Source of the DNA: an uncultured Pseudohongiella sp. | Lineage (GTDB): Bacteria; Pseudomonadota; Gammaproteobacteria; Pseudomonadales; Pseudohongiellaceae | Length of the DNA stretch: 64,000 bases | NCBI GenBank assembly: GCA_965198435.1 | Contig: OZ240664.1 | Coordinates: 966,675 to 1,030,674, forward strand | Direction: 5' to 3' | In this document: positions 1 to 64,000 of the stretch, piece by piece | Numbering within the stretch: the stretch's first letter is position 1 | Layout: each line of letters opens with the position of its first letter | Notes under the pieces: generated by a model | Database searches by the model: none | What the model was told of the DNA's origin: nothing | Seen by the model: only the letters and a program-made list of their open reading frames with translations | Program-made: the position numbers and the translations under genes

Positions 1-23
1 ACATTAATGCATGTATTTCTTTG

Positions 24-311
24 CTAGTCGTGAGTCAATGGCCTGGTGGTAAACAGAAAATCCTTAAGTTCCTTATTAAATGTTGAATCCTGACGTCGTA
101 TCCATTCCAGAACCATAGCCGCATGCTCTTTTTCTTCATCACGATTGTGCTCAAGAATAGATTTGAGCTCGGGGTTCTTACAAGCATCGACACGCTGGTT
201 GTACCAGTCTACTGCTTCCAGTTCTTCCATCAGTGAGGTAATGGCGCGATGCATATCCCGTGTTTCATCGCTGAGTTCTTCGATTGGTTCGTGATAGCCT
301 TCATTTGCCAT
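24..311 (-). CDS. encapsulated-ferritin (EncFtn)-like ferritin-like protein
   Basis: 95-aa ORF. HEPIEEL..MEELEAVDWYNQRVDA..HNRDEEKEHAAMVLEWIRR closely matches the EncFtn family as I recall it from Rhodospirillum rubrum. AAGGAG lies 6 nt upstream of the ATG (318-323, minus strand). Confidence 0.7.
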   Translation of the reverse strand: MANEGYHEPIEELSDETRDMHRAITSLMEELEAVDWYNQRVDACKNPELKSILEHNRDEEKEHAAMVLEWIRRQDSTFNKELKDFLFTTRPLTHD

Positions 312-331
312 ATGCTACTCCTTTTTCTTAG

Positions 332-471
332 GGAACCTCTGGTTAATTACCTACGTTGTTATTGCTGCGTTAAAAATCAGCTCAAAATGCGCATTTATGA
401 CCTATAAGCTGCGCTTTTTCGCTGACTTTTGCCTTGCACTAACTGCCTCGCAAACATTAATCAGAGGCTCC
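332..471 (+). mobile_element. MITE-A copy A1 (140 bp, orientation F)
   Basis: GGAACCTCTG..CAGAGGCTCC with a flanking TTAG/TTAG direct repeat. Lies 21 bp upstream of the EncFtn-like start codon. Confidence 0.9.
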
Positions 472-512
472 TTAGTCTGTTTTTAGCATTCTAATCCACA
501 GCAACTCGAACT

Positions 513-734
513 TTAACTGGAAAGCAGCGGGTAGCTTGCAAGCACGTCTCGAAATGTGCGCCTGAACTGAATTTTAGCACTTTCCTCATGCACATATTCA
601 CCAGGCACAACTTGATAAACACGGCTTATTATTCTTCGCCAGATTTCACTGCCAGACTCAGTTTCAGAAATGAGTATGTCGATGATGGCAGCATAGTTTA
701 TCTTAATCTCAGTTGTCATGCTTTCAATTCGCAT
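513..734 (-). CDS. hypothetical small protein (weak)
   Basis: ORF only. No family recognised and the surrounding 472-1130 region looks decayed. Confidence 0.2.
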   Translation of the reverse strand: MRIESMTTEIKINYAAIIDILISETESGSEIWRRIISRVYQVVPGEYVHEESAKIQFRRTFRDVLASYPLLSS

Positions 735-1130
735 AAACGGATCGATGTCTTACTGATCACTGCACAAATTCACAGGGTTGTAATTCAGCATCACTGGAAT
801 ATCGTTGGTTTTATCATTTCGCGTAACACTCTTCTCCAGGAAAGCAGCATCAAATTTGGCAACGAGATAATCCTCGAGAGAATTAGGACTATCGTTCGCG
901 GTAAGCCTGTAGCTTGTGTAGGAAGCATAGCTCTCCGGACAACAAAGAAGTTAGATCAGCACTGATCCGGCCTGCATTTGTATTACAAGCAGCTATAGAA
1001 AAATAAGCCTGATAAAAGTAATAAGCGACCTTTCAATAGGGCACCTCTGTATCTGATGTATCTGAAAATATGTGCTCCCTTATTACATTCTAAAGTGAGG
1101 CGATATTTACATATTGACCCAGCTTAAACA

Positions 1131-1715
1131 TTAACGACCTATCGTTTTGCGCATTTGTTCAGCCAATTCTGGATTACTGCCCTGGGCGAGCTGATCAATG
1201 ACGTTTAATCGGTCTGCAAGTGGCCGATTTTGGCTTAGTTTATATTTACACTGAATACTATCGACTTCAATCTCTACCCCAACGATTGCACTCAACATTT
1301 TTAAATCGAATTCACTATCCCATGAGGGGCTGCGCCCTTGTTCATAATTTGAGCTAAGGGTTTTCACCAGCTCCAGCAACCGATCTTTTTCTGTAAAGCA
1401 GCGCGCAACACCTGATATGTGTACTGCTTGATAGTTCCAGGTGGGAACGCCTGGGTTTTCATACCAGGTTGGACTTATATAGCTATGATTTCCAGGAAGA
1501 ACAATTAAGACTTTCTGCCCGTCCAGGTTCTGCCATTGCGGATTAGCTTTCGCCAGGTGCGCTTGAATCAGATTTTCAGAGGCGCGATTGAATGGCAGAT
1601 GCGTAGCAAAGGGTAAGCCATTTACTTGTGAAATAAGGATGCCGAAATCGTTTCTCTGGATAAACTCATCAATTTCAGCGGTGTCATTAACCGCGAAATG
1701 GTGGGGGACAAACAT
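1131..1715 (-). CDS. PaiB-family FMN-binding negative transcriptional regulator
   Basis: 194 aa. The N-terminus MFVPHHFAVNDTAEIDEFIQRNDFGILIS is typical of the PaiB family. Confidence 0.7.
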   Translation of the reverse strand: MFVPHHFAVNDTAEIDEFIQRNDFGILISQVNGLPFATHLPFNRASENLIQAHLAKANPQWQNLDGQKVLIVLPGNHSYISPTWYENPGVPTWNYQAVHISGVARCFTEKDRLLELVKTLSSNYEQGRSPSWDSEFDLKMLSAIVGVEIEVDSIQCKYKLSQNRPLADRLNVIDQLAQGSNPELAEQMRKTIGR

Positions 1716-1766
1716 ATCATATTCCGAATACTGTGATTGGGTTGCTGCTTCGTTGCTGTGACTGCG

Positions 1767-2540
1767 TCATTTCACAAACTCAAAGAAGCGGTTCGTCGTT
1801 GCGCTGCCATCTGCATCGAAATTCTGTTCATTGAATCGTACTCTTCCAGACGATTCCATAATAACCGCAGTGGAGCAACGGGTACCATACTCTCTCCGGG
1901 TGTTATGTATGAATGCTGCGGATAGTTCACGTTCCAGTTCCATAGGCACTCCTGTCTGCGGCAGTTCTGCATCTTGCGCTTGCTGGGTATCACCCATCAT
2001 CGCGATAAGAGCGTCTGTGCTTAATTGCTCCGGTGATTGAACCAGCGTTTCCAGTTTCAATCGGCTACGCACTACTTTGGGCCAATCGTTGTTCAGTAGA
2101 CCATTAGACAATCCATAAATCCCTGGCTCCAGTTGCCGCGTGACAGCCTCGAAGTTATTCACGTAGTACATCGATTCACTGTCGCTAACGATCAAATTGA
2201 ACCCAGCGAATTGATCTAGCTTTAGACTTTCTGCATAGTCTGCAGCCGATTGCCCTGATTGTAAGAAATCCAAGGTCAATTCTCCTCGTGAACGGGGTTT
2301 CTGTTCGGGTTGAGATGGATCTCGGATATTGGTTACTGCGGCAAATCTCCCGGCGCGATTGATACCAAGCCAGGTACCACCAGCCTGCAAATCCTTGCCT
2401 GCCAATACCTGCGTGGTGCCAGCATTGTCAGCCCAGAAATCTGCATGTTGGGTAGGTCGGGGGAAGAATTCGTCCCGATTTGCTGCCAGCACCAGTGGAT
2501 AAGCAGTTACAGCCTGATGGGCGAAAACGATAAGACACAT
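1767..2540 (-). CDS. NRDE (TANGO2/DUF833) family protein
   Basis: 257 aa. Has the MCLIVFA N-terminus and the AANRDEF motif characteristic of the NRDE family. Confidence 0.75.
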   Translation of the reverse strand: MCLIVFAHQAVTAYPLVLAANRDEFFPRPTQHADFWADNAGTTQVLAGKDLQAGGTWLGINRAGRFAAVTNIRDPSQPEQKPRSRGELTLDFLQSGQSAADYAESLKLDQFAGFNLIVSDSESMYYVNNFEAVTRQLEPGIYGLSNGLLNNDWPKVVRSRLKLETLVQSPEQLSTDALIAMMGDTQQAQDAELPQTGVPMELERELSAAFIHNTRREYGTRCSTAVIMESSGRVRFNEQNFDADGSATTNRFFEFVK

Positions 2541-2541
2541 T

Positions 2542-2778
2542 AGGGCCTGTTCACACTAATTGAGTGGCCTCTGCTAGAGGGCATTTTTGCGTTCAGCAAG
2601 GCAGAAAGAGTGCCGTATATAAATATATAAACGATTGATAACGAAGCTGGGCGCAAAAAAGCGCCACTTGTCGTTGCTCGTCGCTCATTCGGAATCACCA
2701 AACTACGCCCCTCGCCGCGCCTCAATTGGCGCTTTTTTAGTCTCAACAGAGATCACTCCATTAGTGTGAACAGGCCCT
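2542..2778 (+). mobile_element. MITE-B copy B1 (237 bp)
   Basis: Terminal inverted repeats AGGGCCTGTTCACACTAAT / ATTAGTGTGAACAGGCCCT (19 bp perfect, about 36 bp imperfect). The left end abuts the ATG of the NRDE gene. Confidence 0.85.
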
Positions 2779-2902
2779 GGTTAAATGGTAGCGGTTAATT
2801 TCCTGCGGTTGAAGCAAACTTGATATACTGGACGGAAATTTTAAACCATTATTGAGCCTTTATCGTGTTCCTGGCACGCTCTTTAGCCCAGCCAATCAGT
2901 TG

Positions 2903-3703
2903 ATGCTGACCTATCCTCAATTTGATCCCGTCGCATTATCACTCGGACCAATAAACATTCATTGGTACGGGATCATGTATATCATCGCTTTTGGCGGTGC
3001 CTGGGTATTGGCATCCTATAGAGCCAAAAGAGTTGAAGAATCCTGGACCTCTGAACAAATCTCCGATCTCGTGTTCTATGGCGCTTTGGGAGCAGTGCTT
3101 GGAGGACGACTAGGATCAGTCTTTTTTTATAACTTTGGTCAGTTTCTCAACGATCCCCTGTGGTTGTTTCGTGTCTGGGAAGGTGGGATGTCTTTTCATG
3201 GGGGCTTTCTGGGTGTTCTGGTCGCACTCTACTTTTACACCTGCAGTATCAATAAAGATTACTGGCGCACAATTGATTTTATTGCGCCACTCGTACCGTT
3301 CGGTTTAGGTGCGGGTCGTTTAGGTAACTTTATAGGCGGAGAGCTTTGGGGTAAGCCAACCGAAGTAGCGTGGGGCATGGTTTTTCCCCATGTTGACCAA
3401 CTGCCGCGTCACCCTTCACAGTTGTATGAAGCTGCCTTTGAAGGTGTGGCTCTTTTTATCATTGTGTGGTGGTTTTCATCAAAGCCCAGACCAAGATTGG
3501 CAGTTTCAGGTGTGTTCGCTGTGGGTTATGGGTGTTTCAGATTTCTTATTGAATTCTTCCGCGAGCCGGATGGTCATATCGGCTATATCGCTTTCGATTG
3601 GTTAACTATGGGCCAGGTGCTTTCTGCACCGCTCATAATTGTGGGTGTAGTGTTTCTGCTCTTGGCTTATCAACAGCCGGATTCGGTTGCTGACACCCGG
3701 TAA
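2903..3703 (+). CDS. lgt: prolipoprotein diacylglyceryl transferase
   Basis: MLTYPQFDPVALSLGPINIHWYGIMY resembles the E. coli Lgt N-terminus. I chose the ATG at 2903 over the TTG at 2852 used by the ORF track. Confidence 0.9.
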   Translation: MLTYPQFDPVALSLGPINIHWYGIMYIIAFGGAWVLASYRAKRVEESWTSEQISDLVFYGALGAVLGGRLGSVFFYNFGQFLNDPLWLFRVWEGGMSFHGGFLGVLVALYFYTCSINKDYWRTIDFIAPLVPFGLGAGRLGNFIGGELWGKPTEVAWGMVFPHVDQLPRHPSQLYEAAFEGVALFIIVWWFSSKPRPRLAVSGVFAVGYGCFRFLIEFFREPDGHIGYIAFDWLTMGQVLSAPLIIVGVVFLLLAYQQPDSVADTR

Positions 3704-3731
3704 TACAAACAGTTAAATTCCATCAACTTTA

Positions 3732-3871
3732 GGAGCCTCTGATTAATGTTTGCGAGGCAGTTAGTGCAAAGCAAAAATCAGCGAAAAAGCGCAGTTTATA
3801 GGTCATAAATGCGCATTTTGAGCTGATTTTTAACGCAGCAATAACAACGTAGGTAATTAATCAGAGGTTCC
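3732..3871 (-). mobile_element. MITE-A copy A2 (140 bp, orientation R)
   Basis: GGAGCCTCTG..CAGAGGTTCC with TTTA/TTTA flanks. Lies between lgt and thyA, both on the plus strand. Confidence 0.9.
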
Positions 3872-3896
3872 TTTATTTAGTTTTAGATAGGGTTTC

Positions 3897-4748
3897 ATGT
3901 ATCAATATCTGGCTCTCTGTCAGCGCATAGTTAACGAAGGCGTCTGGGTTGAAAACGAACGAACTGGTAAGAAATGTCTGACAGTTGTTAATGCTGATCT
4001 GACTTATGACGTTGCCAATAATCAGTTTCCAATAATTACAACTCGCAAGAGCTATTGGAAAGCGGCTATAGCCGAACTATTGGGTTACTTGCGAGGCTAT
4101 GACAATGCAGCTGATTTTCGTGAACTTGGCACCAGATCCTGGGATGCTAACGCTAATCAAAATGAAGCCTGGTTAAAAAATCCTGTGCGTAAAGGTGATG
4201 ACGATATGGGCCGAGTCTATGGTGTGCAGGGAAGGAGTTGGCAAAAGCCCGATGGATCTACTATCGATCAGTTACAAAAAATTGTCGATAACCTGCAGCG
4301 TGGTATTGATGACCGCGGAGAAATATTAACATTTTATAACCCCGGGGAATTCGATCTAGGCTGCCTCAGGCCATGTATGCACACCCATAATTTCTCTTTG
4401 CTGGGAGACACGCTGTTCTTGACCAGTTATCAGCGCTCCTGTGATGTGCCTTTGGGACTGAACTTCAACCAAATACAGGTCTTTACATTGTTGGCTTTGA
4501 TGGCGCAGATTATCGGTAAAAAACCAGGCATGGCTTATCACAAGATCGTGAATGCCCACATCTACGAAGATCAACTGGCGTTAATGGAAGCCGTGCAACT
4601 CAAGCGTGAGCCTTTTGATCCACCGCAACTGCATATCAATCCAGATATAAAATCATTGGAAGACTTGGAGATCTGGGTAACTCTGGATGATTTTAGTGTT
4701 GAAGATTATCAACACCACGACCCTATCGCTTACCCGTTTTCTGTTTAA
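3897..4748 (+). CDS. thyA: thymidylate synthase
   Basis: 283 aa with conserved ThyA motifs (RSx[12 protein letters not shown]-type active-site Cys region). Confidence 0.95.
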
Positions 4749-4772
4749 TGTAATTATGAACAAAGAAGCAAT

Positions 4773-5330
4773 ATGAATCTATCGCTCATCTGTGCCATGG
4801 CTGAGAATCGAGTTATTGGCAAGAACAATAGCTTACCGTGGCATCTACCGCAGGACCTCAGGTACTTCAAAGCAACAACTATGGGGCATTGCATAATTAT
4901 GGGTCGAAAAACCTGGGAATCTATCGGCCGAGCCTTACCAGGTCGAACAAGTATCGTGGTCACGAATCAAGAAGACTATGAAGCGGAAGGCGCGAAAGTA
5001 GTCCACTCATTACCCGATGCTATTCGACTTGCTGAAAGCATCGCTATAATTGACGGCTCTGAGGAAGCATTCGTGATTGGTGGAGCAGGTTTGTATGCAG
5101 CAGCGATTCCTTATGCACAGCGCTTTCACTTAACCCGGATACATGCGGTGGTAGAGGGAGATACTCAGCTTCAAAAATTCGATGAGACTGAATGGACTGA
5201 ACTGAGCAATGAGTATTTCGAAAAAGATGAAGCCAATCCATTTGATTACAGTATCTGCGTACTTGAGCGTCGTCAGCAGCTACAACAGAGCTATAACAGT
5301 GGCGATTCAACCAGTGTTAACAGGCTCTAG
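4773..5330 (+). CDS. folA: dihydrofolate reductase
   Basis: MNLSLICAMAENRVIGKNNSLPWHLPQDLRYFK is a DHFR signature. The short C-terminal extension overlaps the argA stop. Confidence 0.9.
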   Translation: MNLSLICAMAENRVIGKNNSLPWHLPQDLRYFKATTMGHCIIMGRKTWESIGRALPGRTSIVVTNQEDYEAEGAKVVHSLPDAIRLAESIAIIDGSEEAFVIGGAGLYAAAIPYAQRFHLTRIHAVVEGDTQLQKFDETEWTELSNEYFEKDEANPFDYSICVLERRQQLQQSYNSGDSTSVNRL

Positions 5331-6661
5331 CCTAATGCCTTCAGCATTACCTTTGACTTACGCTGTAAGTTGTAAAGCTGCTGCCTGGCCTGCGGCAATG
5401 CATCCACGCTGGATTCCTGATACGCATTTTCCAGGAAGAAATGAGACGCCTCAGTCGTTAGACTGAACAGTCTAGTCAGGCCTTGTCCTTTGGCGGTTTG
5501 CTCCAGGCTTTCCAGCAGTCGTTTACCTAAACCCTTATTTCGATATTCTGGATGGATCGCAATACAGGCTATTTCGCCACTATCTTCGGCAGCGGGATAG
5601 AGTGCCGCGCAGGCGATTACAGTATCTTCCAGCTCTATCACCTGAAAATTTTCAATTTCAGTTTCCAATAACTCGCGTGAGCGTGTAACCAGGGTTCCGG
5701 ATTCTTCCAATGGTTTGATCAGCGCAAGAATTCCACCCACATCTTCTATATTGGCGCTACGCAGGTGATCAATGCTGTCGCTACTGAGTAAGCTTCCTCT
5801 GCCATCCCTGGTGAATAATTCCAGCAACATCGCACCGTTTTCCTTATAGCTAATCAGGTGAGTGCGATGCACGGCACTGGCATTGGCTTTGATGGCGGCA
5901 GCTAAAGCCTTGGCAGTGAACTGTGAATCAGAATCGTGACCAGCCTGCAGCAGATCTAAATAGTGTTGGGCAGTCTGTTCAGTTAGCGCGCTAATCAATG
6001 ATCCGTCTGTATCTGGCACTCCTGTAGTGGGGACCATCAAGATTAACTTATCTGCTTCCAGTGCTATCGCTGCTTCGGTAGCCACTTCGTCTGCGGAAAG
6101 ATTAAATACTTCACCGGTCACTGAGTAACCGAGGTTTGATAACAGCACTATATTACCCGCATCCAGTTGTTGATCGATGGCATCCTTCTGGATCTTTCTC
6201 ACTTTCCCGGTGTAATGAAAATCCGTTCCATCGCGTACGCCAACCGGTTTGCTCATTATAAAATTGCCCCGGCATACATTGATGTTGGAGCCATGCATAG
6301 GTGAATCTCGCAAACCTTTAGAAAACAGTGCTTCGAGTTTGGCACTTAATGCACCTGAAGTGGCAGTAATGGTTTGCATCGCGCTGGCTTCAGTAACACG
6401 CAAGTCCTGACTAAATTCTGTGAACAGGCCAGCCGCTTCCAATGCCACAGAAATTTGGGGGCGCGCACCATGCACAATGACCAGGCGGACTCCCAGGCTT
6501 TGCAACAGGCTGAGGTCAAAAACAATATTGGGAAGGTTATCATCAGCCATGGCTTCACCACTGAGAAATACCACAAAGGTTTTTCCACGATGTGCGTTGA
6601 TATAGGCCGTGGAAGCTCTAAACCAATCAACTATTTGCCTGTCCTGTTTATCGTTTGCCAT
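5327..6661 (-). CDS. argA: amino-acid N-acetyltransferase (N-acetylglutamate synthase)
   Basis: 444 aa with an amino-acid-kinase-like N-domain plus a GNAT C-domain, which is the typical ArgA architecture. Confidence 0.9.
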   Translation of the reverse strand: MANDKQDRQIVDWFRASTAYINAHRGKTFVVFLSGEAMADDNLPNIVFDLSLLQSLGVRLVIVHGARPQISVALEAAGLFTEFSQDLRVTEASAMQTITATSGALSAKLEALFSKGLRDSPMHGSNINVCRGNFIMSKPVGVRDGTDFHYTGKVRKIQKDAIDQQLDAGNIVLLSNLGYSVTGEVFNLSADEVATEAAIALEADKLILMVPTTGVPDTDGSLISALTEQTAQHYLDLLQAGHDSDSQFTAKALAAAIKANASAVHRTHLISYKENGAMLLELFTRDGRGSLLSSDSIDHLRSANIEDVGGILALIKPLEESGTLVTRSRELLETEIENFQVIELEDTVIACAALYPAAEDSGEIACIAIHPEYRNKGLGKRLLESLEQTAKGQGLTRLFSLTTEASHFFLENAYQESSVDALPQARQQLYNLQRKSKVMLKALG

Positions 6662-6677
6662 TTTTTAAATTACTTAA

Positions 6678-6817
6678 GGAACCTCTGATTAATTACCTAC
6701 GTTGTTATTGCTGCGTTAAAAATCAGCTCAAAATGCGCATTTATGACCTATAAACTGCGCTTTTTCGCTGATTTTTGCCTTGCACTAACTGCCTCGCAAA
6801 CATTAATCAGAGGCTCC
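6678..6817 (+). mobile_element. MITE-A copy A3 (140 bp, F)
   Basis: TTAA/TTAA flanks. Lies 16 bp upstream of the argA ATG and 9 bp downstream of the argE stop. Confidence 0.9.
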
Positions 6818-6826
6818 TTAATGCGC

Positions 6827-7981
6827 TTATCGTTCGATACAATTTCGAATGATTAGCTGTTTAACTATACCCACTGCTGGTTTGAGTATATCCAATGAAA
6901 GGTATTCATCCGGTTGATGAGCCTGCTCAATGTGGCCTGGGCCCATAATGATGGTGTCCATTCCAAGCTCTTGCAGATAAGGCCCTTCGGTTCCAAATGC
7001 CACACTGATGCCGCTATGGCCTGTCAGTTCTTCAGCAGTTTTCAGTAACTCACTATTCTCATTAGCAAAGAAAGCTGGCACACCGGTAAATTTCTTTACC
7101 AGTTCAAATTTCAATCCCAGCGGTTTTGCAATTGTTTCAACTCTTTTTTCGATATCGTTGCGCACTGTATCCAGATGCATGCCCGGCATCAACCTGATAT
7201 CAAACTGCAATTCGCAATGCCCACAGATTCGATTGGGGTTATCACCCCCATGAATACTACCCAGGTTAAGGGTAGGGTAGGGAATCTCAAATAGTGGGTT
7301 TTGGTACTTCTGTTTCAACTCTTCTCTGTAAATCATTAGCTCTGAAATGACTGTGTGCATTCCTTCCAATGCATTGCGACCCAGGCTCGGATCAGATGAA
7401 TGTCCACTCTGTCCTGATAATTTTATGGCATCCATCAAAATGCCTTTGTGGGTTTGTACCGGCTTAAGACCTGTAGGTTCACCTATTAGTGCTGCTCTGG
7501 CACGAGGCTTACCCATTTCTGCCAAAGTCTTTGCGCCCTCCATGGAAGTCTCTTCATCTGCGGTAGCAAGAATGATCAGTGGTTCTTTATAGTCTGCTTC
7601 ACCAATTTCTTTGATGGCTTCCATAACAATAGCAAAGAAGCCTTTCATGTCTGTTATGCCGAGGCCCAATAGCTTTCCATCTTGTTCCGTGACGCTAAAT
7701 GGATCAGTAGCCCAAAGATCATTATCGAAAGGCACAGTGTCAGTATGACCAGCCAGTACTAATCCACCCGGGCCACTACCCTTTGTTGCAATCAGATTTA
7801 CTTTTCCTTCAGAAGCGCAAGGGACGACCTCATTGCTAAAGCTCAGGGTCTCAAGTTTTTCGGCGAGGTGTTCGACGATCGACAAGTTACTCATGTCCAA
7901 TTCCGAATTGGTAGAACTCACGCTCGGAATCTGAACGACTTGTTGAAGTCCGCTTATTAAGTCAGGAAACGACTGTAACAT
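6827..7981 (-). CDS. argE: acetylornithine deacetylase
   Basis: 384-aa M20 peptidase-family protein with an ArgE-like sequence (LAGHTDTVP, GEPT). Confidence 0.85.
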   Translation of the reverse strand: MLQSFPDLISGLQQVVQIPSVSSTNSELDMSNLSIVEHLAEKLETLSFSNEVVPCASEGKVNLIATKGSGPGGLVLAGHTDTVPFDNDLWATDPFSVTEQDGKLLGLGITDMKGFFAIVMEAIKEIGEADYKEPLIILATADEETSMEGAKTLAEMGKPRARAALIGEPTGLKPVQTHKGILMDAIKLSGQSGHSSDPSLGRNALEGMHTVISELMIYREELKQKYQNPLFEIPYPTLNLGSIHGGDNPNRICGHCELQFDIRLMPGMHLDTVRNDIEKRVETIAKPLGLKFELVKKFTGVPAFFANENSELLKTAEELTGHSGISVAFGTEGPYLQELGMDTIIMGPGHIEQAHQPDEYLSLDILKPAVGIVKQLIIRNCIER

Positions 7982-8034
7982 TAGAAAAGCCTGTGAATTG
8001 AAAGAAGCAACAGGGAGCCTTTTAGTTGACCTAG

Positions 8035-8174
8035 GGAACCTCTGATTAATTACCTACGTTGTTATTGCTGCGTTAAAAATCAGCTCAAAATGCGCATTTA
8101 TGAGCTATAAACTGCGCTTTTTCGCTGATTTTTGCCTTGCACTAACTGCCTCGCAAACATTAATCAGAGGCTCC
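8035..8174 (+). mobile_element. MITE-A copy A4 (140 bp, F)
   Basis: Flanks are CTAG/CTGG (1 mismatch). Lies downstream of the phhB-like gene. Confidence 0.9.
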
Positions 8175-8207
8175 CTGGGAATCTGGTTGGTGCTGTCAGG
8201 AAAAATC

Positions 8208-8570
8208 CTAAGCGGGTGCAGACAGTTTTGCAATCATGTCGGTTTTGGCGGCCATAATAAAATCATTCACATGAAGGCCATTGATTCGATGCGTCCACCA
8301 GTAGACAGTGACCTTTCCCCATTCTGTGAGGATACCTGGGTGATGATCTTCTCGATCGGCAAGATTAGCGATCTTGTAAGTAAAATTGAAGGCATCTTTA
8401 AATTCCACAAAATGGAATTCACGAATCAGCTTTTCCACGCCGTCGTGAAACTCCCGTTTCCATGCAGGCACTGCTGGAAGAAGTTGATTAGCTTCTTCTT
8501 TTGTCACCACGGGAGCACCTAATCCACAGGGCTCGCAGCGACGCTTATACAATTGTTCTGCATTACTCAA
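8208..8570 (-). CDS. phhB: pterin-4a-carbinolamine dehydratase
   Basis: DHHPGILTEWGKVTVYWWTHRINGLHVNDFIMAAKTD is the PCD signature. The only in-frame start is the TTG at 8570, immediately after an in-frame TAA. Confidence 0.8.
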   Translation of the reverse strand: MSNAEQLYKRRCEPCGLGAPVVTKEEANQLLPAVPAWKREFHDGVEKLIREFHFVEFKDAFNFTYKIANLADREDHHPGILTEWGKVTVYWWTHRINGLHVNDFIMAAKTDMIAKLSAPA

Positions 8571-8574
8571 TTAA

Positions 8575-8714
8575 GGAACCTCTGATTAATTACCTACGTT
8601 GTTATTACTGTGTTAAAAATCAGCTCAAAATGCGCATTTATGCCCTATAAACTGCGCTTTTTCACTGGTTTTTGCCTTGCACTAACTGCCTTGCAAACAT
8701 TAATCAGAGGCTCC
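8575..8714 (+). mobile_element. MITE-A copy A5 (140 bp, F)
   Basis: TTAA/TTAA flanks. The element end is 4 bp upstream of the phhB TTG start. Confidence 0.9.
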
Positions 8715-8781
8715 TTAAGTTAAACGCCTCATATGTTTAGCTGTTCCATCCAGCTTGCAACTCGATACCAATTCATGATGT

Positions 8782-9930
8782 TTACAGAAACTCTTCGAGT
8801 AAGCTGTTGAGTACGCTATATCCATGCTTACTCGTCGTGATACGACCATCTTTTGACAGCAACAGATTTTTGGCAGACAGGTATTCTACCTGCTTTGCTA
8901 TCATGGAAAAAGTGACGCCAGTCCGCTTTTCAAAATCTTGTTGAGTAAAACCTTCTCGCAGTCTAAGTACATTCATTAAGTATTCAAATGGCCTTTCACG
9001 TTGTGATACTTCGGTGCGAGCTGCTTCTCTATTCAAACCGGCAGCCATGTAATGTTCTGGTTGTTTGGTCTTCCTGTTTCTAACAATGCCATTTACCATG
9101 GAATGTGAAAGTTTGCCATGCGCTCCTGCGCCCACACCCAAATAGTCACCAAAGCGCCAGTAATTGAGGTTGTGTTTAGAACTTTTCCTGTCTTTGCAGT
9201 AAGCCGATACTTCATAACGGCTATACCCAGCGTCATTCAAAATCTGAATGCCTTTTTCAATCATATCCCATGTCTCAGAATCGTCTGGTAATTTTGGCGG
9301 CCTACTATAGAAAGCAGTGTTCGGCTCAATAGTGAGCTGGTACCAACTGAGATGTGCCGCTCCCATCTCGGTCGCACTTCGTAAATCAGCCAGGGCTTCA
9401 TCTACACTTTGATCAGGCAATCCATACATCAAGTCCAGATTGAAGTTGTGAAAGCCTGCTCGCTCACAAAAACTAATGGCACTTACTGCTTCCTCACTTG
9501 TATGAATGCGACCCAAAGCGCGAAGCATCGAATCCTGGAAACTCTGAACACCAATAGAAAGGCGATTGACTCCGCTGCTTTTATAATCTTTGAATCGTTC
9601 AGCTTCGGCTGTACCAGGATTCACTTCTAAAGTAATTTCAATATCGTTCACGAACCCGAAGATATTTTCAGCTTGTTCCAAAATTCTGCTAATGGAATTG
9701 GCGGTAAATAAACTGGGTGTTCCACCGCCGATAAAAATGGATTGCAGAGATCTTAAGTCATTCGAATCCAATCTTTCTGATTCGAATTGCAAGTCGTTAG
9801 CCACTGCAGAAACATACTCCTCTTCCGGCAGAGTTGCGTTTGCTTGATGAGAATTAAAATCGCAATAAGGGCATTTGCGAACACACCAGGGAATGTGTAT
9901 GTATAGGCTTAGTGGTGGAAGTTCCAGCAT
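8782..9930 (-). CDS. hemW: radical SAM family heme chaperone HemW (HemN-like)
   Basis: 382 aa with the CxxxCxxC motif (CVRKCPYCDF) and YggW/HemW-like length. Confidence 0.85.
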   Translation of the reverse strand: MLELPPLSLYIHIPWCVRKCPYCDFNSHQANATLPEEEYVSAVANDLQFESERLDSNDLRSLQSIFIGGGTPSLFTANSISRILEQAENIFGFVNDIEITLEVNPGTAEAERFKDYKSSGVNRLSIGVQSFQDSMLRALGRIHTSEEAVSAISFCERAGFHNFNLDLMYGLPDQSVDEALADLRSATEMGAAHLSWYQLTIEPNTAFYSRPPKLPDDSETWDMIEKGIQILNDAGYSRYEVSAYCKDRKSSKHNLNYWRFGDYLGVGAGAHGKLSHSMVNGIVRNRKTKQPEHYMAAGLNREAARTEVSQRERPFEYLMNVLRLREGFTQQDFEKRTGVTFSMIAKQVEYLSAKNLLLSKDGRITTSKHGYSVLNSLLEEFL

Positions 9931-10511
9931 TCTAATAAGTTGCGTAAGGCCTGACCACGATGGCTGAGCTTATTCTTTATATCTGCAGGCAATTCGGCCG
10001 ATGTACAATCATGGGCAGGTACATAAAATAGAGGGTCATAACCAAAGCCATTCTCACCTTGTTCCTCAAATAAAATCCTTCCTTCCCAGGTGCCTTGGCA
10101 AATCAGTGGCATGGGGTCTTTGGCATGTCGAAGATAAACAATGACGCATTGGAACCTTGCTGTTCTATCTGGCTCCACAATTTGTTCTAACTCTGCTAAG
10201 AGCCTGTTGTTATTAGCCTGGTCTGCACTCGCTCCCTGCTGGCCAGCATAGCGGGCGGAGTAAATACCGGGCGCGCCATTCAGGGCATCTACTTCAATGC
10301 CGGAATCATCAGCGATACTTGGGAGTCCGGTAGCTTGGCAGGCATTGCGCGCTTTGATGAGTGCATTTTCTACGAAGCTGAGCCCGGTTTCTGGTACCTC
10401 GCTGACGCCTAACTTAGATTGTGGAACAAGTTCAACTTCTTCCACTGACAGTATATCCTGCAGCTCTCGCAGCTTTCCTTTATTGCCGCTGGCTAAAACA
10501 ACTTTTGTCAT
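9909..10511 (-). CDS. rdgB: dITP/XTP pyrophosphatase
   Basis: 200 aa. ASGNKGKLRE..FGYDP.F are Ham1/RdgB motifs. Confidence 0.9.
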   Translation of the reverse strand: MTKVVLASGNKGKLRELQDILSVEEVELVPQSKLGVSEVPETGLSFVENALIKARNACQATGLPSIADDSGIEVDALNGAPGIYSARYAGQQGASADQANNNRLLAELEQIVEPDRTARFQCVIVYLRHAKDPMPLICQGTWEGRILFEEQGENGFGYDPLFYVPAHDCTSAELPADIKNKLSHRGQALRNLLECWNFHH

Positions 10512-10516
10512 GCCGG

Positions 10517-11116
10517 TCAGCCTCTGGTGATGTGATAGATCGCAATTTCGCCTAACAGGTTAGGCCAGTACTTCATTGCCCAGCTTCCCTGGTGCTGAGA
10601 ATCCACTACTGTACGCGTTAGCACTCGAATATCCATGTTTTTACAAAGCGCATCGAAATCCTTCACCGTACAAAAGTGAATGTTCGGTGTGTTGTACCAT
10701 TGATGGGGCATAAATTTACTAACAGGCATACGGCCTTTGGAGGCTAAATAGAGGCGACTCTTCCAGTTGCCGAAATTCGGAAACGTCACAATGCCATTTT
10801 TGCCAATGCGCAGCATTTCTTTCACCAGTTCCTGCGGGTTGCTCAGTGCCTGAAGTGTTTGCGTCAGCAACACGGTATCAAAACTATTGGATTGAAAGTT
10901 ATCCAATCCATTGTCGAGGTTTTGCTCGATAACATTGACGCCGTTGTCAATACATTGCTCAATGTTCGCCGCATCGATTTCGAGGCCAATGGACTTCACT
11001 TCCTTAGTCTCATTTAGAAAATGTAATAAGCTACCATCACCGCAGCCCAGATCGAGCACACGGCCATTCGGCTCAATCCATTGTTGGATAATTTCGAGGT
11101 CAGGGCGCATCTTCAC
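10517..11116 (-). CDS. metW: methionine biosynthesis protein MetW
   Basis: 199 aa with a VLDLGCGDG methyltransferase-like fold. Overlaps metX as in metXW operons. Confidence 0.9.
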
Positions 11117-12299
11117 AAACCTCGCGAAACACTCGATTCATGTAGGCGGAAAACGCATCTAAGTAACGCGGAATCGGCAACAAGAATGCATCATGCCCTT
11201 CGTCAGCATCGATCTCCACATAGGAAACTTCACGGTCTGCTTTTAACAGATCGGTCACCAGCTCCCTCGAGCGCTCTGGCGGAAAACGCCAATCTGTACT
11301 GAATGACATCAACATAAACTTGCAATCGCCATTAGTGAATGCCTTGCTTAAGTCACCGTCGAAATCTACGGATGGATCAAAATAATCCAATGCTTTTGTC
11401 ATCAGCAAATACGTGTTCGCATCAAAGTTTTCAGAAAACCGCTCACCTTGATAATGCAAATAACTTTCAACCTGAAAGTCCACGTTAAATCCAAAACTTA
11501 GTTTACCGCTTCTCAAGTCGCGGCCAAAATTGGATCCAGTTGATTCAAAATCGTCAACAGTTTTGCCGAACTTGGCGCGCATGGCACTATCGGATAAATA
11601 AGTGATATGCCCCACCATGCGAGCCAGCATCAAACCTTGCCTGGGTGATGTCTCTTTATCCAGATAGCGGCCTTCGTGAAAATTTGGATCGCTGATAATC
11701 GAGTGCCGTGCAACTTCATTGAAAGCGATATTTTGCGCCGAGAGTTTGGGCGCCGCAGCAATACACACGGCATGCTGTAGTCGCTCAGGGTAGCTTATAG
11801 CCCAGCGAATGACTTGCATACCACCCAGGCTTCCACCAATAACCGCAGCCCATCGCTCGATGTCCAGATGTTCCATCAGCAGCACCTGGCTCTTGACCCA
11901 GTCGCGCACAGTGACTACTGGAAAGTCAGGCCCATAGTACTTACCAGTGGCGGGGTTGATGGAAGTGGGTCCGGTACTACCTGCACATCCACCAAGGTTA
12001 TTCAGTGAAACCACATAAAACTTATTTGTGTCGATTGGTTTTCCAGGGCCGATGCAGACATCCCACCAGCCAGGCTTTCTATCTTTCTCGCTATGGTAGC
12101 CGGCCGCATGGTGATCACCACTGAGTGCGTGACAAATCAATACGGCATTAGATTTATCGGCATTCAAACTGCCATAGGTTTCCACCATTAGATCAAAACC
12201 ATTCAGGACTTTTCCGCTGCGCAGCACTAATTCTTCATCAAAATGAATACACTGCGGAGTTACTACTCCAACTGAATTTTGAGACGATGCAGTTTCCAT
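11100..12299 (-). CDS. metX: homoserine O-acyltransferase MetX
   Basis: 399-aa alpha/beta hydrolase with GGSLGGMQ and a typical MetX N-terminus. Confidence 0.9.
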
Positions 12300-12308
12300 T
12301 TCTTTTAG

Positions 12309-12448
12309 GGAGCCTCTGATTAATTACCTACGTTGTTATTGCTGCGTTAAAAATCAGCTCAAAATGCGCATTTATGCCCTATAAACTGCGCTTTTTCGCT
12401 GATTTTTACCTTGCACTAACTGCCTCGCAAACATTAATCAGAGGCTCC
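12309..12448 (+). mobile_element. MITE-A copy A6 (140 bp, F)
   Basis: TTAG/TTAG flanks. The left end reads GGAGCC, giving perfect TIRs. Lies 9 bp upstream of the metX ATG. Confidence 0.9.
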
Positions 12449-12476
12449 TTAGCTTAAAGCCTGGTGGGGCCTGCTT

Positions 12477-13076
12477 TTAGATGCCGATTACAACTGCGGC
12501 GATCTGTTCAGTAACTCTGAAAGATTGGAGTAACAGATTTCGAATCAATCCGATTCCGATGAAAATAAATATTGGAGAAAAATCCAGTCCGCCCATCGGT
12601 GGTAACACTTTCCGAACAGGTGCCATTACTGGTTCAGTGAGTTGCCAAATAAGTCTCAATAACGGATGAGGATTCATATTGCCTGAAAACAACATCACAA
12701 ATGACATGATAATTGACCCAATAATGGCGTAGTAGTAAATCATTACTATGAAATAAATCACGCCGACGAAAGCATAGGTCACTACGAATCCAATCGAAGG
12801 AATTGCGAATCCATATAGTAATAGCAGGATGCAGATTGCAACGCCCTCTACCACAAGCGCAAGTATAAAGCTGGAGAAATCTATTCCTTTGTATCCGGGA
12901 ATAAAACTTCTAAATACCCGGACCATGGGATCAGTGATTCTTACTATGGCCTGTGATACAGGATTGTAAAAATCCGCACGTGCAATTTGCAGTAGAAATC
13001 GTAAAAGAACTGCAAGCAAATACAATCCGCCGAGTGCGTTGAAAATCAGTGCGGCTGAACTACCCAATACTCCCAT
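12477..13076 (-). CDS. yggT: YggT family membrane protein
   Basis: 199-aa polytopic membrane protein next to proC, as in the yggS-proC-yggT cluster. Confidence 0.8.
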   Translation of the reverse strand: MGVLGSSAALIFNALGGLYLLAVLLRFLLQIARADFYNPVSQAIVRITDPMVRVFRSFIPGYKGIDFSSFILALVVEGVAICILLLLYGFAIPSIGFVVTYAFVGVIYFIVMIYYYAIIGSIIMSFVMLFSGNMNPHPLLRLIWQLTEPVMAPVRKVLPPMGGLDFSPIFIFIGIGLIRNLLLQSFRVTEQIAAVVIGI

Positions 13077-13122
13077 CTCAAAATCTCATTTATCGCTATA
13101 TTAAAACTCCAGCTAATCACAC

Positions 13123-13941
13123 TTAGCTGTCACCTGTACGTTTTGCTAACTCTTCCGATCTTAGTTTCGCTGCTTGCATGGACTTGGTCACCAGATCCCG
13201 TAAGCCGCCAGTTTCAAATACTTCCAATGCCCGTTCTGTGGTGCCACCTGGGGAAGTCACTTTGCGTCGTAATTCCACAACATCGTCTTCGCCCTGCAAT
13301 GCTAATTCAGCAGCGCCAAGCGCGGTTTGTATACTTAGTTTGTCCGCTGTGTCCTTACTTAAGCCTAACTCAACTGCAGCATCTTGCATGGCTTCAAGAA
13401 ACAGAAAAAAGTAAGCAGGGCCACTTCCAGACAATGCAGTCACCGTATCTATTGCATCTTCGGAGTCTACCCAAACACTTAAGCCCACGGCTTGCATTAG
13501 CTTGCTGGCTAAACCGCGCTGTTCCTGGGATGTGTTGTCATTAGCAAATAAGCCACTTGCACCCTTTCCCACCAATGCGGGTGTATTCGGCATGCAGCGG
13601 GTAACCGACGTGGTTGATCCCAACCAACTCTCTATATTTTCGATTGTGATTCCTGCTGCAACCGACACAACCAATGGTGATTGATCACCCAGAGAAATCT
13701 TTCTGCAAACGGTTTGCATTACCTGTGGCTTGACCGCTAACACAATGACATCTGCTGAATCAGCGATAGTCTGATTGTTTCCAGTTCTGATACCGTATTC
13801 AAGCTTGAGTGCTGCAAGCCTCTCCGCGTCTATATCAGCAACCACGATGGCATTCGGGTTCACGCCATCGGTCAATAACCCCCGTATCAGGCTACTTGCC
13901 ATGTTTCCGGCACCAATGAAGCCAAGTGACAGGTTATCCAA
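13123..13941 (-). CDS. proC: pyrroline-5-carboxylate reductase
   Basis: 272 aa. Has the GFIGAGNMA Rossmann motif and the TSPGGTT motif. Confidence 0.9.
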   Translation of the reverse strand: MDNLSLGFIGAGNMASSLIRGLLTDGVNPNAIVVADIDAERLAALKLEYGIRTGNNQTIADSADVIVLAVKPQVMQTVCRKISLGDQSPLVVSVAAGITIENIESWLGSTTSVTRCMPNTPALVGKGASGLFANDNTSQEQRGLASKLMQAVGLSVWVDSEDAIDTVTALSGSGPAYFFLFLEAMQDAAVELGLSKDTADKLSIQTALGAAELALQGEDDVVELRRKVTSPGGTTERALEVFETGGLRDLVTKSMQAAKLRSEELAKRTGDS

Positions 13942-14089
13942 AAAGCATCTCCCTGCAGAAATTCTGTTGAGATCGATCGATTTCGAGGATCAATTGAAGC
14001 CAGTTGTGCTGGCTGGCTATTCTAGCGTATTCCCCAATTGTGGGATAAGGGTATTCTGATAATTGCTGATGAAGGTGATTTGCTGGAAT

Positions 14090-14773
14090 TTACTCTCTTG
14101 GGCCAAATATGGCGGTGCCCAAACGAATTATGGTGGAACCTGCAGCGATTGCTGCTGGATAATCATTGGTCATTCCCATAGATAACGTATCCATATTTAC
14201 ACAGGAACTTTGCACTCTGCAATACAAAGCATTGAGTTCTGCAAAACAGGCTTGCTGCGCATCAAATCCTTCCAGTGGAGCAGGTATTGCCATTAATCCG
14301 CGTAAAACCAGCCGAGGCATTGTTGCAATTTGTTCGCAAAGTGATCCAGCAGCATCCAATGTTATTCCAGATTTGCTGAGTTCGTTGGACAGGTTTATCT
14401 GTACACAGACATTTAAAGGTGGCAGATCAGCAGGTCGCTGGTCAGACAGTCGCTGGGCAATTTTCAATTTGTCAATGCTGTGAACCCAGTGAAAATGTTC
14501 AGCGATACCTCGAGTCTTATTGGATTGAATGGGGCCAATAAAATGCCAGCGTAGATCAAGATCTTGCAATTGTTCGATCTTATCCAAACCTTCTTGCAGG
14601 TAATTCTCGCCAAAATCTCTTATGCCAGATGCAGCTGCTTCACGAATCTTCTCTGCGCTATGTTTTTTGCTAGCAGCCAACAGCTTCACAGCGCCGGACT
14701 GTCTGGAGTACTTTTTCTCAAGCTCACGTATTTCAGCGTCTAGGCTGTTAATTCTTTCTGCTATGTTGGTCAT
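14090..14773 (-). CDS. yggS: YggS family pyridoxal phosphate homeostasis protein
   Basis: The family match starts at MTNIAERI. I trimmed the ORF-track start (15034) to the ATG at 14773, because the extension overlaps pilT. Confidence 0.85.
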   Translation of the reverse strand: MTNIAERINSLDAEIRELEKKYSRQSGAVKLLAASKKHSAEKIREAAASGIRDFGENYLQEGLDKIEQLQDLDLRWHFIGPIQSNKTRGIAEHFHWVHSIDKLKIAQRLSDQRPADLPPLNVCVQINLSNELSKSGITLDAAGSLCEQIATMPRLVLRGLMAIPAPLEGFDAQQACFAELNALYCRVQSSCVNMDTLSMGMTNDYPAAIAAGSTIIRLGTAIFGPRE

Positions 14774-14890
14774 GTTTTGCCCGGGGCTTTCCCTGATCCG
14801 GCTCTGGGATATTCTGAGAAAGAGGGATACTATAGGTGGCACAGAGCTTAATAACCAGAACATTAATAACGGCTGTTGTAGATACGGGCT

Positions 14891-15925
14891 ATGAACATTA
14901 CAGAACTTTTGGAATTCAGTGTGGAGCAGGGTGCATCGGACTTGCACATTACCGCTGGCATGCCTCCACTGATTCGCGTTGATGGTGATATTCGACGCAT
15001 CAACGTGCCTGAAATGGATCATAAGGAAGTGCACTCGTTGATTTACGAGGTTATAAACGATAAGCAGCGAAAGGACTATGAAGAATTCCTGGAGATCGAC
15101 TTCTCTTTAGAAGTTCCAAACCTGGCGCGATTTCGTGGTAATGCTTTTATTCAACATCGTGGTGCCGCAGCAGCATTTCGTACCATTCCATCGAAAGTGC
15201 TTTCAATGGAACAACTTGATATGGGCGACGTATTCCGAAAAATATCAGATATGCCTCGTGGCCTGATCTGCGTAACAGGACCAACGGGTTCGGGAAAGAG
15301 TACAACGCTTGCCGCCATGATAGATTATATTAATGACACCAGGTATGAGCACATTCTCACGATTGAGGATCCGATCGAATTTGTACACCATAGTAAAAAG
15401 TGTCTGGTGAATCAGCGTGAAGTGTATAGAGATACACATGGCTTTAATGAGGCACTGCGTTCAGCACTTCGTGAAGACCCAGATATCATTCTCGTTGGTG
15501 AGCTTCGTGACCTGGAGACGATTCGTCTTGCGCTAACGGCTGCAGAAACCGGCCACCTGGTTTTGGCCACATTACATACCACTTCAGCTGCCGAGAGTAT
15601 TGACCGTGTAATCGATGTATTTCCAGCCGCAGAAAAAAACGTGGTACGGTCCATGTTGTCGGAATCACTGCAAGCGGTAATTTCACAAACGCTAATGAAG
15701 AAACCCGGCGGTGGTCGAGTCGCAGCCCGTGAAATTATGATTGGTACGGCTGCGATTCGAAATCTGATTCGAGAAGACAAAGTGGCGCAGATGTATTCAG
15801 CTATTCAGACTGGTGCATCAGTGGGCATGCAGACTTTGGACCAGTGTTTGAAGGATTTATTGATGAAGGGCCTTATTACGAGGGAAGATGCAAGGTCCAA
15901 GGCCAAGATGCCCGAAAACTTCTAG
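14891..15925 (+). CDS. pilT: type IV pilus twitching motility ATPase PilT
   Basis: 344 aa with Walker A GPTGSGKST and the PilT signature. Divergent from yggS, as in Pseudomonas. Confidence 0.9.
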   Translation: MNITELLEFSVEQGASDLHITAGMPPLIRVDGDIRRINVPEMDHKEVHSLIYEVINDKQRKDYEEFLEIDFSLEVPNLARFRGNAFIQHRGAAAAFRTIPSKVLSMEQLDMGDVFRKISDMPRGLICVTGPTGSGKSTTLAAMIDYINDTRYEHILTIEDPIEFVHHSKKCLVNQREVYRDTHGFNEALRSALREDPDIILVGELRDLETIRLALTAAETGHLVLATLHTTSAAESIDRVIDVFPAAEKNVVRSMLSESLQAVISQTLMKKPGGGRVAAREIMIGTAAIRNLIREDKVAQMYSAIQTGASVGMQTLDQCLKDLLMKGLITREDARSKAKMPENF

Positions 15926-16185
15926 GGCCTGTTCACACTAATTAAGTGGTCTTTGCTAGAGAGCATTTTTGCGCTCAGCAAGGCAGAAAGAGTGCCGTAT
16001 ATAACTATATATAAACTATTGATAACGAAGCTGGGCGCAAAGATGCGCCTAGCCCTTCGGGGGTTGTGGCTAAAAAAGCGCCACTTGTCGTTGCTCGTCG
16101 CTCATTTGGAATCACCAAACTACGCTCCTCAATTGGCGCTTTTGTAGTCACAACAGAGATCACTTAATGAGTGTGAACAGGCCCT
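15924..16185 (+). mobile_element. MITE-B copy B2 (262 bp)
   Basis: Same termini as B1, with TA on both flanks. The pilT TAG stop overlaps the left junction. Confidence 0.85.
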
Positions 16186-16189
16186 AATT

Positions 16190-17439
16190 TGTAGAAGTTT
16201 AGACCTGATCTGACAGTTACCCGTTTATCTGTGGTGTCTCTCCGGTGAAGTCCAGGTTACACACTTTTCCATCCAGATTTGTTTTCCACCGATGAGTGTC
16301 TCCATCGGCGTTCTCCCGCAGCACATTTTGCTTTGGTGAGTGCGTTGAGTAGTGTATTTAGCCAACCAGTGGTCAAGGTCCTTTTGTAAGTCCTCCAACT
16401 GATCGTAAATCTTTTTACGTAAAGCAATCCTGTAAAACTCATCCTTCACCGTCTTAATGGAACCGCTCGCAGATGCCATGGGTTTGTGGTGACTTGACCT
16501 TGGTCCTGGTGTGCTCAATCTCGTTGAGCGATAAAGACAGCGGATCATCATGCTGTTCAGCTTTGCCACAATACGCCGTCCCACGATCCGTCAAAATACG
16601 CAACACAGGAAGCTCTTGCTCTTCGTAGAACGGCAAGACACGATCATTGCATTAAGAGTAAATCCACTGCGTTCATCGGTCCTTTTTTTGGGGGGTATGA
16701 CGCTTCACCTGAGCCACGTTGGTAGTTGCTACGCGTATCGACGTAGGTTGCAGGTTTGCGGATATAACCAGCCTATGCTTTTGAACGTGCCTGCTAAACG
16801 TGCCCACATAGTCCGTATCCTGAGAACCCAGATAGCCCGGGTGGGCTGTTTCAATCTCGCTTGCGGCCACATCGTCTTGTTGTTTGCGTTCCATCGCCGC
16901 CACCTGAGACTCGGTGAGAATAGGGCCCTCTTGAGCCACCAAGGCGTCCAGCACCTTGAGACGGTCTTTGAAGCACGCCAAGTGATGGCGTAACCAAGAT
17001 ACCCCGAATACCACTGAGTGAGACAAAGGTGCCTCGCTTACGCCGTTCATTGCTGGTGCGCGTTTGTCCATGAGCAGGTTCTTCAACCGCGTACTTAACC
17101 ACCGATTCAACGGCAGGATCAATCCGATTTTTCAGATTGGGCTGGCGACGATTGCTGTCAAACAGAGTATCAACGCCGCCTTCCTCTGTGGCTGACTTGT
17201 CACGATAAAACGTATCGCGTGACAGCCCCATCATTTTGCAGGCTTTGGATACATTGCCCGGCTCTTCGGCCAGATTGGGCAGGCCGATTTTGTGTTTAAT
17301 AACTTTTTCCGTAGATATGGATCATGAGAGTGACCTCTTTGTTTTGATTTAGGGTGTGGTAACCACATCAAAACGGGCAACTTTCTTGCGGGCATTCCTT
17401 TCGAACTACCAACTGTTAGATCAGGTCTAAACTTCTACA
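16190..17439 (-). mobile_element. IS481-family insertion sequence, degenerate (1250 bp)
   Basis: 29-bp inverted repeats at 16190-16218 (TGTAGAAGTTTAGACCTGATCTGACAGTT) and 17411-17439, matching 28 of 29. Flanking direct repeat CCTAATT at 16183-16189 and 17440-17446. Confidence 0.85.
16225..17325 (-). pseudogene. IS481-family DDE transposase, multiple frameshifts
   Basis: Transposase-like peptides are scattered over three frames: MMGLSRDTFYR, ETAHPGYLGSQDT, LRILTDRGTAYCGK..HTRTKVKSPQTHGICERFH, and MCCGRTPMETL. The first frameshift is within 5 codons of the ATG at 17325. Confidence 0.8.
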
Positions 17440-17676
17440 CCTAATTAGAGGGTTTTAGGCTTGCAGTGCTTCGTTGTATCCTCGCTCGCTCCCGGGTACC
17501 TCGCGCTGCATCGTCTGCATTCTCTCTATAACTTCGCTGACGTTTTTGGGCATGTCGCACTCAATTCCTGGAATACTTTTACTCTAGGATAAGGCTTCTC
17601 AGTTCGGTCTTGCGTTGCATTGCCTAAAATTCTTCGACTCTTTCATTTCAGGTCAGGTCATATACGTTAAGTCCAG

Positions 17677-17827
17677 GGAACCTCTGATTAATTACCTATT
17701 AATTACCTACGTTGTTATTGCAGCGTTAAAAATCATCTCAAAATGCGCATTTATGACCTGTAAACTGCGCTTTTTCGCTGATTTTTGCCTTGCACTAACT
17801 GCCTCGCAAACATTAATCAGAGGCTCC
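17677..17827 (+). mobile_element. MITE-A copy A7 (151 bp, F)
   Basis: Carries one extra subterminal 11-mer (ATTAATTACCT x2). Flanks CCAG/TTAA do not match. Contains the last 3 codons and the TGA stop of ruvX. Confidence 0.9.
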
Positions 17828-18266
17828 TTAAATCGTTGAACCAGTTTCGCAAGATAATTTGAGCTGCAATATCGTCGATGGCAGATTTTTTGTTGATGTT
17901 ACCTTCTTCAATAGCTTGCTCTATAGCTGCTTTCGAAGACAAACGTTCATCCATTCCGAAACTTGGCATGTTAAAGCGACCATTTAGACGATTCCCAAAC
18001 TTTACTGCTCTAGGCAGAAGCTCACTGTCAGAGCCATCCAGATTATAGGGCAGGCCAACCACGAATACGTCCGGCCGCCAATCCTCGATCAATTTTTCAA
18101 TCTGATCCCAATCGGGGATGCCGTCTTTTGCCTTTAATACACATATGGCCTGCGCTGTTCCCGTGATGCTTTGGCCAAATGCTACACCAATTCGCTGAGT
18201 CCCATAATCGAATGCCAGCGCAGCTATAGGTTTCGATCTATCGTTTGGAAAATTTTGCAGGCTCAT
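17817..18266 (-). CDS. ruvX: Holliday junction resolvase-like protein RuvX/YqgF
   Basis: 149 aa with the YqgF family N-terminus (ALAFDYGTQRIGVA). The C-terminal RSL-stop is encoded by MITE A7. Confidence 0.85.
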   Translation of the reverse strand: MSLQNFPNDRSKPIAALAFDYGTQRIGVAFGQSITGTAQAICVLKAKDGIPDWDQIEKLIEDWRPDVFVVGLPYNLDGSDSELLPRAVKFGNRLNGRFNMPSFGMDERLSSKAAIEQAIEEGNINKKSAIDDIAAQIILRNWFNDLRSL

Positions 18267-18290
18267 GCAGCGGACATTAGGTGTTAGATG

Positions 18291-18881
18291 CTAGGAATGT
18301 CCCGCCTCAGGCGATAGCTGGTCAAGATGGATACCCAATAGTGCGGCGGCATCTTTGGATTTTTCCGCATAGTCGTGAGAAAACAGCAGCTCTGTATTAG
18401 TCGGCACCGTCAGCCAGGCATTTTCAGTAATCTCTCGCTCCAGTTGCCCGGCCTTCCAGCCAGCGCAGCCTAGTGCTACCAAATAATTTGGTGGACCATG
18501 TCCCTGTGCGATATCTTGCAGAATAGTTTTTGACGTACAGACTGAAATATTATCTGTAATGACAATGGATGATTCCCACTGTGCTCCGGCGTCATGAATG
18601 ATGAAACCTTTATCCCGTTCTACCGGCCCGCCTGCGAGAACGTGTTGATGTTGCAGTTCCTGCTCGCTAATTGAACACTGGATATCCAATTCGTCGAAAA
18701 TATCAGTGACCTTTGCTTGCAGGGGCTTGTTGATCACAATGCCGACAGCCCCCTCTTGGTTGTGTCGCCACAAGTAGGTTACTGTATTGGCGAAATAGGG
18801 GTCTATGAGCTGTGGCATGGCTACTAGAAACTGGTTTTCTAAATAGCTTTCAAAATAGCTTTCAAATTCAAGTTTAGGCAT
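18291..18881 (-). CDS. yqgE: YqgE/AlgH family protein
   Basis: FLVAMPQLIDPYFANTVTYLWRHNQEGAVGIVINKPL is the UPF0301 signature. Confidence 0.85.
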   Translation of the reverse strand: MPKLEFESYFESYLENQFLVAMPQLIDPYFANTVTYLWRHNQEGAVGIVINKPLQAKVTDIFDELDIQCSISEQELQHQHVLAGGPVERDKGFIIHDAGAQWESSIVITDNISVCTSKTILQDIAQGHGPPNYLVALGCAGWKAGQLEREITENAWLTVPTNTELLFSHDYAEKSKDAAALLGIHLDQLSPEAGHS

Positions 18882-18895
18882 GGCGGGCTACTGAA

Positions 18896-19771
18896 TTAGT
18901 AGCTGGTGAGCTCATTCCCCTCGTGAAACCGGAATGTTCGAATGATTTCAAGTATATCAACTTCTGCCCGCATTTCATCAGGAAAGGGTTCAAAAGGAGC
19001 TGCCATATTGATGATGTTTACTGCTGCTTGATCTAAAACTGTTTGCCCGGATGACTGCAGAATTCGAACCTCTTCGATTCTACCTGTAGGCCTTAGTGCT
19101 ACAAGCATCCTCACATTGCCATAAATCTGCTGTTGGCGCGCTGCTGCGGGATAGTTTACATTACCTACAGCTTCGATGCGCCGCCGCCAGTTGTCCAAAT
19201 ACTGTGCGTCCTGACCTTTTCTTGTGGACACCGAGGAGATTGTATACTTCCTGGGTCTGCGCGCGTAGGCCTGGCGCTGGCGATCAAGTTGAACCTGCAA
19301 GCTGGCAATAGCTAGACTTAGATTATCTGGACTAACTTCATCAATGGCAGGTTGTTGATTTTCTGGTTCAGGTTTTTCCAGTTGTTGTCTTACATCTGTG
19401 TGATTGCTAATCGCAGTGACGACAGTAACGTCCCGGGCTGACTGTTCGTTAACTATTTGCGGTGCTTGCGGAATCGGAGAAACTTCTTGAATCTGGTCTG
19501 CGTTGAAATCTGACTCGAAAGGTGTCGCAGGAGCAGCGGCTTGATCAAGAGTACCGCTGCCTGTTTGATTTTCCTGTGCAAGAAAATCTGGATTGTCCGG
19601 TGCAATGTTACTTCTATATTGTGCCATTGTAATCTCAAGGGCTGGCTCACTATTTAACTCCTCAAGATAAGTAAAGCCCAATCCGAAAACAATGATAGCG
19701 TGGACGCATGCTGACAAAAAGACAGTAAAGCCGAATCGTTCTTTCGATAACTCTTCGTCTTCGATAGTCAT
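18896..19771 (-). CDS. TonB-family energy transducer
   Basis: N-terminal TM segment and a C-terminal TonB_C-like region (YPAAARQQQIYGNVRMLVAL). Its position between yqgE and gshB matches Pseudomonas tonB3. Confidence 0.7.
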   Translation of the reverse strand: MTIEDEELSKERFGFTVFLSACVHAIIVFGLGFTYLEELNSEPALEITMAQYRSNIAPDNPDFLAQENQTGSGTLDQAAAPATPFESDFNADQIQEVSPIPQAPQIVNEQSARDVTVVTAISNHTDVRQQLEKPEPENQQPAIDEVSPDNLSLAIASLQVQLDRQRQAYARRPRKYTISSVSTRKGQDAQYLDNWRRRIEAVGNVNYPAAARQQQIYGNVRMLVALRPTGRIEEVRILQSSGQTVLDQAAVNIINMAAPFEPFPDEMRAEVDILEIIRTFRFHEGNELTSY

Positions 19772-19794
19772 AGGGGTTCCTGCTGCATTGCTGC

Positions 19795-20751
19795 TTAGGC
19801 TTTTTGGGCAAGCCTTTCCTGGATACTTTCCATGAGGTCGCCTGCAATGTCAGTTCCTTTAGCGGCGTCGATTTCTCTAACGCAGGTCGGGCTTGTCACA
19901 TTGATCTCGGTTAGGTAGTCACCTATTATGTCCAGTCCGACGAAGAGTAGCCCCTTGGCCTTTAAGGTGGCGCTGACCTGACCACATATCCAACGATCTC
20001 TATCGCTCAATTCCTGTGCAATGCCTTTACCCCCAGCCGCTAGATTGCCCCGGCTTTCACCTGATGCGGGTACACGGGCGAGAGCATAATCAACTGGCTT
20101 CCCGTCGATTAGTAAAATACGTTTATCACCAGCGCTGATATCCGGCAGGTATTTCTGCGCCATGATCTGGCGCTTACCGCTTAAGGTCAGCGTTTCCAGT
20201 ATCACGCTGAGATTTGGATCATCTGGTTTTACACGAAAAATCGATGTTCCACCCATGCCATCCAGTGGTTTGTAAATCACATCTGCATGGGTGTCATGAA
20301 ATCCTTTGAGAATGGATTCTGAACTGGAAACCAGAAATTCAGGGCAACATTGCGGAAACTGCGTAGCGAACATCTTTTCATTGCAATCACGTAAGCTTTG
20401 TGGATCATTGATGATTAATGTACCGGACTTTTGTGCTTCCTCAAGCAAATATGTCGAATAGATAAAATCCATATCGAATGGCGGATCTTTCCGCATAAGA
20501 ATCACATCTAAATCGCCCAGGGCCTGATCTGATTCTTCGCCAAATCCAAACCAGTTTTCCGGGTTATCCTTTACTTGTAACTCACGCATCCTGGCTCTGC
20601 TGACACCCTGATCAGAATACAGATCGGTTTGCAGCATATACTGGATTTTCCAGCTACGTTTCTGAGCAGCCAGCAGCATCGCGAGTGTGGTGTCCTTATA
20701 AACAGCAATGGACTCAATCGGGTCCATCACTACTCCCAGTGTTACAGTCAT
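19795..20751 (-). CDS. gshB: glutathione synthetase
   Basis: 318-aa ATP-grasp protein with prokaryotic GshB motifs. Confidence 0.9.
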   Translation of the reverse strand: MTVTLGVVMDPIESIAVYKDTTLAMLLAAQKRSWKIQYMLQTDLYSDQGVSRARMRELQVKDNPENWFGFGEESDQALGDLDVILMRKDPPFDMDFIYSTYLLEEAQKSGTLIINDPQSLRDCNEKMFATQFPQCCPEFLVSSSESILKGFHDTHADVIYKPLDGMGGTSIFRVKPDDPNLSVILETLTLSGKRQIMAQKYLPDISAGDKRILLIDGKPVDYALARVPASGESRGNLAAGGKGIAQELSDRDRWICGQVSATLKAKGLLFVGLDIIGDYLTEINVTSPTCVREIDAAKGTDIAGDLMESIQERLAQKA

Positions 20752-20926
20752 TTGGTTTCTCTCGACAAATTGCAGAAGAACAGGATTTTCATTGGTTGAT
20801 GCGCGGGAAAATCATATCCCACTTTCTTCAATGAAGCGAAAATGAAGCACAGTGATCTTAGTCCGTATTCATGGAATCAGTCTATAATGGGGCTTTCTAA
20901 GCGATATACCTGATTCGGATTATCCA

Positions 20927-21436
20927 GTGCGATCGATCGGCTATACCTGGGGCATTGGCGGGGTACTGCTTTTGCTTGTTTTTGCAATATGTCGGTTGGC
21001 TCCGATGGCTTTTGCCCTGCAAGAGGTAAACCTTTCTTTTTTGCACTGGACGTCATTGATTTTCAGTGTTTGTTATATGGCCTATGCCGAGGGTTATAAA
21101 GGCTTTCATCTGGGGTTTGCGCCAAGAGTTGTATCCCGCGCAACTTACCTGTTTCAGAATCCAAGGCTGAGTCACATGTTATTGGCACCATTGTTTTGTA
21201 TGGGCTATTTCCATACAACCAGAAAGCGTCAGTTGCTATCGATTGGGCTCACCATAATGATTGTGTGTTTTATCGCCATCGCTCGACAACTACCGCAGCC
21301 TTGGCGTGGCATACTTGATGCCGGGGTAGTTGTTGGCCTGGGAATCGGCATCTCGTCTATTGGGTACTTTCTGATGCGTTCCGTATTCGACCCCGCCTAT
21401 AATCCTGTGTCAGCAGAACTGCCTGTAGATCGTTAG
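20927..21436 (+). CDS. hypothetical polytopic membrane protein
   Basis: 169 aa with 4-5 hydrophobic segments and a GTG start. It is the first gene of the glycosyltransferase island. Confidence 0.45.
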   Translation: MRSIGYTWGIGGVLLLLVFAICRLAPMAFALQEVNLSFLHWTSLIFSVCYMAYAEGYKGFHLGFAPRVVSRATYLFQNPRLSHMLLAPLFCMGYFHTTRKRQLLSIGLTIMIVCFIAIARQLPQPWRGILDAGVVVGLGIGISSIGYFLMRSVFDPAYNPVSAELPVDR

Positions 21437-21445
21437 ACATACATC

Positions 21446-22357
21446 ATGAACTCCGAGCAGATACAACTGAATACTTTTGCGATTGTTGTAACCTACAACC
21501 CCGACATTACCGCGTTGTTAAAGCTATTGGGCCAGCTAAACAAGGAAACGGACTTTATCGTAATTGACAACGGATCGCCTGAAATCGGGAACATTGCTGA
21601 ATCAGTTACTGTCTATGAACGATGCACCGAGCTTCTAAGACTTAGTGAAAACCGGGGACTCGCAAGTGCACTCAATATTGGTATCGAGAAAGCTCTGGAG
21701 CGATATGCTGATTACATATTTCTATTAGATCAAGATAGCAGCTTGTGTGATTTGTTTGTCGAAAGGATGGTCGGTGCATACATGGATGCTGAGCGATACT
21801 CTAGTAAGGGGATTGCAGCAGTTGGTCCACGCATCATTAACCCACAAACTATGCGACAAACGCCGTTTAAATTGTTCAATCATTTTGTCCTGCGTTCTGA
21901 TCAACATTATGCGCAGACTCAATCTCATTTTCTCGCTGATTTTCTTATCACTTCAGGCACATTGCTTGTGGCTAAACATGTGCGTGAAATAGGCATGATG
22001 AAAGAAAGCTATTTCATCGATAACGTTGATCTGGAGTGGTGCTTTCGGGCCAAATCTATGGCTTACGAGTTAGTGGGCACCGATGCAGCAGTTCTCTATC
22101 ATGCCATTGGCGAGCGTAGCATGAATCCATTAGTGCGTGCTGGGATAATGGCACAGCACAATCCATCCAGAACCTATTATTCCAGCAGAAATCGCACGCA
22201 CTTATACAGTCTGAGCTACTCGCCATTAGGCTGGAAAATAAGAGATCGAATTCGATTTTTTATTAAAGCGAGCTGGCTCATCCTTTCTTCGCAGGATCGT
22301 AAACAATATTGGCATAACATTCGTTCCGGGATACGTGATGCCAAATCGCTTAGTTAG
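21446..22357 (+). CDS. family 2 glycosyltransferase (rhamnosyltransferase-like)
   Basis: 303 aa with the GT2 N-terminal pattern (FAIVVTYNPD, NGS) and an LLDQDS DxD-like motif. Confidence 0.75.
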   Translation: MNSEQIQLNTFAIVVTYNPDITALLKLLGQLNKETDFIVIDNGSPEIGNIAESVTVYERCTELLRLSENRGLASALNIGIEKALERYADYIFLLDQDSSLCDLFVERMVGAYMDAERYSSKGIAAVGPRIINPQTMRQTPFKLFNHFVLRSDQHYAQTQSHFLADFLITSGTLLVAKHVREIGMMKESYFIDNVDLEWCFRAKSMAYELVGTDAAVLYHAIGERSMNPLVRAGIMAQHNPSRTYYSSRNRTHLYSLSYSPLGWKIRDRIRFFIKASWLILSSQDRKQYWHNIRSGIRDAKSLS

Positions 22358-22544
22358 GGAGCCTCTGATTAATGTTTGCGAGGCAGTTAGTGCAAGGCAA
22401 AAATCAGCGAAAAAGCGCAGTTTATAGGCCATAAATGCGCATTTTGAGCGGATTTTTAACGCAGCAATAACAACGTAGGTAATTATTAATAGGTAATTAA
22501 TAGGTAATTAATAGGTAATTAATAGGTAATTAATCAGAGGTTCC
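22358..22544 (-). mobile_element. MITE-A copy A8 (187 bp, R) with expanded subterminal repeat
   Basis: Starts directly after the TAG stop of the upstream GT. Holds a 58-bp array of the AGGTAATTAAT subterminal 11-mer. Confidence 0.9.
22477..22534. repeat. tandem array of the MITE-A subterminal 11-mer
   Basis: AGGTAATTATTAAT (14 nt) followed by 4 x AGGTAATTAAT. Canonical copies have a single unit. Confidence 0.9.
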
Positions 22545-22555
22545 TTTAGTTAAAT

Positions 22556-23488
22556 ATGACAACATCAACCCGTGTGGCAATCTTGCTCTCTACTTACAAT
22601 GGAGAAAAATTCCTTTGCGAACAACTGGATTCATTGTTAACGCAAAGCCACGACAATTTCATTTTGGTTGCGAGAGATGATGGATCGTCAGACGAAACCT
22701 GGAATATTCTGCAGGACTACCAGGGCAGATACTCGCAGAAGATTTACCTTGCGGAAGGTGACATAACTAATCTCGGTGCCAGAGATAGTTTTGCCTATCT
22801 GATAGACTATGCCTTGCGTTACAAGCAAAAACTAGAACTGGAAGATGCCTATATGTTGTTTTGTGATCAGGATGATGTATGGTTTCCGAACAAGATCGAA
22901 ACGCAACTCAACGCCATGTTGAAATGCGAAGCTGGCAACCCTGGGGCCCCGGTGCTCGTTTACAGTGATCTGGAAGTCGTATCAGAGTCTTTGAAAGTAG
23001 TCGCACCTTCGCTGGCACGTTACCAGGGATTGGAAACCCACCGAAATAGTTTCAATCAAATGGTTATCAGCAACCTGGTCACCGGTTGTACAGCCATGCT
23101 TAATGAGGCATTAGCCAGCAAGTGCCTGCCTGTTTCGAAGAATGCCATTATGCATGACTGGTGGCTGGCGCTGGTGGCATCAGCATTTGGTAAGGTGGTC
23201 TATCTTGATCAAGCGCTCGTCCACTATCGTCAACATGGCAGCAATGCGATAGGAGCGAAGGAGCACAAGCAGGCTGTTGTCACTCGACCTGGATTCTGGA
23301 GCAGGCTGTCTAGTCTGCAACCTGATGACCATCTGTTGGAGGTGGCGGTGCAGGCTAGAGATTTCGCCGATCAGTTCGGTGCTTATCTGTCGGAACATCA
23401 GCGTGCTGGTTTGAAGTTAGCAGGTAAGATGGAGGCCACAACAGGAATTTTGCAGCGCATTTATTACAGAAGAGCACGGCGCTACTAG
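22556..23488 (+). CDS. family 2 glycosyltransferase
   Basis: 310 aa. VAILLSTYNGEKFL..ARDDGSSD..FCDQDDVW is the classic GT2 pattern. Confidence 0.75.
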   Translation: MTTSTRVAILLSTYNGEKFLCEQLDSLLTQSHDNFILVARDDGSSDETWNILQDYQGRYSQKIYLAEGDITNLGARDSFAYLIDYALRYKQKLELEDAYMLFCDQDDVWFPNKIETQLNAMLKCEAGNPGAPVLVYSDLEVVSESLKVVAPSLARYQGLETHRNSFNQMVISNLVTGCTAMLNEALASKCLPVSKNAIMHDWWLALVASAFGKVVYLDQALVHYRQHGSNAIGAKEHKQAVVTRPGFWSRLSSLQPDDHLLEVAVQARDFADQFGAYLSEHQRAGLKLAGKMEATTGILQRIYYRRARRY

Positions 23489-23762
23489 GGCCTGTTCACA
23501 CTAATTGAGTGGCCTCTGCTAGAGAGGATTTTTGCGTCCAGTGAGGCAGAAAGAGTGCCTTATATAAATATATATAAACGATTGATAACAAAGCTGGGCG
23601 CAAAAATGACCCTGGCCCTTCGGGTTGCGGCTAAAGCGGCTAAAAAAACGCCACTTGTCGTTGCTCGTCGCTCATTTGGAACAACCAAACTACGTTCCTC
23701 GCGCCTCAATTCGCGCTTTTTTAGTCACAACAGAGGCCACTCAATTAGTGTGAACAGGCCCT
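23487..23762 (+). mobile_element. MITE-B copy B3 (276 bp)
   Basis: Same termini as B1 and B2. Overlaps the TAG stop of the upstream GT and ends 3 bp from the stop of the 1406-aa gene. Confidence 0.85.
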
Positions 23763-23765
23763 GGT

Positions 23766-26700
23766 TCAAGGAGCGAGCGGCTTTTCAGCTTTTCTAATTT
23801 CACTTAATCTCTCCAGGATTTGTTTGCCAATCGCGGCAGGAGAGAAATTGGTGTCAATAAAGTTTTTCGCACTATCTCCAATGCGTTTAGCGAGTTGAGG
23901 ATTATCAACCAGTTTTTTCATATACTCGCTTGCTTGTTGCACATCGGCGTCAGCCCAACGCTGTCCAGCATTGTACGGTCCGTAGTCAACTTCCAGGTTT
24001 ACTAATTCGTAGTCTACCGCCAGGCAATTATCTTCCGTCATGTAGTCCGTGTTTCCTGACCAGTTGGTTAAGATACAGGGCTTGCCGACTGACATGGCCT
24101 CAGCAGGACCTAGTCCAAATCCTTCAGATCGATGCAGTGATACATAACAATCAGTGCAGTTAATCAGGCTATCGATCTCGTTACGGCTATGGTGTCGGTC
24201 CAGAATAAAAATATTTGACCAACCTTCCAGATTCTTTTGTAATGCCGCCAGGTCTGTTTTTGCCGGGTTGTTCATTTTCAACACCAGACAAACTGACTTG
24301 TCCAAGGCAGAAAAAGCACGCTGAAATGCTTGAACCGTCGCTTTCGTATTCTTCCTTTCAGCAATGCTTCGCGTATCGTACATTGCAAGGAATACAAAAG
24401 CGGATTGTGGGATACCGAAGTTATCACGACCGATCTCACTATCTGGGCTAAGCGCTACATTGTGCCCTATGACGGTGACGGGCAGTTGGGTTTCCTTCGC
24501 TACCGCGTCTTTTACAAATTCAGATGGCACCCAAATCTCATCCAGGAACTCTAACGAACCCAGCCAGTGCTGCGGGAGCGTTTCCAATTCCCAGGCCCAG
24601 AAAGCAATATTGTAACGCGCTTGAAAAAAGTAGCTTGGAAGTTCTGAATACATCAAGGGAATAAAATCACCATTGATATGAATCAGGTTTATATCGTAAT
24701 CAGGTCGCGACGATTCAAAATCCAGCCAATCATAGTTGGTCATGCTCGCTGGATTCCCGTGCTCAAAATTGATGATACCGAAATCTATATTCGCTGCTTT
24801 TAAGGCCCTGGCATCAGCACGTGCCGCTTCTCCTAATCCCATATTGGCTCGAATATAGCCAATGAGATTTACACCGTTTCGAGGTATGAGGGGTTTATTG
24901 GAATAATCAGCCTTTAAATCTTCGGGGATTGCGGCAATGAGTTCTTTCACAGGTACGTCAAAAATGAGCGAACAGTTAACAGTGTGAAGTGATAGATTTG
25001 GGTTGTAATGTGGATCTCCACTTTCGAACAACCAGCGCCATCGTTTCCATAAATAGTTCTCATCTGCATCATTTCCTCTTGGCTCGCGGCTGATGCTTTC
25101 ATGATGGATCAATGTACAGCGGCTGGTCCAAAGATTGCGCAAGCCGTTTTTTCTCAAACGCAGGCAAAAATCTATGTCGTTGCCAACTATTTTTAGTTCC
25201 TCATCGAAACCATCTATCCCATCGAATTTCTTTCTGGACACCATCAAGCAGGCACCGGTGTTGGCGGATACTTCTCGTACCCGCTGGTCCAACTCCATGT
25301 AATGTCCGTCTTTCGGCTTTAACTTATGAAAAAGATGAAGCCCACCGCCGCCGTAGTTGATAAGGAAAATACCGGCATGTTGCAAGGCACCAGCAGGATA
25401 AAGTAGCTTACACCCAATTGCGCCTGTCTCTTTACGTTGGGACAGACTTACAAGTTCCTGCAGCCAGTCTTCCTGAATGATTTCAATGTCATCGTTCAGA
25501 AAGAGCAGATGCTCACCCTTGGCATGTTGCGCACCAATATTGTTAAGTCGGGCCCAGTTAAAGGGCTCATCGCATTCCACGATTTTGAAGTTTTGCTTGG
25601 CAAGATAGTCGAAACCATCCTGGTTTTCGCCGCGACCATTATTGAGGATTATGACTTCAAAATTCTTATAAGTAGTTAAAGTCTGCAGAGATTCGATACA
25701 GGGTTTGAGCAGGCTCAGCTTGCCGAGGGTTGGCATTATTATGGACACAAGCGGGTTTCCTTGAAGCTCCCACTTCAAAGATCGAATGCCATCCTGTTCC
25801 GACGCCTTAGCTGGCAGCGAATTACTATCGAGAAATTGCCTGATTACTTCAAACTCCTGTCGAGCATAGCCACGATTTTCAGAAAGTTCTGGCTCAGACC
25901 ACAATATATTGGGAATACGTTCGATTCGTGCTGCTTCCAGGCTTAGCCTGAGCAAGATTGCGTAACGCAGGGCGCAAAAGTTTTCCTTAGCCCAATCCAG
26001 TTGAAGAAACATCGACTGTTTTCCAAGATAAACACCGCCGACATAGTTGACCGAATAAAGCAAATCAGGAGACCAACTCCAGGTAAAAACAGGATTACTA
26101 TGATGTCCATCACTGTCGACCTGGTCATGGTCACTATAGACTAGCTGCGAACCACTCTCGAGTGCTCTCAGGTATAGCATCTGCAGCGCATAAGGCTGTA
26201 AGGTTTCACCAGCGTTCAAGGCCAGGGCATAGGATTGCTTTTCTGGATCAGGTGGTGCGTCGTCGAGGACAGTGATGCGCGACGCTAGCTTCGGGTACTT
26301 CCGTATCAGCTTTTCAGCAAACTCTCCATTCGCATTGAGTGTTACCAGATGAAATTCATCCCAGCTCTGTTGTGCCAGTGCGCTGAGGCTTTTGGTAAGT
26401 TTTTCTTTGTCTGTCCCACAGTTGAGTATGATTGTAATCGGATGCTTTGAGAGGCAGGCCAGCTTGCGCACGCTCCGGTTTTTATCCCGCGATTGTTCAG
26501 CGAAATGAAACCTGGACCAGGCATTAAACATATGGTTAGCACTAAGCTTATAAAACGTTGTCGATTCACTGACTTTGCCTGATGATTCTGTGCTAAAACT
26601 GACTTCAACCCGATGTTTACCTGCATTGAGACTGGCAAGATCAATACCCTCGTCAAAACCCGCATACATTGAGTGCTCAAGATGTCGATTCTTGCGATAA

Positions 26701-27986
26701 ACATCTGGTCGATATTTCGACGTCCTGGAAGATTTGAAGAGCAGACCATCGATATGCACATCGAAGCTGACAGGTCCCGAATCAGAAATTGCCCAACCTT
26801 GGATCAACAGCTCTTCGACACAAAGAATCTTGCCGTTGCTAAAGCTGTCCAGCTCGAATTTGATATTGGGAGAGGATGAGTTGTTCTGGTTTGCCTCGAA
26901 ACCTTGAGTAAACTTTCCTTTAAGTTTTTTTTTTGAGCCTCCAGGGAGATGTTGGCGGACCTTTCGGCTAACAAACCGCAATGGGCCAGTGATTCTCCAT
27001 GAAGTAGAATTCAGCATACGTCTCACAGCGTTGTCCAGGTCCTCGTGCAGCGCAATGAGTTTTTGATATTCATCATTTTTTAGAGCAAGCTGATTTTGCA
27101 AAGTTTCCTGGGTACGGCTTCTTTTATCAATATCACTGTTCAGCAGGATCATTTGGCGCTGTAAGTTTGAAATATCACTGTTCATCAATATCACTTGGCG
27201 CTGTAAGTTTGAAATCTCACTAAATATCTCTCCGAGCATCTGGTTGTACTCGTTCCCAGTCCAGATGCCCAACCACTTCTCAAACAATTTCGCTCTGCCA
27301 GCAGCAGTAGCTTTATCGGGTAAATATTTATCTTCATCATTGCTTGTGGCAGTGGTTGAACCTCCGCCTTGTCGATAGAAGGCTGTTGTTATGTTCAGAT
27401 GCAGAAAGTCTGTATGTCGGGCAAGTTGCAGCCAGAAATCCCAGTCTTCAAAATCGTCAAAATTTTCATCAAAACGGCAACCCTTGTTAAGAATAGAGCG
27501 GCGAAACAGCAATGAGTGAATGGCGATATAGTTGTCATGCATCAAAACTCGTCTGTCAAAATCTTGAGCAAATACTGTGTTGAGCAATTTGCCGTCTGCC
27601 GTTGTCAGTTGCGTATTTGAATAGGTCGCATCGATATCTGGATTTGATTCGAGTTCAGACAGCAGGGATGCAATGTGTTCCGATGCTATCCAGTCATCTT
27701 CATCCAAAAAAATTATGTACTCGCCTTGTGCTGCATCCAGTCCGGCATTGGCCGCTTTAGCTCGTGGCAATGGATTGCCTGGCGAAACGATTTTGCACTG
27801 AACAGGACCACTCCATGTAGATGCTTCATTTAAATCTTTGCAGGCAGCATCGACCAGAAGGAGTTCGAGATTGGGGTGGGTTTGGCAGGCGACCGATTGC
27901 AGCGCTTCCTGGAGTTCTCTGCGACCAGTAGTTCGGCAAATTATAGAAACCAGAGAGTTGGAACCGGGCACGGTATCAGTAGACAT
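23766..27986 (-). CDS. 1406-aa multi-domain glycosyltransferase (GT2 - coiled coil - GT2-like - GT2 - GT4/GT1)
   Basis: N-terminal GT2 (VSIICRTTGR, FLDEDDW). Coiled coil with the duplicated SDISNLQRQ segment and NSTSWRITGPLRF. Central GT2 (VSIIMPTLGK, FLNDDIEI). C-terminal GT4-like region (SLHRSEGFGLGPAEAMSVGKP). Confidence 0.8.
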   Translation of the reverse strand: MSTDTVPGSNSLVSIICRTTGRRELQEALQSVACQTHPNLELLLVDAACKDLNEASTWSGPVQCKIVSPGNPLPRAKAANAGLDAAQGEYIIFLDEDDWIASEHIASLLSELESNPDIDATYSNTQLTTADGKLLNTVFAQDFDRRVLMHDNYIAIHSLLFRRSILNKGCRFDENFDDFEDWDFWLQLARHTDFLHLNITTAFYRQGGGSTTATSNDEDKYLPDKATAAGRAKLFEKWLGIWTGNEYNQMLGEIFSEISNLQRQVILMNSDISNLQRQMILLNSDIDKRSRTQETLQNQLALKNDEYQKLIALHEDLDNAVRRMLNSTSWRITGPLRFVSRKVRQHLPGGSKKKLKGKFTQGFEANQNNSSSPNIKFELDSFSNGKILCVEELLIQGWAISDSGPVSFDVHIDGLLFKSSRTSKYRPDVYRKNRHLEHSMYAGFDEGIDLASLNAGKHRVEVSFSTESSGKVSESTTFYKLSANHMFNAWSRFHFAEQSRDKNRSVRKLACLSKHPITIILNCGTDKEKLTKSLSALAQQSWDEFHLVTLNANGEFAEKLIRKYPKLASRITVLDDAPPDPEKQSYALALNAGETLQPYALQMLYLRALESGSQLVYSDHDQVDSDGHHSNPVFTWSWSPDLLYSVNYVGGVYLGKQSMFLQLDWAKENFCALRYAILLRLSLEAARIERIPNILWSEPELSENRGYARQEFEVIRQFLDSNSLPAKASEQDGIRSLKWELQGNPLVSIIMPTLGKLSLLKPCIESLQTLTTYKNFEVIILNNGRGENQDGFDYLAKQNFKIVECDEPFNWARLNNIGAQHAKGEHLLFLNDDIEIIQEDWLQELVSLSQRKETGAIGCKLLYPAGALQHAGIFLINYGGGGLHLFHKLKPKDGHYMELDQRVREVSANTGACLMVSRKKFDGIDGFDEELKIVGNDIDFCLRLRKNGLRNLWTSRCTLIHHESISREPRGNDADENYLWKRWRWLFESGDPHYNPNLSLHTVNCSLIFDVPVKELIAAIPEDLKADYSNKPLIPRNGVNLIGYIRANMGLGEAARADARALKAANIDFGIINFEHGNPASMTNYDWLDFESSRPDYDINLIHINGDFIPLMYSELPSYFFQARYNIAFWAWELETLPQHWLGSLEFLDEIWVPSEFVKDAVAKETQLPVTVIGHNVALSPDSEIGRDNFGIPQSAFVFLAMYDTRSIAERKNTKATVQAFQRAFSALDKSVCLVLKMNNPAKTDLAALQKNLEGWSNIFILDRHHSRNEIDSLINCTDCYVSLHRSEGFGLGPAEAMSVGKPCILTNWSGNTDYMTEDNCLAVDYELVNLEVDYGPYNAGQRWADADVQQASEYMKKLVDNPQLAKRIGDSAKNFIDTNFSPAAIGKQILERLSEIRKAEKPLAP
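27130..27213. repeat. 2 x 42-bp tandem repeat inside the coiled-coil coding region
   Basis: Units at 27130-27171 and 27172-27213 differ at a few positions. Each encodes one 14-residue segment, giving (E/D)ISNLQRQVILMNSDISNLQRQMILLNSDI. Confidence 0.85.
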
Positions 27987-28048
27987 ACTCGCAACTGTAT
28001 TAAGATATTCAGGAGCGCAGTATATACACTTTCATCTATGGACGCAGT

Positions 28049-28774
28049 TCAGGGTTGGGTGTCAGCGAATAACTGCCGCTCTAATACAGCACCGACAACG
28101 TGACCTATGAAATCAAGAAATAGTGTGTCCAGATTGACGTTGAAGTAGTTTTCAGCATAATTGCCAAGAGCCAGTAATGCCAGCACTTTTCCATTGCTGA
28201 TCACTGGACACAGGGCCGTGGATTTAACAGATTCGGTATTATTGAACAACCAATCAACATGTTCTCCTTTCAGCGCCCCACAATGAGTACGCTTAAGTCT
28301 CAATACATCACCAAAACGGTGTTTTAGTGATGCCAATGAATCAGTTCGAACAGAATTGGCCACTTGCAAATCAGTATGCTCAATTAAAATGATTTCACAG
28401 GCATCAATGCTGTCATGACTGGATAGTTGATCAACTGCGACATTGGTAATCTCAGTAACATTCTTAGCTCTCAGAAGCGCCAGCACCAGGTTTCGGGTTG
28501 TATCGAATAGCTGGTCGTTATTACGAGCATTCTTTAATAGATTATTTAGCTTCTGCCGTGCTTCGATCTCACGTTCACGGAATATTGTTACCTGACGTTC
28601 GAGTAAAGAAATAGCATTGCCACTTGCATGGGGTAATGAAAGTTCGGCCAGCAAATCATCTTGTTGAAGAAAAAATTCGGGATGGGCTCGTAAGTAGGCG
28701 GCTACATCATCGGCATGCAGTTCATCAACACTATCAGTGTCTACTGCTTCCGCAACAGAGGTTTCATTGTTCAT
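28049..28774 (-). CDS. DUF484 (YigA-like) protein
   Basis: 241 aa. VAAYLRAHPEFFLQQDDLLAELSLPH is the typical DUF484 N-terminus. Lies downstream of dapF, as in E. coli and Pseudomonas. Confidence 0.75.
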   Translation of the reverse strand: MNNETSVAEAVDTDSVDELHADDVAAYLRAHPEFFLQQDDLLAELSLPHASGNAISLLERQVTIFREREIEARQKLNNLLKNARNNDQLFDTTRNLVLALLRAKNVTEITNVAVDQLSSHDSIDACEIILIEHTDLQVANSVRTDSLASLKHRFGDVLRLKRTHCGALKGEHVDWLFNNTESVKSTALCPVISNGKVLALLALGNYAENYFNVNLDTLFLDFIGHVVGAVLERQLFADTQP

Positions 28775-29613
28775 AATTTCAGAGTTCCTTCATACACTGT
28801 GGTAGCTGGTCCTGACATTAACACTGAGGATTCATTACCAGACCATGCTATGTTCAATGTTCCGCCCGCTAACTTGACACTTACCCGGGTTCCCAGCAGC
28901 CCCAGGGACTGGCCTGCGACGACCGCAGCACATGCACCTGTTCCGCAGGCTAAGGTTTCTCCGGTTCCGCGCTCATATACCCGCAGTTTTATCTGCTCAG
29001 GGCTGACAATCTGCATGAAGCCAACATTGACGCCTTCAGGAAAATCGGGATGCGAACCTATTGCTCCCCCGATATCTTTTACGGCTGTCTTCGCCAGGTC
29101 TTCAACGATAATGACGGCATGTGGGTTTCCCATGGATACGGTGCTGAACTCAATCGTCGTCGATTCTCCATTTAAATCAATTTGACGCTGATATGTGGTG
29201 TTCTGCATAGGAGCCGAGAAGGGTATTTTTCCCGGTTGCAGCTCTGGTGCACCCATGTCGACTGTTATATTGCCAGCCTGGTCAGTTTCCAGCATCAGTA
29301 TTCTATTGAGTGTCTTCACGGCAACAGGGTTCTTAGTGCTTAACCCTTTTTCCCTGACAAACACCGCAAAACAACGTGCGCCGTTTCCACAGTGTTCCAC
29401 TTCACTGCCATCTACATTAAAGATTCGGTAATCAAAGTCAGCCTCTGGAGAACTGGGAGGTTCAACTAGAAGTAGTTGGTCAAAGCCAATACCGAAGCGC
29501 CGATCAGCGAGTGACTTAACTCTTTCCGGATCAATGCTGACTGGCTGAGTCACACCGTCGATCACGATAAAATCGTTGCCGAGGCCATGCATTTTGGTAA
29601 AAGGAATTTCCAT
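28771..29613 (-). CDS. dapF: diaminopimelate epimerase
   Basis: FTKMHGLGNDFIVID and the two active-site Cys regions are present. I chose the ATG at 29613 over 29631. Confidence 0.9.
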   Translation of the reverse strand: MEIPFTKMHGLGNDFIVIDGVTQPVSIDPERVKSLADRRFGIGFDQLLLVEPPSSPEADFDYRIFNVDGSEVEHCGNGARCFAVFVREKGLSTKNPVAVKTLNRILMLETDQAGNITVDMGAPELQPGKIPFSAPMQNTTYQRQIDLNGESTTIEFSTVSMGNPHAVIIVEDLAKTAVKDIGGAIGSHPDFPEGVNVGFMQIVSPEQIKLRVYERGTGETLACGTGACAAVVAGQSLGLLGTRVSVKLAGGTLNIAWSGNESSVLMSGPATTVYEGTLKL

Positions 29614-29644
29614 GGGTAACAAAATTAACAATCGCTTTGATTAG

Positions 29645-29784
29645 GCAACCTCTGATTAATTACCTACGTTGCTATTGCTGCGTTAAAAATCAGCTCAAAA
29701 TGTGCATTTATGACCTATAAACTGCACTTTTTCACTGATTTTTGCCTTGCACTCACTGCCTCGCAAACATTAATCAGAGGCTCC
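29645..29784 (+). mobile_element. MITE-A copy A9 (140 bp, F)
   Basis: TTAG/TTAG flanks. The left end is the variant GCAACC. Lies between the lysA stop (12 bp) and the dapF start (31 bp). Confidence 0.9.
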
Positions 29785-29796
29785 TTAGAGTTTAAC

Positions 29797-31056
29797 TTAT
29801 TCGGGCAGACAGCTCTCTGCTGCCAACAGTTCAGTAACTTCTTCACGCTTTCGCACCAGGTAATGATTCTCTCCATCAACCATAATCTCAGGAGCACGGC
29901 CACGGGTGTTGTAATTGGAACTCATAACAAACCCATAGGCACCTGCAGACCTGACTGCCAATAGATCACCTGCACTAACGACAAGTTCTCTTTCCTTGCC
30001 CAGAAAATCTGCTGACTCACACACAGGGCCTACAACGTCATAGATCTGCGGTTCCCCCTCTCTTCTTTCAACCGGCACTATATCTTGCCATGCACCATAG
30101 AGTGCCGGGCGGAGTAGATCATTCATTGCACCATCTACGATAATGAAGTTCTTATGCTCATTGCATTTTATATATTCGATTTTTGTTACAAATAAACCCG
30201 CATTTGCTGCAATAGATCTGCCTGGCTCTAACAATAATGTTAGCTCTCTTTGTTCGAATCTGTCGCGTACTGCATGAATCAGGTCTGACGGTTGAGGAGG
30301 TTTTTCGTCTCCATAGGTGACGCCAAGTCCACCTCCCATATCGAAGTGCTGCAATGTGATGCCACGTGAGGCCAGCTCATCAACCATGGCCAGCAATCGA
30401 TCGATTGCATCCAGAAACGGCTCAGTGCTGGTAAGCTGGGAACCGATATGGCAATCAATTCCTGTCAGTTCAATGCCACCCATCTCTGCTGCATCACTAT
30501 AGCCTTGTAAGGCTTCATCACTGGCAATTCCAAACTTGTTTTCTTTCAACCCGGTGGAAATATAAGGGTGGGTCCCTGCATCAACATCGGGGTTCACACG
30601 CAGAGAGACAGGCGCCCGCACGCCATGACTGGATGCTATTTCATTAATTCGATTTAGTTCTGCCATCGACTCGACGTTAAAACAATGGATATTGCATTCC
30701 AAAGCACGCTCAATTTCCTGATAAGTTTTACCGAGCCCGGAAAAGATAACTTTTGAGGTGTCACCGCCAGCCGCTAACACCCGTTCCAGCTCGCCGCCAG
30801 AAACAATATCGAATCCTGATCCCAGTCTTGCGAGTAAATTCAAAACCGCCAGATTAGAATTCGCTTTCACGGCATAGCAAATTAAGTGGGGCAGCTCGCC
30901 CAAGGCTTGCTGATAAATCCGATAGTGCCTTTCTAAAGTCGCTCTGGAATATATGAAACAGGGAGTGCCATAGACACGAGCCAACTCTGTAACTGGCACG
31001 TCTTCTGTAAAAAGTGCCTCTGATGCCCCGTTGGGCCGAAAATTAAAATGATCCAT
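29797..31056 (-). CDS. lysA: diaminopimelate decarboxylase
   Basis: 419-aa PLP-dependent group IV decarboxylase with LysA motifs (YAVKAN, GGGLG). Confidence 0.9.
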   Translation of the reverse strand: MDHFNFRPNGASEALFTEDVPVTELARVYGTPCFIYSRATLERHYRIYQQALGELPHLICYAVKANSNLAVLNLLARLGSGFDIVSGGELERVLAAGGDTSKVIFSGLGKTYQEIERALECNIHCFNVESMAELNRINEIASSHGVRAPVSLRVNPDVDAGTHPYISTGLKENKFGIASDEALQGYSDAAEMGGIELTGIDCHIGSQLTSTEPFLDAIDRLLAMVDELASRGITLQHFDMGGGLGVTYGDEKPPQPSDLIHAVRDRFEQRELTLLLEPGRSIAANAGLFVTKIEYIKCNEHKNFIIVDGAMNDLLRPALYGAWQDIVPVERREGEPQIYDVVGPVCESADFLGKERELVVSAGDLLAVRSAGAYGFVMSSNYNTRGRAPEIMVDGENHYLVRKREEVTELLAAESCLPE

Positions 31057-31092
31057 GGATGGTCGGTCTGATTTGTGGGTATCGAAAGAGTA

Positions 31093-31224
31093 CTAGTAGC
31101 GTTGGAAATTCGCTGTAGAGACTTGTTCTGGCCGAGTCAGGCCGCCTTTCTGGCCGCATGCGCCAAGCATCAGCATCAGGCTGGCCAGGCATACAATTCC
31201 AATCGTTGTTGACGTGCGCTTCAT
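31093..31224 (-). CDS. lptM: LptM/YifL-like small lipoprotein (43 aa)
   Basis: My translation is MKRTSTTIGIVCLASLMLMLGACGQKGGLTRPEQVSTANFQRY. It has the lipobox LGAC followed by GQKGGL and lies directly upstream of lysA. It is below the ORF-track length cutoff. Confidence 0.6.
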   Translation of the reverse strand: MKRTSTTIGIVCLASLMLMLGACGQKGGLTRPEQVSTANFQRY

Positions 31225-31496
31225 CGCTATTATTGAGGGTCAGGTACAAAGAACTGGAGATTATACCGCCAGCATGTCCATAAACACAGGTTGTTCTCAA
31301 TTGCTGGCACCAGATAGAAATGCCTTTAGAATATTGATTTTCTTAGCAATTCCGTTTGTCTCAACTGGTCTTGAAAATTGCCTTTTTGATCTCTATATTT
31401 GCCAACTCTTTTAAATTAGATAATTAAGCAAAAAGACAAATTGAGCCCGAAAAAGTGACTCAAATACTCTGCCCAATTCAATTTGACAAATACTAA

Positions 31497-31636
31497 GGAA
31501 CCTCTGATTAATTACCTACGTTGTTATTGCTGCGTTAAAAATCAGCTCAAAATGCGCATTTATGACCTATAAACTGCGCTTTTTCGCTGATTTTTGCCTT
31601 GCACTAACTGCCTCGCAAACATTAACCAGAGGCTCC
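31497..31636 (+). mobile_element. MITE-A copy A10 (140 bp, F)
   Basis: CTAA/CTAA flanks. Sits in the divergent lptM / ABC-transporter spacer, 24 bp upstream of the ABC ATPase ATG. Confidence 0.9.
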
Positions 31637-31659
31637 CTAATACAATATAGTCTTTAACC

Positions 31660-32592
31660 ATGATTGAAATTCAGAATCTGACAAAAAAATTCGAGCAATT
31701 TATTGCGATCGACAACCTAAGCTTCAATGTGCAGGAAGGTGAAGTCCTGGGTTTTCTGGGCCCTAATGGCGCTGGCAAGTCCACCACTATGAAAGTAATT
31801 ACCGGATTCCTGTCACCAACCAGCGGTAGCGTATCAATCGATGGCTTTGATATTGCTGACAACCCTATCGATGCCAAATCTCTAATCGGATATCTACCGG
31901 AGGGTGCACCTTCTTACGGTGATATGACCACCGTGGAATTTTTACGCTTTATTGCACGAGTACGTGGATTCAAAGGTGAGGAAGCGGAGCGAAAGATTGA
32001 GCAGGTTGTAAGAGAAGTAGCGTTGGAGTCTGTGCGCGAGCAGAGAATTGAAACGCTCTCCAAGGGTTTTAAACGTCGAGTTGGCTTGGCACAAGCCATA
32101 ATGCATGATCCCAAAGTACTCATTCTTGATGAGCCAACAGATGGTTTGGACCCGAATCAAAAACACCATGTGCGTGAACTCATTAAAAATCTGGCCAGAG
32201 ACAAAATTGTCATCATCTCCACTCATATCCTGGAAGAGGTAACGGCTGTTTGTAGTAGAGCAATCATTATTGCTAATGGCAGCATTGTTGCTGATGGCAC
32301 GCCCGCCGAATTGGAATCGCAATCACGATATCACCAGGCAGTGAGCGTAAGATTAAGCAAAGACTATGATCTTGCTGCGGACCTTTCCGGAGTATCAGAA
32401 GTCAGCGCAGTTGAAAAAGTCGAAGATGAGGAACTGACTTATACCATCCTTGCCAGCGATAGTGCTTCAATTTTTTCTCAAGTCTCTGAAATTGCGCAGA
32501 ACAATCATTGGCCGGTAACTGAGTTCCATGTTGAACGCGGACAGCTTGAAGATGTGTTTCGCACAGTCACTCAAGCCGGGGAAGGAGTATAA
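31660..32592 (+). CDS. ABC transporter ATP-binding protein (ABC-2 type)
   Basis: Walker A GPNGAGKST, signature LSKGFKRR, Walker B LILDEPT. Confidence 0.85.
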   Translation: MIEIQNLTKKFEQFIAIDNLSFNVQEGEVLGFLGPNGAGKSTTMKVITGFLSPTSGSVSIDGFDIADNPIDAKSLIGYLPEGAPSYGDMTTVEFLRFIARVRGFKGEEAERKIEQVVREVALESVREQRIETLSKGFKRRVGLAQAIMHDPKVLILDEPTDGLDPNQKHHVRELIKNLARDKIVIISTHILEEVTAVCSRAIIIANGSIVADGTPAELESQSRYHQAVSVRLSKDYDLAADLSGVSEVSAVEKVEDEELTYTILASDSASIFSQVSEIAQNNHWPVTEFHVERGQLEDVFRTVTQAGEGV

Positions 32593-32594
32593 TC

Positions 32595-33329
32595 ATGGGG
32601 CATATTACTACCATCTTTAGACGTGAACTTTTGAGTTATTTTGCAACTCCTTTAGCATATATCTTTGTTGTAATTTTTCTCATCACAAATGGAATCTTTA
32701 CCTTTGATATGGGAGGATTCTACATCCGTGGACAAGCTGATTTACTGCCTTTCTTTGGCTTCCATCCATGGCTATATCTTTTTATGGTGCCCGCAATAGC
32801 AATGACCCTTTGGGCTGATGAGCGTAAAACCGGCACCATCGAGCTTCTACTTACCTTGCCAGTTCGTTTGTCAGATGCAGTGCTGGGAAAGTTTCTGGCG
32901 GCATGGGTACTAACTGGCATTGCGTTGCTGCTAACTTTTCCCATCTGGATTACTGTCAACTATTTAGGTGATCCTGATAATGGAGTGATTCTGGCTGCAT
33001 ACATCGGTAGTTGGTTTATGGCCGGTGGCTTTCTTGCAATTGGTTCGTGCATGTCGGCCTGCACCAGGAACTCTGTGATTGCATTTATTCTTACAGTGTC
33101 TATTTGTTTCATATTTGTGATCCTGGGTTCTCCCATATTGCTCAATGCCTTTCCTGCCTGGGTGCCACAGGTGTTAGTCGATGCCTTCGCAGCAATGGGC
33201 TTCCTCACACACTTTGATTCGATCTCAAAAGGTGTGCTGGATATTCGCGATTTCCTTTTCTTCGCAGTCTTCATTGCAGGATGGCTACTGGCCAGCGCTG
33301 TAGTGATCGAAATGAAGAAAGCCAACTAA
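32595..33329 (+). CDS. ABC-2 family transporter permease
   Basis: 244 aa with about 6 TM segments. Probably translationally coupled to the ATPase gene. Confidence 0.75.
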   Translation: MGHITTIFRRELLSYFATPLAYIFVVIFLITNGIFTFDMGGFYIRGQADLLPFFGFHPWLYLFMVPAIAMTLWADERKTGTIELLLTLPVRLSDAVLGKFLAAWVLTGIALLLTFPIWITVNYLGDPDNGVILAAYIGSWFMAGGFLAIGSCMSACTRNSVIAFILTVSICFIFVILGSPILLNAFPAWVPQVLVDAFAAMGFLTHFDSISKGVLDIRDFLFFAVFIAGWLLASAVVIEMKKAN

Positions 33330-33345
33330 AGAGAGAGAAGAGCAG

Positions 33346-35361
33346 ATGAGTAAGAAATTTTTGTTTTCTCCTACAGGTTTGGCTGCCATCGCTGTGGCAT
33401 TGGTTATCAGTGTCGCTGTGATTAGTGTATTCCCCAGCCTGCGAATCGACTTAACTGAGGATCAGCTATACACCCTTTCAGATGGTAGTCGGAACATCGT
33501 TACAAACCTTGATCAGCCAATCGAGCTGATGTTTTTCTATTCAGAGAGTGGGACTGAAGATCAGCCTCAGATTCGCGCCTATGGCACTCGGGTCCAGGAA
33601 TTGTTGCAAGAGATAGTCATCGCGAGTGAAGGCAGCCTGAATCTGAACGTGATTGATCCTGAGCCATTTTCCGAGGATGAAGATTTGGCCCGTCAGTACG
33701 GGATTCAGGCTGTTCCGGTAAGCCAGGGTGGTGAAGAAATCTATTTTGGACTGGCGGTCACACCGGACATAGCGCCTGAAGATGTGAATCCACTAATACC
33801 TCCAGCCATTGAGACTATGCCATTAGTGCGACCAGATCAGGAACAATTCCTTGAATACGAATTCATGAAGATGATCACTACTGTAGCGAATCCAGATCGT
33901 ACAGTGGTAGGACTTATCACGGAGCTTTCAATTGATGGCGGGTTTGATCCGCAATCCGGTCAGGTAACACCTCCATGGTTTGTTATGGAATTTATTCGTC
34001 AGTTGTATGAGGTACAGCGCATCCCGGTAAGCGCTACTGAAATTGATGAAGAGGTTGATATCTTGATGGTAGTGCATCCACAGGACTTGTCGGAGCAACT
34101 GCTTTATGCCATTGATCAGCATGTGATGCGCGGCGGAGAGACATTGGTATTTCTCGATCCTAACGCTGACTCGATGGTATCGTTATCACCACAAGGCGCG
34201 CTGATTCCTGCTGGTATGAGTTCTGATTTACCGGGCTTATTGGAAAGCTGGGGAATTGAATATGCCAACGATCGAGTGCTGACAGACAACGAACTGGCGT
34301 TGCGCGTAAGAATGAGTCAGACAGAACGGCCAATACCACATCTTGGTATGCTGGGTGTGCAGCGGCAGTATTTGACCCGGCATGACATCATTACAAGTCA
34401 GCTGGAAACCATAAACCTGTCTTCGACCGGTGTTATCTCGCAGGCTGAAAACGCTCGTACCACATTTGAGCCATTAATCGTTTCTTCAAGCGACACCATG
34501 TTAATGGACCGAGTATTGTTAGAGAGTGTTACTGATCCTTCGGCGCTGTTCGATGAATTCGAATCAACAAACGAAAGTCATACCATTGCTGCCAGAGTGA
34601 CTGGCATGATTAACAGTGCTTTCCCCAATGGGCGCCCAATGGTAGAAGAAGAGGAACCTGAAACTGGTACGGAAGCTGAAGAGGCAGAGGAGGGGGCAGA
34701 AGCGGCCGCCGACATGTCCAATAATCCAGCCGAACCCGCCGAAGAGCCAGCCGCTGAAGAATCAGTGGTAGAAGAAGCTGCGGAACATATCGCCAGTTCC
34801 AATGGCTCGGTAAACATCGTGATTTATGCAGATTCAGATATGTTAATGGATCGGCTCTGGGTCCAGGTCGCACAATTTCTGGGGCAACGCATTCCACAGC
34901 CATTTGCCAACAATGGGGATCTGTTGATCAACACGCTGGATAATTTAAGCGGGGGCGCTGATCTGGTAAGTATTCGCAGCCGCGGGACTTATTCACGCCC
35001 ATTCACTCGGGTTGTTGATTTGCAGCGGCAGGCAGATGATCGACTGCGAATTGAGGAAGCCGAGTTATTAGATCGCTTGGCAGAAACGGAGGAGTCGCTT
35101 GCTCAACTTAGTCAAGATGGGGAAGGTAATCCGATTGGCCAGATTACGCCAGAGATACAGGCTGAAATTGATCGCTTCAATGAAGAGCTGTTGGACACTC
35201 GCAGACGCTTGCGTGATGTTCAGTTTCAACTGACAGAAGATATAGATCGCTTAGGCAGTTATCTCAAAGCTATCAATACCGCGCTTATTCCCATACTGCT
35301 GACGGTATTGGCTTTATTGGCACATTTTGCTCGGGTTCGCCGCAGAAGCGCTGCACGTTAG
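33346..35361 (+). CDS. GldG-family ABC-transport auxiliary protein
   Basis: 671 aa with N- and C-terminal TM anchors. Its position after the ABC-2 pair fits the GldG-like layout. Has an acidic low-complexity insert (EEEEPETGTEAEEAEEGAE). Confidence 0.65.
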   Translation: MSKKFLFSPTGLAAIAVALVISVAVISVFPSLRIDLTEDQLYTLSDGSRNIVTNLDQPIELMFFYSESGTEDQPQIRAYGTRVQELLQEIVIASEGSLNLNVIDPEPFSEDEDLARQYGIQAVPVSQGGEEIYFGLAVTPDIAPEDVNPLIPPAIETMPLVRPDQEQFLEYEFMKMITTVANPDRTVVGLITELSIDGGFDPQSGQVTPPWFVMEFIRQLYEVQRIPVSATEIDEEVDILMVVHPQDLSEQLLYAIDQHVMRGGETLVFLDPNADSMVSLSPQGALIPAGMSSDLPGLLESWGIEYANDRVLTDNELALRVRMSQTERPIPHLGMLGVQRQYLTRHDIITSQLETINLSSTGVISQAENARTTFEPLIVSSSDTMLMDRVLLESVTDPSALFDEFESTNESHTIAARVTGMINSAFPNGRPMVEEEEPETGTEAEEAEEGAEAAADMSNNPAEPAEEPAAEESVVEEAAEHIASSNGSVNIVIYADSDMLMDRLWVQVAQFLGQRIPQPFANNGDLLINTLDNLSGGADLVSIRSRGTYSRPFTRVVDLQRQADDRLRIEEAELLDRLAETEESLAQLSQDGEGNPIGQITPEIQAEIDRFNEELLDTRRRLRDVQFQLTEDIDRLGSYLKAINTALIPILLTVLALLAHFARVRRRSAAR

Positions 35362-36689
35362 ATAACGCGCTCTGCATCCTCTGGGGTGCGCACTGGAATG
35401 CGCACCCTGATATGAGTGCCTTCCCCTGGCTCGCTGCTGATCTGTAGTTCTCCCCCGTGGGCCTCCGCAATCAGGCGACTCAAGTAGAGTCCCAGGCCGA
35501 AGCCGCCTGTATTGCGCTGGCGGGAACTGTCTGCTCGATAGAAGGGTTCGCTGATGTGGGGCAAGTGCTCTTCTGCGATGCCTTCGCCTTGATCGATTAC
35601 TTCGATAGCAGCATCCTCTTCCACCCAACTAAGTTTGACCTGGATAGGATTGGATTCACCATGACGAATGGCGTTATTTACTAGATTGGTAAGCAGCAGC
35701 CGTATTCGTAAACGGTCTATGAGGATTTCTTGGTCATTATCAGGTACATCAACTTCGATGCCCCCCTCGTAGCTTTCGAATTGATCGGCCATCCCCGTGA
35801 TGAATTCGGCCATATAAACAGGTTCTTCAGAAAGCAAAGCGTGATCATCATTGAGCCGTTCTGCCTCAATCCAGTCTGAGATCAGTAGATCAATTTCATT
35901 GATATCTTCCCGTAGCTGCTCTTTCTCGGTACTGGAAGGCATAAACTCCAATCGCAGTTTAGCTTTGGTTATCGGTGTGCGTAACTCATGGCTTATAGCT
36001 AATAGAAGCTGTCGTTTTGCTTCCAGCATAGACTGCAATGAATCAGCCATATGGTTAATACTTTCTGTGAGTTCTCCCAATTCATCCTGGCGATTACTTT
36101 CTACTCTGTACCCCAAATCACCTTTCTCGATTCGTTCGGCCCCACGGCGCAGCATTCTTACCGGTGCCAGCAATCGATTTACCATAATGTAGTTCAGAAA
36201 CAGGACGAGTATTGCCAGCGCAGAACCTACATACAAAACAAAAACATTAATGCGGTTCTCGCTTTGAAAACGTGGGTATAGAAAGAACTCATACCCACCT
36301 CGATTAGCATGAATGATCCCCTCGTTATTCACTGTTCTTACTTCTGCATCTGAAGAAAGAGTACGGTCAAAGGTGGAGTCGTCAACATTCAAACGATTAT
36401 CGGGATCTGAACTCCAACGCATGATTGGATTGCGAATATTGATTGTCCAATTCAACTCGCCTGCGAGGCGCATTGCATTACTTAAGTTTGGCGGCGTACC
36501 AATGTCTTTAATAATCGATTCAATATTACGTGTGAAGAAGTCTGGAATTGTATCAATTGAATTTTCGTTTTGATTTATTGCTCGCAACGAGAACGAAACA
36601 ATTATGAAGAAACTGACGACGGTAAATCCGAAGATAAACAGCAATCGCAGAAACAACGATTTTTTGACTTGATCGACAAGGGTGGTCAT
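35358..36689 (-). CDS. sensor histidine kinase (HAMP-HisKA-HATPase)
   Basis: H-box SHELRTPIT, N-box NLVNNAIRH, G-box GGFGLGLYL. Confidence 0.85.
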   Translation of the reverse strand: MTTLVDQVKKSLFLRLLFIFGFTVVSFFIIVSFSLRAINQNENSIDTIPDFFTRNIESIIKDIGTPPNLSNAMRLAGELNWTINIRNPIMRWSSDPDNRLNVDDSTFDRTLSSDAEVRTVNNEGIIHANRGGYEFFLYPRFQSENRINVFVLYVGSALAILVLFLNYIMVNRLLAPVRMLRRGAERIEKGDLGYRVESNRQDELGELTESINHMADSLQSMLEAKRQLLLAISHELRTPITKAKLRLEFMPSSTEKEQLREDINEIDLLISDWIEAERLNDDHALLSEEPVYMAEFITGMADQFESYEGGIEVDVPDNDQEILIDRLRIRLLLTNLVNNAIRHGESNPIQVKLSWVEEDAAIEVIDQGEGIAEEHLPHISEPFYRADSSRQRNTGGFGLGLYLSRLIAEAHGGELQISSEPGEGTHIRVRIPVRTPEDAERVI

Positions 36690-37384
36690 ATCTGCTCACC
36701 GACAAAAGTGTAGCCACGTCCCCAAACCGTTTTAATGAAACGGGGTGTTTTAGAAGTGTCTTTTAACTTATGTCGGAGGCGGCTTACCAATGTGTCCACA
36801 GCTCGAGAGAAAAGTTCTGCATCGATACCGCGTAATCGATTCATCAACTCATCGCGGGTAAAAGTTTTATTTGGAAACTGCATAAAGAGAATGAGTAGCT
36901 CATACTCCATGGTAGTCAGTTCCAGCACATCACCATCGAGTTTTACTTCTCTGCGGGAGACATCAACTTCCAACCCATTGATAGGTTTGATAGACCGTAC
37001 GCCATTATCATCGCTGCTACGGCGCAGAATATTGTGAATACGAGCAACAAGTTCTCTTGGTTCGAATGGTTTGGGCAAATAGTCATCAGCGCCAAGCTCC
37101 AGTCCGACGATTCGGTCGGTTACTTCGGCATGGGCCGTGAGCATGAGTATCGGAAGCTGGCCATAGATTGAAGACTTGGCACGAATCTCCCGGCAAATTT
37201 CAAACCCATCTTTTTCTGGCAACATGACATCCAGAATCAAGAGATCAGGTTTTACTTTTTTTATGAGCTCGAAGCCTTTGCCTGGCGCAAGAGCGACGCG
37301 TACCTTCATATCATAACGTTCGAGATACTGAGTGAGAAGCTCGCCCAGTTTTTCGTCGTCATCAATAATCAGTATTTGTTTCAT
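36686..37384 (-). CDS. OmpR-family response regulator
   Basis: Starts MKQILIIDDD and has a winged-helix C-terminus (RGYTF). I preferred the ATG at 37384 to the upstream TTG at 37417. Confidence 0.85.
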   Translation of the reverse strand: MKQILIIDDDEKLGELLTQYLERYDMKVRVALAPGKGFELIKKVKPDLLILDVMLPEKDGFEICREIRAKSSIYGQLPILMLTAHAEVTDRIVGLELGADDYLPKPFEPRELVARIHNILRRSSDDNGVRSIKPINGLEVDVSRREVKLDGDVLELTTMEYELLILFMQFPNKTFTRDELMNRLRGIDAELFSRAVDTLVSRLRHKLKDTSKTPRFIKTVWGRGYTFVGEQI

Positions 37385-37493
37385 TTTATTACTATTGTTG
37401 GATAGACAGCCTGGCAATAGTACGAATTCGCTCTATCGAAAGCAAATATCCAGGTACCTTCCCATCGACTGAACAGGTATGTTTTTGCGCAAT

Positions 37494-38434
37494 TTATCCG
37501 CAGAAAAAACAGCCTTGATCATACACTTCTTGCTTGAGTAGATGTCCGTGCTTGTTAACCCAACTCCCATCCTTTAGGTCGCTCGCAAGTGCTTGTAATC
37601 CATTGTGTAAATCGTGTTCGTCTAATTTGTTTTGTGAAAGGTTGAAATTCCATTAAGATGACCTTCTTTGAGGTAGTTCTCCGGCTGCACCCAATACGCC
37701 ATCGCAGAATGATCCTGCAAATCTTTGGGCAATGGAAAGAGTTCCTGGGAAGAGCACTTATTTAACTCGCTCTCTGCGTAATTTCTTAGGGAACCTCTGA
37801 TTAATTACCTAGGTTGTTATTGCTGTGTTAAAAATCAGCTCAAAATGCGCATTTATGACCTATAAACTGCGCTTTTTCGCTGATCTTTGCCTTGCACTAA
37901 CTGCCTCGCAAACATTAATCAGAGGCTCCTTGGTTGATGTACGGAAAGGCTCAGGACTTTATCACTATCCTTAAACTGAGGAATGTAATCAAATAACTGG
38001 AAGCTGGCTTGGAATTCGATATCAAAGGCAAACATCACTAAAAGTCCATTGCTGATGACTCGAATTGCTTCCATTATCCCTTTTTGCCAATCCTGGAAGT
38101 GATGGGTACACAAGGTCATGACTGCTGCATCGAAGCGGTCATTACTGAAAAGAAGATTTTCAGCAATGCCATCATGACAACAGAGAGTTAGATGCTGTTT
38201 CGCCTGTCCACGCATAACAGAGGAAGGTTATACTGCGTTCACTTTCAGACCCAAACCCAAACCCCAACCCAGGCTCGGCGAGTCCACAACTGCAGTTTCC
38301 TGTTCCAGCTCCGATGTCATAAGTGAAGAGCCTTTACGTATAGCGCATAAATCGCTTAAGCGAGTGGCAATTCGAGGATGCGCTGCGCGAGTTGAGAAAC
38401 AGGTCTTACCAATCTGGTTGTAGCGGGCTGGCAT
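37494..38434 (-). pseudogene. class I SAM-dependent methyltransferase, disrupted by MITE A11, frameshifts and a nonsense codon
   Basis: The N-terminus YNQIGKTCFSTR..GSSL is in one frame and motif I DIGAGTGN is shifted. There is an in-frame TAA in VNAV*PSSVM. MITE A11 lies inside the gene, and the C-terminal part (AMAYWVQPENYL .. DLKDGSWV) continues beyond it. Confidence 0.8.
37790..37929 (+). mobile_element. MITE-A copy A11 (140 bp, F) inserted in a coding sequence
   Basis: Flanks TTAG/TTGG (1 mismatch). Gene-derived sequence lies on both sides. Confidence 0.9.
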
Positions 38435-38576
38435 AGCTTAGAAGCAGCTTAGCATGGTCGGTTTCTTAAAAACTGATTCAACAAATTATTGGCTTGAATC
38501 TTGTGGAAAGATGCCCATAAATAGGGTCTACAATAGTGAAAATGTGCTCTTGACTCATCGTCATGGATATCGATCA

Positions 38577-39647
38577 ATGAAAGGTTTCTATTCAGCGCTA
38601 CTGGGCGGCACCCTTGCCTTGATACTGTCGGGCCTTGTGGCAGCTCAAACTCAGCCGTATTCAGAGTTCGCAACCAACGACGAGGCCAACAATATTGAGG
38701 TGTTTAAACGCACCAGCCCTTCAGTTGTGAATATTACCAATGCCAGATTGGTGCGCTCGTTTTACTCACTCAATCCCCAGGAGGTTCCACAGGGTAGCGG
38801 TACAGGATTTGTTTGGGACAAGGGGGGTCATATCGTGACTAATTATCATGTGGTTCAACAGGCAGACAGGGTGCTGGTAACGATGCAGGATGGCACCACC
38901 TATGCTGCCCGCGCAGTGGGATTGGACCCGAGTCGTGACCTTGCAGTATTAAAAATCGATGCCGATCAGGAGCTGATTCCAGTGATTCCTGGAGATTCTT
39001 CTTTATTGGAAGTGGGCCGCAAAGTAATCGCCATCGGCAACCCCTTTGGTCTCGATACCACAATGACCGTTGGCGTGGTGAGCGCGCTGGGACGGGAAAT
39101 TGATTCTGTTAATCGGCGTACGATCCGCGATGTCATTCAAACTGATGCCGCAATCAACCCAGGCAATTCAGGCGGCCCGCTTTTAAATTCTCTTGGACAG
39201 CTTATTGGGGTTAACACAGCCATCTATAGCCCAAGTGGTGGCAGTTCAGGTATTGGTTTTGCTATTCCGGTGAACACGGTTAGCAGTGTGGTTCCACAGC
39301 TCATTCAATATGGCAGAGTGCAGACCCCTATCTTGGGTGTGACTCGAATACCTCAGCCTGATTACTATCGGCGGTTGTGGGGTATTGAAGGTGTCATTGT
39401 GATGGATACAGTGGAAGGCACAGATCCTGAGCGCCTGGGCATGCGTGGACTTGCCCGTTCCGAGCGAGGGAGGATCGTTTTGGGAGACGTGATCGTTGAA
39501 GTGGACGGTGAACCTGTCCGTAATGAGAACGACCTGGCTGGCATTATTGAGCAAAAACAACCCGGCGATACTGTGAGAGTTCTCACGCAGCGTGACAATA
39601 ACGTATTAAGTTATGAGATCAAGTTGCAGGCACCGCCCAATCCTTAA
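38577..39647 (+). CDS. HtrA/DegP-family periplasmic serine protease with one PDZ domain
   Basis: Signal peptide [23 protein letters not shown]. Catalytic motifs TNYHVV, DLAVLKI and GNSGGPL. The start was trimmed to the ATG at 38577. Confidence 0.85.
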
Positions 39648-41041
39648 CGGGTTTGCAATTTTTTCCGAGCAGAATCTGCTGCTCGCTTGACTTGTTCAGG
39701 TGCAGTCGCGCCAAAGTGGTTTCTCGCGGCAAGAGAACCTTCAAGAGTGAGAACCTCGAACACATCTTCAGTAATTACATCACTACACGATTGCAGTTGA
39801 CTTAATTCAAGCTCAGAAAGATCCAGCCCAAGCTCAATACCTGATTTTACGGCATTGCCAACCACTTCATGAGCATCGCGAAAAGGGAGTCCTTTCTTCA
39901 CCAGATAATCAGCCAGGTCTGTTGCAGTTGCATAACCCAGCCTGGTCGACTGTAACATAGCTTCCTTATTGCAAACTATGGCAGGTACCATGCTCGCATA
40001 AGCGTAAAGACAATCTTCCAGGGTATCCAATAAATCAAACAATGGCTCTTTGTCTTCTTGATTATCTTTGTTGTAGGCTAAAGGCTGTGACTTCATCAGT
40101 GTTAGCAAAGACATCAGGTGGCCAGTTACACGACCAGTTTTACCTCGAATCAGTTCAGGTACGTCGGGATTTTTCTTTTGCGGCATTATCGAAGAGCCAG
40201 TACAGAATCGATCAGGCAATTCTATAAAGTTAAATTGCGCGGAAGTCCACAGCACCAGCTCTTCAGAAAAACGAGATAGATGAGTCATGATAAGACTGCC
40301 AGCGGCTGCCAACTCGATAGCGAAATCTCGATCGCTCACTGAATCCAGAGAATTATTGCTAGGGGCATCGAAACCCAGTAACTCCGCAGTGTAGTTTCTG
40401 TCGATTGGGAAAGTCGTTCCCGCAAGTGCAGCTGCACCCAGTGGCGAAACATTCACCCGTTTACGACAGTCTTGCAGCCTGCTGAAATCGCGATCCAGCA
40501 TTTCGAACCAGGCCAGCATATGATGGCCGAAACTAACCGGTTGTGCAGTTTGCAAATGGGTGAAACCAGGCATTATTGTTTCTGCTTCACGCTCAGCTAA
40601 GTCAACCAGATTGGTTTGAAGTTGACTGAGTAAACCACTTAGCGCATCAATTCTATCTCTGACATAGAGGCGAATATCTGTGGCCACCTGGTCGTTGCGC
40701 GACCTTCCGGTGTGTAGTTTTTTACCTGCTTCACCTATGCGATTGCTAAGTGCAGCTTCGATGTTCATGTGAACATCTTCCAGCTCAACAGACCACTCAA
40801 ACCGATTTGCGGCAATATCTTCTCGAATAGCAATCAATCCGGATTCGATTTGTTGATACTCTTCTGCGGTCAAAACACCAACTTTGTTTAACATACCCGC
40901 ATGAGCAATTGAGCTTTCGATATCATATTCATAAAGCCGCTGATCGAATTGCACGGAGGCCGTAAATTGCTCGACGAACTCGTCAGTGGCTTCACTGAAC
41001 CTTCCGCCCCACAATTTGTCGGTTTTCTTATTCTCGCCCAT
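39644..41041 (-). CDS. argH: argininosuccinate lyase
   Basis: WGGRFSE .. [12 protein letters not shown] signature. I chose the ATG at 41041. The GTG at 41062 used by the ORF track is an alternative. Confidence 0.9.
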
Positions 41042-41224
41042 GGCTCTGTCGGTGTTTAACACATGTGAAAAGGGCAGGTGAGTATACAGGAAGCCTGATA
41101 AATGAAGAAGCTGTCAACGATTTGGTGAATTTCGGCCTCAGACAAAGTCAGTGCAATGCCGTAGAATACCGGCCTCGGCTACTGGAGAAGGACTATGTGA
41201 GCCGAATCATTACACGAGAAATCC

Positions 41225-42154
41225 ATGAATCGACTTCGCATTGCAACTCGAGAAAGCCCACTGGCCCTTTGGCAAGCTCACTATGTAAAGACAGCTTTAC
41301 AGGCGCAGCATAAAGAGCTAGCTGTGGAGTTAGTACCCATGACAACCCGAGGAGATCAGATACTGGATTCTCCTTTGGCCAAAGTTGGCGGCAAAGGCTT
41401 GTTCGTTAAGGAACTTGAATGTGCAATGTTGGCTGATGAAGCTGACATCGCTGTGCATTCGATGAAAGATGTACCTATGGAGTTTCCTGATGGTTTGGGT
41501 TTGGCTGTAATTTGCGAACGCGAAGACCCGAGCGATGCCTTAGTTTCCAATCAATATCAGAGCCTGGATGCTTTGCCTGAAGGTGCCAGAGTCGGAACAT
41601 CCAGTTTTCGGCGACAATGCCAACTTAAACGGCTGCGTCCTGACCTTACAATTCTGGATTTACGTGGCAATGTCGGCACTCGTTTATCAAAACTGGATGC
41701 CGGTGATTATGATGCAATCATCCTTGCCGCCGCTGGCTTATTACGATTGGAGTTATCTGACCGAATTGTGCAACGTCTGGATAGTGATCTTGTATTGCCT
41801 GCAGGTGGGCAGGGAGCAATTGGCATCGAGTGTCGTACAGAAGACATTAAAATACTGCAGTTAGTGGATTGCCTTCATCACGGTGGAACCGCGTCTCGGG
41901 TAACCGCCGAACGTGCCGTGAATGCTAAACTGCAAGGAGGCTGTCAGGTACCTATTGCCAGTTTTGCTGAATTAAGGGGGGACAATTTGTATCTTCGTGC
42001 ATTAGTAGGGTCTTTGGATGGAAGTCAGATTTTACGTACGGAGCGATTAGGTAACATGCATGATGCTGAACAGCTTGGCATTCAAGCTGCTGAAGACTTG
42101 TTAGCACAGGGAGCCGGTAAGATTCTTGAATCAATCTCAGCACCGGCTGATTAA
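41225..42154 (+). CDS. hemC: hydroxymethylbilane synthase (porphobilinogen deaminase)
   Basis: [15 protein letters not shown] .. GNVGTRL signature, 309 aa. Confidence 0.9.
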
Positions 42155-42966
42155 TGGCAATGGCAAAAAGAGAAACAGGCATTGGTGAGTTATCCGCACT
42201 AACGGTGCTTGTAACACGGCCAGCCCATCAACAAGAAAGTCTTGTTCATTCAATAGAAAATCTAGGTGGTAAAACCATCAGTATGCCGCTTATTGATATC
42301 TTTCCTTTGTCTGAAGATGAAATCATAAGGACCTCATCGAATGCCATTAAGAATCTCGATCAGTTCGAGACACTCATTTTTGTAAGCAGCAATGCGGCGC
42401 GCATTGGTGGTGAAATGATCGACGCCTACTGGCCACAATTTCCAGCAGGCATTACTGTCATTGGTATTGGCCAAACTACATCGCGTGCTACCGTGGAGTG
42501 GCTGAATTGTTCTGTGGTAACGCCAGATCAGGGAAATGATAGTGAAGCGGTGCTGGCACTCCCTGAACTGCAAGAGGTTGCCGAGAAACGGATAGGAATA
42601 GTATGTGGAATAGGCGGTAGAGAATTACTCGCCAATGAACTATCCAGGCGCGGTGCAATAGTTGAAATCATCGAGGTATATTGCCGGGAGTCTCGTCATT
42701 ACAATCCAGAACAAGTCAATGAGTTACTTATGGATTCTGCTTGTAATTCAATAACCGTTCATAGCGGCGAGTCATTGCAACAGTTGATCGCATTGAGTGG
42801 AAATAACATAAGCCGGATCTCTCTGTTACCATTAGTGGTGCCATCCGCCAGAGTGCAAAATCACGCTCAAGAGGCTGGCTTCTCAAGAGTTATTAATGCT
42901 GTGGGCGCTGATGATCGGGCAATGACTCAAGCTCTGCAGCAAATTGCTGCAGACCGTGTTTTATAG
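42154..42966 (+). CDS. hemD: uroporphyrinogen-III synthase
   Basis: 270 aa overlapping the hemC stop. HemD-like (VLVTRP) and in the hemCDXY context. Confidence 0.8.
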   Translation: MAMAKRETGIGELSALTVLVTRPAHQQESLVHSIENLGGKTISMPLIDIFPLSEDEIIRTSSNAIKNLDQFETLIFVSSNAARIGGEMIDAYWPQFPAGITVIGIGQTTSRATVEWLNCSVVTPDQGNDSEAVLALPELQEVAEKRIGIVCGIGGRELLANELSRRGAIVEIIEVYCRESRHYNPEQVNELLMDSACNSITVHSGESLQQLIALSGNNISRISLLPLVVPSARVQNHAQEAGFSRVINAVGADDRAMTQALQQIAADRVL

Positions 42967-42980
42967 AGCCGACAAGCTAA

Positions 42981-43194
42981 GGAAGCTCTGATTAATGTTG
43001 GCGAGGCAGTCGGTGCACCAAAAGTAGCCGCTTCAGGCGAGGCAAAAATCGGCGAGCCGAAGTGTAGCGAAAACGGCACCCGCAAGGTGAGCAGCTTTAG
43101 CTGCGTAAAAAGCGCAGCTAATAACGCATAAATACGCACTTTGAGCTGATTTTTAACGCAGTAATGGCAACGCAGATAATTAATCAGAGGTTCC
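42981..43194 (-). mobile_element. MITE-A copy A12, divergent long variant (214 bp, R)
   Basis: Canonical ends (GGAAGCTCTGATTAAT .. ATTAATCAGAGGTTCC) with CTAA/CTAA flanks. About 74 bp of extra G+C-richer internal sequence includes a second GCGAGGCA segment. Confidence 0.8.
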
Positions 43195-43233
43195 CTAAGT
43201 AAGTGCAATAATCTATTTTAAAAGAGATTAACT

Positions 43234-44343
43234 GTGGCAGATAAACCGGAAACGCCAAAAATTCTTGAAGAAATATCTAAGGGAACCAATCCTAAATCTA
43301 GCGGAGGAAGTTCCCGTTCGCAAAAAAATGCCCGTCGTCGGTTTCTGATAATCCTGTTGTTGTTTCTACCTCTTGTGGCAGGTATGGCCTATTTAGGTTA
43401 TACCCAATTTAATTTACTCACAGAGCTGGCAGACCTGCAGCAGCAAAATGCTACCCTCAATGAGTCTGTGGCCGGGTATCAAACAGAACTTACTTCACTG
43501 CGCTCTCAAATAAATAGTATGCCTGAGCAAGTTACCGTAGACACAGGAGCTATAGATGCCTTGTCTTCCAGACTCGGCACAGATATTGACATGCTTGCTC
43601 AAGAAATTGTCCGGCTTGATGCTCAGCAATCAAAGATTGCGACGCCGCAAAATAGCCAATGGAAAATCTTTGAAGCAAACTATTTTGTTCAGTTGGCTAA
43701 TCGTAAACTGCAATTAGAAGGTGATTCGCTATCAGCCATTGAGTTGTTAGAGAAAGCAGATGCCGCATTATTGGAATCGGGATCCAACGCCGTGTTGCGA
43801 GCACGGCAGGCATTAGCCGACGACATTGCCATGTTAAGAGTTTTGGAACTGCTCGATAGGGAAGGCTTATTCATTCGAATTGATAATTTGAGTGATCAGA
43901 TTAGCGGGATTGATCTGTTAACTTCCATGCGTGAAAGGTTGCAAAATCGATCTGAGTCAACTGATCAGCAATCAGACTCTGAGACTTCAGGATTTATCGA
44001 TAGCAGTATGGCGTTTCTTAGCAGTGTGTTTGTGTGGCGAACCTGGGAAGACTCGCCAGAAGCAATGTTGGCGTCAGGCCAGGAAGCAATCATACAGCAG
44101 CGCGTTCAGTTATCAGTGGAGCAGGCTAAAGTCGCCTTACTCAATAGCAACGCCGCACTTTATCAACGCAGCCTGGGTGACATTTCTGACTGGATTCGGC
44201 AATACGCGACTTCTGACTCTGTTGCCGGGCAGCAAGTGTTAGCTGAACTGGCAGAACTGATGCAGATTGAAATCGATTCAGCATTGCCAGAACTCAGCCA
44301 ATCAATGGCTTCCTTGCAACAACTCACGGCGACACTGCAATAA
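43234..44343 (+). CDS. hemX: HemX family protein (uroporphyrinogen-III C-methyltransferase-annotated)
   Basis: 369 aa with an N-terminal TM segment and a coiled-coil-rich body. Position after hemD. Confidence 0.75.
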   Translation: MADKPETPKILEEISKGTNPKSSGGSSRSQKNARRRFLIILLLFLPLVAGMAYLGYTQFNLLTELADLQQQNATLNESVAGYQTELTSLRSQINSMPEQVTVDTGAIDALSSRLGTDIDMLAQEIVRLDAQQSKIATPQNSQWKIFEANYFVQLANRKLQLEGDSLSAIELLEKADAALLESGSNAVLRARQALADDIAMLRVLELLDREGLFIRIDNLSDQISGIDLLTSMRERLQNRSESTDQQSDSETSGFIDSSMAFLSSVFVWRTWEDSPEAMLASGQEAIIQQRVQLSVEQAKVALLNSNAALYQRSLGDISDWIRQYATSDSVAGQQVLAELAELMQIEIDSALPELSQSMASLQQLTATLQ

Positions 44344-44349
44344 GGAATT

Positions 44350-45606
44350 ATGATTAGGCTGTTCATACTCAGTTTACTTGCTATCGTACTTGCGCTTTGG
44401 GTAACGCTTTATGTTGGCTTCCCAACTGATCCTGGTTATCTCCTGATCGCTTTCGGTAATGTCACATTTGAAACCAGTTTGTTTGCGTTATTGGTGGCAG
44501 CCGTCGTGCTTTATGCCACCGCTAGAATTCTGTTACTCGTTCTGCACTGGGTCAATCCGATGAAGTTGTTGGCAGTTGGGCGCGAGTTGAATTCGCAGCG
44601 CAAGGCCAGGGCACGAAGTAATACTACAGAAGGTTTACTGGCCTTAGCACGTGGAAACTGGCAGGCGAGCCTTAAGTTCTTACAAAAAGGCATCACGGAA
44701 AAGGACGCGACTGTTGTAAACAACCTGGCTGCTGCCTATGCCGCGCATCAATTAGGTCACCGAGACACCTGGGTTGAACTGTTAGAATCGGCTGAAGTTA
44801 ATTACCCTACTGCCCGCTCAACCATCAATTATGTGAAGGCACAACTACATTTTAAATCTGGTCAACTGGAACAAAGTCTTGCAGTTCTTGAAGAACTGAA
44901 AAAAAATGCCCTGAACGATGGCAATTTGCTTGGCCTGTTAAAAGAAGTATATGTGCAACTTGATGACTGGCAGCACCTGGAGGGGTTACTGCCAAGTCTG
45001 GAGAAGAGCAAGTTACTGGACAGTGAAGACCTCGTTCGTATTCAGAAACGCATCTTCATGGAAAAACTGTATGCATGCTTTAATACTGTCAATGGCGGTG
45101 ATAGCAACGCGTTAGGAGAAATGAAAACGCTCTGGAAAAAAGCGCCGACCAGTTTTCAAAAAGACGGGAAGGTTGTTTCCCATTATGCTGATCTGCTCAT
45201 TCAGTTAGGGGAAAAACAAGACGCAGCGAAAACCATAGAAACGGCTTTGAGTAGAATCTGGGATTCTAACCTGGTTCAGTTGTACGGCGCTAAGGAATAT
45301 GGGATCAGTGCGCAACAGCTATTGGTAGCCGAGAATTGGTTAAAAGCGAATCCTGCTGATGCGGCGCTATTGCTGAGTTTGGGGCGTATCAGTATGCGCA
45401 ACCAATTGTGGGGAAAGGCAAAAGAGTACTATGAAGCGAGTATTAAAATTACTCCATCCGCTGAAGCCTACGGCGAACTCGGCCGTCTCATGAAACATCT
45501 AGGCGATATTGAAGCGAGTGAAGCGTATTTAAAAAACTATGGAGACTTGATGGGGTCTTCTCTTCCAGAGTTGCCGATGCCTAATCCAGATCAGGTAACT
45601 CATTAG
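44350..45606 (+). CDS. hemY: HemY family protein
   Basis: 418 aa with two N-terminal TM segments plus TPR-like repeats. Position after hemX. Confidence 0.8.
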   Translation: MIRLFILSLLAIVLALWVTLYVGFPTDPGYLLIAFGNVTFETSLFALLVAAVVLYATARILLLVLHWVNPMKLLAVGRELNSQRKARARSNTTEGLLALARGNWQASLKFLQKGITEKDATVVNNLAAAYAAHQLGHRDTWVELLESAEVNYPTARSTINYVKAQLHFKSGQLEQSLAVLEELKKNALNDGNLLGLLKEVYVQLDDWQHLEGLLPSLEKSKLLDSEDLVRIQKRIFMEKLYACFNTVNGGDSNALGEMKTLWKKAPTSFQKDGKVVSHYADLLIQLGEKQDAAKTIETALSRIWDSNLVQLYGAKEYGISAQQLLVAENWLKANPADAALLLSLGRISMRNQLWGKAKEYYEASIKITPSAEAYGELGRLMKHLGDIEASEAYLKNYGDLMGSSLPELPMPNPDQVTH

Positions 45607-45629
45607 CTCTTTGGCTCACTAGAAAGTAG

Positions 45630-45770
45630 GGAGCCTCTGATTAATGTTTGCGAGGCAGTTAGTGCAAGGCAAAAATCAGCGAAAAAGCGCAGTTTATAGG
45701 TCATAAATGCGCATTTTGAGCTGATTTTTAACGCAGCAATAACCAACGTAGGTAATTAATCAGAGGTTCC
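45630..45770 (-). mobile_element. MITE-A copy A13 (141 bp, R)
   Basis: Flanks GTAG/TTAG (1 mismatch). The ubiD stop codon (TAA, 45771-45773) directly abuts the element. Confidence 0.9.
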
Positions 45771-47243
45771 TTAGTCTTTATCGATTCCCAGCTCTTCCCA
45801 TAGTTCATCAACGCGGGCTTTTACTTCATCACTCATGGTAATGGGTTTGCCCCATTCTCGTTCTGTCTCAGCAGGCCATTTATTGGTGGCATCCAATCCC
45901 ATCTTGGAGCCTAGTCCAGCCACCGGTGAAGCGAAATCAAGATAATCTATCGGGGTATTGTCGATCATAACGGTATCGCGAATTGGATCCATTCGGGTTG
46001 TGATTGCCCAGATGACATCTTCCCATTGTCGAATATCCACATCATCATCAGCGACAATGATAAATTTTGTATACATGAACTGTCGTAAAAAAGACCACAC
46101 GCCCATCATGACCCGCTTGGCATGACCGGGATACTGTTTCTTCATACTCACAATTGCGAGTCTGTAGGAACAGCCTTCAGGAGGCAGATAGAAATCGACA
46201 ATCTCTGTAAACTGTTTTTGTAATAAAGGCACGAATACTTCATTTAACGCGACCCCCAGCATTGCAGGCTCATCTGGCGGACGACCGGTGTAGGTACTGT
46301 GATAGATAGGATCTTTGCGATGGGTTATTCGAGTTACCGTAAATACTGGAAACTGTTCAGTTTCATTATAGTAACCAGTATGGTCACCATAGGGTCCTTC
46401 TTCAGCAGCCTCATCTGGATGAATAACACCTTCCAGCACAAACTCCGCACTTGCCGGTACTTGCAAGTCATTAGTTTGTGATTGCACTACTTCTGATTTG
46501 CTGTTTCTCAATAAGCCCGCGAAGGCATATTCAGACAAAGTGTCCGGTACCGGTGTCACTGTGGCGAGAATCGTCGCCGGGTCAGCACCTATTGCGATAG
46601 AAACAGGAAATGGTTCGCCGGGATGCTGCAGTTGCCAGTCACGGAAATCCAATGCACCACCACGGTGGGATAGCCAACGCATGATCAGCTTATTCTTCCC
46701 AAGCAGCTGCATGCGGTAGATACCGAGATTCTGCCGTTCTTTTTCAGGCCCTTTAGTAATGACCAACGGCCACGTCACCAGCGGCGCCACATCGCCAGGC
46801 CAACAGGTTTGAATAGGCAGCTGAGTGAGATCAATTGCATTGCCCTCGACTACGATCTCCTGACACGGTGCAGACTTTTTTACTGCAGGAGAAATGTTTA
46901 AAACATTTTTATAGCTCGGCAGACTTTGCCAGAGATCTTTCCAGCCGGAAGGGGGCGAGGGCTCCTTTAAGAAAGCTAATAATTTGCCAACGTCTCTTAA
47001 TCCTTCCAGATTTTCTTGCCCCATTGCCAGTGCGATACGGCGAGTATTGCCAAACAAGTTCGCAAGCAGAGGAATTGATGACCCTTTGGGATTTTCAAAT
47101 AACAATGCAGGGCCACCAGACCGCAAAGTACGGTCTGATATTTCAGTAATTTCGAGGTAAGGATCAACTTCAGCAGAAATGCGTTTAAGTTCGCCTTCCT
47201 GCTCCAGAAGTTCGATGAAGTCGCGCAGATCTTTGAATGCCAT
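45771..47243 (-). CDS. ubiD: 4-hydroxy-3-polyprenylbenzoate decarboxylase
   Basis: 490-aa UbiD-family sequence throughout. Downstream of rho, as in E. coli. Confidence 0.9.
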
Positions 47244-47294
47244 TATGCGATTCTTGATATTTGCGTTAAGTGCTTTGGCAGCTAAGCGGCGGTA

Positions 47295-48554
47295 TTACTT
47301 GCGCTTCATTGCGTTGAAAAATTCATCATTGGTTTTAGTATCTTTGAGTTTATCGAGTATGAATTCGGTAGCTTGCACGTCTTCCATTGAACTTAATAGC
47401 TTGCGCAAAATCCACATGCGTTGCAGTTCTTCTTCCGTGGTCAGTAAATCTTCGCGACGTGTGCCGGAGCGACGAACATTAATAGCTGGATAAACACGTC
47501 TCTCTGCAATCTTACGGTCCAGGTGAAGTTCCATGTTACCAGTGCCCTTAAATTCCTCGTAGATGACTTCATCCATCTTTGACCCTGTTTCAATCAAAGC
47601 AGTGGCAACAATACTCAGGCTACCTCCCTCTTCGAGATTTCGAGCAGCACCGAAGAAACGCTTGGGACGCTCTAACGCATGAGCGTCAACACCACCGGTG
47701 AGTACTTTGCCAGATGAAGGCACGATTGTGTTGTAAGCACGGGCCAGTCGGGTAATCGAATCGAGAAGAATCACAACATCTTCTTTGTGCTCCACCAAAC
47801 GCTTGGCCTTTTCAATTACCATCTCCGCAACTTGAACATGACGTGAAGGTGGTTCATCAAAAGTACTCGCAACGACTTCTCCACGAACAGAGCGTTGCAT
47901 CTCTGTGACTTCTTCCGGGCGCTCATCAATCAGCAGCACTATCAATCGGCACTCTGGGTTATTGCGCGTTATTGATTGTGCGATGTTTTGCAGAATGAGT
48001 GTTTTACCAGCCTTGGGAGGAGAGACAATCAAGCCTCTCTGGCCCTTACCAATTGGAGAAGTCAGGTCTATTACTCTTGCGCTTAGATCTTCTGTGCTGC
48101 CGTTGCCAACTTGAAGTTCGAGACGGTCTTGTGGGAAAAGTGGGGTAAGGTTTTCGAAAAGTATCTTGTTTTTTGAGGCTTCTGGTTTGTTGAAGTTGAT
48201 TTCTGAAATCTTCAACAGAGCAAAATATCTTTCACCGTCTTTTGGAGGTCTGATCTTACCAGCAACGGTATCACCCGTCCGTAAATTGAATCTTCGTATC
48301 TGGCTAGGTGAGACATAAATATCGTCTGGGCCTGCCAAATAAGATGAGTCGGCTGATCGTAAAAATCCGAATCCATCTTGCAGTATTTCAAGTACGCCAT
48401 CGCCATAGATGTCTTCGCCATTCTTGGCATGTTTCTTAAGAATGACAAAGATGATGTCTTGTTTGCGAGTTCGGGACACATTGTCCAAACCCATTTCATG
48501 GGCTGTTTTGATTAATTCAGCAATTGGTTTTTGCTTGAGTTCGGTCAGGTTCAT
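47295..48554 (-). CDS. rho: transcription termination factor Rho
   Basis: 419 aa. MNLTELK.., Walker A PPKAGKT and the RNA-binding domain are all highly conserved. Confidence 0.95.
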
Positions 48555-48672
48555 AGTTGAAGATCTTTCAGAAAGTGTAAAAGAGTAATTCGGCGATTCG
48601 TCATCGCGTATTGCGAATGCATCTACATTGAAGTGTCATAACTCATACGATAAAAACTTTAGATAAAGCTAA

Positions 48673-48825
48673 AGAACCTCTGATTAATTACCTACGTTGT
48701 TATTGCTGCATTAAAATGCTGCATTAAAAATCAGCTCAAAATGCGCATTTATTAGCTATAAACTGCGCTTTTTCGCTGATTTTTGCCTTGCACTAACTGC
48801 CTCGCAAACATTAATCAGAGGCTCC
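48673..48825 (+). mobile_element. MITE-A copy A14 (153 bp, F)
   Basis: CTAA/CTAA flanks. Has a 13-bp internal duplication (GCTGCATTAAAAT) and the left-end variant AGAACC. Lies 118 bp upstream of the rho ATG. Confidence 0.9.
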
Positions 48826-49017
48826 CTAAGGGTAAATTAAGAAAAATTTGTGTGATTAAAAAAAGAAGTTATTGCTGAAACTGCTTAATAATTCTGTAGA
48901 CATTTACTTGAACCTTGTTTGGGCTATTGGTTCTTCTACGGCAGTGCTTTAATTTTTAATGCACTGGTACATTGCTGGATTCGAATTTTCTAATTCTTAT
49001 TAGTTTTTAGTGTCTAC

Positions 49018-49044
49018 TTAATCGTGTTAATCGTGTTAATCGTG
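49018..49044. repeat. 3 x 9-bp tandem repeat TTAATCGTG
   Basis: Perfect triplication in the trxA-rho spacer. Confidence 0.9.
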
Positions 49045-49118
49045 CCGCTGATCTTTTGTTTTCTAATCTTATAATCTACCGCTTACAAACTTTATGTTCC
49101 ATCAGCTCGAATATGGCA

Positions 49119-49153
49119 CTTTTTTCTTTTCTTTTTTTCTTTCTTTCCTTTTC
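49119..49153. repeat. 35-nt polypyrimidine (plus strand) / polypurine (minus strand) tract
   Basis: CTTTTTTCTTTTCTTTTTTTCTTTCTTTCCTTTTC contains only C and T. Confidence 0.9.
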
Positions 49154-49494
49154 GGGCTATTCCGACGAATCGAATCAATGCACAAATTCTATTTCAACAG
49201 ATTTCGACTGCCTAGAGTTAAATTTTATCTACTGTGTATATTCGCCGGACAATGCGAACTCAACAGGAATTTACGGTGTATGGCCAGGGTTTCTGTTCTG
49301 GTTTTGGTGGAAGTTAAGAGAGAATTTCGCTAAAAATTCAGGCACTTCCACTTCTTTTTGGTGTCCCGCAGGTAGCGATACACTGCCATTAAACGCAATT
49401 TAGTAATCGCTGTCAATAAATCCTGGGGCTGGAATTCATGGCCCTGACCTATTTTTTCAGTACCGATTCCAGCCTTTGATGCAGCGTTAAGTCT

Positions 49495-49845
49495 CTAGGC
49501 ATCGGGGGCTGCATCCAGGGGCAGCACACTGTCAATAAATGCAGACAGTTGAGATTTAGAAAGAGCACCGACTTTTTCGCCGACTTTTTCACCGCCGTTA
49601 AAGACGATTAATGTAGGAATTCCGCGAATGCCATATTTTGGTGCAGTCTCCGTGTTGGCATCGACGTCCATCTTGCAAACCTTCAATTTGCCATCGTACT
49701 CAACGGCTATCTCTTCCAATACAGGCGCGATCATTTTGCAGGGGCCGCACCACTCAGCCCAAAAATCAACAATTACGGGGCCTTCAGCTTGCAATACGTC
49801 TTGTTCAAAACGACTATCTGAGGTGTGAACGATATTGTCGCTCAT
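49495..49845 (-). CDS. trxA: thioredoxin
   Basis: 116 aa with the WAEWCGPCK active site. Confidence 0.9.
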
Positions 49846-50048
49846 GCGTCACTTCCTTTCCTATGGGATTAAATTAACGGGGTAACCAAGGCTGATTGGC
49901 CAGGCGTTTTGTACTATATCCTTTATCCTTTGTAATCAATCTGTTGCTGGCCCGAATTGATAACTGGTCATTAATAATAAGGGCATATTCGGAGGATTCA
50001 AGGGCTGGTGGAGTACACTCAATAGACCGAATAAATCAGACTATTTAA

Positions 50049-50188
50049 GGAACCTCTGATTAATTACCTACGTTGTTATTGCTGCGTTAAAAATCAGCTC
50101 AAAATGCGCATTTATGACCTATAAACTGCGCTTTTTCGCTGATTTTTGCCTTGCACTAACTGCCTCGTAAACATTAATCAGAGGCTCC
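50049..50188 (+). mobile_element. MITE-A copy A15 (140 bp, F)
   Basis: TTAA/TTAA flanks. Lies 13 bp downstream of the hemB stop. Confidence 0.9.
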
Positions 50189-50201
50189 TTAACAACTATT
50201 T

Positions 50202-51269
<1,068 letters not shown>

Positions 51270-51412
51270 TTATAAGCCAAGGTGGAGCTGCTCGCGAGTT
51301 GCTGAAAACGACGCTGGCGACAGGAATGTAGATCACTAAGCCTAGTGGGGTCGTCAGAAAACCAGACTTTGAGAGTTTTGAGAGTCAGGGCGTAGAACCA
51401 GGCAAAAAACAG

Positions 51413-53560
51413 GTGCATTTGGTGGGTAAAACAAAAACTTTTATAGTTGCAGTGATTGCTTCGGCAATTGTCAGTTATTTCATCTTTGATCTGGGTCGCT
51501 TTCTCACTCTTGAATATGCGCAATCCCAGATATCGACGATTCAAGATTTCCGTGATGAAAATTTTGTTCTCACCGTGTTTAGCTATTTCTTACTTTACGT
51601 CGCAGTTACGGCCCTATCTATACCTGGTGCTCTTATTGTCACCTTGATTGGTGGTGCCATATTTGGCTTGTTATGGGGAACACTGATTGTTTCGTTCGCC
51701 AGCTCGATTGGTGCCACATTGGCGTTTCTTGTTTCTCGCACCCTGTTGCGTGATTGGGTGGAATCTCGATTCGGTGATTACCTGGCACCAATAAATCGAG
51801 GAATTGAGAAAGACGGCAATTTCTATCTGTTTAGCATTCGTATGGTTCCTTTGTTTCCATTTTTCATGGTGAATCTGCTAATGGGTCTTACGGCCATTCG
51901 CGCACCATCCTTCTATATAGTCAGTCAAATCGGGATGCTTATGGGGACGGCTGTTTACGTAAACGCAGGATCTGAATTGGCGCAGATCACTTCACTGTCT
52001 GGACTGGTAAGTGGCAGAGTGATTCTCTCACTGGTACTGCTGGGCCTATTTCCACTTACAGGCCGACTTATTGTGAATACCCTGCAAAAGAACAAGATCA
52101 TGAAAAGATTTACCAAACCCAAAAGCTTCGACGCCAACGTAGTTGTTATTGGCGGAGGATCAGCAGGCTTAGTGGCTTCGATAATTGCTGTGGGCGCAAA
52201 AGCCAAAACAGTGCTTATCGAAAAGCATAAAATGGGTGGTGATTGCCTCAATACAGGTTGTGTGCCCAGCAAAGCGCTACTGCGCAGTAGTCGCATCATG
52301 TCCTATATTCGTCGTGGAAAAGAATACGGCATAGACAACGCGGTGGGTGAAGTAAATTTTGCGGACGTCATGGAGCGTGTACAGGGAGTAATAAAAACAA
52401 TAGAGCCCCATGACTCTGTCGAGCGATTTACCTCTCTGGGTGTGGAGTGTATCCAGGGCGATGCGTGCATTACTTCTCCATATACAGTTGAAGTTGATGG
52501 GCGCACTATCAATACGCGTTCAATTATTGTTGCGTCTGGTGCAAGACCATTGGTACCGCCAATCCCTGGACTGGATGAAATCAATTATCTGACTTCAGAT
52601 ACGGTATGGTCCTTGCGTGAGTTGCCGAAACGTCTGCTTGTTATTGGAGGTGGTCCAATTGGGTGTGAACTCGCACAAGCATTTAATAATCTCGGGGCTA
52701 AAGTTACCCAGGTTGATATGGCACCTCGCATAATGCCCCGTGAAGACCTTGAAGTTTCCGCTGTGGTGATGGATCGATTCGTGCAAGACGGAATTCAGGT
52801 ACTCACTGATCATCGGCTCGTAAAATTTTCTGCTACTGATGGTGTTTACGCCATGGAAGCTGAACATGAGGGTAAAGCTGTTCGGGTAGAGTTCGACAAG
52901 GTTCTGCTTGCTATTGGGCGCAAAGCCAATGTTGAAGGTTTTGGGTTGGAGGAACTCGAAATGCCGCTGACTCCTCAAGGCACGATCGAAGTAAACAACG
53001 CGATGCAGACAGCCTACCCTAATATCTTCGCGTGTGGAGACGTTGCGGGCCCTTATCAATTTACCCATATGGCCTCATTTCAGGCGTTTTTTGCAAGTAT
53101 CAATTCATTACTGGGAGGATGGTGGCGACTAAAAGCGGACTATCGTGTAGTGCCGTGGGCTACCTTTACAAACCCTGAAGTGGCGCGGGTTGGCTTGAGT
53201 GAAACCGAGGCTCAGCAACAAGGGATTACCTATGAGGTCACCCGCTACGATATGGACCATCTTGATCGTGCATTGGCTGATGGCGAAGCCCATGGTTTTA
53301 TCAAAGTGCTGACTGTGCCTGGAAAAGACAAAATTCTGGGGGTTACCATGGTGGGTTATCACGCCGGAGAATTGATTGGTGAGTTTGTGTTTGCCATGAC
53401 ACACAACATGGGCCTGAGAAAAATCGCCGCAGTTACTCATATTTATCCGACCTTATTGGAAGCAAACAAATTTTCAGCTAATGCGTGGCGGAATGCACGC
53501 TTACCTGAAAAATACTTTCCCTGGATGGAAAAATTCTTTGCCTGGCAAAGGAAAAGCTAA
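51413..53560 (+). CDS. fusion protein: TVP38/TMEM64 (DedA superfamily) membrane domain + class I FAD-dependent pyridine nucleotide-disulfide oxidoreductase
   Basis: About 230 aa of polytopic N-terminus. Then VVVIGGGSAG and the redox-active GGDCLNTGCVPSK, plus a C-terminal dimerisation domain. GTG start. Confidence 0.8.
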   Translation: MHLVGKTKTFIVAVIASAIVSYFIFDLGRFLTLEYAQSQISTIQDFRDENFVLTVFSYFLLYVAVTALSIPGALIVTLIGGAIFGLLWGTLIVSFASSIGATLAFLVSRTLLRDWVESRFGDYLAPINRGIEKDGNFYLFSIRMVPLFPFFMVNLLMGLTAIRAPSFYIVSQIGMLMGTAVYVNAGSELAQITSLSGLVSGRVILSLVLLGLFPLTGRLIVNTLQKNKIMKRFTKPKSFDANVVVIGGGSAGLVASIIAVGAKAKTVLIEKHKMGGDCLNTGCVPSKALLRSSRIMSYIRRGKEYGIDNAVGEVNFADVMERVQGVIKTIEPHDSVERFTSLGVECIQGDACITSPYTVEVDGRTINTRSIIVASGARPLVPPIPGLDEINYLTSDTVWSLRELPKRLLVIGGGPIGCELAQAFNNLGAKVTQVDMAPRIMPREDLEVSAVVMDRFVQDGIQVLTDHRLVKFSATDGVYAMEAEHEGKAVRVEFDKVLLAIGRKANVEGFGLEELEMPLTPQGTIEVNNAMQTAYPNIFACGDVAGPYQFTHMASFQAFFASINSLLGGWWRLKADYRVVPWATFTNPEVARVGLSETEAQQQGITYEVTRYDMDHLDRALADGEAHGFIKVLTVPGKDKILGVTMVGYHAGELIGEFVFAMTHNMGLRKIAAVTHIYPTLLEANKFSANAWRNARLPEKYFPWMEKFFAWQRKS

Positions 53561-53624
53561 TCGAACATAGCAAAGAAGAATCTATCGAGACAGATCTTAA
53601 AGGAACAGGATCAGTTGCATTGAT

Positions 53625-55223
53625 TTACTGTGCGTTCCAATCAGCGAGGAATTCATCAAAGCTTTGCTTGTCAGCGGCTTCGACATTTTTCTGATCCATT
53701 AATGATTTGGCAGCCGCTTCTTCAAATTCTTGTTGAATAGTCACGCTGAGACTTTCTCCCTGTAAGCTGTCTTTCGCTGCACGTGAACGAGCCATTGAGA
53801 ATTCAAAGAAAGAAAGCCTGTTATTCTGCATATCCTCCAGCATTTTTCCTGAAGGGGTGAGTTTATCGTCAGTAACTTTTGCCTGCTGTTGATTTGTCGC
53901 TTCACTATGAGCGGTTGATCCGCTGGATTGATCCAGCAGAGCAGCGCTGTGGGCAATATCATTGACCAATTTTTCAGCCCATTCACGCAAACAAATTGCG
54001 CTACCTGCTTCTGACAGAACCAGTTCCGGATCACGCCCATTTTCAACAACTTTTGCCAGGTTTTCCGCCACTTCAAAAAATTCTCTCTCATCGCATGCGG
54101 GTGAGTCTGCCAGCAAGCAATGCAGCAAAAAACTATCCAGGAAACGCACTGCTTCCGCATCAATTCCTAAAGAAAGGTAGGGATTCAGATCCAGGGCACG
54201 GACTTCAACATATTCGATACCGCCATTGATTAGCGCATCCAGAGGTCGCTCTCCACTTTGTACATTTCGTTTGGGTCTAATGGTGCTATAGAATTCGTTC
54301 TCTAACTGCAATAGATTAGTATTGATTTGCAGATATTCACCCTCTTTTTTCTGCCCGATTTTTTCATACTCATCATAGGGCTCGTGCATTGCATTGAGTA
54401 AACAATCTACATAAGTCTGTAGTTCGTTGTAGCAAACGAAAAGAGATTTTTGTGCTTCACTTTTGTATCCCAGGTTGCCCATTCGTAAGCAAGTAGCATT
54501 AGGCAGATAAAGACTGTAATCATCGAATTCCTCAAGCCCGTGATCTCGTCCTTGCACGAAGCACTTACAAGCAGCTGGTGAGGCACCAAACAGATAGATA
54601 AGCAACCAGGAAAAGCGATGAAAATTTCTGATCAAATGCAAATATTTTTCTGTGCGGAATTCCTGAAGAGATTGGGTATTGCCGCACTGGGTTTGGTAAG
54701 GGACCCAGAATTCTTCGGGCATTGAAAAATTGTAGTGCAGCCCCGCTATCACTTGCATCAAACTGCCGTATCGGTTGTGTAAGCCACGGCGATAGAGGGT
54801 TTTCATGCGTCCGATATTCGAAACACCGTATTCAGCAATACGAATGTCTGCATTCGCTGAAAGCGGGCAGGGCATGCTCGAGACCCACAACAACTCATCA
54901 TTCTCAAGATTCTGTAACGAAAACCGGTGAATGTTTTCCAAAACACCCAGGCATTCTTCAATATCCGTGTAAGCAGGCGTAATAAACTCCAGCAATGCTT
55001 CGGCGAAATCTGTGGTGATGAAAGGGTTGGTTAATGCAGAACCAAGTACTTGCGGATGTGAGGCAAGAGAAATATGACCATCAGGAGAAATACGCAGACT
55101 CTCCTTCTCGATTCCTCTTAGAATCTTGCCCCAGCTACTATCAAATCCAGCTAGACCGTAGCGCTGTAGGCTTTCGCGGAATTGTTTGGTCAACGTTACT
55201 CCCGGTTTAGTGTTGACTCGCAC
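53625..55223 (-). CDS. gshA: glutamate-cysteine ligase
   Basis: 532 aa with proteobacterial GshA-type sequence (GIEKESLR, YRRGL, IRPKR). Confidence 0.9.
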   Translation of the reverse strand: MRVNTKPGVTLTKQFRESLQRYGLAGFDSSWGKILRGIEKESLRISPDGHISLASHPQVLGSALTNPFITTDFAEALLEFITPAYTDIEECLGVLENIHRFSLQNLENDELLWVSSMPCPLSANADIRIAEYGVSNIGRMKTLYRRGLHNRYGSLMQVIAGLHYNFSMPEEFWVPYQTQCGNTQSLQEFRTEKYLHLIRNFHRFSWLLIYLFGASPAACKCFVQGRDHGLEEFDDYSLYLPNATCLRMGNLGYKSEAQKSLFVCYNELQTYVDCLLNAMHEPYDEYEKIGQKKEGEYLQINTNLLQLENEFYSTIRPKRNVQSGERPLDALINGGIEYVEVRALDLNPYLSLGIDAEAVRFLDSFLLHCLLADSPACDEREFFEVAENLAKVVENGRDPELVLSEAGSAICLREWAEKLVNDIAHSAALLDQSSGSTAHSEATNQQQAKVTDDKLTPSGKMLEDMQNNRLSFFEFSMARSRAAKDSLQGESLSVTIQQEFEEAAAKSLMDQKNVEAADKQSFDEFLADWNAQ

Positions 55224-55285
55224 GGCAGGGCATTATGTCAGATTCAAACCGTGGCTGTGAACACCGGATTTTATTGCTTACGCAG

Positions 55286-55726
55286 CTAGTTATCGGCATT
55301 GTTAGAAATCCTTTGTTTGAGTTGTGTGATCAGTCGGCGTTGTTTCTTATTGGGTCGAGTTGCTGATGGCCAATGCCTGGGCTGAGCGTGTCTTTGTTCT
55401 ATTAGCAGCTTACGCTGCTTGATGCTCTCAGTAGTTTCTTCATAGAGAAGCTGTGCTTCTGGAGCGCCACGTCTCTGATCACTCAATGCTCTAACGATGA
55501 CGGTTTTGTCATCAAAACCTTGTCTCAACCGCAACACCATGCCGATTTCCAAGTCTTTACTGGGTTTTACCCGAGCACCCTCGCAATGCACTTTGCCGCC
55601 TTCGATGGCTTGTTTGGCCAGTGCTCGAGTTTTGAAAAATCGGGCTGCCCAAAGCCATTTGTCGATACGCACCTTCTCAATGCGTAGCTTCGGGGAGGAA
55701 TTTAGGTCTGTTTTTTTGGCCGCCAT
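55286..55726 (-). CDS. hslR: ribosome-associated heat shock protein Hsp15
   Basis: 146 aa with the S4-like motif RIDKWLWAARFFKTRALA. Confidence 0.85.
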   Translation of the reverse strand: MAAKKTDLNSSPKLRIEKVRIDKWLWAARFFKTRALAKQAIEGGKVHCEGARVKPSKDLEIGMVLRLRQGFDDKTVIVRALSDQRRGAPEAQLLYEETTESIKQRKLLIEQRHAQPRHWPSATRPNKKQRRLITQLKQRISNNADN

Positions 55727-55731
55727 GTGTC

Positions 55732-56397
55732 CTAACTGTTTTTCACATCGGGCATGATGTGATCAAAATCGATAACTTGGGAGAATTCTTCGGCCACGAC
55801 TGGGTCTTGTTGACTGTCAGGTTTATGAATTGCCCATAGATGGGCAATGCCTTCGCGCTGTGCTCGTCTTAGCACACGGAGAGAATCATCGAACAATACA
55901 GTCCTTGCAGGGTCGTAGGTTTCCAATTCTTGCAGTGATGTCCAGAATCCTTCATTTTCTTTGGCCAGGTTTAGAGTGTGAGAACTAATTCGTTGATGGA
56001 AGTAATTGGCAATCCCTGTGTGCGACATTTTCAGGTTTAAACTTACAGGATGGGCATTTGTAATAAGCAGGACACGTTTACGTGTTTTTCTTAGTGCTTG
56101 CAATAATTGTTCAACATTTGGTCGAACAGTAATTTTGTGTATAACGCTGCGCTTTATTGCTGGCATATCAAGCTGTAGTTCGTCTTGCCAATAGTCGATG
56201 CAATACCAGTTCAGGGTGCCAAACACGGCTTCATACTTGTCCTTTATTATTTCCAGTGCATCTGATTCGCTCACATCATGTTTTGCGCTGTAATGTTTAG
56301 GGACCAGCTGCAGCCAAAAATAGTTATCGAAATGCAGGTCCAGCAGCGTACCGTCCATGTCAAACATCACAGTATCAATTTCAGACCAGGGCAGCAT
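55732..56397 (-). CDS. yrfG: HAD-family hydrolase (YrfG-like GMP/IMP nucleotidase)
   Basis: DTVMFDMDGTLLDLHFDNYFW motif. Adjacent to hslR, as in E. coli. Confidence 0.7.
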   Translation of the reverse strand: MLPWSEIDTVMFDMDGTLLDLHFDNYFWLQLVPKHYSAKHDVSESDALEIIKDKYEAVFGTLNWYCIDYWQDELQLDMPAIKRSVIHKITVRPNVEQLLQALRKTRKRVLLITNAHPVSLNLKMSHTGIANYFHQRISSHTLNLAKENEGFWTSLQELETYDPARTVLFDDSLRVLRRAQREGIAHLWAIHKPDSQQDPVVAEEFSQVIDFDHIMPDVKNS

Positions 56398-56468
56398 CGG
56401 GGCATCTCTTCTAGTGTATGATAGATAATCTACGAAACAGGAAAGCTTAAGATCGATTGTAACAGCTC

Positions 56469-57293
56469 ATGTCAGAAATACTCGACTCAGTCACTGCGAT
56501 TGCTGAAGTTGCAGGCAAAGAAATTCTGTTGGTTTACAATGATAGCCGATCTATCGATGTCACAATCAAGCACGATCAATCGCCCCTGACTATCGCCGAC
56601 AGAAGGGCGAATGCAGTAATAGTAGATCGCCTTCTAGCCCTTGATAGTTCCATTCCTGTGCTCAGCGAAGAGTTAGATCAACCCCCGTTCTCGATCCGCT
56701 CCAAATGGTCAAAGTACTGGCTGGTTGACCCACTGGATGGTACGAAGGAATTCATTAATCGCAATGGTGAATTCACTGTCAATATCGCATTAATTGAGTC
56801 CGGAATACCCACCCTGGGGGTAGTGCATGTTCCGGTTTCAAATGTTAGCTATTTTGGAGGCACATCGGTGGGTGGTGCCTGGAAGTACAGTTCTCAAACA
56901 AAGCAAGCGCTTGCAGTTAACAGTGGCCTGGAGAACGCCAAGGTACTACGCATTGTGGCAAGTCGTTCCCATCGCGGTGCGGCAATAGACCGTCTCATCA
57001 AGCGGCTGGAAACGCAATTTGAATCTGTCGATGTTGTCAGCATGGGCAGCTCGTTGAAAATTTGTCTATTAGCTGAAGCTAGTGCTGATCTTTATCCACG
57101 CCTGACACCGACCAGTGAATGGGATACCGCAGCCGCTCACGCTGTATTGCTGGCAGCCGGTGGCGAAATACTCACGGATCAATTCGTGCCACTTCGCTAC
57201 AACCAGAAAGACAACATTCTCAATTCTCACTTTCTTGCACTGGGTGATGGCAGCTTCAATTGGCAGCAGCTCTTAAAGGCAGTGATGCCCTAG
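56469..57293 (+). CDS. cysQ: 3'(2'),5'-bisphosphate nucleotidase
   Basis: 274 aa. WLVDPLDGTKEF and WDTAA are inositol-monophosphatase-family motifs in a CysQ-like arrangement. Confidence 0.85.
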   Translation: MSEILDSVTAIAEVAGKEILLVYNDSRSIDVTIKHDQSPLTIADRRANAVIVDRLLALDSSIPVLSEELDQPPFSIRSKWSKYWLVDPLDGTKEFINRNGEFTVNIALIESGIPTLGVVHVPVSNVSYFGGTSVGGAWKYSSQTKQALAVNSGLENAKVLRIVASRSHRGAAIDRLIKRLETQFESVDVVSMGSSLKICLLAEASADLYPRLTPTSEWDTAAAHAVLLAAGGEILTDQFVPLRYNQKDNILNSHFLALGDGSFNWQQLLKAVMP

Positions 57294-57380
57294 TCCACGG
57301 TTCATCCAGGTTTATCCACATTCGGCAATACTCGGCTGGACAGGCTCGGATAAAACACCTTAGCGTGCAGAACTATTAAG

Positions 57381-58526
57381 TTGCCAGAATTCAACAGGTC
57401 GAATCAGAGGCTCCTTAATTTGGTTATGGATTCTTTACCCTATTCCTGGCCCGTTTCGGGGAGCACGACGCTTGAAACCTTCCGCCAACACTTCGATGGG
57501 ATTGTGGCCAAATACGGCTGGGACTACCACGGCGGACGCAACTGGCGCAGCCGCGTGATCTATGACACCAACCTGCGCACCAGCTACGCCGCCGGACGCT
57601 ACCAGCAAATGAAAGCCGTAGCCCAGTCCCGCCCCTTCTGGCACTACCGCCACAGCCATGCCTCCGCCGAACCACGCCAGCAACACCTGCACTGGGACGG
57701 CCTGATCCTTAACCACAACGACCCCTTCTGGAACACCCACTATCCACCCAATGGCTGGGGCTGCAAGTGCTACGTGGAAACCCTCAGCCAACGTGACCTG
57801 GACAGACTCGGCAAACCCACCCCGGATACCACCCCACCCATCACCACCCGCGACTGGGTCAATAAATCCACCGGACAAATCCATCAAGTCCCCTCCGGCA
57901 TTGACCCCGGCTGGGCCCATGCCCCAGGACGTACATCACAACTCGGCGAAGCGGTACAACACCGCATCAGGCAGAGCACTAAACAATCAGTCGCCATTGC
58001 CTCACGGGGTGTAGAGCAAATGCTAAATCAACCTCGCACCCTCAGCGCCCTCACCACTCAGTGGCAACACTGGCGCAAACAGGGTGAGCCTGTGCTCAGA
58101 GACGCTCTCGAAGTCGGTGCCTTGAAGCCAGGCATCATCACCACGATGAATAAGACCAACACCACCATCACCAGCGCCGCTATCACCATCACCCGCAGCG
58201 ACCTCGCTCACCTGATTCGCGACAGCAAGAAAAGACGCAGCCAGGCCCTTGATGAGGATGACCTCGACCGGTTACCAGAGGGTCTTGCACATCCTGAGGC
58301 AGTGCTGCTGGACACAGAAGACCAAGCCCTGCTCTATGTGTTCACCCCAGCAAACGACAATACCCGCAAGGGTAAGGTGGTTATCCGGGTGAATTATAAG
58401 CAGAAAATGAATACCGGGCGCAGCAAACAGACCCAGGTAACACATTCAATCCGCACCGCAGGGTATGTGAGTAAGCGGGACTTGAACAACCCCCGCTATC
58501 AGGTGATTGAAGGTGAGATCAAGTGA
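57381..58526 (+). CDS. phage Mu F-like (SPP1 gp7 family) head morphogenesis protein, probably an N-terminally truncated remnant
   Basis: RTSYAAGRYQQM .. DPFWNTHYPPNGWGCKCYV is the Mu_F domain signature. The first ~13 codons come from flank and the MITE fragment, so the true N-terminus is probably lost. Confidence 0.6.
   Translation: MPEFNRSNQRLLNLVMDSLPYSWPVSGSTTLETFRQHFDGIVAKYGWDYHGGRNWRSRVIYDTNLRTSYAAGRYQQMKAVAQSRPFWHYRHSHASAEPRQQHLHWDGLILNHNDPFWNTHYPPNGWGCKCYVETLSQRDLDRLGKPTPDTTPPITTRDWVNKSTGQIHQVPSGIDPGWAHAPGRTSQLGEAVQHRIRQSTKQSVAIASRGVEQMLNQPRTLSALTTQWQHWRKQGEPVLRDALEVGALKPGIITTMNKTNTTITSAAITITRSDLAHLIRDSKKRRSQALDEDDLDRLPEGLAHPEAVLLDTEDQALLYVFTPANDNTRKGKVVIRVNYKQKMNTGRSKQTQVTHSIRTAGYVSKRDLNNPRYQVIEGEIK
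57402..57414 (+). mobile_element. MITE-A right-end fragment (13 nt)
   Basis: AATCAGAGGCTCC followed by TTAA. No MITE sequence lies to its left. It marks the left edge of the G+C-rich phage-derived block. Confidence 0.6.
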
Positions 58527-58754
58527 GACGACCAGTGAGAAGGGCATGGAAAGCGTAAACAGTGCCGCCAGGACGAGACGCCACCCTCGATGCAGTACGA
58601 CGGCCGTCATCCGAAGAAAACGGCGCTCCATCTACCGGGAGAGCGGTCTGACGAATGTCAATTACCCGGCCTACCCGGCGGCACACGGTAATGTGCCATA
58701 AGCACCCATCTTAAATCCAGCTAAACTCGTTATGAAATTCAGAAGTACGCGATT

Positions 58755-58952
58755 ATGAGCAAAATTGAGTGGACCAAGCAGACTTGGGTCCCCTTCACCA
58801 GATGTGTAAAAGCCTCACCAGGGTGCAAGTACTGCTATGCCGAAACGCAGAAACTACCAAATTACAGATCGTGGATTCCCGGAATCTATACGGCAACGGT
58901 CGGCTTGCTCTTAATAGCGGGAAGTATGAAACCTAATGAAAATCCACATTGA
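58755..58952 (+). pseudogene. phage Gp37/Gp68 (DUF5131) family protein, N-terminal fragment only
   Basis: [30 protein letters not shown] matches the family N-terminus. At 65 aa it is far short of the roughly 250 aa I expect. Confidence 0.5.
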
Positions 58953-59421
58953 ACTGGATACGACCGAAGCCCGCGCCGCCATTCAGCGGCTGATCCGCCT
59001 CAGCACCGACCTCACCCCCCTGATGCAGGATGTCGGGGAGCAACTGCTGAACTCCACCCGCCAACGCTTTCGCCACGAACAAGCCCCCGACAGCACCCCC
59101 TGGGCACCATTGTCCGACACCACCAAACGACGCAAAACAAAAAACCACGACAAAATCCTCACCGAAGACGGCCTGCTGGGCAGCCAGATCGTCTATCACG
59201 CTACCCCCAACAGCCTGGAAATTGGCAGTAACCGAATCTATGCCAGCACCCACCAGTTCGGAGCCAGCAAGGGCCAGTACGGAAATACCACCAAAGGCTC
59301 ACCCATACCCTGGGGCAATATCCCGACTAGACCCTTTCTCGGACTTTCCCCCCAAGACACAACCTCGATTCATGAAACCTTCAACCACCACCTGCAAACA
59401 CGCTGGGCTAATCCCACCTGA
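58936..59421 (+). CDS. phage virion morphogenesis protein (Mu G-like)
   Basis: 161 aa. [33 protein letters not shown] is typical of the virion morphogenesis family. Confidence 0.65.
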
Positions 59422-59760
59422 TCAAAACCGTCATCACACCCTCCTCTATCAGAGGTAAATGCCAAACCAAAACCGGTTTGACATAGTCAACATTCATTGG
59501 ATTTTTGAGCAGCTATGAGCGCTTATGAGCGGCTAATGCACAGAACTTTTCGCATGAATAAGCGACTACTTTTCGCATCACTCCACACACTGACCCAACC
59601 GCATCGTACTCTTGTTACCATTCCTCGCCTGCTCATTTACCGGCATCTTTTTCCTGGTTCGGCCTGGACATGACCCAGCTTACGAAAGAGTTCCTGTCAA
59701 GCAGTATACGATGCCCTCTTCCATCACTGTTGCCCAAATCCAAACTGGAAAGAAATAAGA

Positions 59761-59985
59761 TTGTTTCGCTCTATTTTTGATGACCATCCGATTTTTCAGG
59801 ACAGCTCAGGCTGGCGTCATCTGAAAGCCAATGCTTCAGACAATTGGCCGCTTCCTGGAGACGATGATGCTGGTCGATTACTCGAAGATGCATTGCAGTT
59901 TAATCCGGACCGCTATGGCAGGCTGGTTTCTGTTTCGGGTAGCACCGTCAGAACTGACACCGGAGTTGAACTAAGGAACCTCTGA
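59761..59985 (+). CDS. hypothetical ORF or gene fragment terminating inside MITE A16
   Basis: ORF only. The last 3 codons and the TGA come from the MITE left end. Confidence 0.15.
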   Translation: MFRSIFDDHPIFQDSSGWRHLKANASDNWPLPGDDDAGRLLEDALQFNPDRYGRLVSVSGSTVRTDTGVELRNL

Positions 59986-60114
59986 TTAATTACCTACGTT
60001 GTTATTGCTGCGTTAAAAATCAGCTCAAAATGCGCATTTATGACCTATAAACTGCGCTTTTTCGCTGATTTTTGCCTTGCACTAACTGCCTTGCAAACAT
60101 TAATCAGAGGCTCC
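59975..60114 (+). mobile_element. MITE-A copy A16 (140 bp, F)
   Basis: Flanks CTAA/CTAG (1 mismatch). Lies 6 bp downstream of the D-aminoacylase stop and forms the right edge of the phage-remnant block. Confidence 0.9.
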
Positions 60115-60120
60115 CTAGAG

Positions 60121-61719
60121 CTAGTTACCGGTGTAACCTGGTCCATAAAGGACGCGCCCAGGACGAGCACCGGCATGGCTGCCATCTTCTACAACTACCT
60201 CGCCGTTGACTAACACGTACCTCATGCCAATCGCATATTGATGGGGATCTTCAAACGTGGCTTTGTCAGTTATTTGATTGGCATCGAAAACTGCAATGTC
60301 AGCGAAGTAGCCACTGGTAATTAATCCGCGATCATGAATATTCAATCGACGCGCAGACTGGCTACTCATTTTCTTAACGGCTTCTTCCAACGTGATAACT
60401 CCACGCTCACGGACGAAGTGTCCGAGTACCCGTGCAAACGTACCATACTGTCTCGGATGAGGGGCGCCTTCACCAAAAATACCCACGGGCCCGTCGGAAC
60501 CGATTGATGTCGCAGGATGTTGCATAATGCGAACCACATCATCTGGACCAATAGCATGATAAACTGCGGTAGCGCCCCCACCCTGAATAATGTCGAATAC
60601 AACATCCGCCGCATTTTCAGGCGTCGGATCCATATTGGCCTCTTTGGTCAGCTCTGCGAGATTTTTCCCCGCCATTGCCGGATTCCAGCTATTGCGGGAA
60701 ATAAATATATTCTTGGGATCACCTCCACCTCGATCATAGAGAATCAAATTAACGACTTCGTTCTTGATGGCAGGCCGAGTCTCCTGACTCATGATTCTGG
60801 AGAGCAATTGTTCGCGACCGCCTTCCTGAGCCCATTGTGGAATCAAAGCATTAATGCTGGTCTGGGAAGCTGTGTAAGGATACTGGTCGATGGTGATATC
60901 TACACCGCGCGCTCTTGCCTCATCCACCAAACGAAGACTTTCAACAGAAGCCCCCCAGTTCTGCACACCAATTACTTTGTGATGCGTCATTTGCACAGGA
61001 ATATTGGCTTCTTCCCCAATTCGGATGGTTTCATTGACTGAGTCTAAAAGCGCAAACGCTTCATTGCGCATATGAGAGATATAGATTCCGCCATACTCAG
61101 ACGCAACTTTTGAAAGCTCTATGACCTCTTCTGTAGGCGTAAAGCTGCCAGGCACATAAAACAAACCCGTAGAAATACCCAAGGCACCTTGCTCCATGGC
61201 TTCCTTGACCATTTGCTTCATGCGTTCCATTTCAGCGGGGGTGGCTTCACGATCTTCCGCACCGATAACAGCGCTGCGGATGGTGCCCTGGCCGACAAAA
61301 ACAGCCCAGTTGGGACTTATCTGAAGATCTTCGATTGCGCGGTAATGTTCGTCGATGGGAAAAGGTGAGGATCCATCATTACCTTCCGTAAGGGTCGTAA
61401 CCCCCTGCAACAGAGCACTTTCCGCATTGGGCACGTCAAAGATGCCTTGCAGTGCATGGGTATGAGGGTCGATAAAGCCGGGCGATACCACCAGACCAGT
61501 TGCATCGATAATTCGTGATGCATTGGCATCGCCAAGATTGCCTATGGCTACGATGCGGTCATCATTAACGGCGACATCGGCGTGGTACCAAGGCGTGCCG
61601 GTCCCGTCAACTACACGACCACCACGGATTATTATGTCGAATGAATCCTGCCCGAGAACCGGTGTTAGTGTGAAGGCTGTATAAAAGCTTACAAATAGAA
61701 TGAGTAATTTATTCTTCAT
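60121..61719 (-). CDS. N-acyl-D-amino-acid deacylase (D-aminoacylase) family amidohydrolase, secreted
   Basis: 532 aa with a signal peptide. GFIDPHTH metal-binding motif and amidohydrolase fold. Confidence 0.8.
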   Translation of the reverse strand: MKNKLLILFVSFYTAFTLTPVLGQDSFDIIIRGGRVVDGTGTPWYHADVAVNDDRIVAIGNLGDANASRIIDATGLVVSPGFIDPHTHALQGIFDVPNAESALLQGVTTLTEGNDGSSPFPIDEHYRAIEDLQISPNWAVFVGQGTIRSAVIGAEDREATPAEMERMKQMVKEAMEQGALGISTGLFYVPGSFTPTEEVIELSKVASEYGGIYISHMRNEAFALLDSVNETIRIGEEANIPVQMTHHKVIGVQNWGASVESLRLVDEARARGVDITIDQYPYTASQTSINALIPQWAQEGGREQLLSRIMSQETRPAIKNEVVNLILYDRGGGDPKNIFISRNSWNPAMAGKNLAELTKEANMDPTPENAADVVFDIIQGGGATAVYHAIGPDDVVRIMQHPATSIGSDGPVGIFGEGAPHPRQYGTFARVLGHFVRERGVITLEEAVKKMSSQSARRLNIHDRGLITSGYFADIAVFDANQITDKATFEDPHQYAIGMRYVLVNGEVVVEDGSHAGARPGRVLYGPGYTGN

Positions 61720-61825
61720 TATTTTTACTCTTTGTTATTGGAATTGTTATTGGAAGTTGAGAAGGTTTGCTCAGGTACCTGAAAGTCTTAGCAGTCCTGA
61801 AAGACAGACGCCTGAGATATCTGGA

Positions 61826-63955
61826 TTACCAAATGCGAATGCGTTGCTCCGGTGGCAGATAAAGCTCATCTTCCGGTTGCACATCGAAAGCTTCATACCA
61901 CTCATCAAAATTGCGGACTACTCCGTTTACCCGAAACTGTGATGGCGAGTGTGGGTCAGTAGTCAGTCTTTGGATCAGAGCATCCTGACGGTACTTCCTT
62001 TGCCACACCTGCGCCCAGGCCATAAAGAATCGTTGGTCGCCAGTAAGGCCATCTATTACAGGTGCTTCCTCGCCGTTCAAAGCCATCTTGTAGGCACGGT
62101 AGGCCAGCGAGAGTCCACCGACATCTCCAATGTTCTCGCCAAGCGTAAATCTGCCATCAATAAAGTAACCTGGGACTGGTTGAAATCGACTGTACTGCTC
62201 AGCCAACGCATTAGCCTGTTCTTCAAACCGTGAGCGGTCATCATCTGTCCACCAGTTGCGTTGCACGCCAGCCCAGTCTGATTTCGAGCCCTGGTCGTCA
62301 AAACCATGGCCCATCTCATGGCCAATAACAGCACCAATACCGCCATAGTTTACTGCCATATCAGCAGCCGGATCAAAGAAAGGTGGCTGCAAGATGCCAG
62401 CCGGGAAAACAATTTCATTAAATGAAGAGTTGTAGTAGGCGTTAACTGTCTGTGGTGTCATACCCCATTCATCACGATCGGTTGGCTTCCCTAAACGGCT
62501 GATTTCATCTGCGTAGTTAAACTCTCTGAGCCGCTGGACGTTGCCAAACAAGTCGTCATGGCGCATCTCTAAATCAGAAAAGTCTTTCCACTTGTCCGGA
62601 TACGCAATCTTGGGACGGAAAGATTCCAGTTTACGATAGGCCTCGGCTTTGGTTTCCTCACCCATCCAGTTATTTTGAGTGATGCTTTGGCGCAATGCTT
62701 CACGCAGATTTTCAACCAATTCTTCCATCTGCTGCTTAGCAGATTCTGGAAAATGACGTTCAACATAAACCTGTCCGAGTGCCTCACCTAATCCTGCCAA
62801 GGAACCAACGCGCAATACCCCGCGTTCCCATCGTTCACGCTGCTCTGGAACGCCATTCAATATTGTGGAATAAAAATGGAATGCTTCCCGATCCAGTTCT
62901 TCTGATAGCACGTTGGCACTGTCTACAATGAAGCGATAGGTCATATAGCTGCGCCAATCTTCTACTGGCAGTGTATTAACCAAATCGATAATAGGAAGCA
63001 TGGCACTCGGATAGAAAACATTCAAATCTGTTAAATCAGCTATTCCTGCTGCGGTGAAGTACGCATCCCAATCCAAGCCAGAATATTCTGCCTTGAAGTC
63101 TTCATAACTCATTGGGTTGTAGGTTAGGTCGCGGTTGCGACGCTGAGAGCGAGGCCATGTATGCTCTGCGACCTGAGTTTCTAGCGCCAGAATGGCTTCT
63201 GCTTGTTCAGCGCTATTTTCAATGTTGACAAAATCAAAAATGCGTGTGATGTGAGCTATGTATTCTTCTCTTACTGATAAAAACTCTTCCGTGTCTTCCA
63301 GATAATAGTCGCGATCTGGCAGCCCCAATCCGCCGATCGACAAATTGAGTTGATGCCGGTCGGGGTCAGAACGATCAGCGCCAACATAGAAGCCGAATAC
63401 ACTGGCTGTGTTGTCAATTTGAGCACGTCCGAATGCTGCAATGAGTTCTTCTCGTGTATCGGTCTCGCTCAATGCAGATAAACCTTGTTCTAAAGGACTT
63501 ATGCCAAGTTCATTTAGTGTCTCCACATCCATATAGCTTAGATAGTAGTCACTAATCTTCTGCTCAATTGATCCTGCGGCTGGTTCCATGGAGGGCAGAT
63601 CGTCAATGATGGTGCGGACACGCTGGTCAGAGCGGTCGCTGAGAACCGTAAAGGATCCGTAGTTGCTGCGGCTGGCGGGCAGCTCGAAAGTATCCAGCCA
63701 CTTGCCATTGGTGTAACGGAAGAAATCATCACCCGGACGCACGCTGGGGTCCTGATGGCTAAGATCAATGCCAAATGAGCCGAGTTCCGGAGTAGCGGGC
63801 GCGCCAGCCGAGGCGTCTAATGCTGCATTGTCCGCAACAACAGAACCGGGGGTTATCGCTGTACTCTGTCCATTATCTTTTGAATCACAAGCGAACAGAA
63901 ACGCACAAAAAGTGGCTATCAGGAATCTGGTTGACGATGGCATAATGGCCTCCAA
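61826..63955 (-). CDS. M13-family zinc metallopeptidase (PepO / endothelin-converting-enzyme-like), probable lipoprotein
   Basis: HEMGHGFD zinc motif and a downstream ENIGD motif. The N-terminus has the lipobox-like FLFAC. Confidence 0.85.
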   Translation of the reverse strand: MEAIMPSSTRFLIATFCAFLFACDSKDNGQSTAITPGSVVADNAALDASAGAPATPELGSFGIDLSHQDPSVRPGDDFFRYTNGKWLDTFELPASRSNYGSFTVLSDRSDQRVRTIIDDLPSMEPAAGSIEQKISDYYLSYMDVETLNELGISPLEQGLSALSETDTREELIAAFGRAQIDNTASVFGFYVGADRSDPDRHQLNLSIGGLGLPDRDYYLEDTEEFLSVREEYIAHITRIFDFVNIENSAEQAEAILALETQVAEHTWPRSQRRNRDLTYNPMSYEDFKAEYSGLDWDAYFTAAGIADLTDLNVFYPSAMLPIIDLVNTLPVEDWRSYMTYRFIVDSANVLSEELDREAFHFYSTILNGVPEQRERWERGVLRVGSLAGLGEALGQVYVERHFPESAKQQMEELVENLREALRQSITQNNWMGEETKAEAYRKLESFRPKIAYPDKWKDFSDLEMRHDDLFGNVQRLREFNYADEISRLGKPTDRDEWGMTPQTVNAYYNSSFNEIVFPAGILQPPFFDPAADMAVNYGGIGAVIGHEMGHGFDDQGSKSDWAGVQRNWWTDDDRSRFEEQANALAEQYSRFQPVPGYFIDGRFTLGENIGDVGGLSLAYRAYKMALNGEEAPVIDGLTGDQRFFMAWAQVWQRKYRQDALIQRLTTDPHSPSQFRVNGVVRNFDEWYEAFDVQPEDELYLPPEQRIRIW

Positions 63956-64000
63956 TTATCTTTAGGTTGAGCAGAACGGGAGTATACCTGAAATTACAGC

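Follow-up and report, generated by a model that had tools for sequence, protein, structure and literature searches.

The Correia elements of Neisseria and the Rickettsia palindromic elements are short, hairpin-forming repeats that occur in hundreds of copies, mostly between genes and now and then within them; Correia elements duplicate TA, while Rickettsia palindromic elements often lie in frame and are kept in functional proteins. In Pseudomonas syringae pv. phaseolicola, a MITE named MITEPsy1 has been attributed to the IS5-family element ISPsy2 (PMC3189936). It carries the repeat ends GGAAGGTCTGAAAAAGCC and GTATCCTCTGAAAAAGCC, produces 4-nt duplications at CTAG or YTAA, has been observed to transpose, and has truncated genes by insertion into their coding sequence, namely avrPphE/hopX1 and PSPPH_0770 (PMC3189936). 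For IS5, 4-bp duplications and a strong preference for 5'-YTAR-3' have been described (PMC5009759, PMC10359306).

Here we describe an insertion of this kind in a stretch of DNA of 64,000 nucleotides, which as a whole is referred to as the window. The element concerned, A11, is a copy of a repeat family that we call MITE-A, and its host gene codes for a SAM-dependent methyltransferase. We are confident that A11 represents a YTAR-targeted MITE insertion with a 4-bp duplication into this gene, which is now a pseudogene; the features of the locus are collected in Table 1.

A scan of the window for the terminal inverted repeat (TIR) motif GGAACCTCTGATTAAT, with up to 3 mismatches tolerated, returned 32 matches against 0.46 expected, and these form 16 inverted pairs, i.e. 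16 copies of MITE-A spanning positions 332-60114. The 16-bp TIRs (GGAACCTCTGATTAAT / GGAGCCTCTGATTAAT) are present at both ends of every copy, 11 of the 16 copies are exactly 140 bp long once oriented and aligned, and the mean divergence from the family consensus is about 1.7%. Flanking 4-bp duplications are perfect in ten copies and carry one mismatch in four more, and the left flank fits YTAR in 13 of the 16. MITE-A thus combines all the features by which MITEs are recognised, namely a short non-coding body, TIRs, a target-site duplication of fixed length and dispersed, near-identical copies. As single-stranded DNA, A11 forms one long hairpin (-28.5 kcal/mol, z = -7.35), and alone among the copies it is bordered on either side by a long open frame. 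No Rfam family matched positions 37300-38600. A promoter/terminator scan likewise returned nothing exceeding the shuffled expectation, so that we make no claim about the downstream response regulator and kinase genes.

Several other copies are worth recording in their own right. Their density in the window amounts to one copy per 4 kb, and A3, A4 and A5 cluster inside 2 kb (6678-8714), where A3 and A5 share TTAA flanks by chance and so mimic a 2-kb composite element. Beside their left repeat, A7 (17677-17827) and A8 (22358-22544) carry 2 and 5 tandem copies, respectively, of the 11-bp unit ATTAATTACCT; A14 (48673-48825) is a length variant with a 13-bp internal duplication, and A12 (42981-43194) has diverged and reaches 214 bp through about 74 bp of additional internal sequence. 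The flanks of A7, CCAG (17673-17676) and TTAA (17828-17831), do not match at all; a recombination event joining two copies, or a deletion next to the element, may explain this better than decay alone. A13 (45630-45774) sits on the stop codon of a UbiD-family gene (L001 counterpart at about 1030-1033; L001 is the comparator contig introduced below), and since its target CTAA includes TAA, the duplication keeps the stop of that gene. Every YTAR tetramer includes TAA or TAG, which may bias the MITE-A family toward gene ends.

Table 1. Coordinates of the methyltransferase pseudogene, its lesions and element A11 (positions in the window)
Feature	Position	Strand	Basis or remark
Methyltransferase pseudogene, 259 codons (class I SAM-dependent, Methyltransf_11 type, 3EGE-like)	37494..38434	-	Orthologues, Pfam, synteny
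1-nt deletion	38319..38320 (about)	-	Versus both orthologues; DIGAGTGN shifted out of frame
Hexanucleotide repeat, TTGGGT on coding strand, 3.8 copies	38245..38271 (repeat 38249-38271)	-	Orthologue comparison
19-nt insertion in TTGGGT repeat	38263-38245	-	Frame restored after about 17 shifted codons
Nonsense TAA; GAG or GAA in orthologues	38228..38230	-	Invariant Glu of AVEPS motif
A11 plus duplication	37933-37790	-	Product truncated
Tandem duplication ACAAA-ACAAA, +5 nt	37626..37635	-	Frameshift after ...GISTFHK
1-nt deletion at or adjoining T run	37502..37509 (about)	-	Frameshift 7 codons ahead of original end
Original stop lost, TGC; TGA or TAA in orthologues	37489..37491	-	DNA alignment
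MITE-A copy A11	37790..37929	+	140 bp, non-coding; 3/140 positions off 16-copy consensus
A11 left TIR	37790..37805	+	GGAACCTCTGATTAAT
A11 right TIR	37914..37929	-	GGAGCCTCTGATTAAT read inwards; holds TGA 37921-37919
A11 duplication copy, ancestral TTAG	37786..37789	+	Coding strand CTAA; CTA = Leu162
A11 second duplication copy, TTGG (mutated)	37930..37933	+	Coding strand CCAA; fragment reads Pro

The interrupted gene extends on the minus strand from an ATG at 38434 to its present last stop at 37496-37494. The frame that opens at this ATG ends at the TAA at 38230-38228, and a further minus-strand ORF (38215..37919) ends in ...LSVHQPRSL at a TGA (37921-37919) within the right TIR of A11. When conceptually repaired, the ORF (262 aa) scored 42.7 bits against Pfam Methyltransf_11 (PF08241; cut-off 21.2), while no NCBIfam model reached its cut-off. 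Intact 259-aa orthologues recovered by a database search share 70%, 70% and 62% identity with the repaired product (coverage 99-100%). One intact orthologue, P0001, matches PDB 3EGE over residues 5-256 (E = 1.3e-56), and since this match covers nearly the whole protein, the part beyond the A11 junction belongs to the same fold; the likeness of P0001 to 3EGE thus includes the C-terminal part past the MITE. 3EGE is a structural-genomics entry described as a 'putative methyltransferase from antibiotic biosynthesis pathway'; its function is uncharacterised, and hence it suggests no substrate for the lost gene. SAM-binding motif I (DxGxGxG) is still encoded as DIGAGTGN, yet out of frame in the pseudogene, where it falls between the 1-nt deletion and the 19-nt insertion; the sequence is a relic of the methyltransferase family and not a functional member of it.

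The two sides of A11 belong to one and the same protein. The fragment upstream of the element aligns with residues 68-161 of P0001 (E = 3e-51) and the downstream fragment with residues 163-216 (E = 1e-23), the duplicated tetramer encoding the single residue between them. In an alignment of 17 sequences (the window and 16 orthologues) no gap occurs through the junction, where the window reads VHQ-P-RNYAESELN and the orthologues VHQ-L-RDYVEAELN. Both sides therefore match one protein family contiguously rather than two unrelated proteins, and the suggestion made earlier from the letters of the window, that the far side is the C-terminal part of the same methyltransferase, is borne out. The earlier note had also described a methyltransferase remnant that ends as ..VHQPRSL inside the TIR, which is the ORF located above, and had found that deletion of the element plus 4 bp opens the frame; this read-through was reproduced exactly, the frame running on as ..VHQP-RNYAESELNKCSSQELFPLPKDLQDHSAMAYWVQPENYLKEGHLNGISTFHKTN to a stop after removal of the 144 nt. 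Although 144 nt is a multiple of 3, the in-frame TGA of the TIR means that the product of the interrupted gene is truncated.

A related genome provides the empty site itself. The order trypsin/PDZ protease, methyltransferase, OmpR-type response regulator and histidine kinase is common to the window, to L001 (the contig encoding P0001, from an ENA metagenome assembly) and to L002-L005 (the contigs encoding P0003, of which L005 stems from an uncultured Pseudohongiella sp. chromosome, OZ253535.1). The orthologues in this shared neighbourhood, 70% and 62% identical and from uncultured Pseudohongiella-like genomes, carry a single TTAG at the very point where the window has TTAG-MITE-TTGG. In a DNA alignment against the orthologous loci, the window is longer by exactly 144 nt at A11. 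At this position L001 reads gta cat caa CTA Aga gat, with a single CTAA on the coding strand, i.e. TTAG on the plus strand, and the ancestral target was thus TTAG, a YTAR site. The flanks of A11, TTAG at 37786-89 and TTGG at 37930-33, match in 3 of 4 bases; the former copy is unchanged, whereas the latter underwent a later A>G change, after which the upstream fragment reads Pro (CCA) instead of Leu162 (CTA). The 4-bp duplication that had been read from the TTAG/TTGG pair as a mark of real transposition is therefore correct, with the refinement that the two tetramers are not equivalent. The same applies to the reconstruction of the empty site from the window: its frame stood, but the better version removes the TTGG copy and yields VHQ-L-RNY, with Leu as in the orthologues. 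With real empty sites in a related genome, this reconstruction no longer depends on the window alone.

Colinearity with L001 extends over 17.5 kb (29.2-46.8 kb of the window) at about 85% nucleotide identity; L001 is the nearest comparator, at only this level of DNA identity. It is broken at five MITE-A copies (A9-A13, 29645-45770), all of which are absent in L001, and the target sites of A10-A13 are single-copy there, so that presence and absence of MITE-A differ between the two genomes. An uninterrupted allele as envisaged in the earlier note therefore exists in L001, which is intact and has a single TTAG, whereas none was found at strain level by exact look-up of the response regulator of the window (two starts) or of a 98-aa gene fragment. 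Exact 22-mers of MITE-A had no match in genome representatives or JGI metagenomes, and the repeat was likewise missing from 80 further genomes, other Pseudohongiella assemblies among them, over the 921 kb of their loci that were covered. This absence implies that the family expanded in the lineage of the window after its split from the nearest sampled relative, and together with the absence of A9-A13 in L001 it points to a recent, lineage-specific MITE-A burst.

Compared with L001 and L002, the methyltransferase gene in the window has seven lesions, that is the A11 insertion and six others (Table 1). These account for all the signs of decay that had been noted previously: the in-frame TAA between VNAV and PSSVM, which replaces a Glu that is identical in all aligned orthologues; the two frameshifts, one being the 1-nt deletion near the motif I region and the other the 19-nt insertion at the repeat; and the lesion suspected near the C-terminus, which resolves into the 5-bp tandem duplication, the second 1-nt deletion and the loss of the original stop. 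In the shifted C-terminal frame the window reads ..LFFLRIN, against YLFLRIN in the orthologues. The decay is also visible in the substitutions. At the amino-acid level the methyltransferase is 73% identical to its L001 counterpart, compared with 93% for the kinase, 96% for the regulator and 95.5% for the protease. Changes on the window lineage are distributed over codon positions 1:2:3 as 20:25:31, those on the L001 branch as 17:8:29, and the second-position excess on the window branch is significant (Fisher p = 0.003); in the three neighbouring genes, second-position changes are rare (6/85, 3/51 and 5/28). The branch-specific dN is 0.103 for the window versus 0.049 for L001. The second-position excess indicates that the pseudogene has evolved under relaxed constraint.

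With regard to the question whether A11 killed the gene or arrived later, two ages can be compared. By distance-based branch estimates, the window branch carries an excess dN of about 0.054, which can be taken as a measure of the neutral time elapsed after inactivation (the window and L001 differ at synonymous sites by about 0.74-0.82). A11 with its duplication shows 4 departures from expectation in 148 sites (0.027), where a divergence of 0.054 would predict eight; a count of four or fewer has a Poisson probability of about 0.10. This point estimate favours an arrival of A11 in a gene that was presumably dead already, and it is an evenly balanced proposition that the MITE was such a passenger. 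In line with this, A11 is as near to the consensus (3/140) as the other copies are on average, the gene has accumulated six independent lesions besides its excess dN, and A11 alone among the 16 copies lies well inside coding sequence; on the other hand, the confidence intervals of the two ages overlap. It is possible as well, if somewhat doubtful, that the insertion was the first, inactivating event and that the remaining lesions followed. With A11 in place, the protein ends near residue 164 out of 259, and the divergence of the element and the excess dN of the gene are statistically compatible at the Poisson probability given above. Against this order of events, the point estimate makes the element about half as old as the decay, and the avoidance of coding sequence by the other 15 copies suggests that insertions are tolerated mainly where they are harmless, which fits a gene that was already dead. 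A stronger version of the passenger reading, according to which parsimony counts placed the death of the gene long before the MITE, was withdrawn as biased, the synonymous sites of the outgroup being saturated (pS about 0.83).

As to the mechanism, we infer both the transposase family and the mode of mobilisation of A11. The element would be a non-autonomous DNA transposon whose mobility depends on a DDE transposase acting in trans, most probably one of IS5 type. Integration would have proceeded by a staggered cut at TTAG (YTAR) in codon 162 of the 259-codon methyltransferase gene, and gap repair would then have duplicated the 4 bp. Element and duplication together add 144 nt, with the in-frame TGA of the TIR truncating the product; the gene is a pseudogene that evolves without constraint, and one of the duplicated tetramers has since mutated from TTAG to TTGG. 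The host is an uncultured Pseudohongiella-like gammaproteobacterium, and MITE-A expanded there after the split from the nearest sampled relative.

A full-length parent element was sought through paired ends 600-3000 bp apart, unpaired ends and relaxed ends with matching duplications; neither the window nor the retrieved loci (about 1.5 Mb) yielded one, and the search returned only neighbouring MITE copies and ordinary genes. The IS5-type assignment is an indirect one, made from the duplication length, the target motif and repeat ends that partly resemble those of MITEPsy1/ISPsy2. Duplication of 4 bp at a YTAR target, which characterises the IS5 group, is found both in the left flanks described above and at the ancestral TTAG of A11. 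It is conceivable, though unlikely, that a transposase outside the IS5 family mobilises MITE-A, for example one of IS701, which also makes 4-bp YTAR duplications. Such a source would agree with the lack of a parent element bearing these ends, and neither the duplication length nor the target motif by itself singles out one family; however, the repeat start GGAA..TCTGA resembles that of MITEPsy1, which is attributed to the IS5-family ISPsy2, and no literature match joined IS701 and YTAR. A literature search with the MITE-A repeat sequence itself returned unrelated primers only. We retain an IS5-type transposase as the most probable source of mobility. The reading that the open frame across the junction arose by chance, or that the 140 bp are an assembly artefact or a repeat other than a transposon, and hence that no gene was really interrupted, is refuted by the orthologue alignments and the L001 site; nothing but the imperfect duplication of A11 speaks for it, and against it stand the matches of both sides to adjacent orthologue residues (E = 3e-51 and 1e-23), the exact 144-nt difference from a syntenic empty site and the same ends and 4-bp duplications at the other 15 copies.

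The ends and the core of MITE-A also have a wider distribution. Among the matches listed, more than 120 JGI metagenome contigs contain paired ends of the type CCTCTGATTAAT...ATTAATCAGAGG with a spacing of 95-125 bp; these ends continue to GGAA/TTCC, lie between YTAR duplications and enclose several unrelated internal cores. Judged by these sequences, they look like a widespread MITE superfamily with one type of end. Elements with 75-80% identity to the MITE-A core occur in Halomonas sp. PA16-9 (NZ_CP040452.1, about 1107721-1107825), on a Pseudomonas veronii plasmid (LT599585.1, 144475-144597) and on a P. cerasi plasmid. The Halomonas copy has ends as in MITE-A and a TTAA duplication, and the P. 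veronii copy combines the MITE-A core with clearly different ends (CAGGCTGTTGAAGAAC), also between TTAA flanks, so that the core is better conserved than the ends. One could speculate, though we regard it as improbable, that MITE-A is a branch of a very widespread, undescribed superfamily of 120-150-bp MITEs whose members would have GGAACCTCTGATTAAT ends and YTAR duplications in common across many environmental bacteria but interchangeable cores; in Pseudomonas plasmids the MITE-A core is joined to quite different ends. If this were true, transposase systems might exchange the hairpin core as a module, or the core might be maintained because it has a function itself, and MITE-A might number on the order of a thousand copies in its host as the result of a recent burst.

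Overall, the A11 locus demonstrates at the level of single bases that MITE-A is a real transposon, since an empty site, a YTAR duplication and a frame restored to the orthologous residue are found together. It further settles, for the other 15 copies as well, the boundaries of the element and the chemistry of its insertion, and it documents the loss of a methyltransferase gene in a lineage with MITE expansion, which is useful for annotation and for dating the burst. The understanding of MITEs or of pseudogenes is not changed by this case: the insertion is well documented but ordinary, a familiar kind of element with familiar behaviour. More unusual are the copy density of MITE-A and the wide spread of its repeat ends.

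Set against the known systems, A11 differs from the Rickettsia palindromic elements in that its host gene is dead and the insert brings an in-frame stop. With IS5, MITE-A shares the 4-bp duplication, the strong YTAR preference and a repeat end that starts with GGAA; IS5, however, is about 1.2 kb long and has its own DDE transposase, whereas MITE-A encodes nothing, and the search described above recovered no cognate transposase gene for it. The comparison with MITEPsy1 shows differences in length (140 bp in MITE-A, 100 bp in MITEPsy1), in the unrelated internal sequence and in the continuation of the repeat, which is ..TTAAT in MITE-A and ..AAAAAGCC in MITEPsy1. Transposition of MITEPsy1 has been seen experimentally, while MITE-A is known here from sequence alone, and its 16 copies per 64 kb far exceed the 6 copies per genome of MITEPsy1. 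What the two have in common is that both are small, non-coding elements with TIRs and 4-nt duplications at sites of the CTAG/YTAA type, that their repeats start with GGAA..TCTGA, and that both reside in gammaproteobacteria of the order Pseudomonadales.
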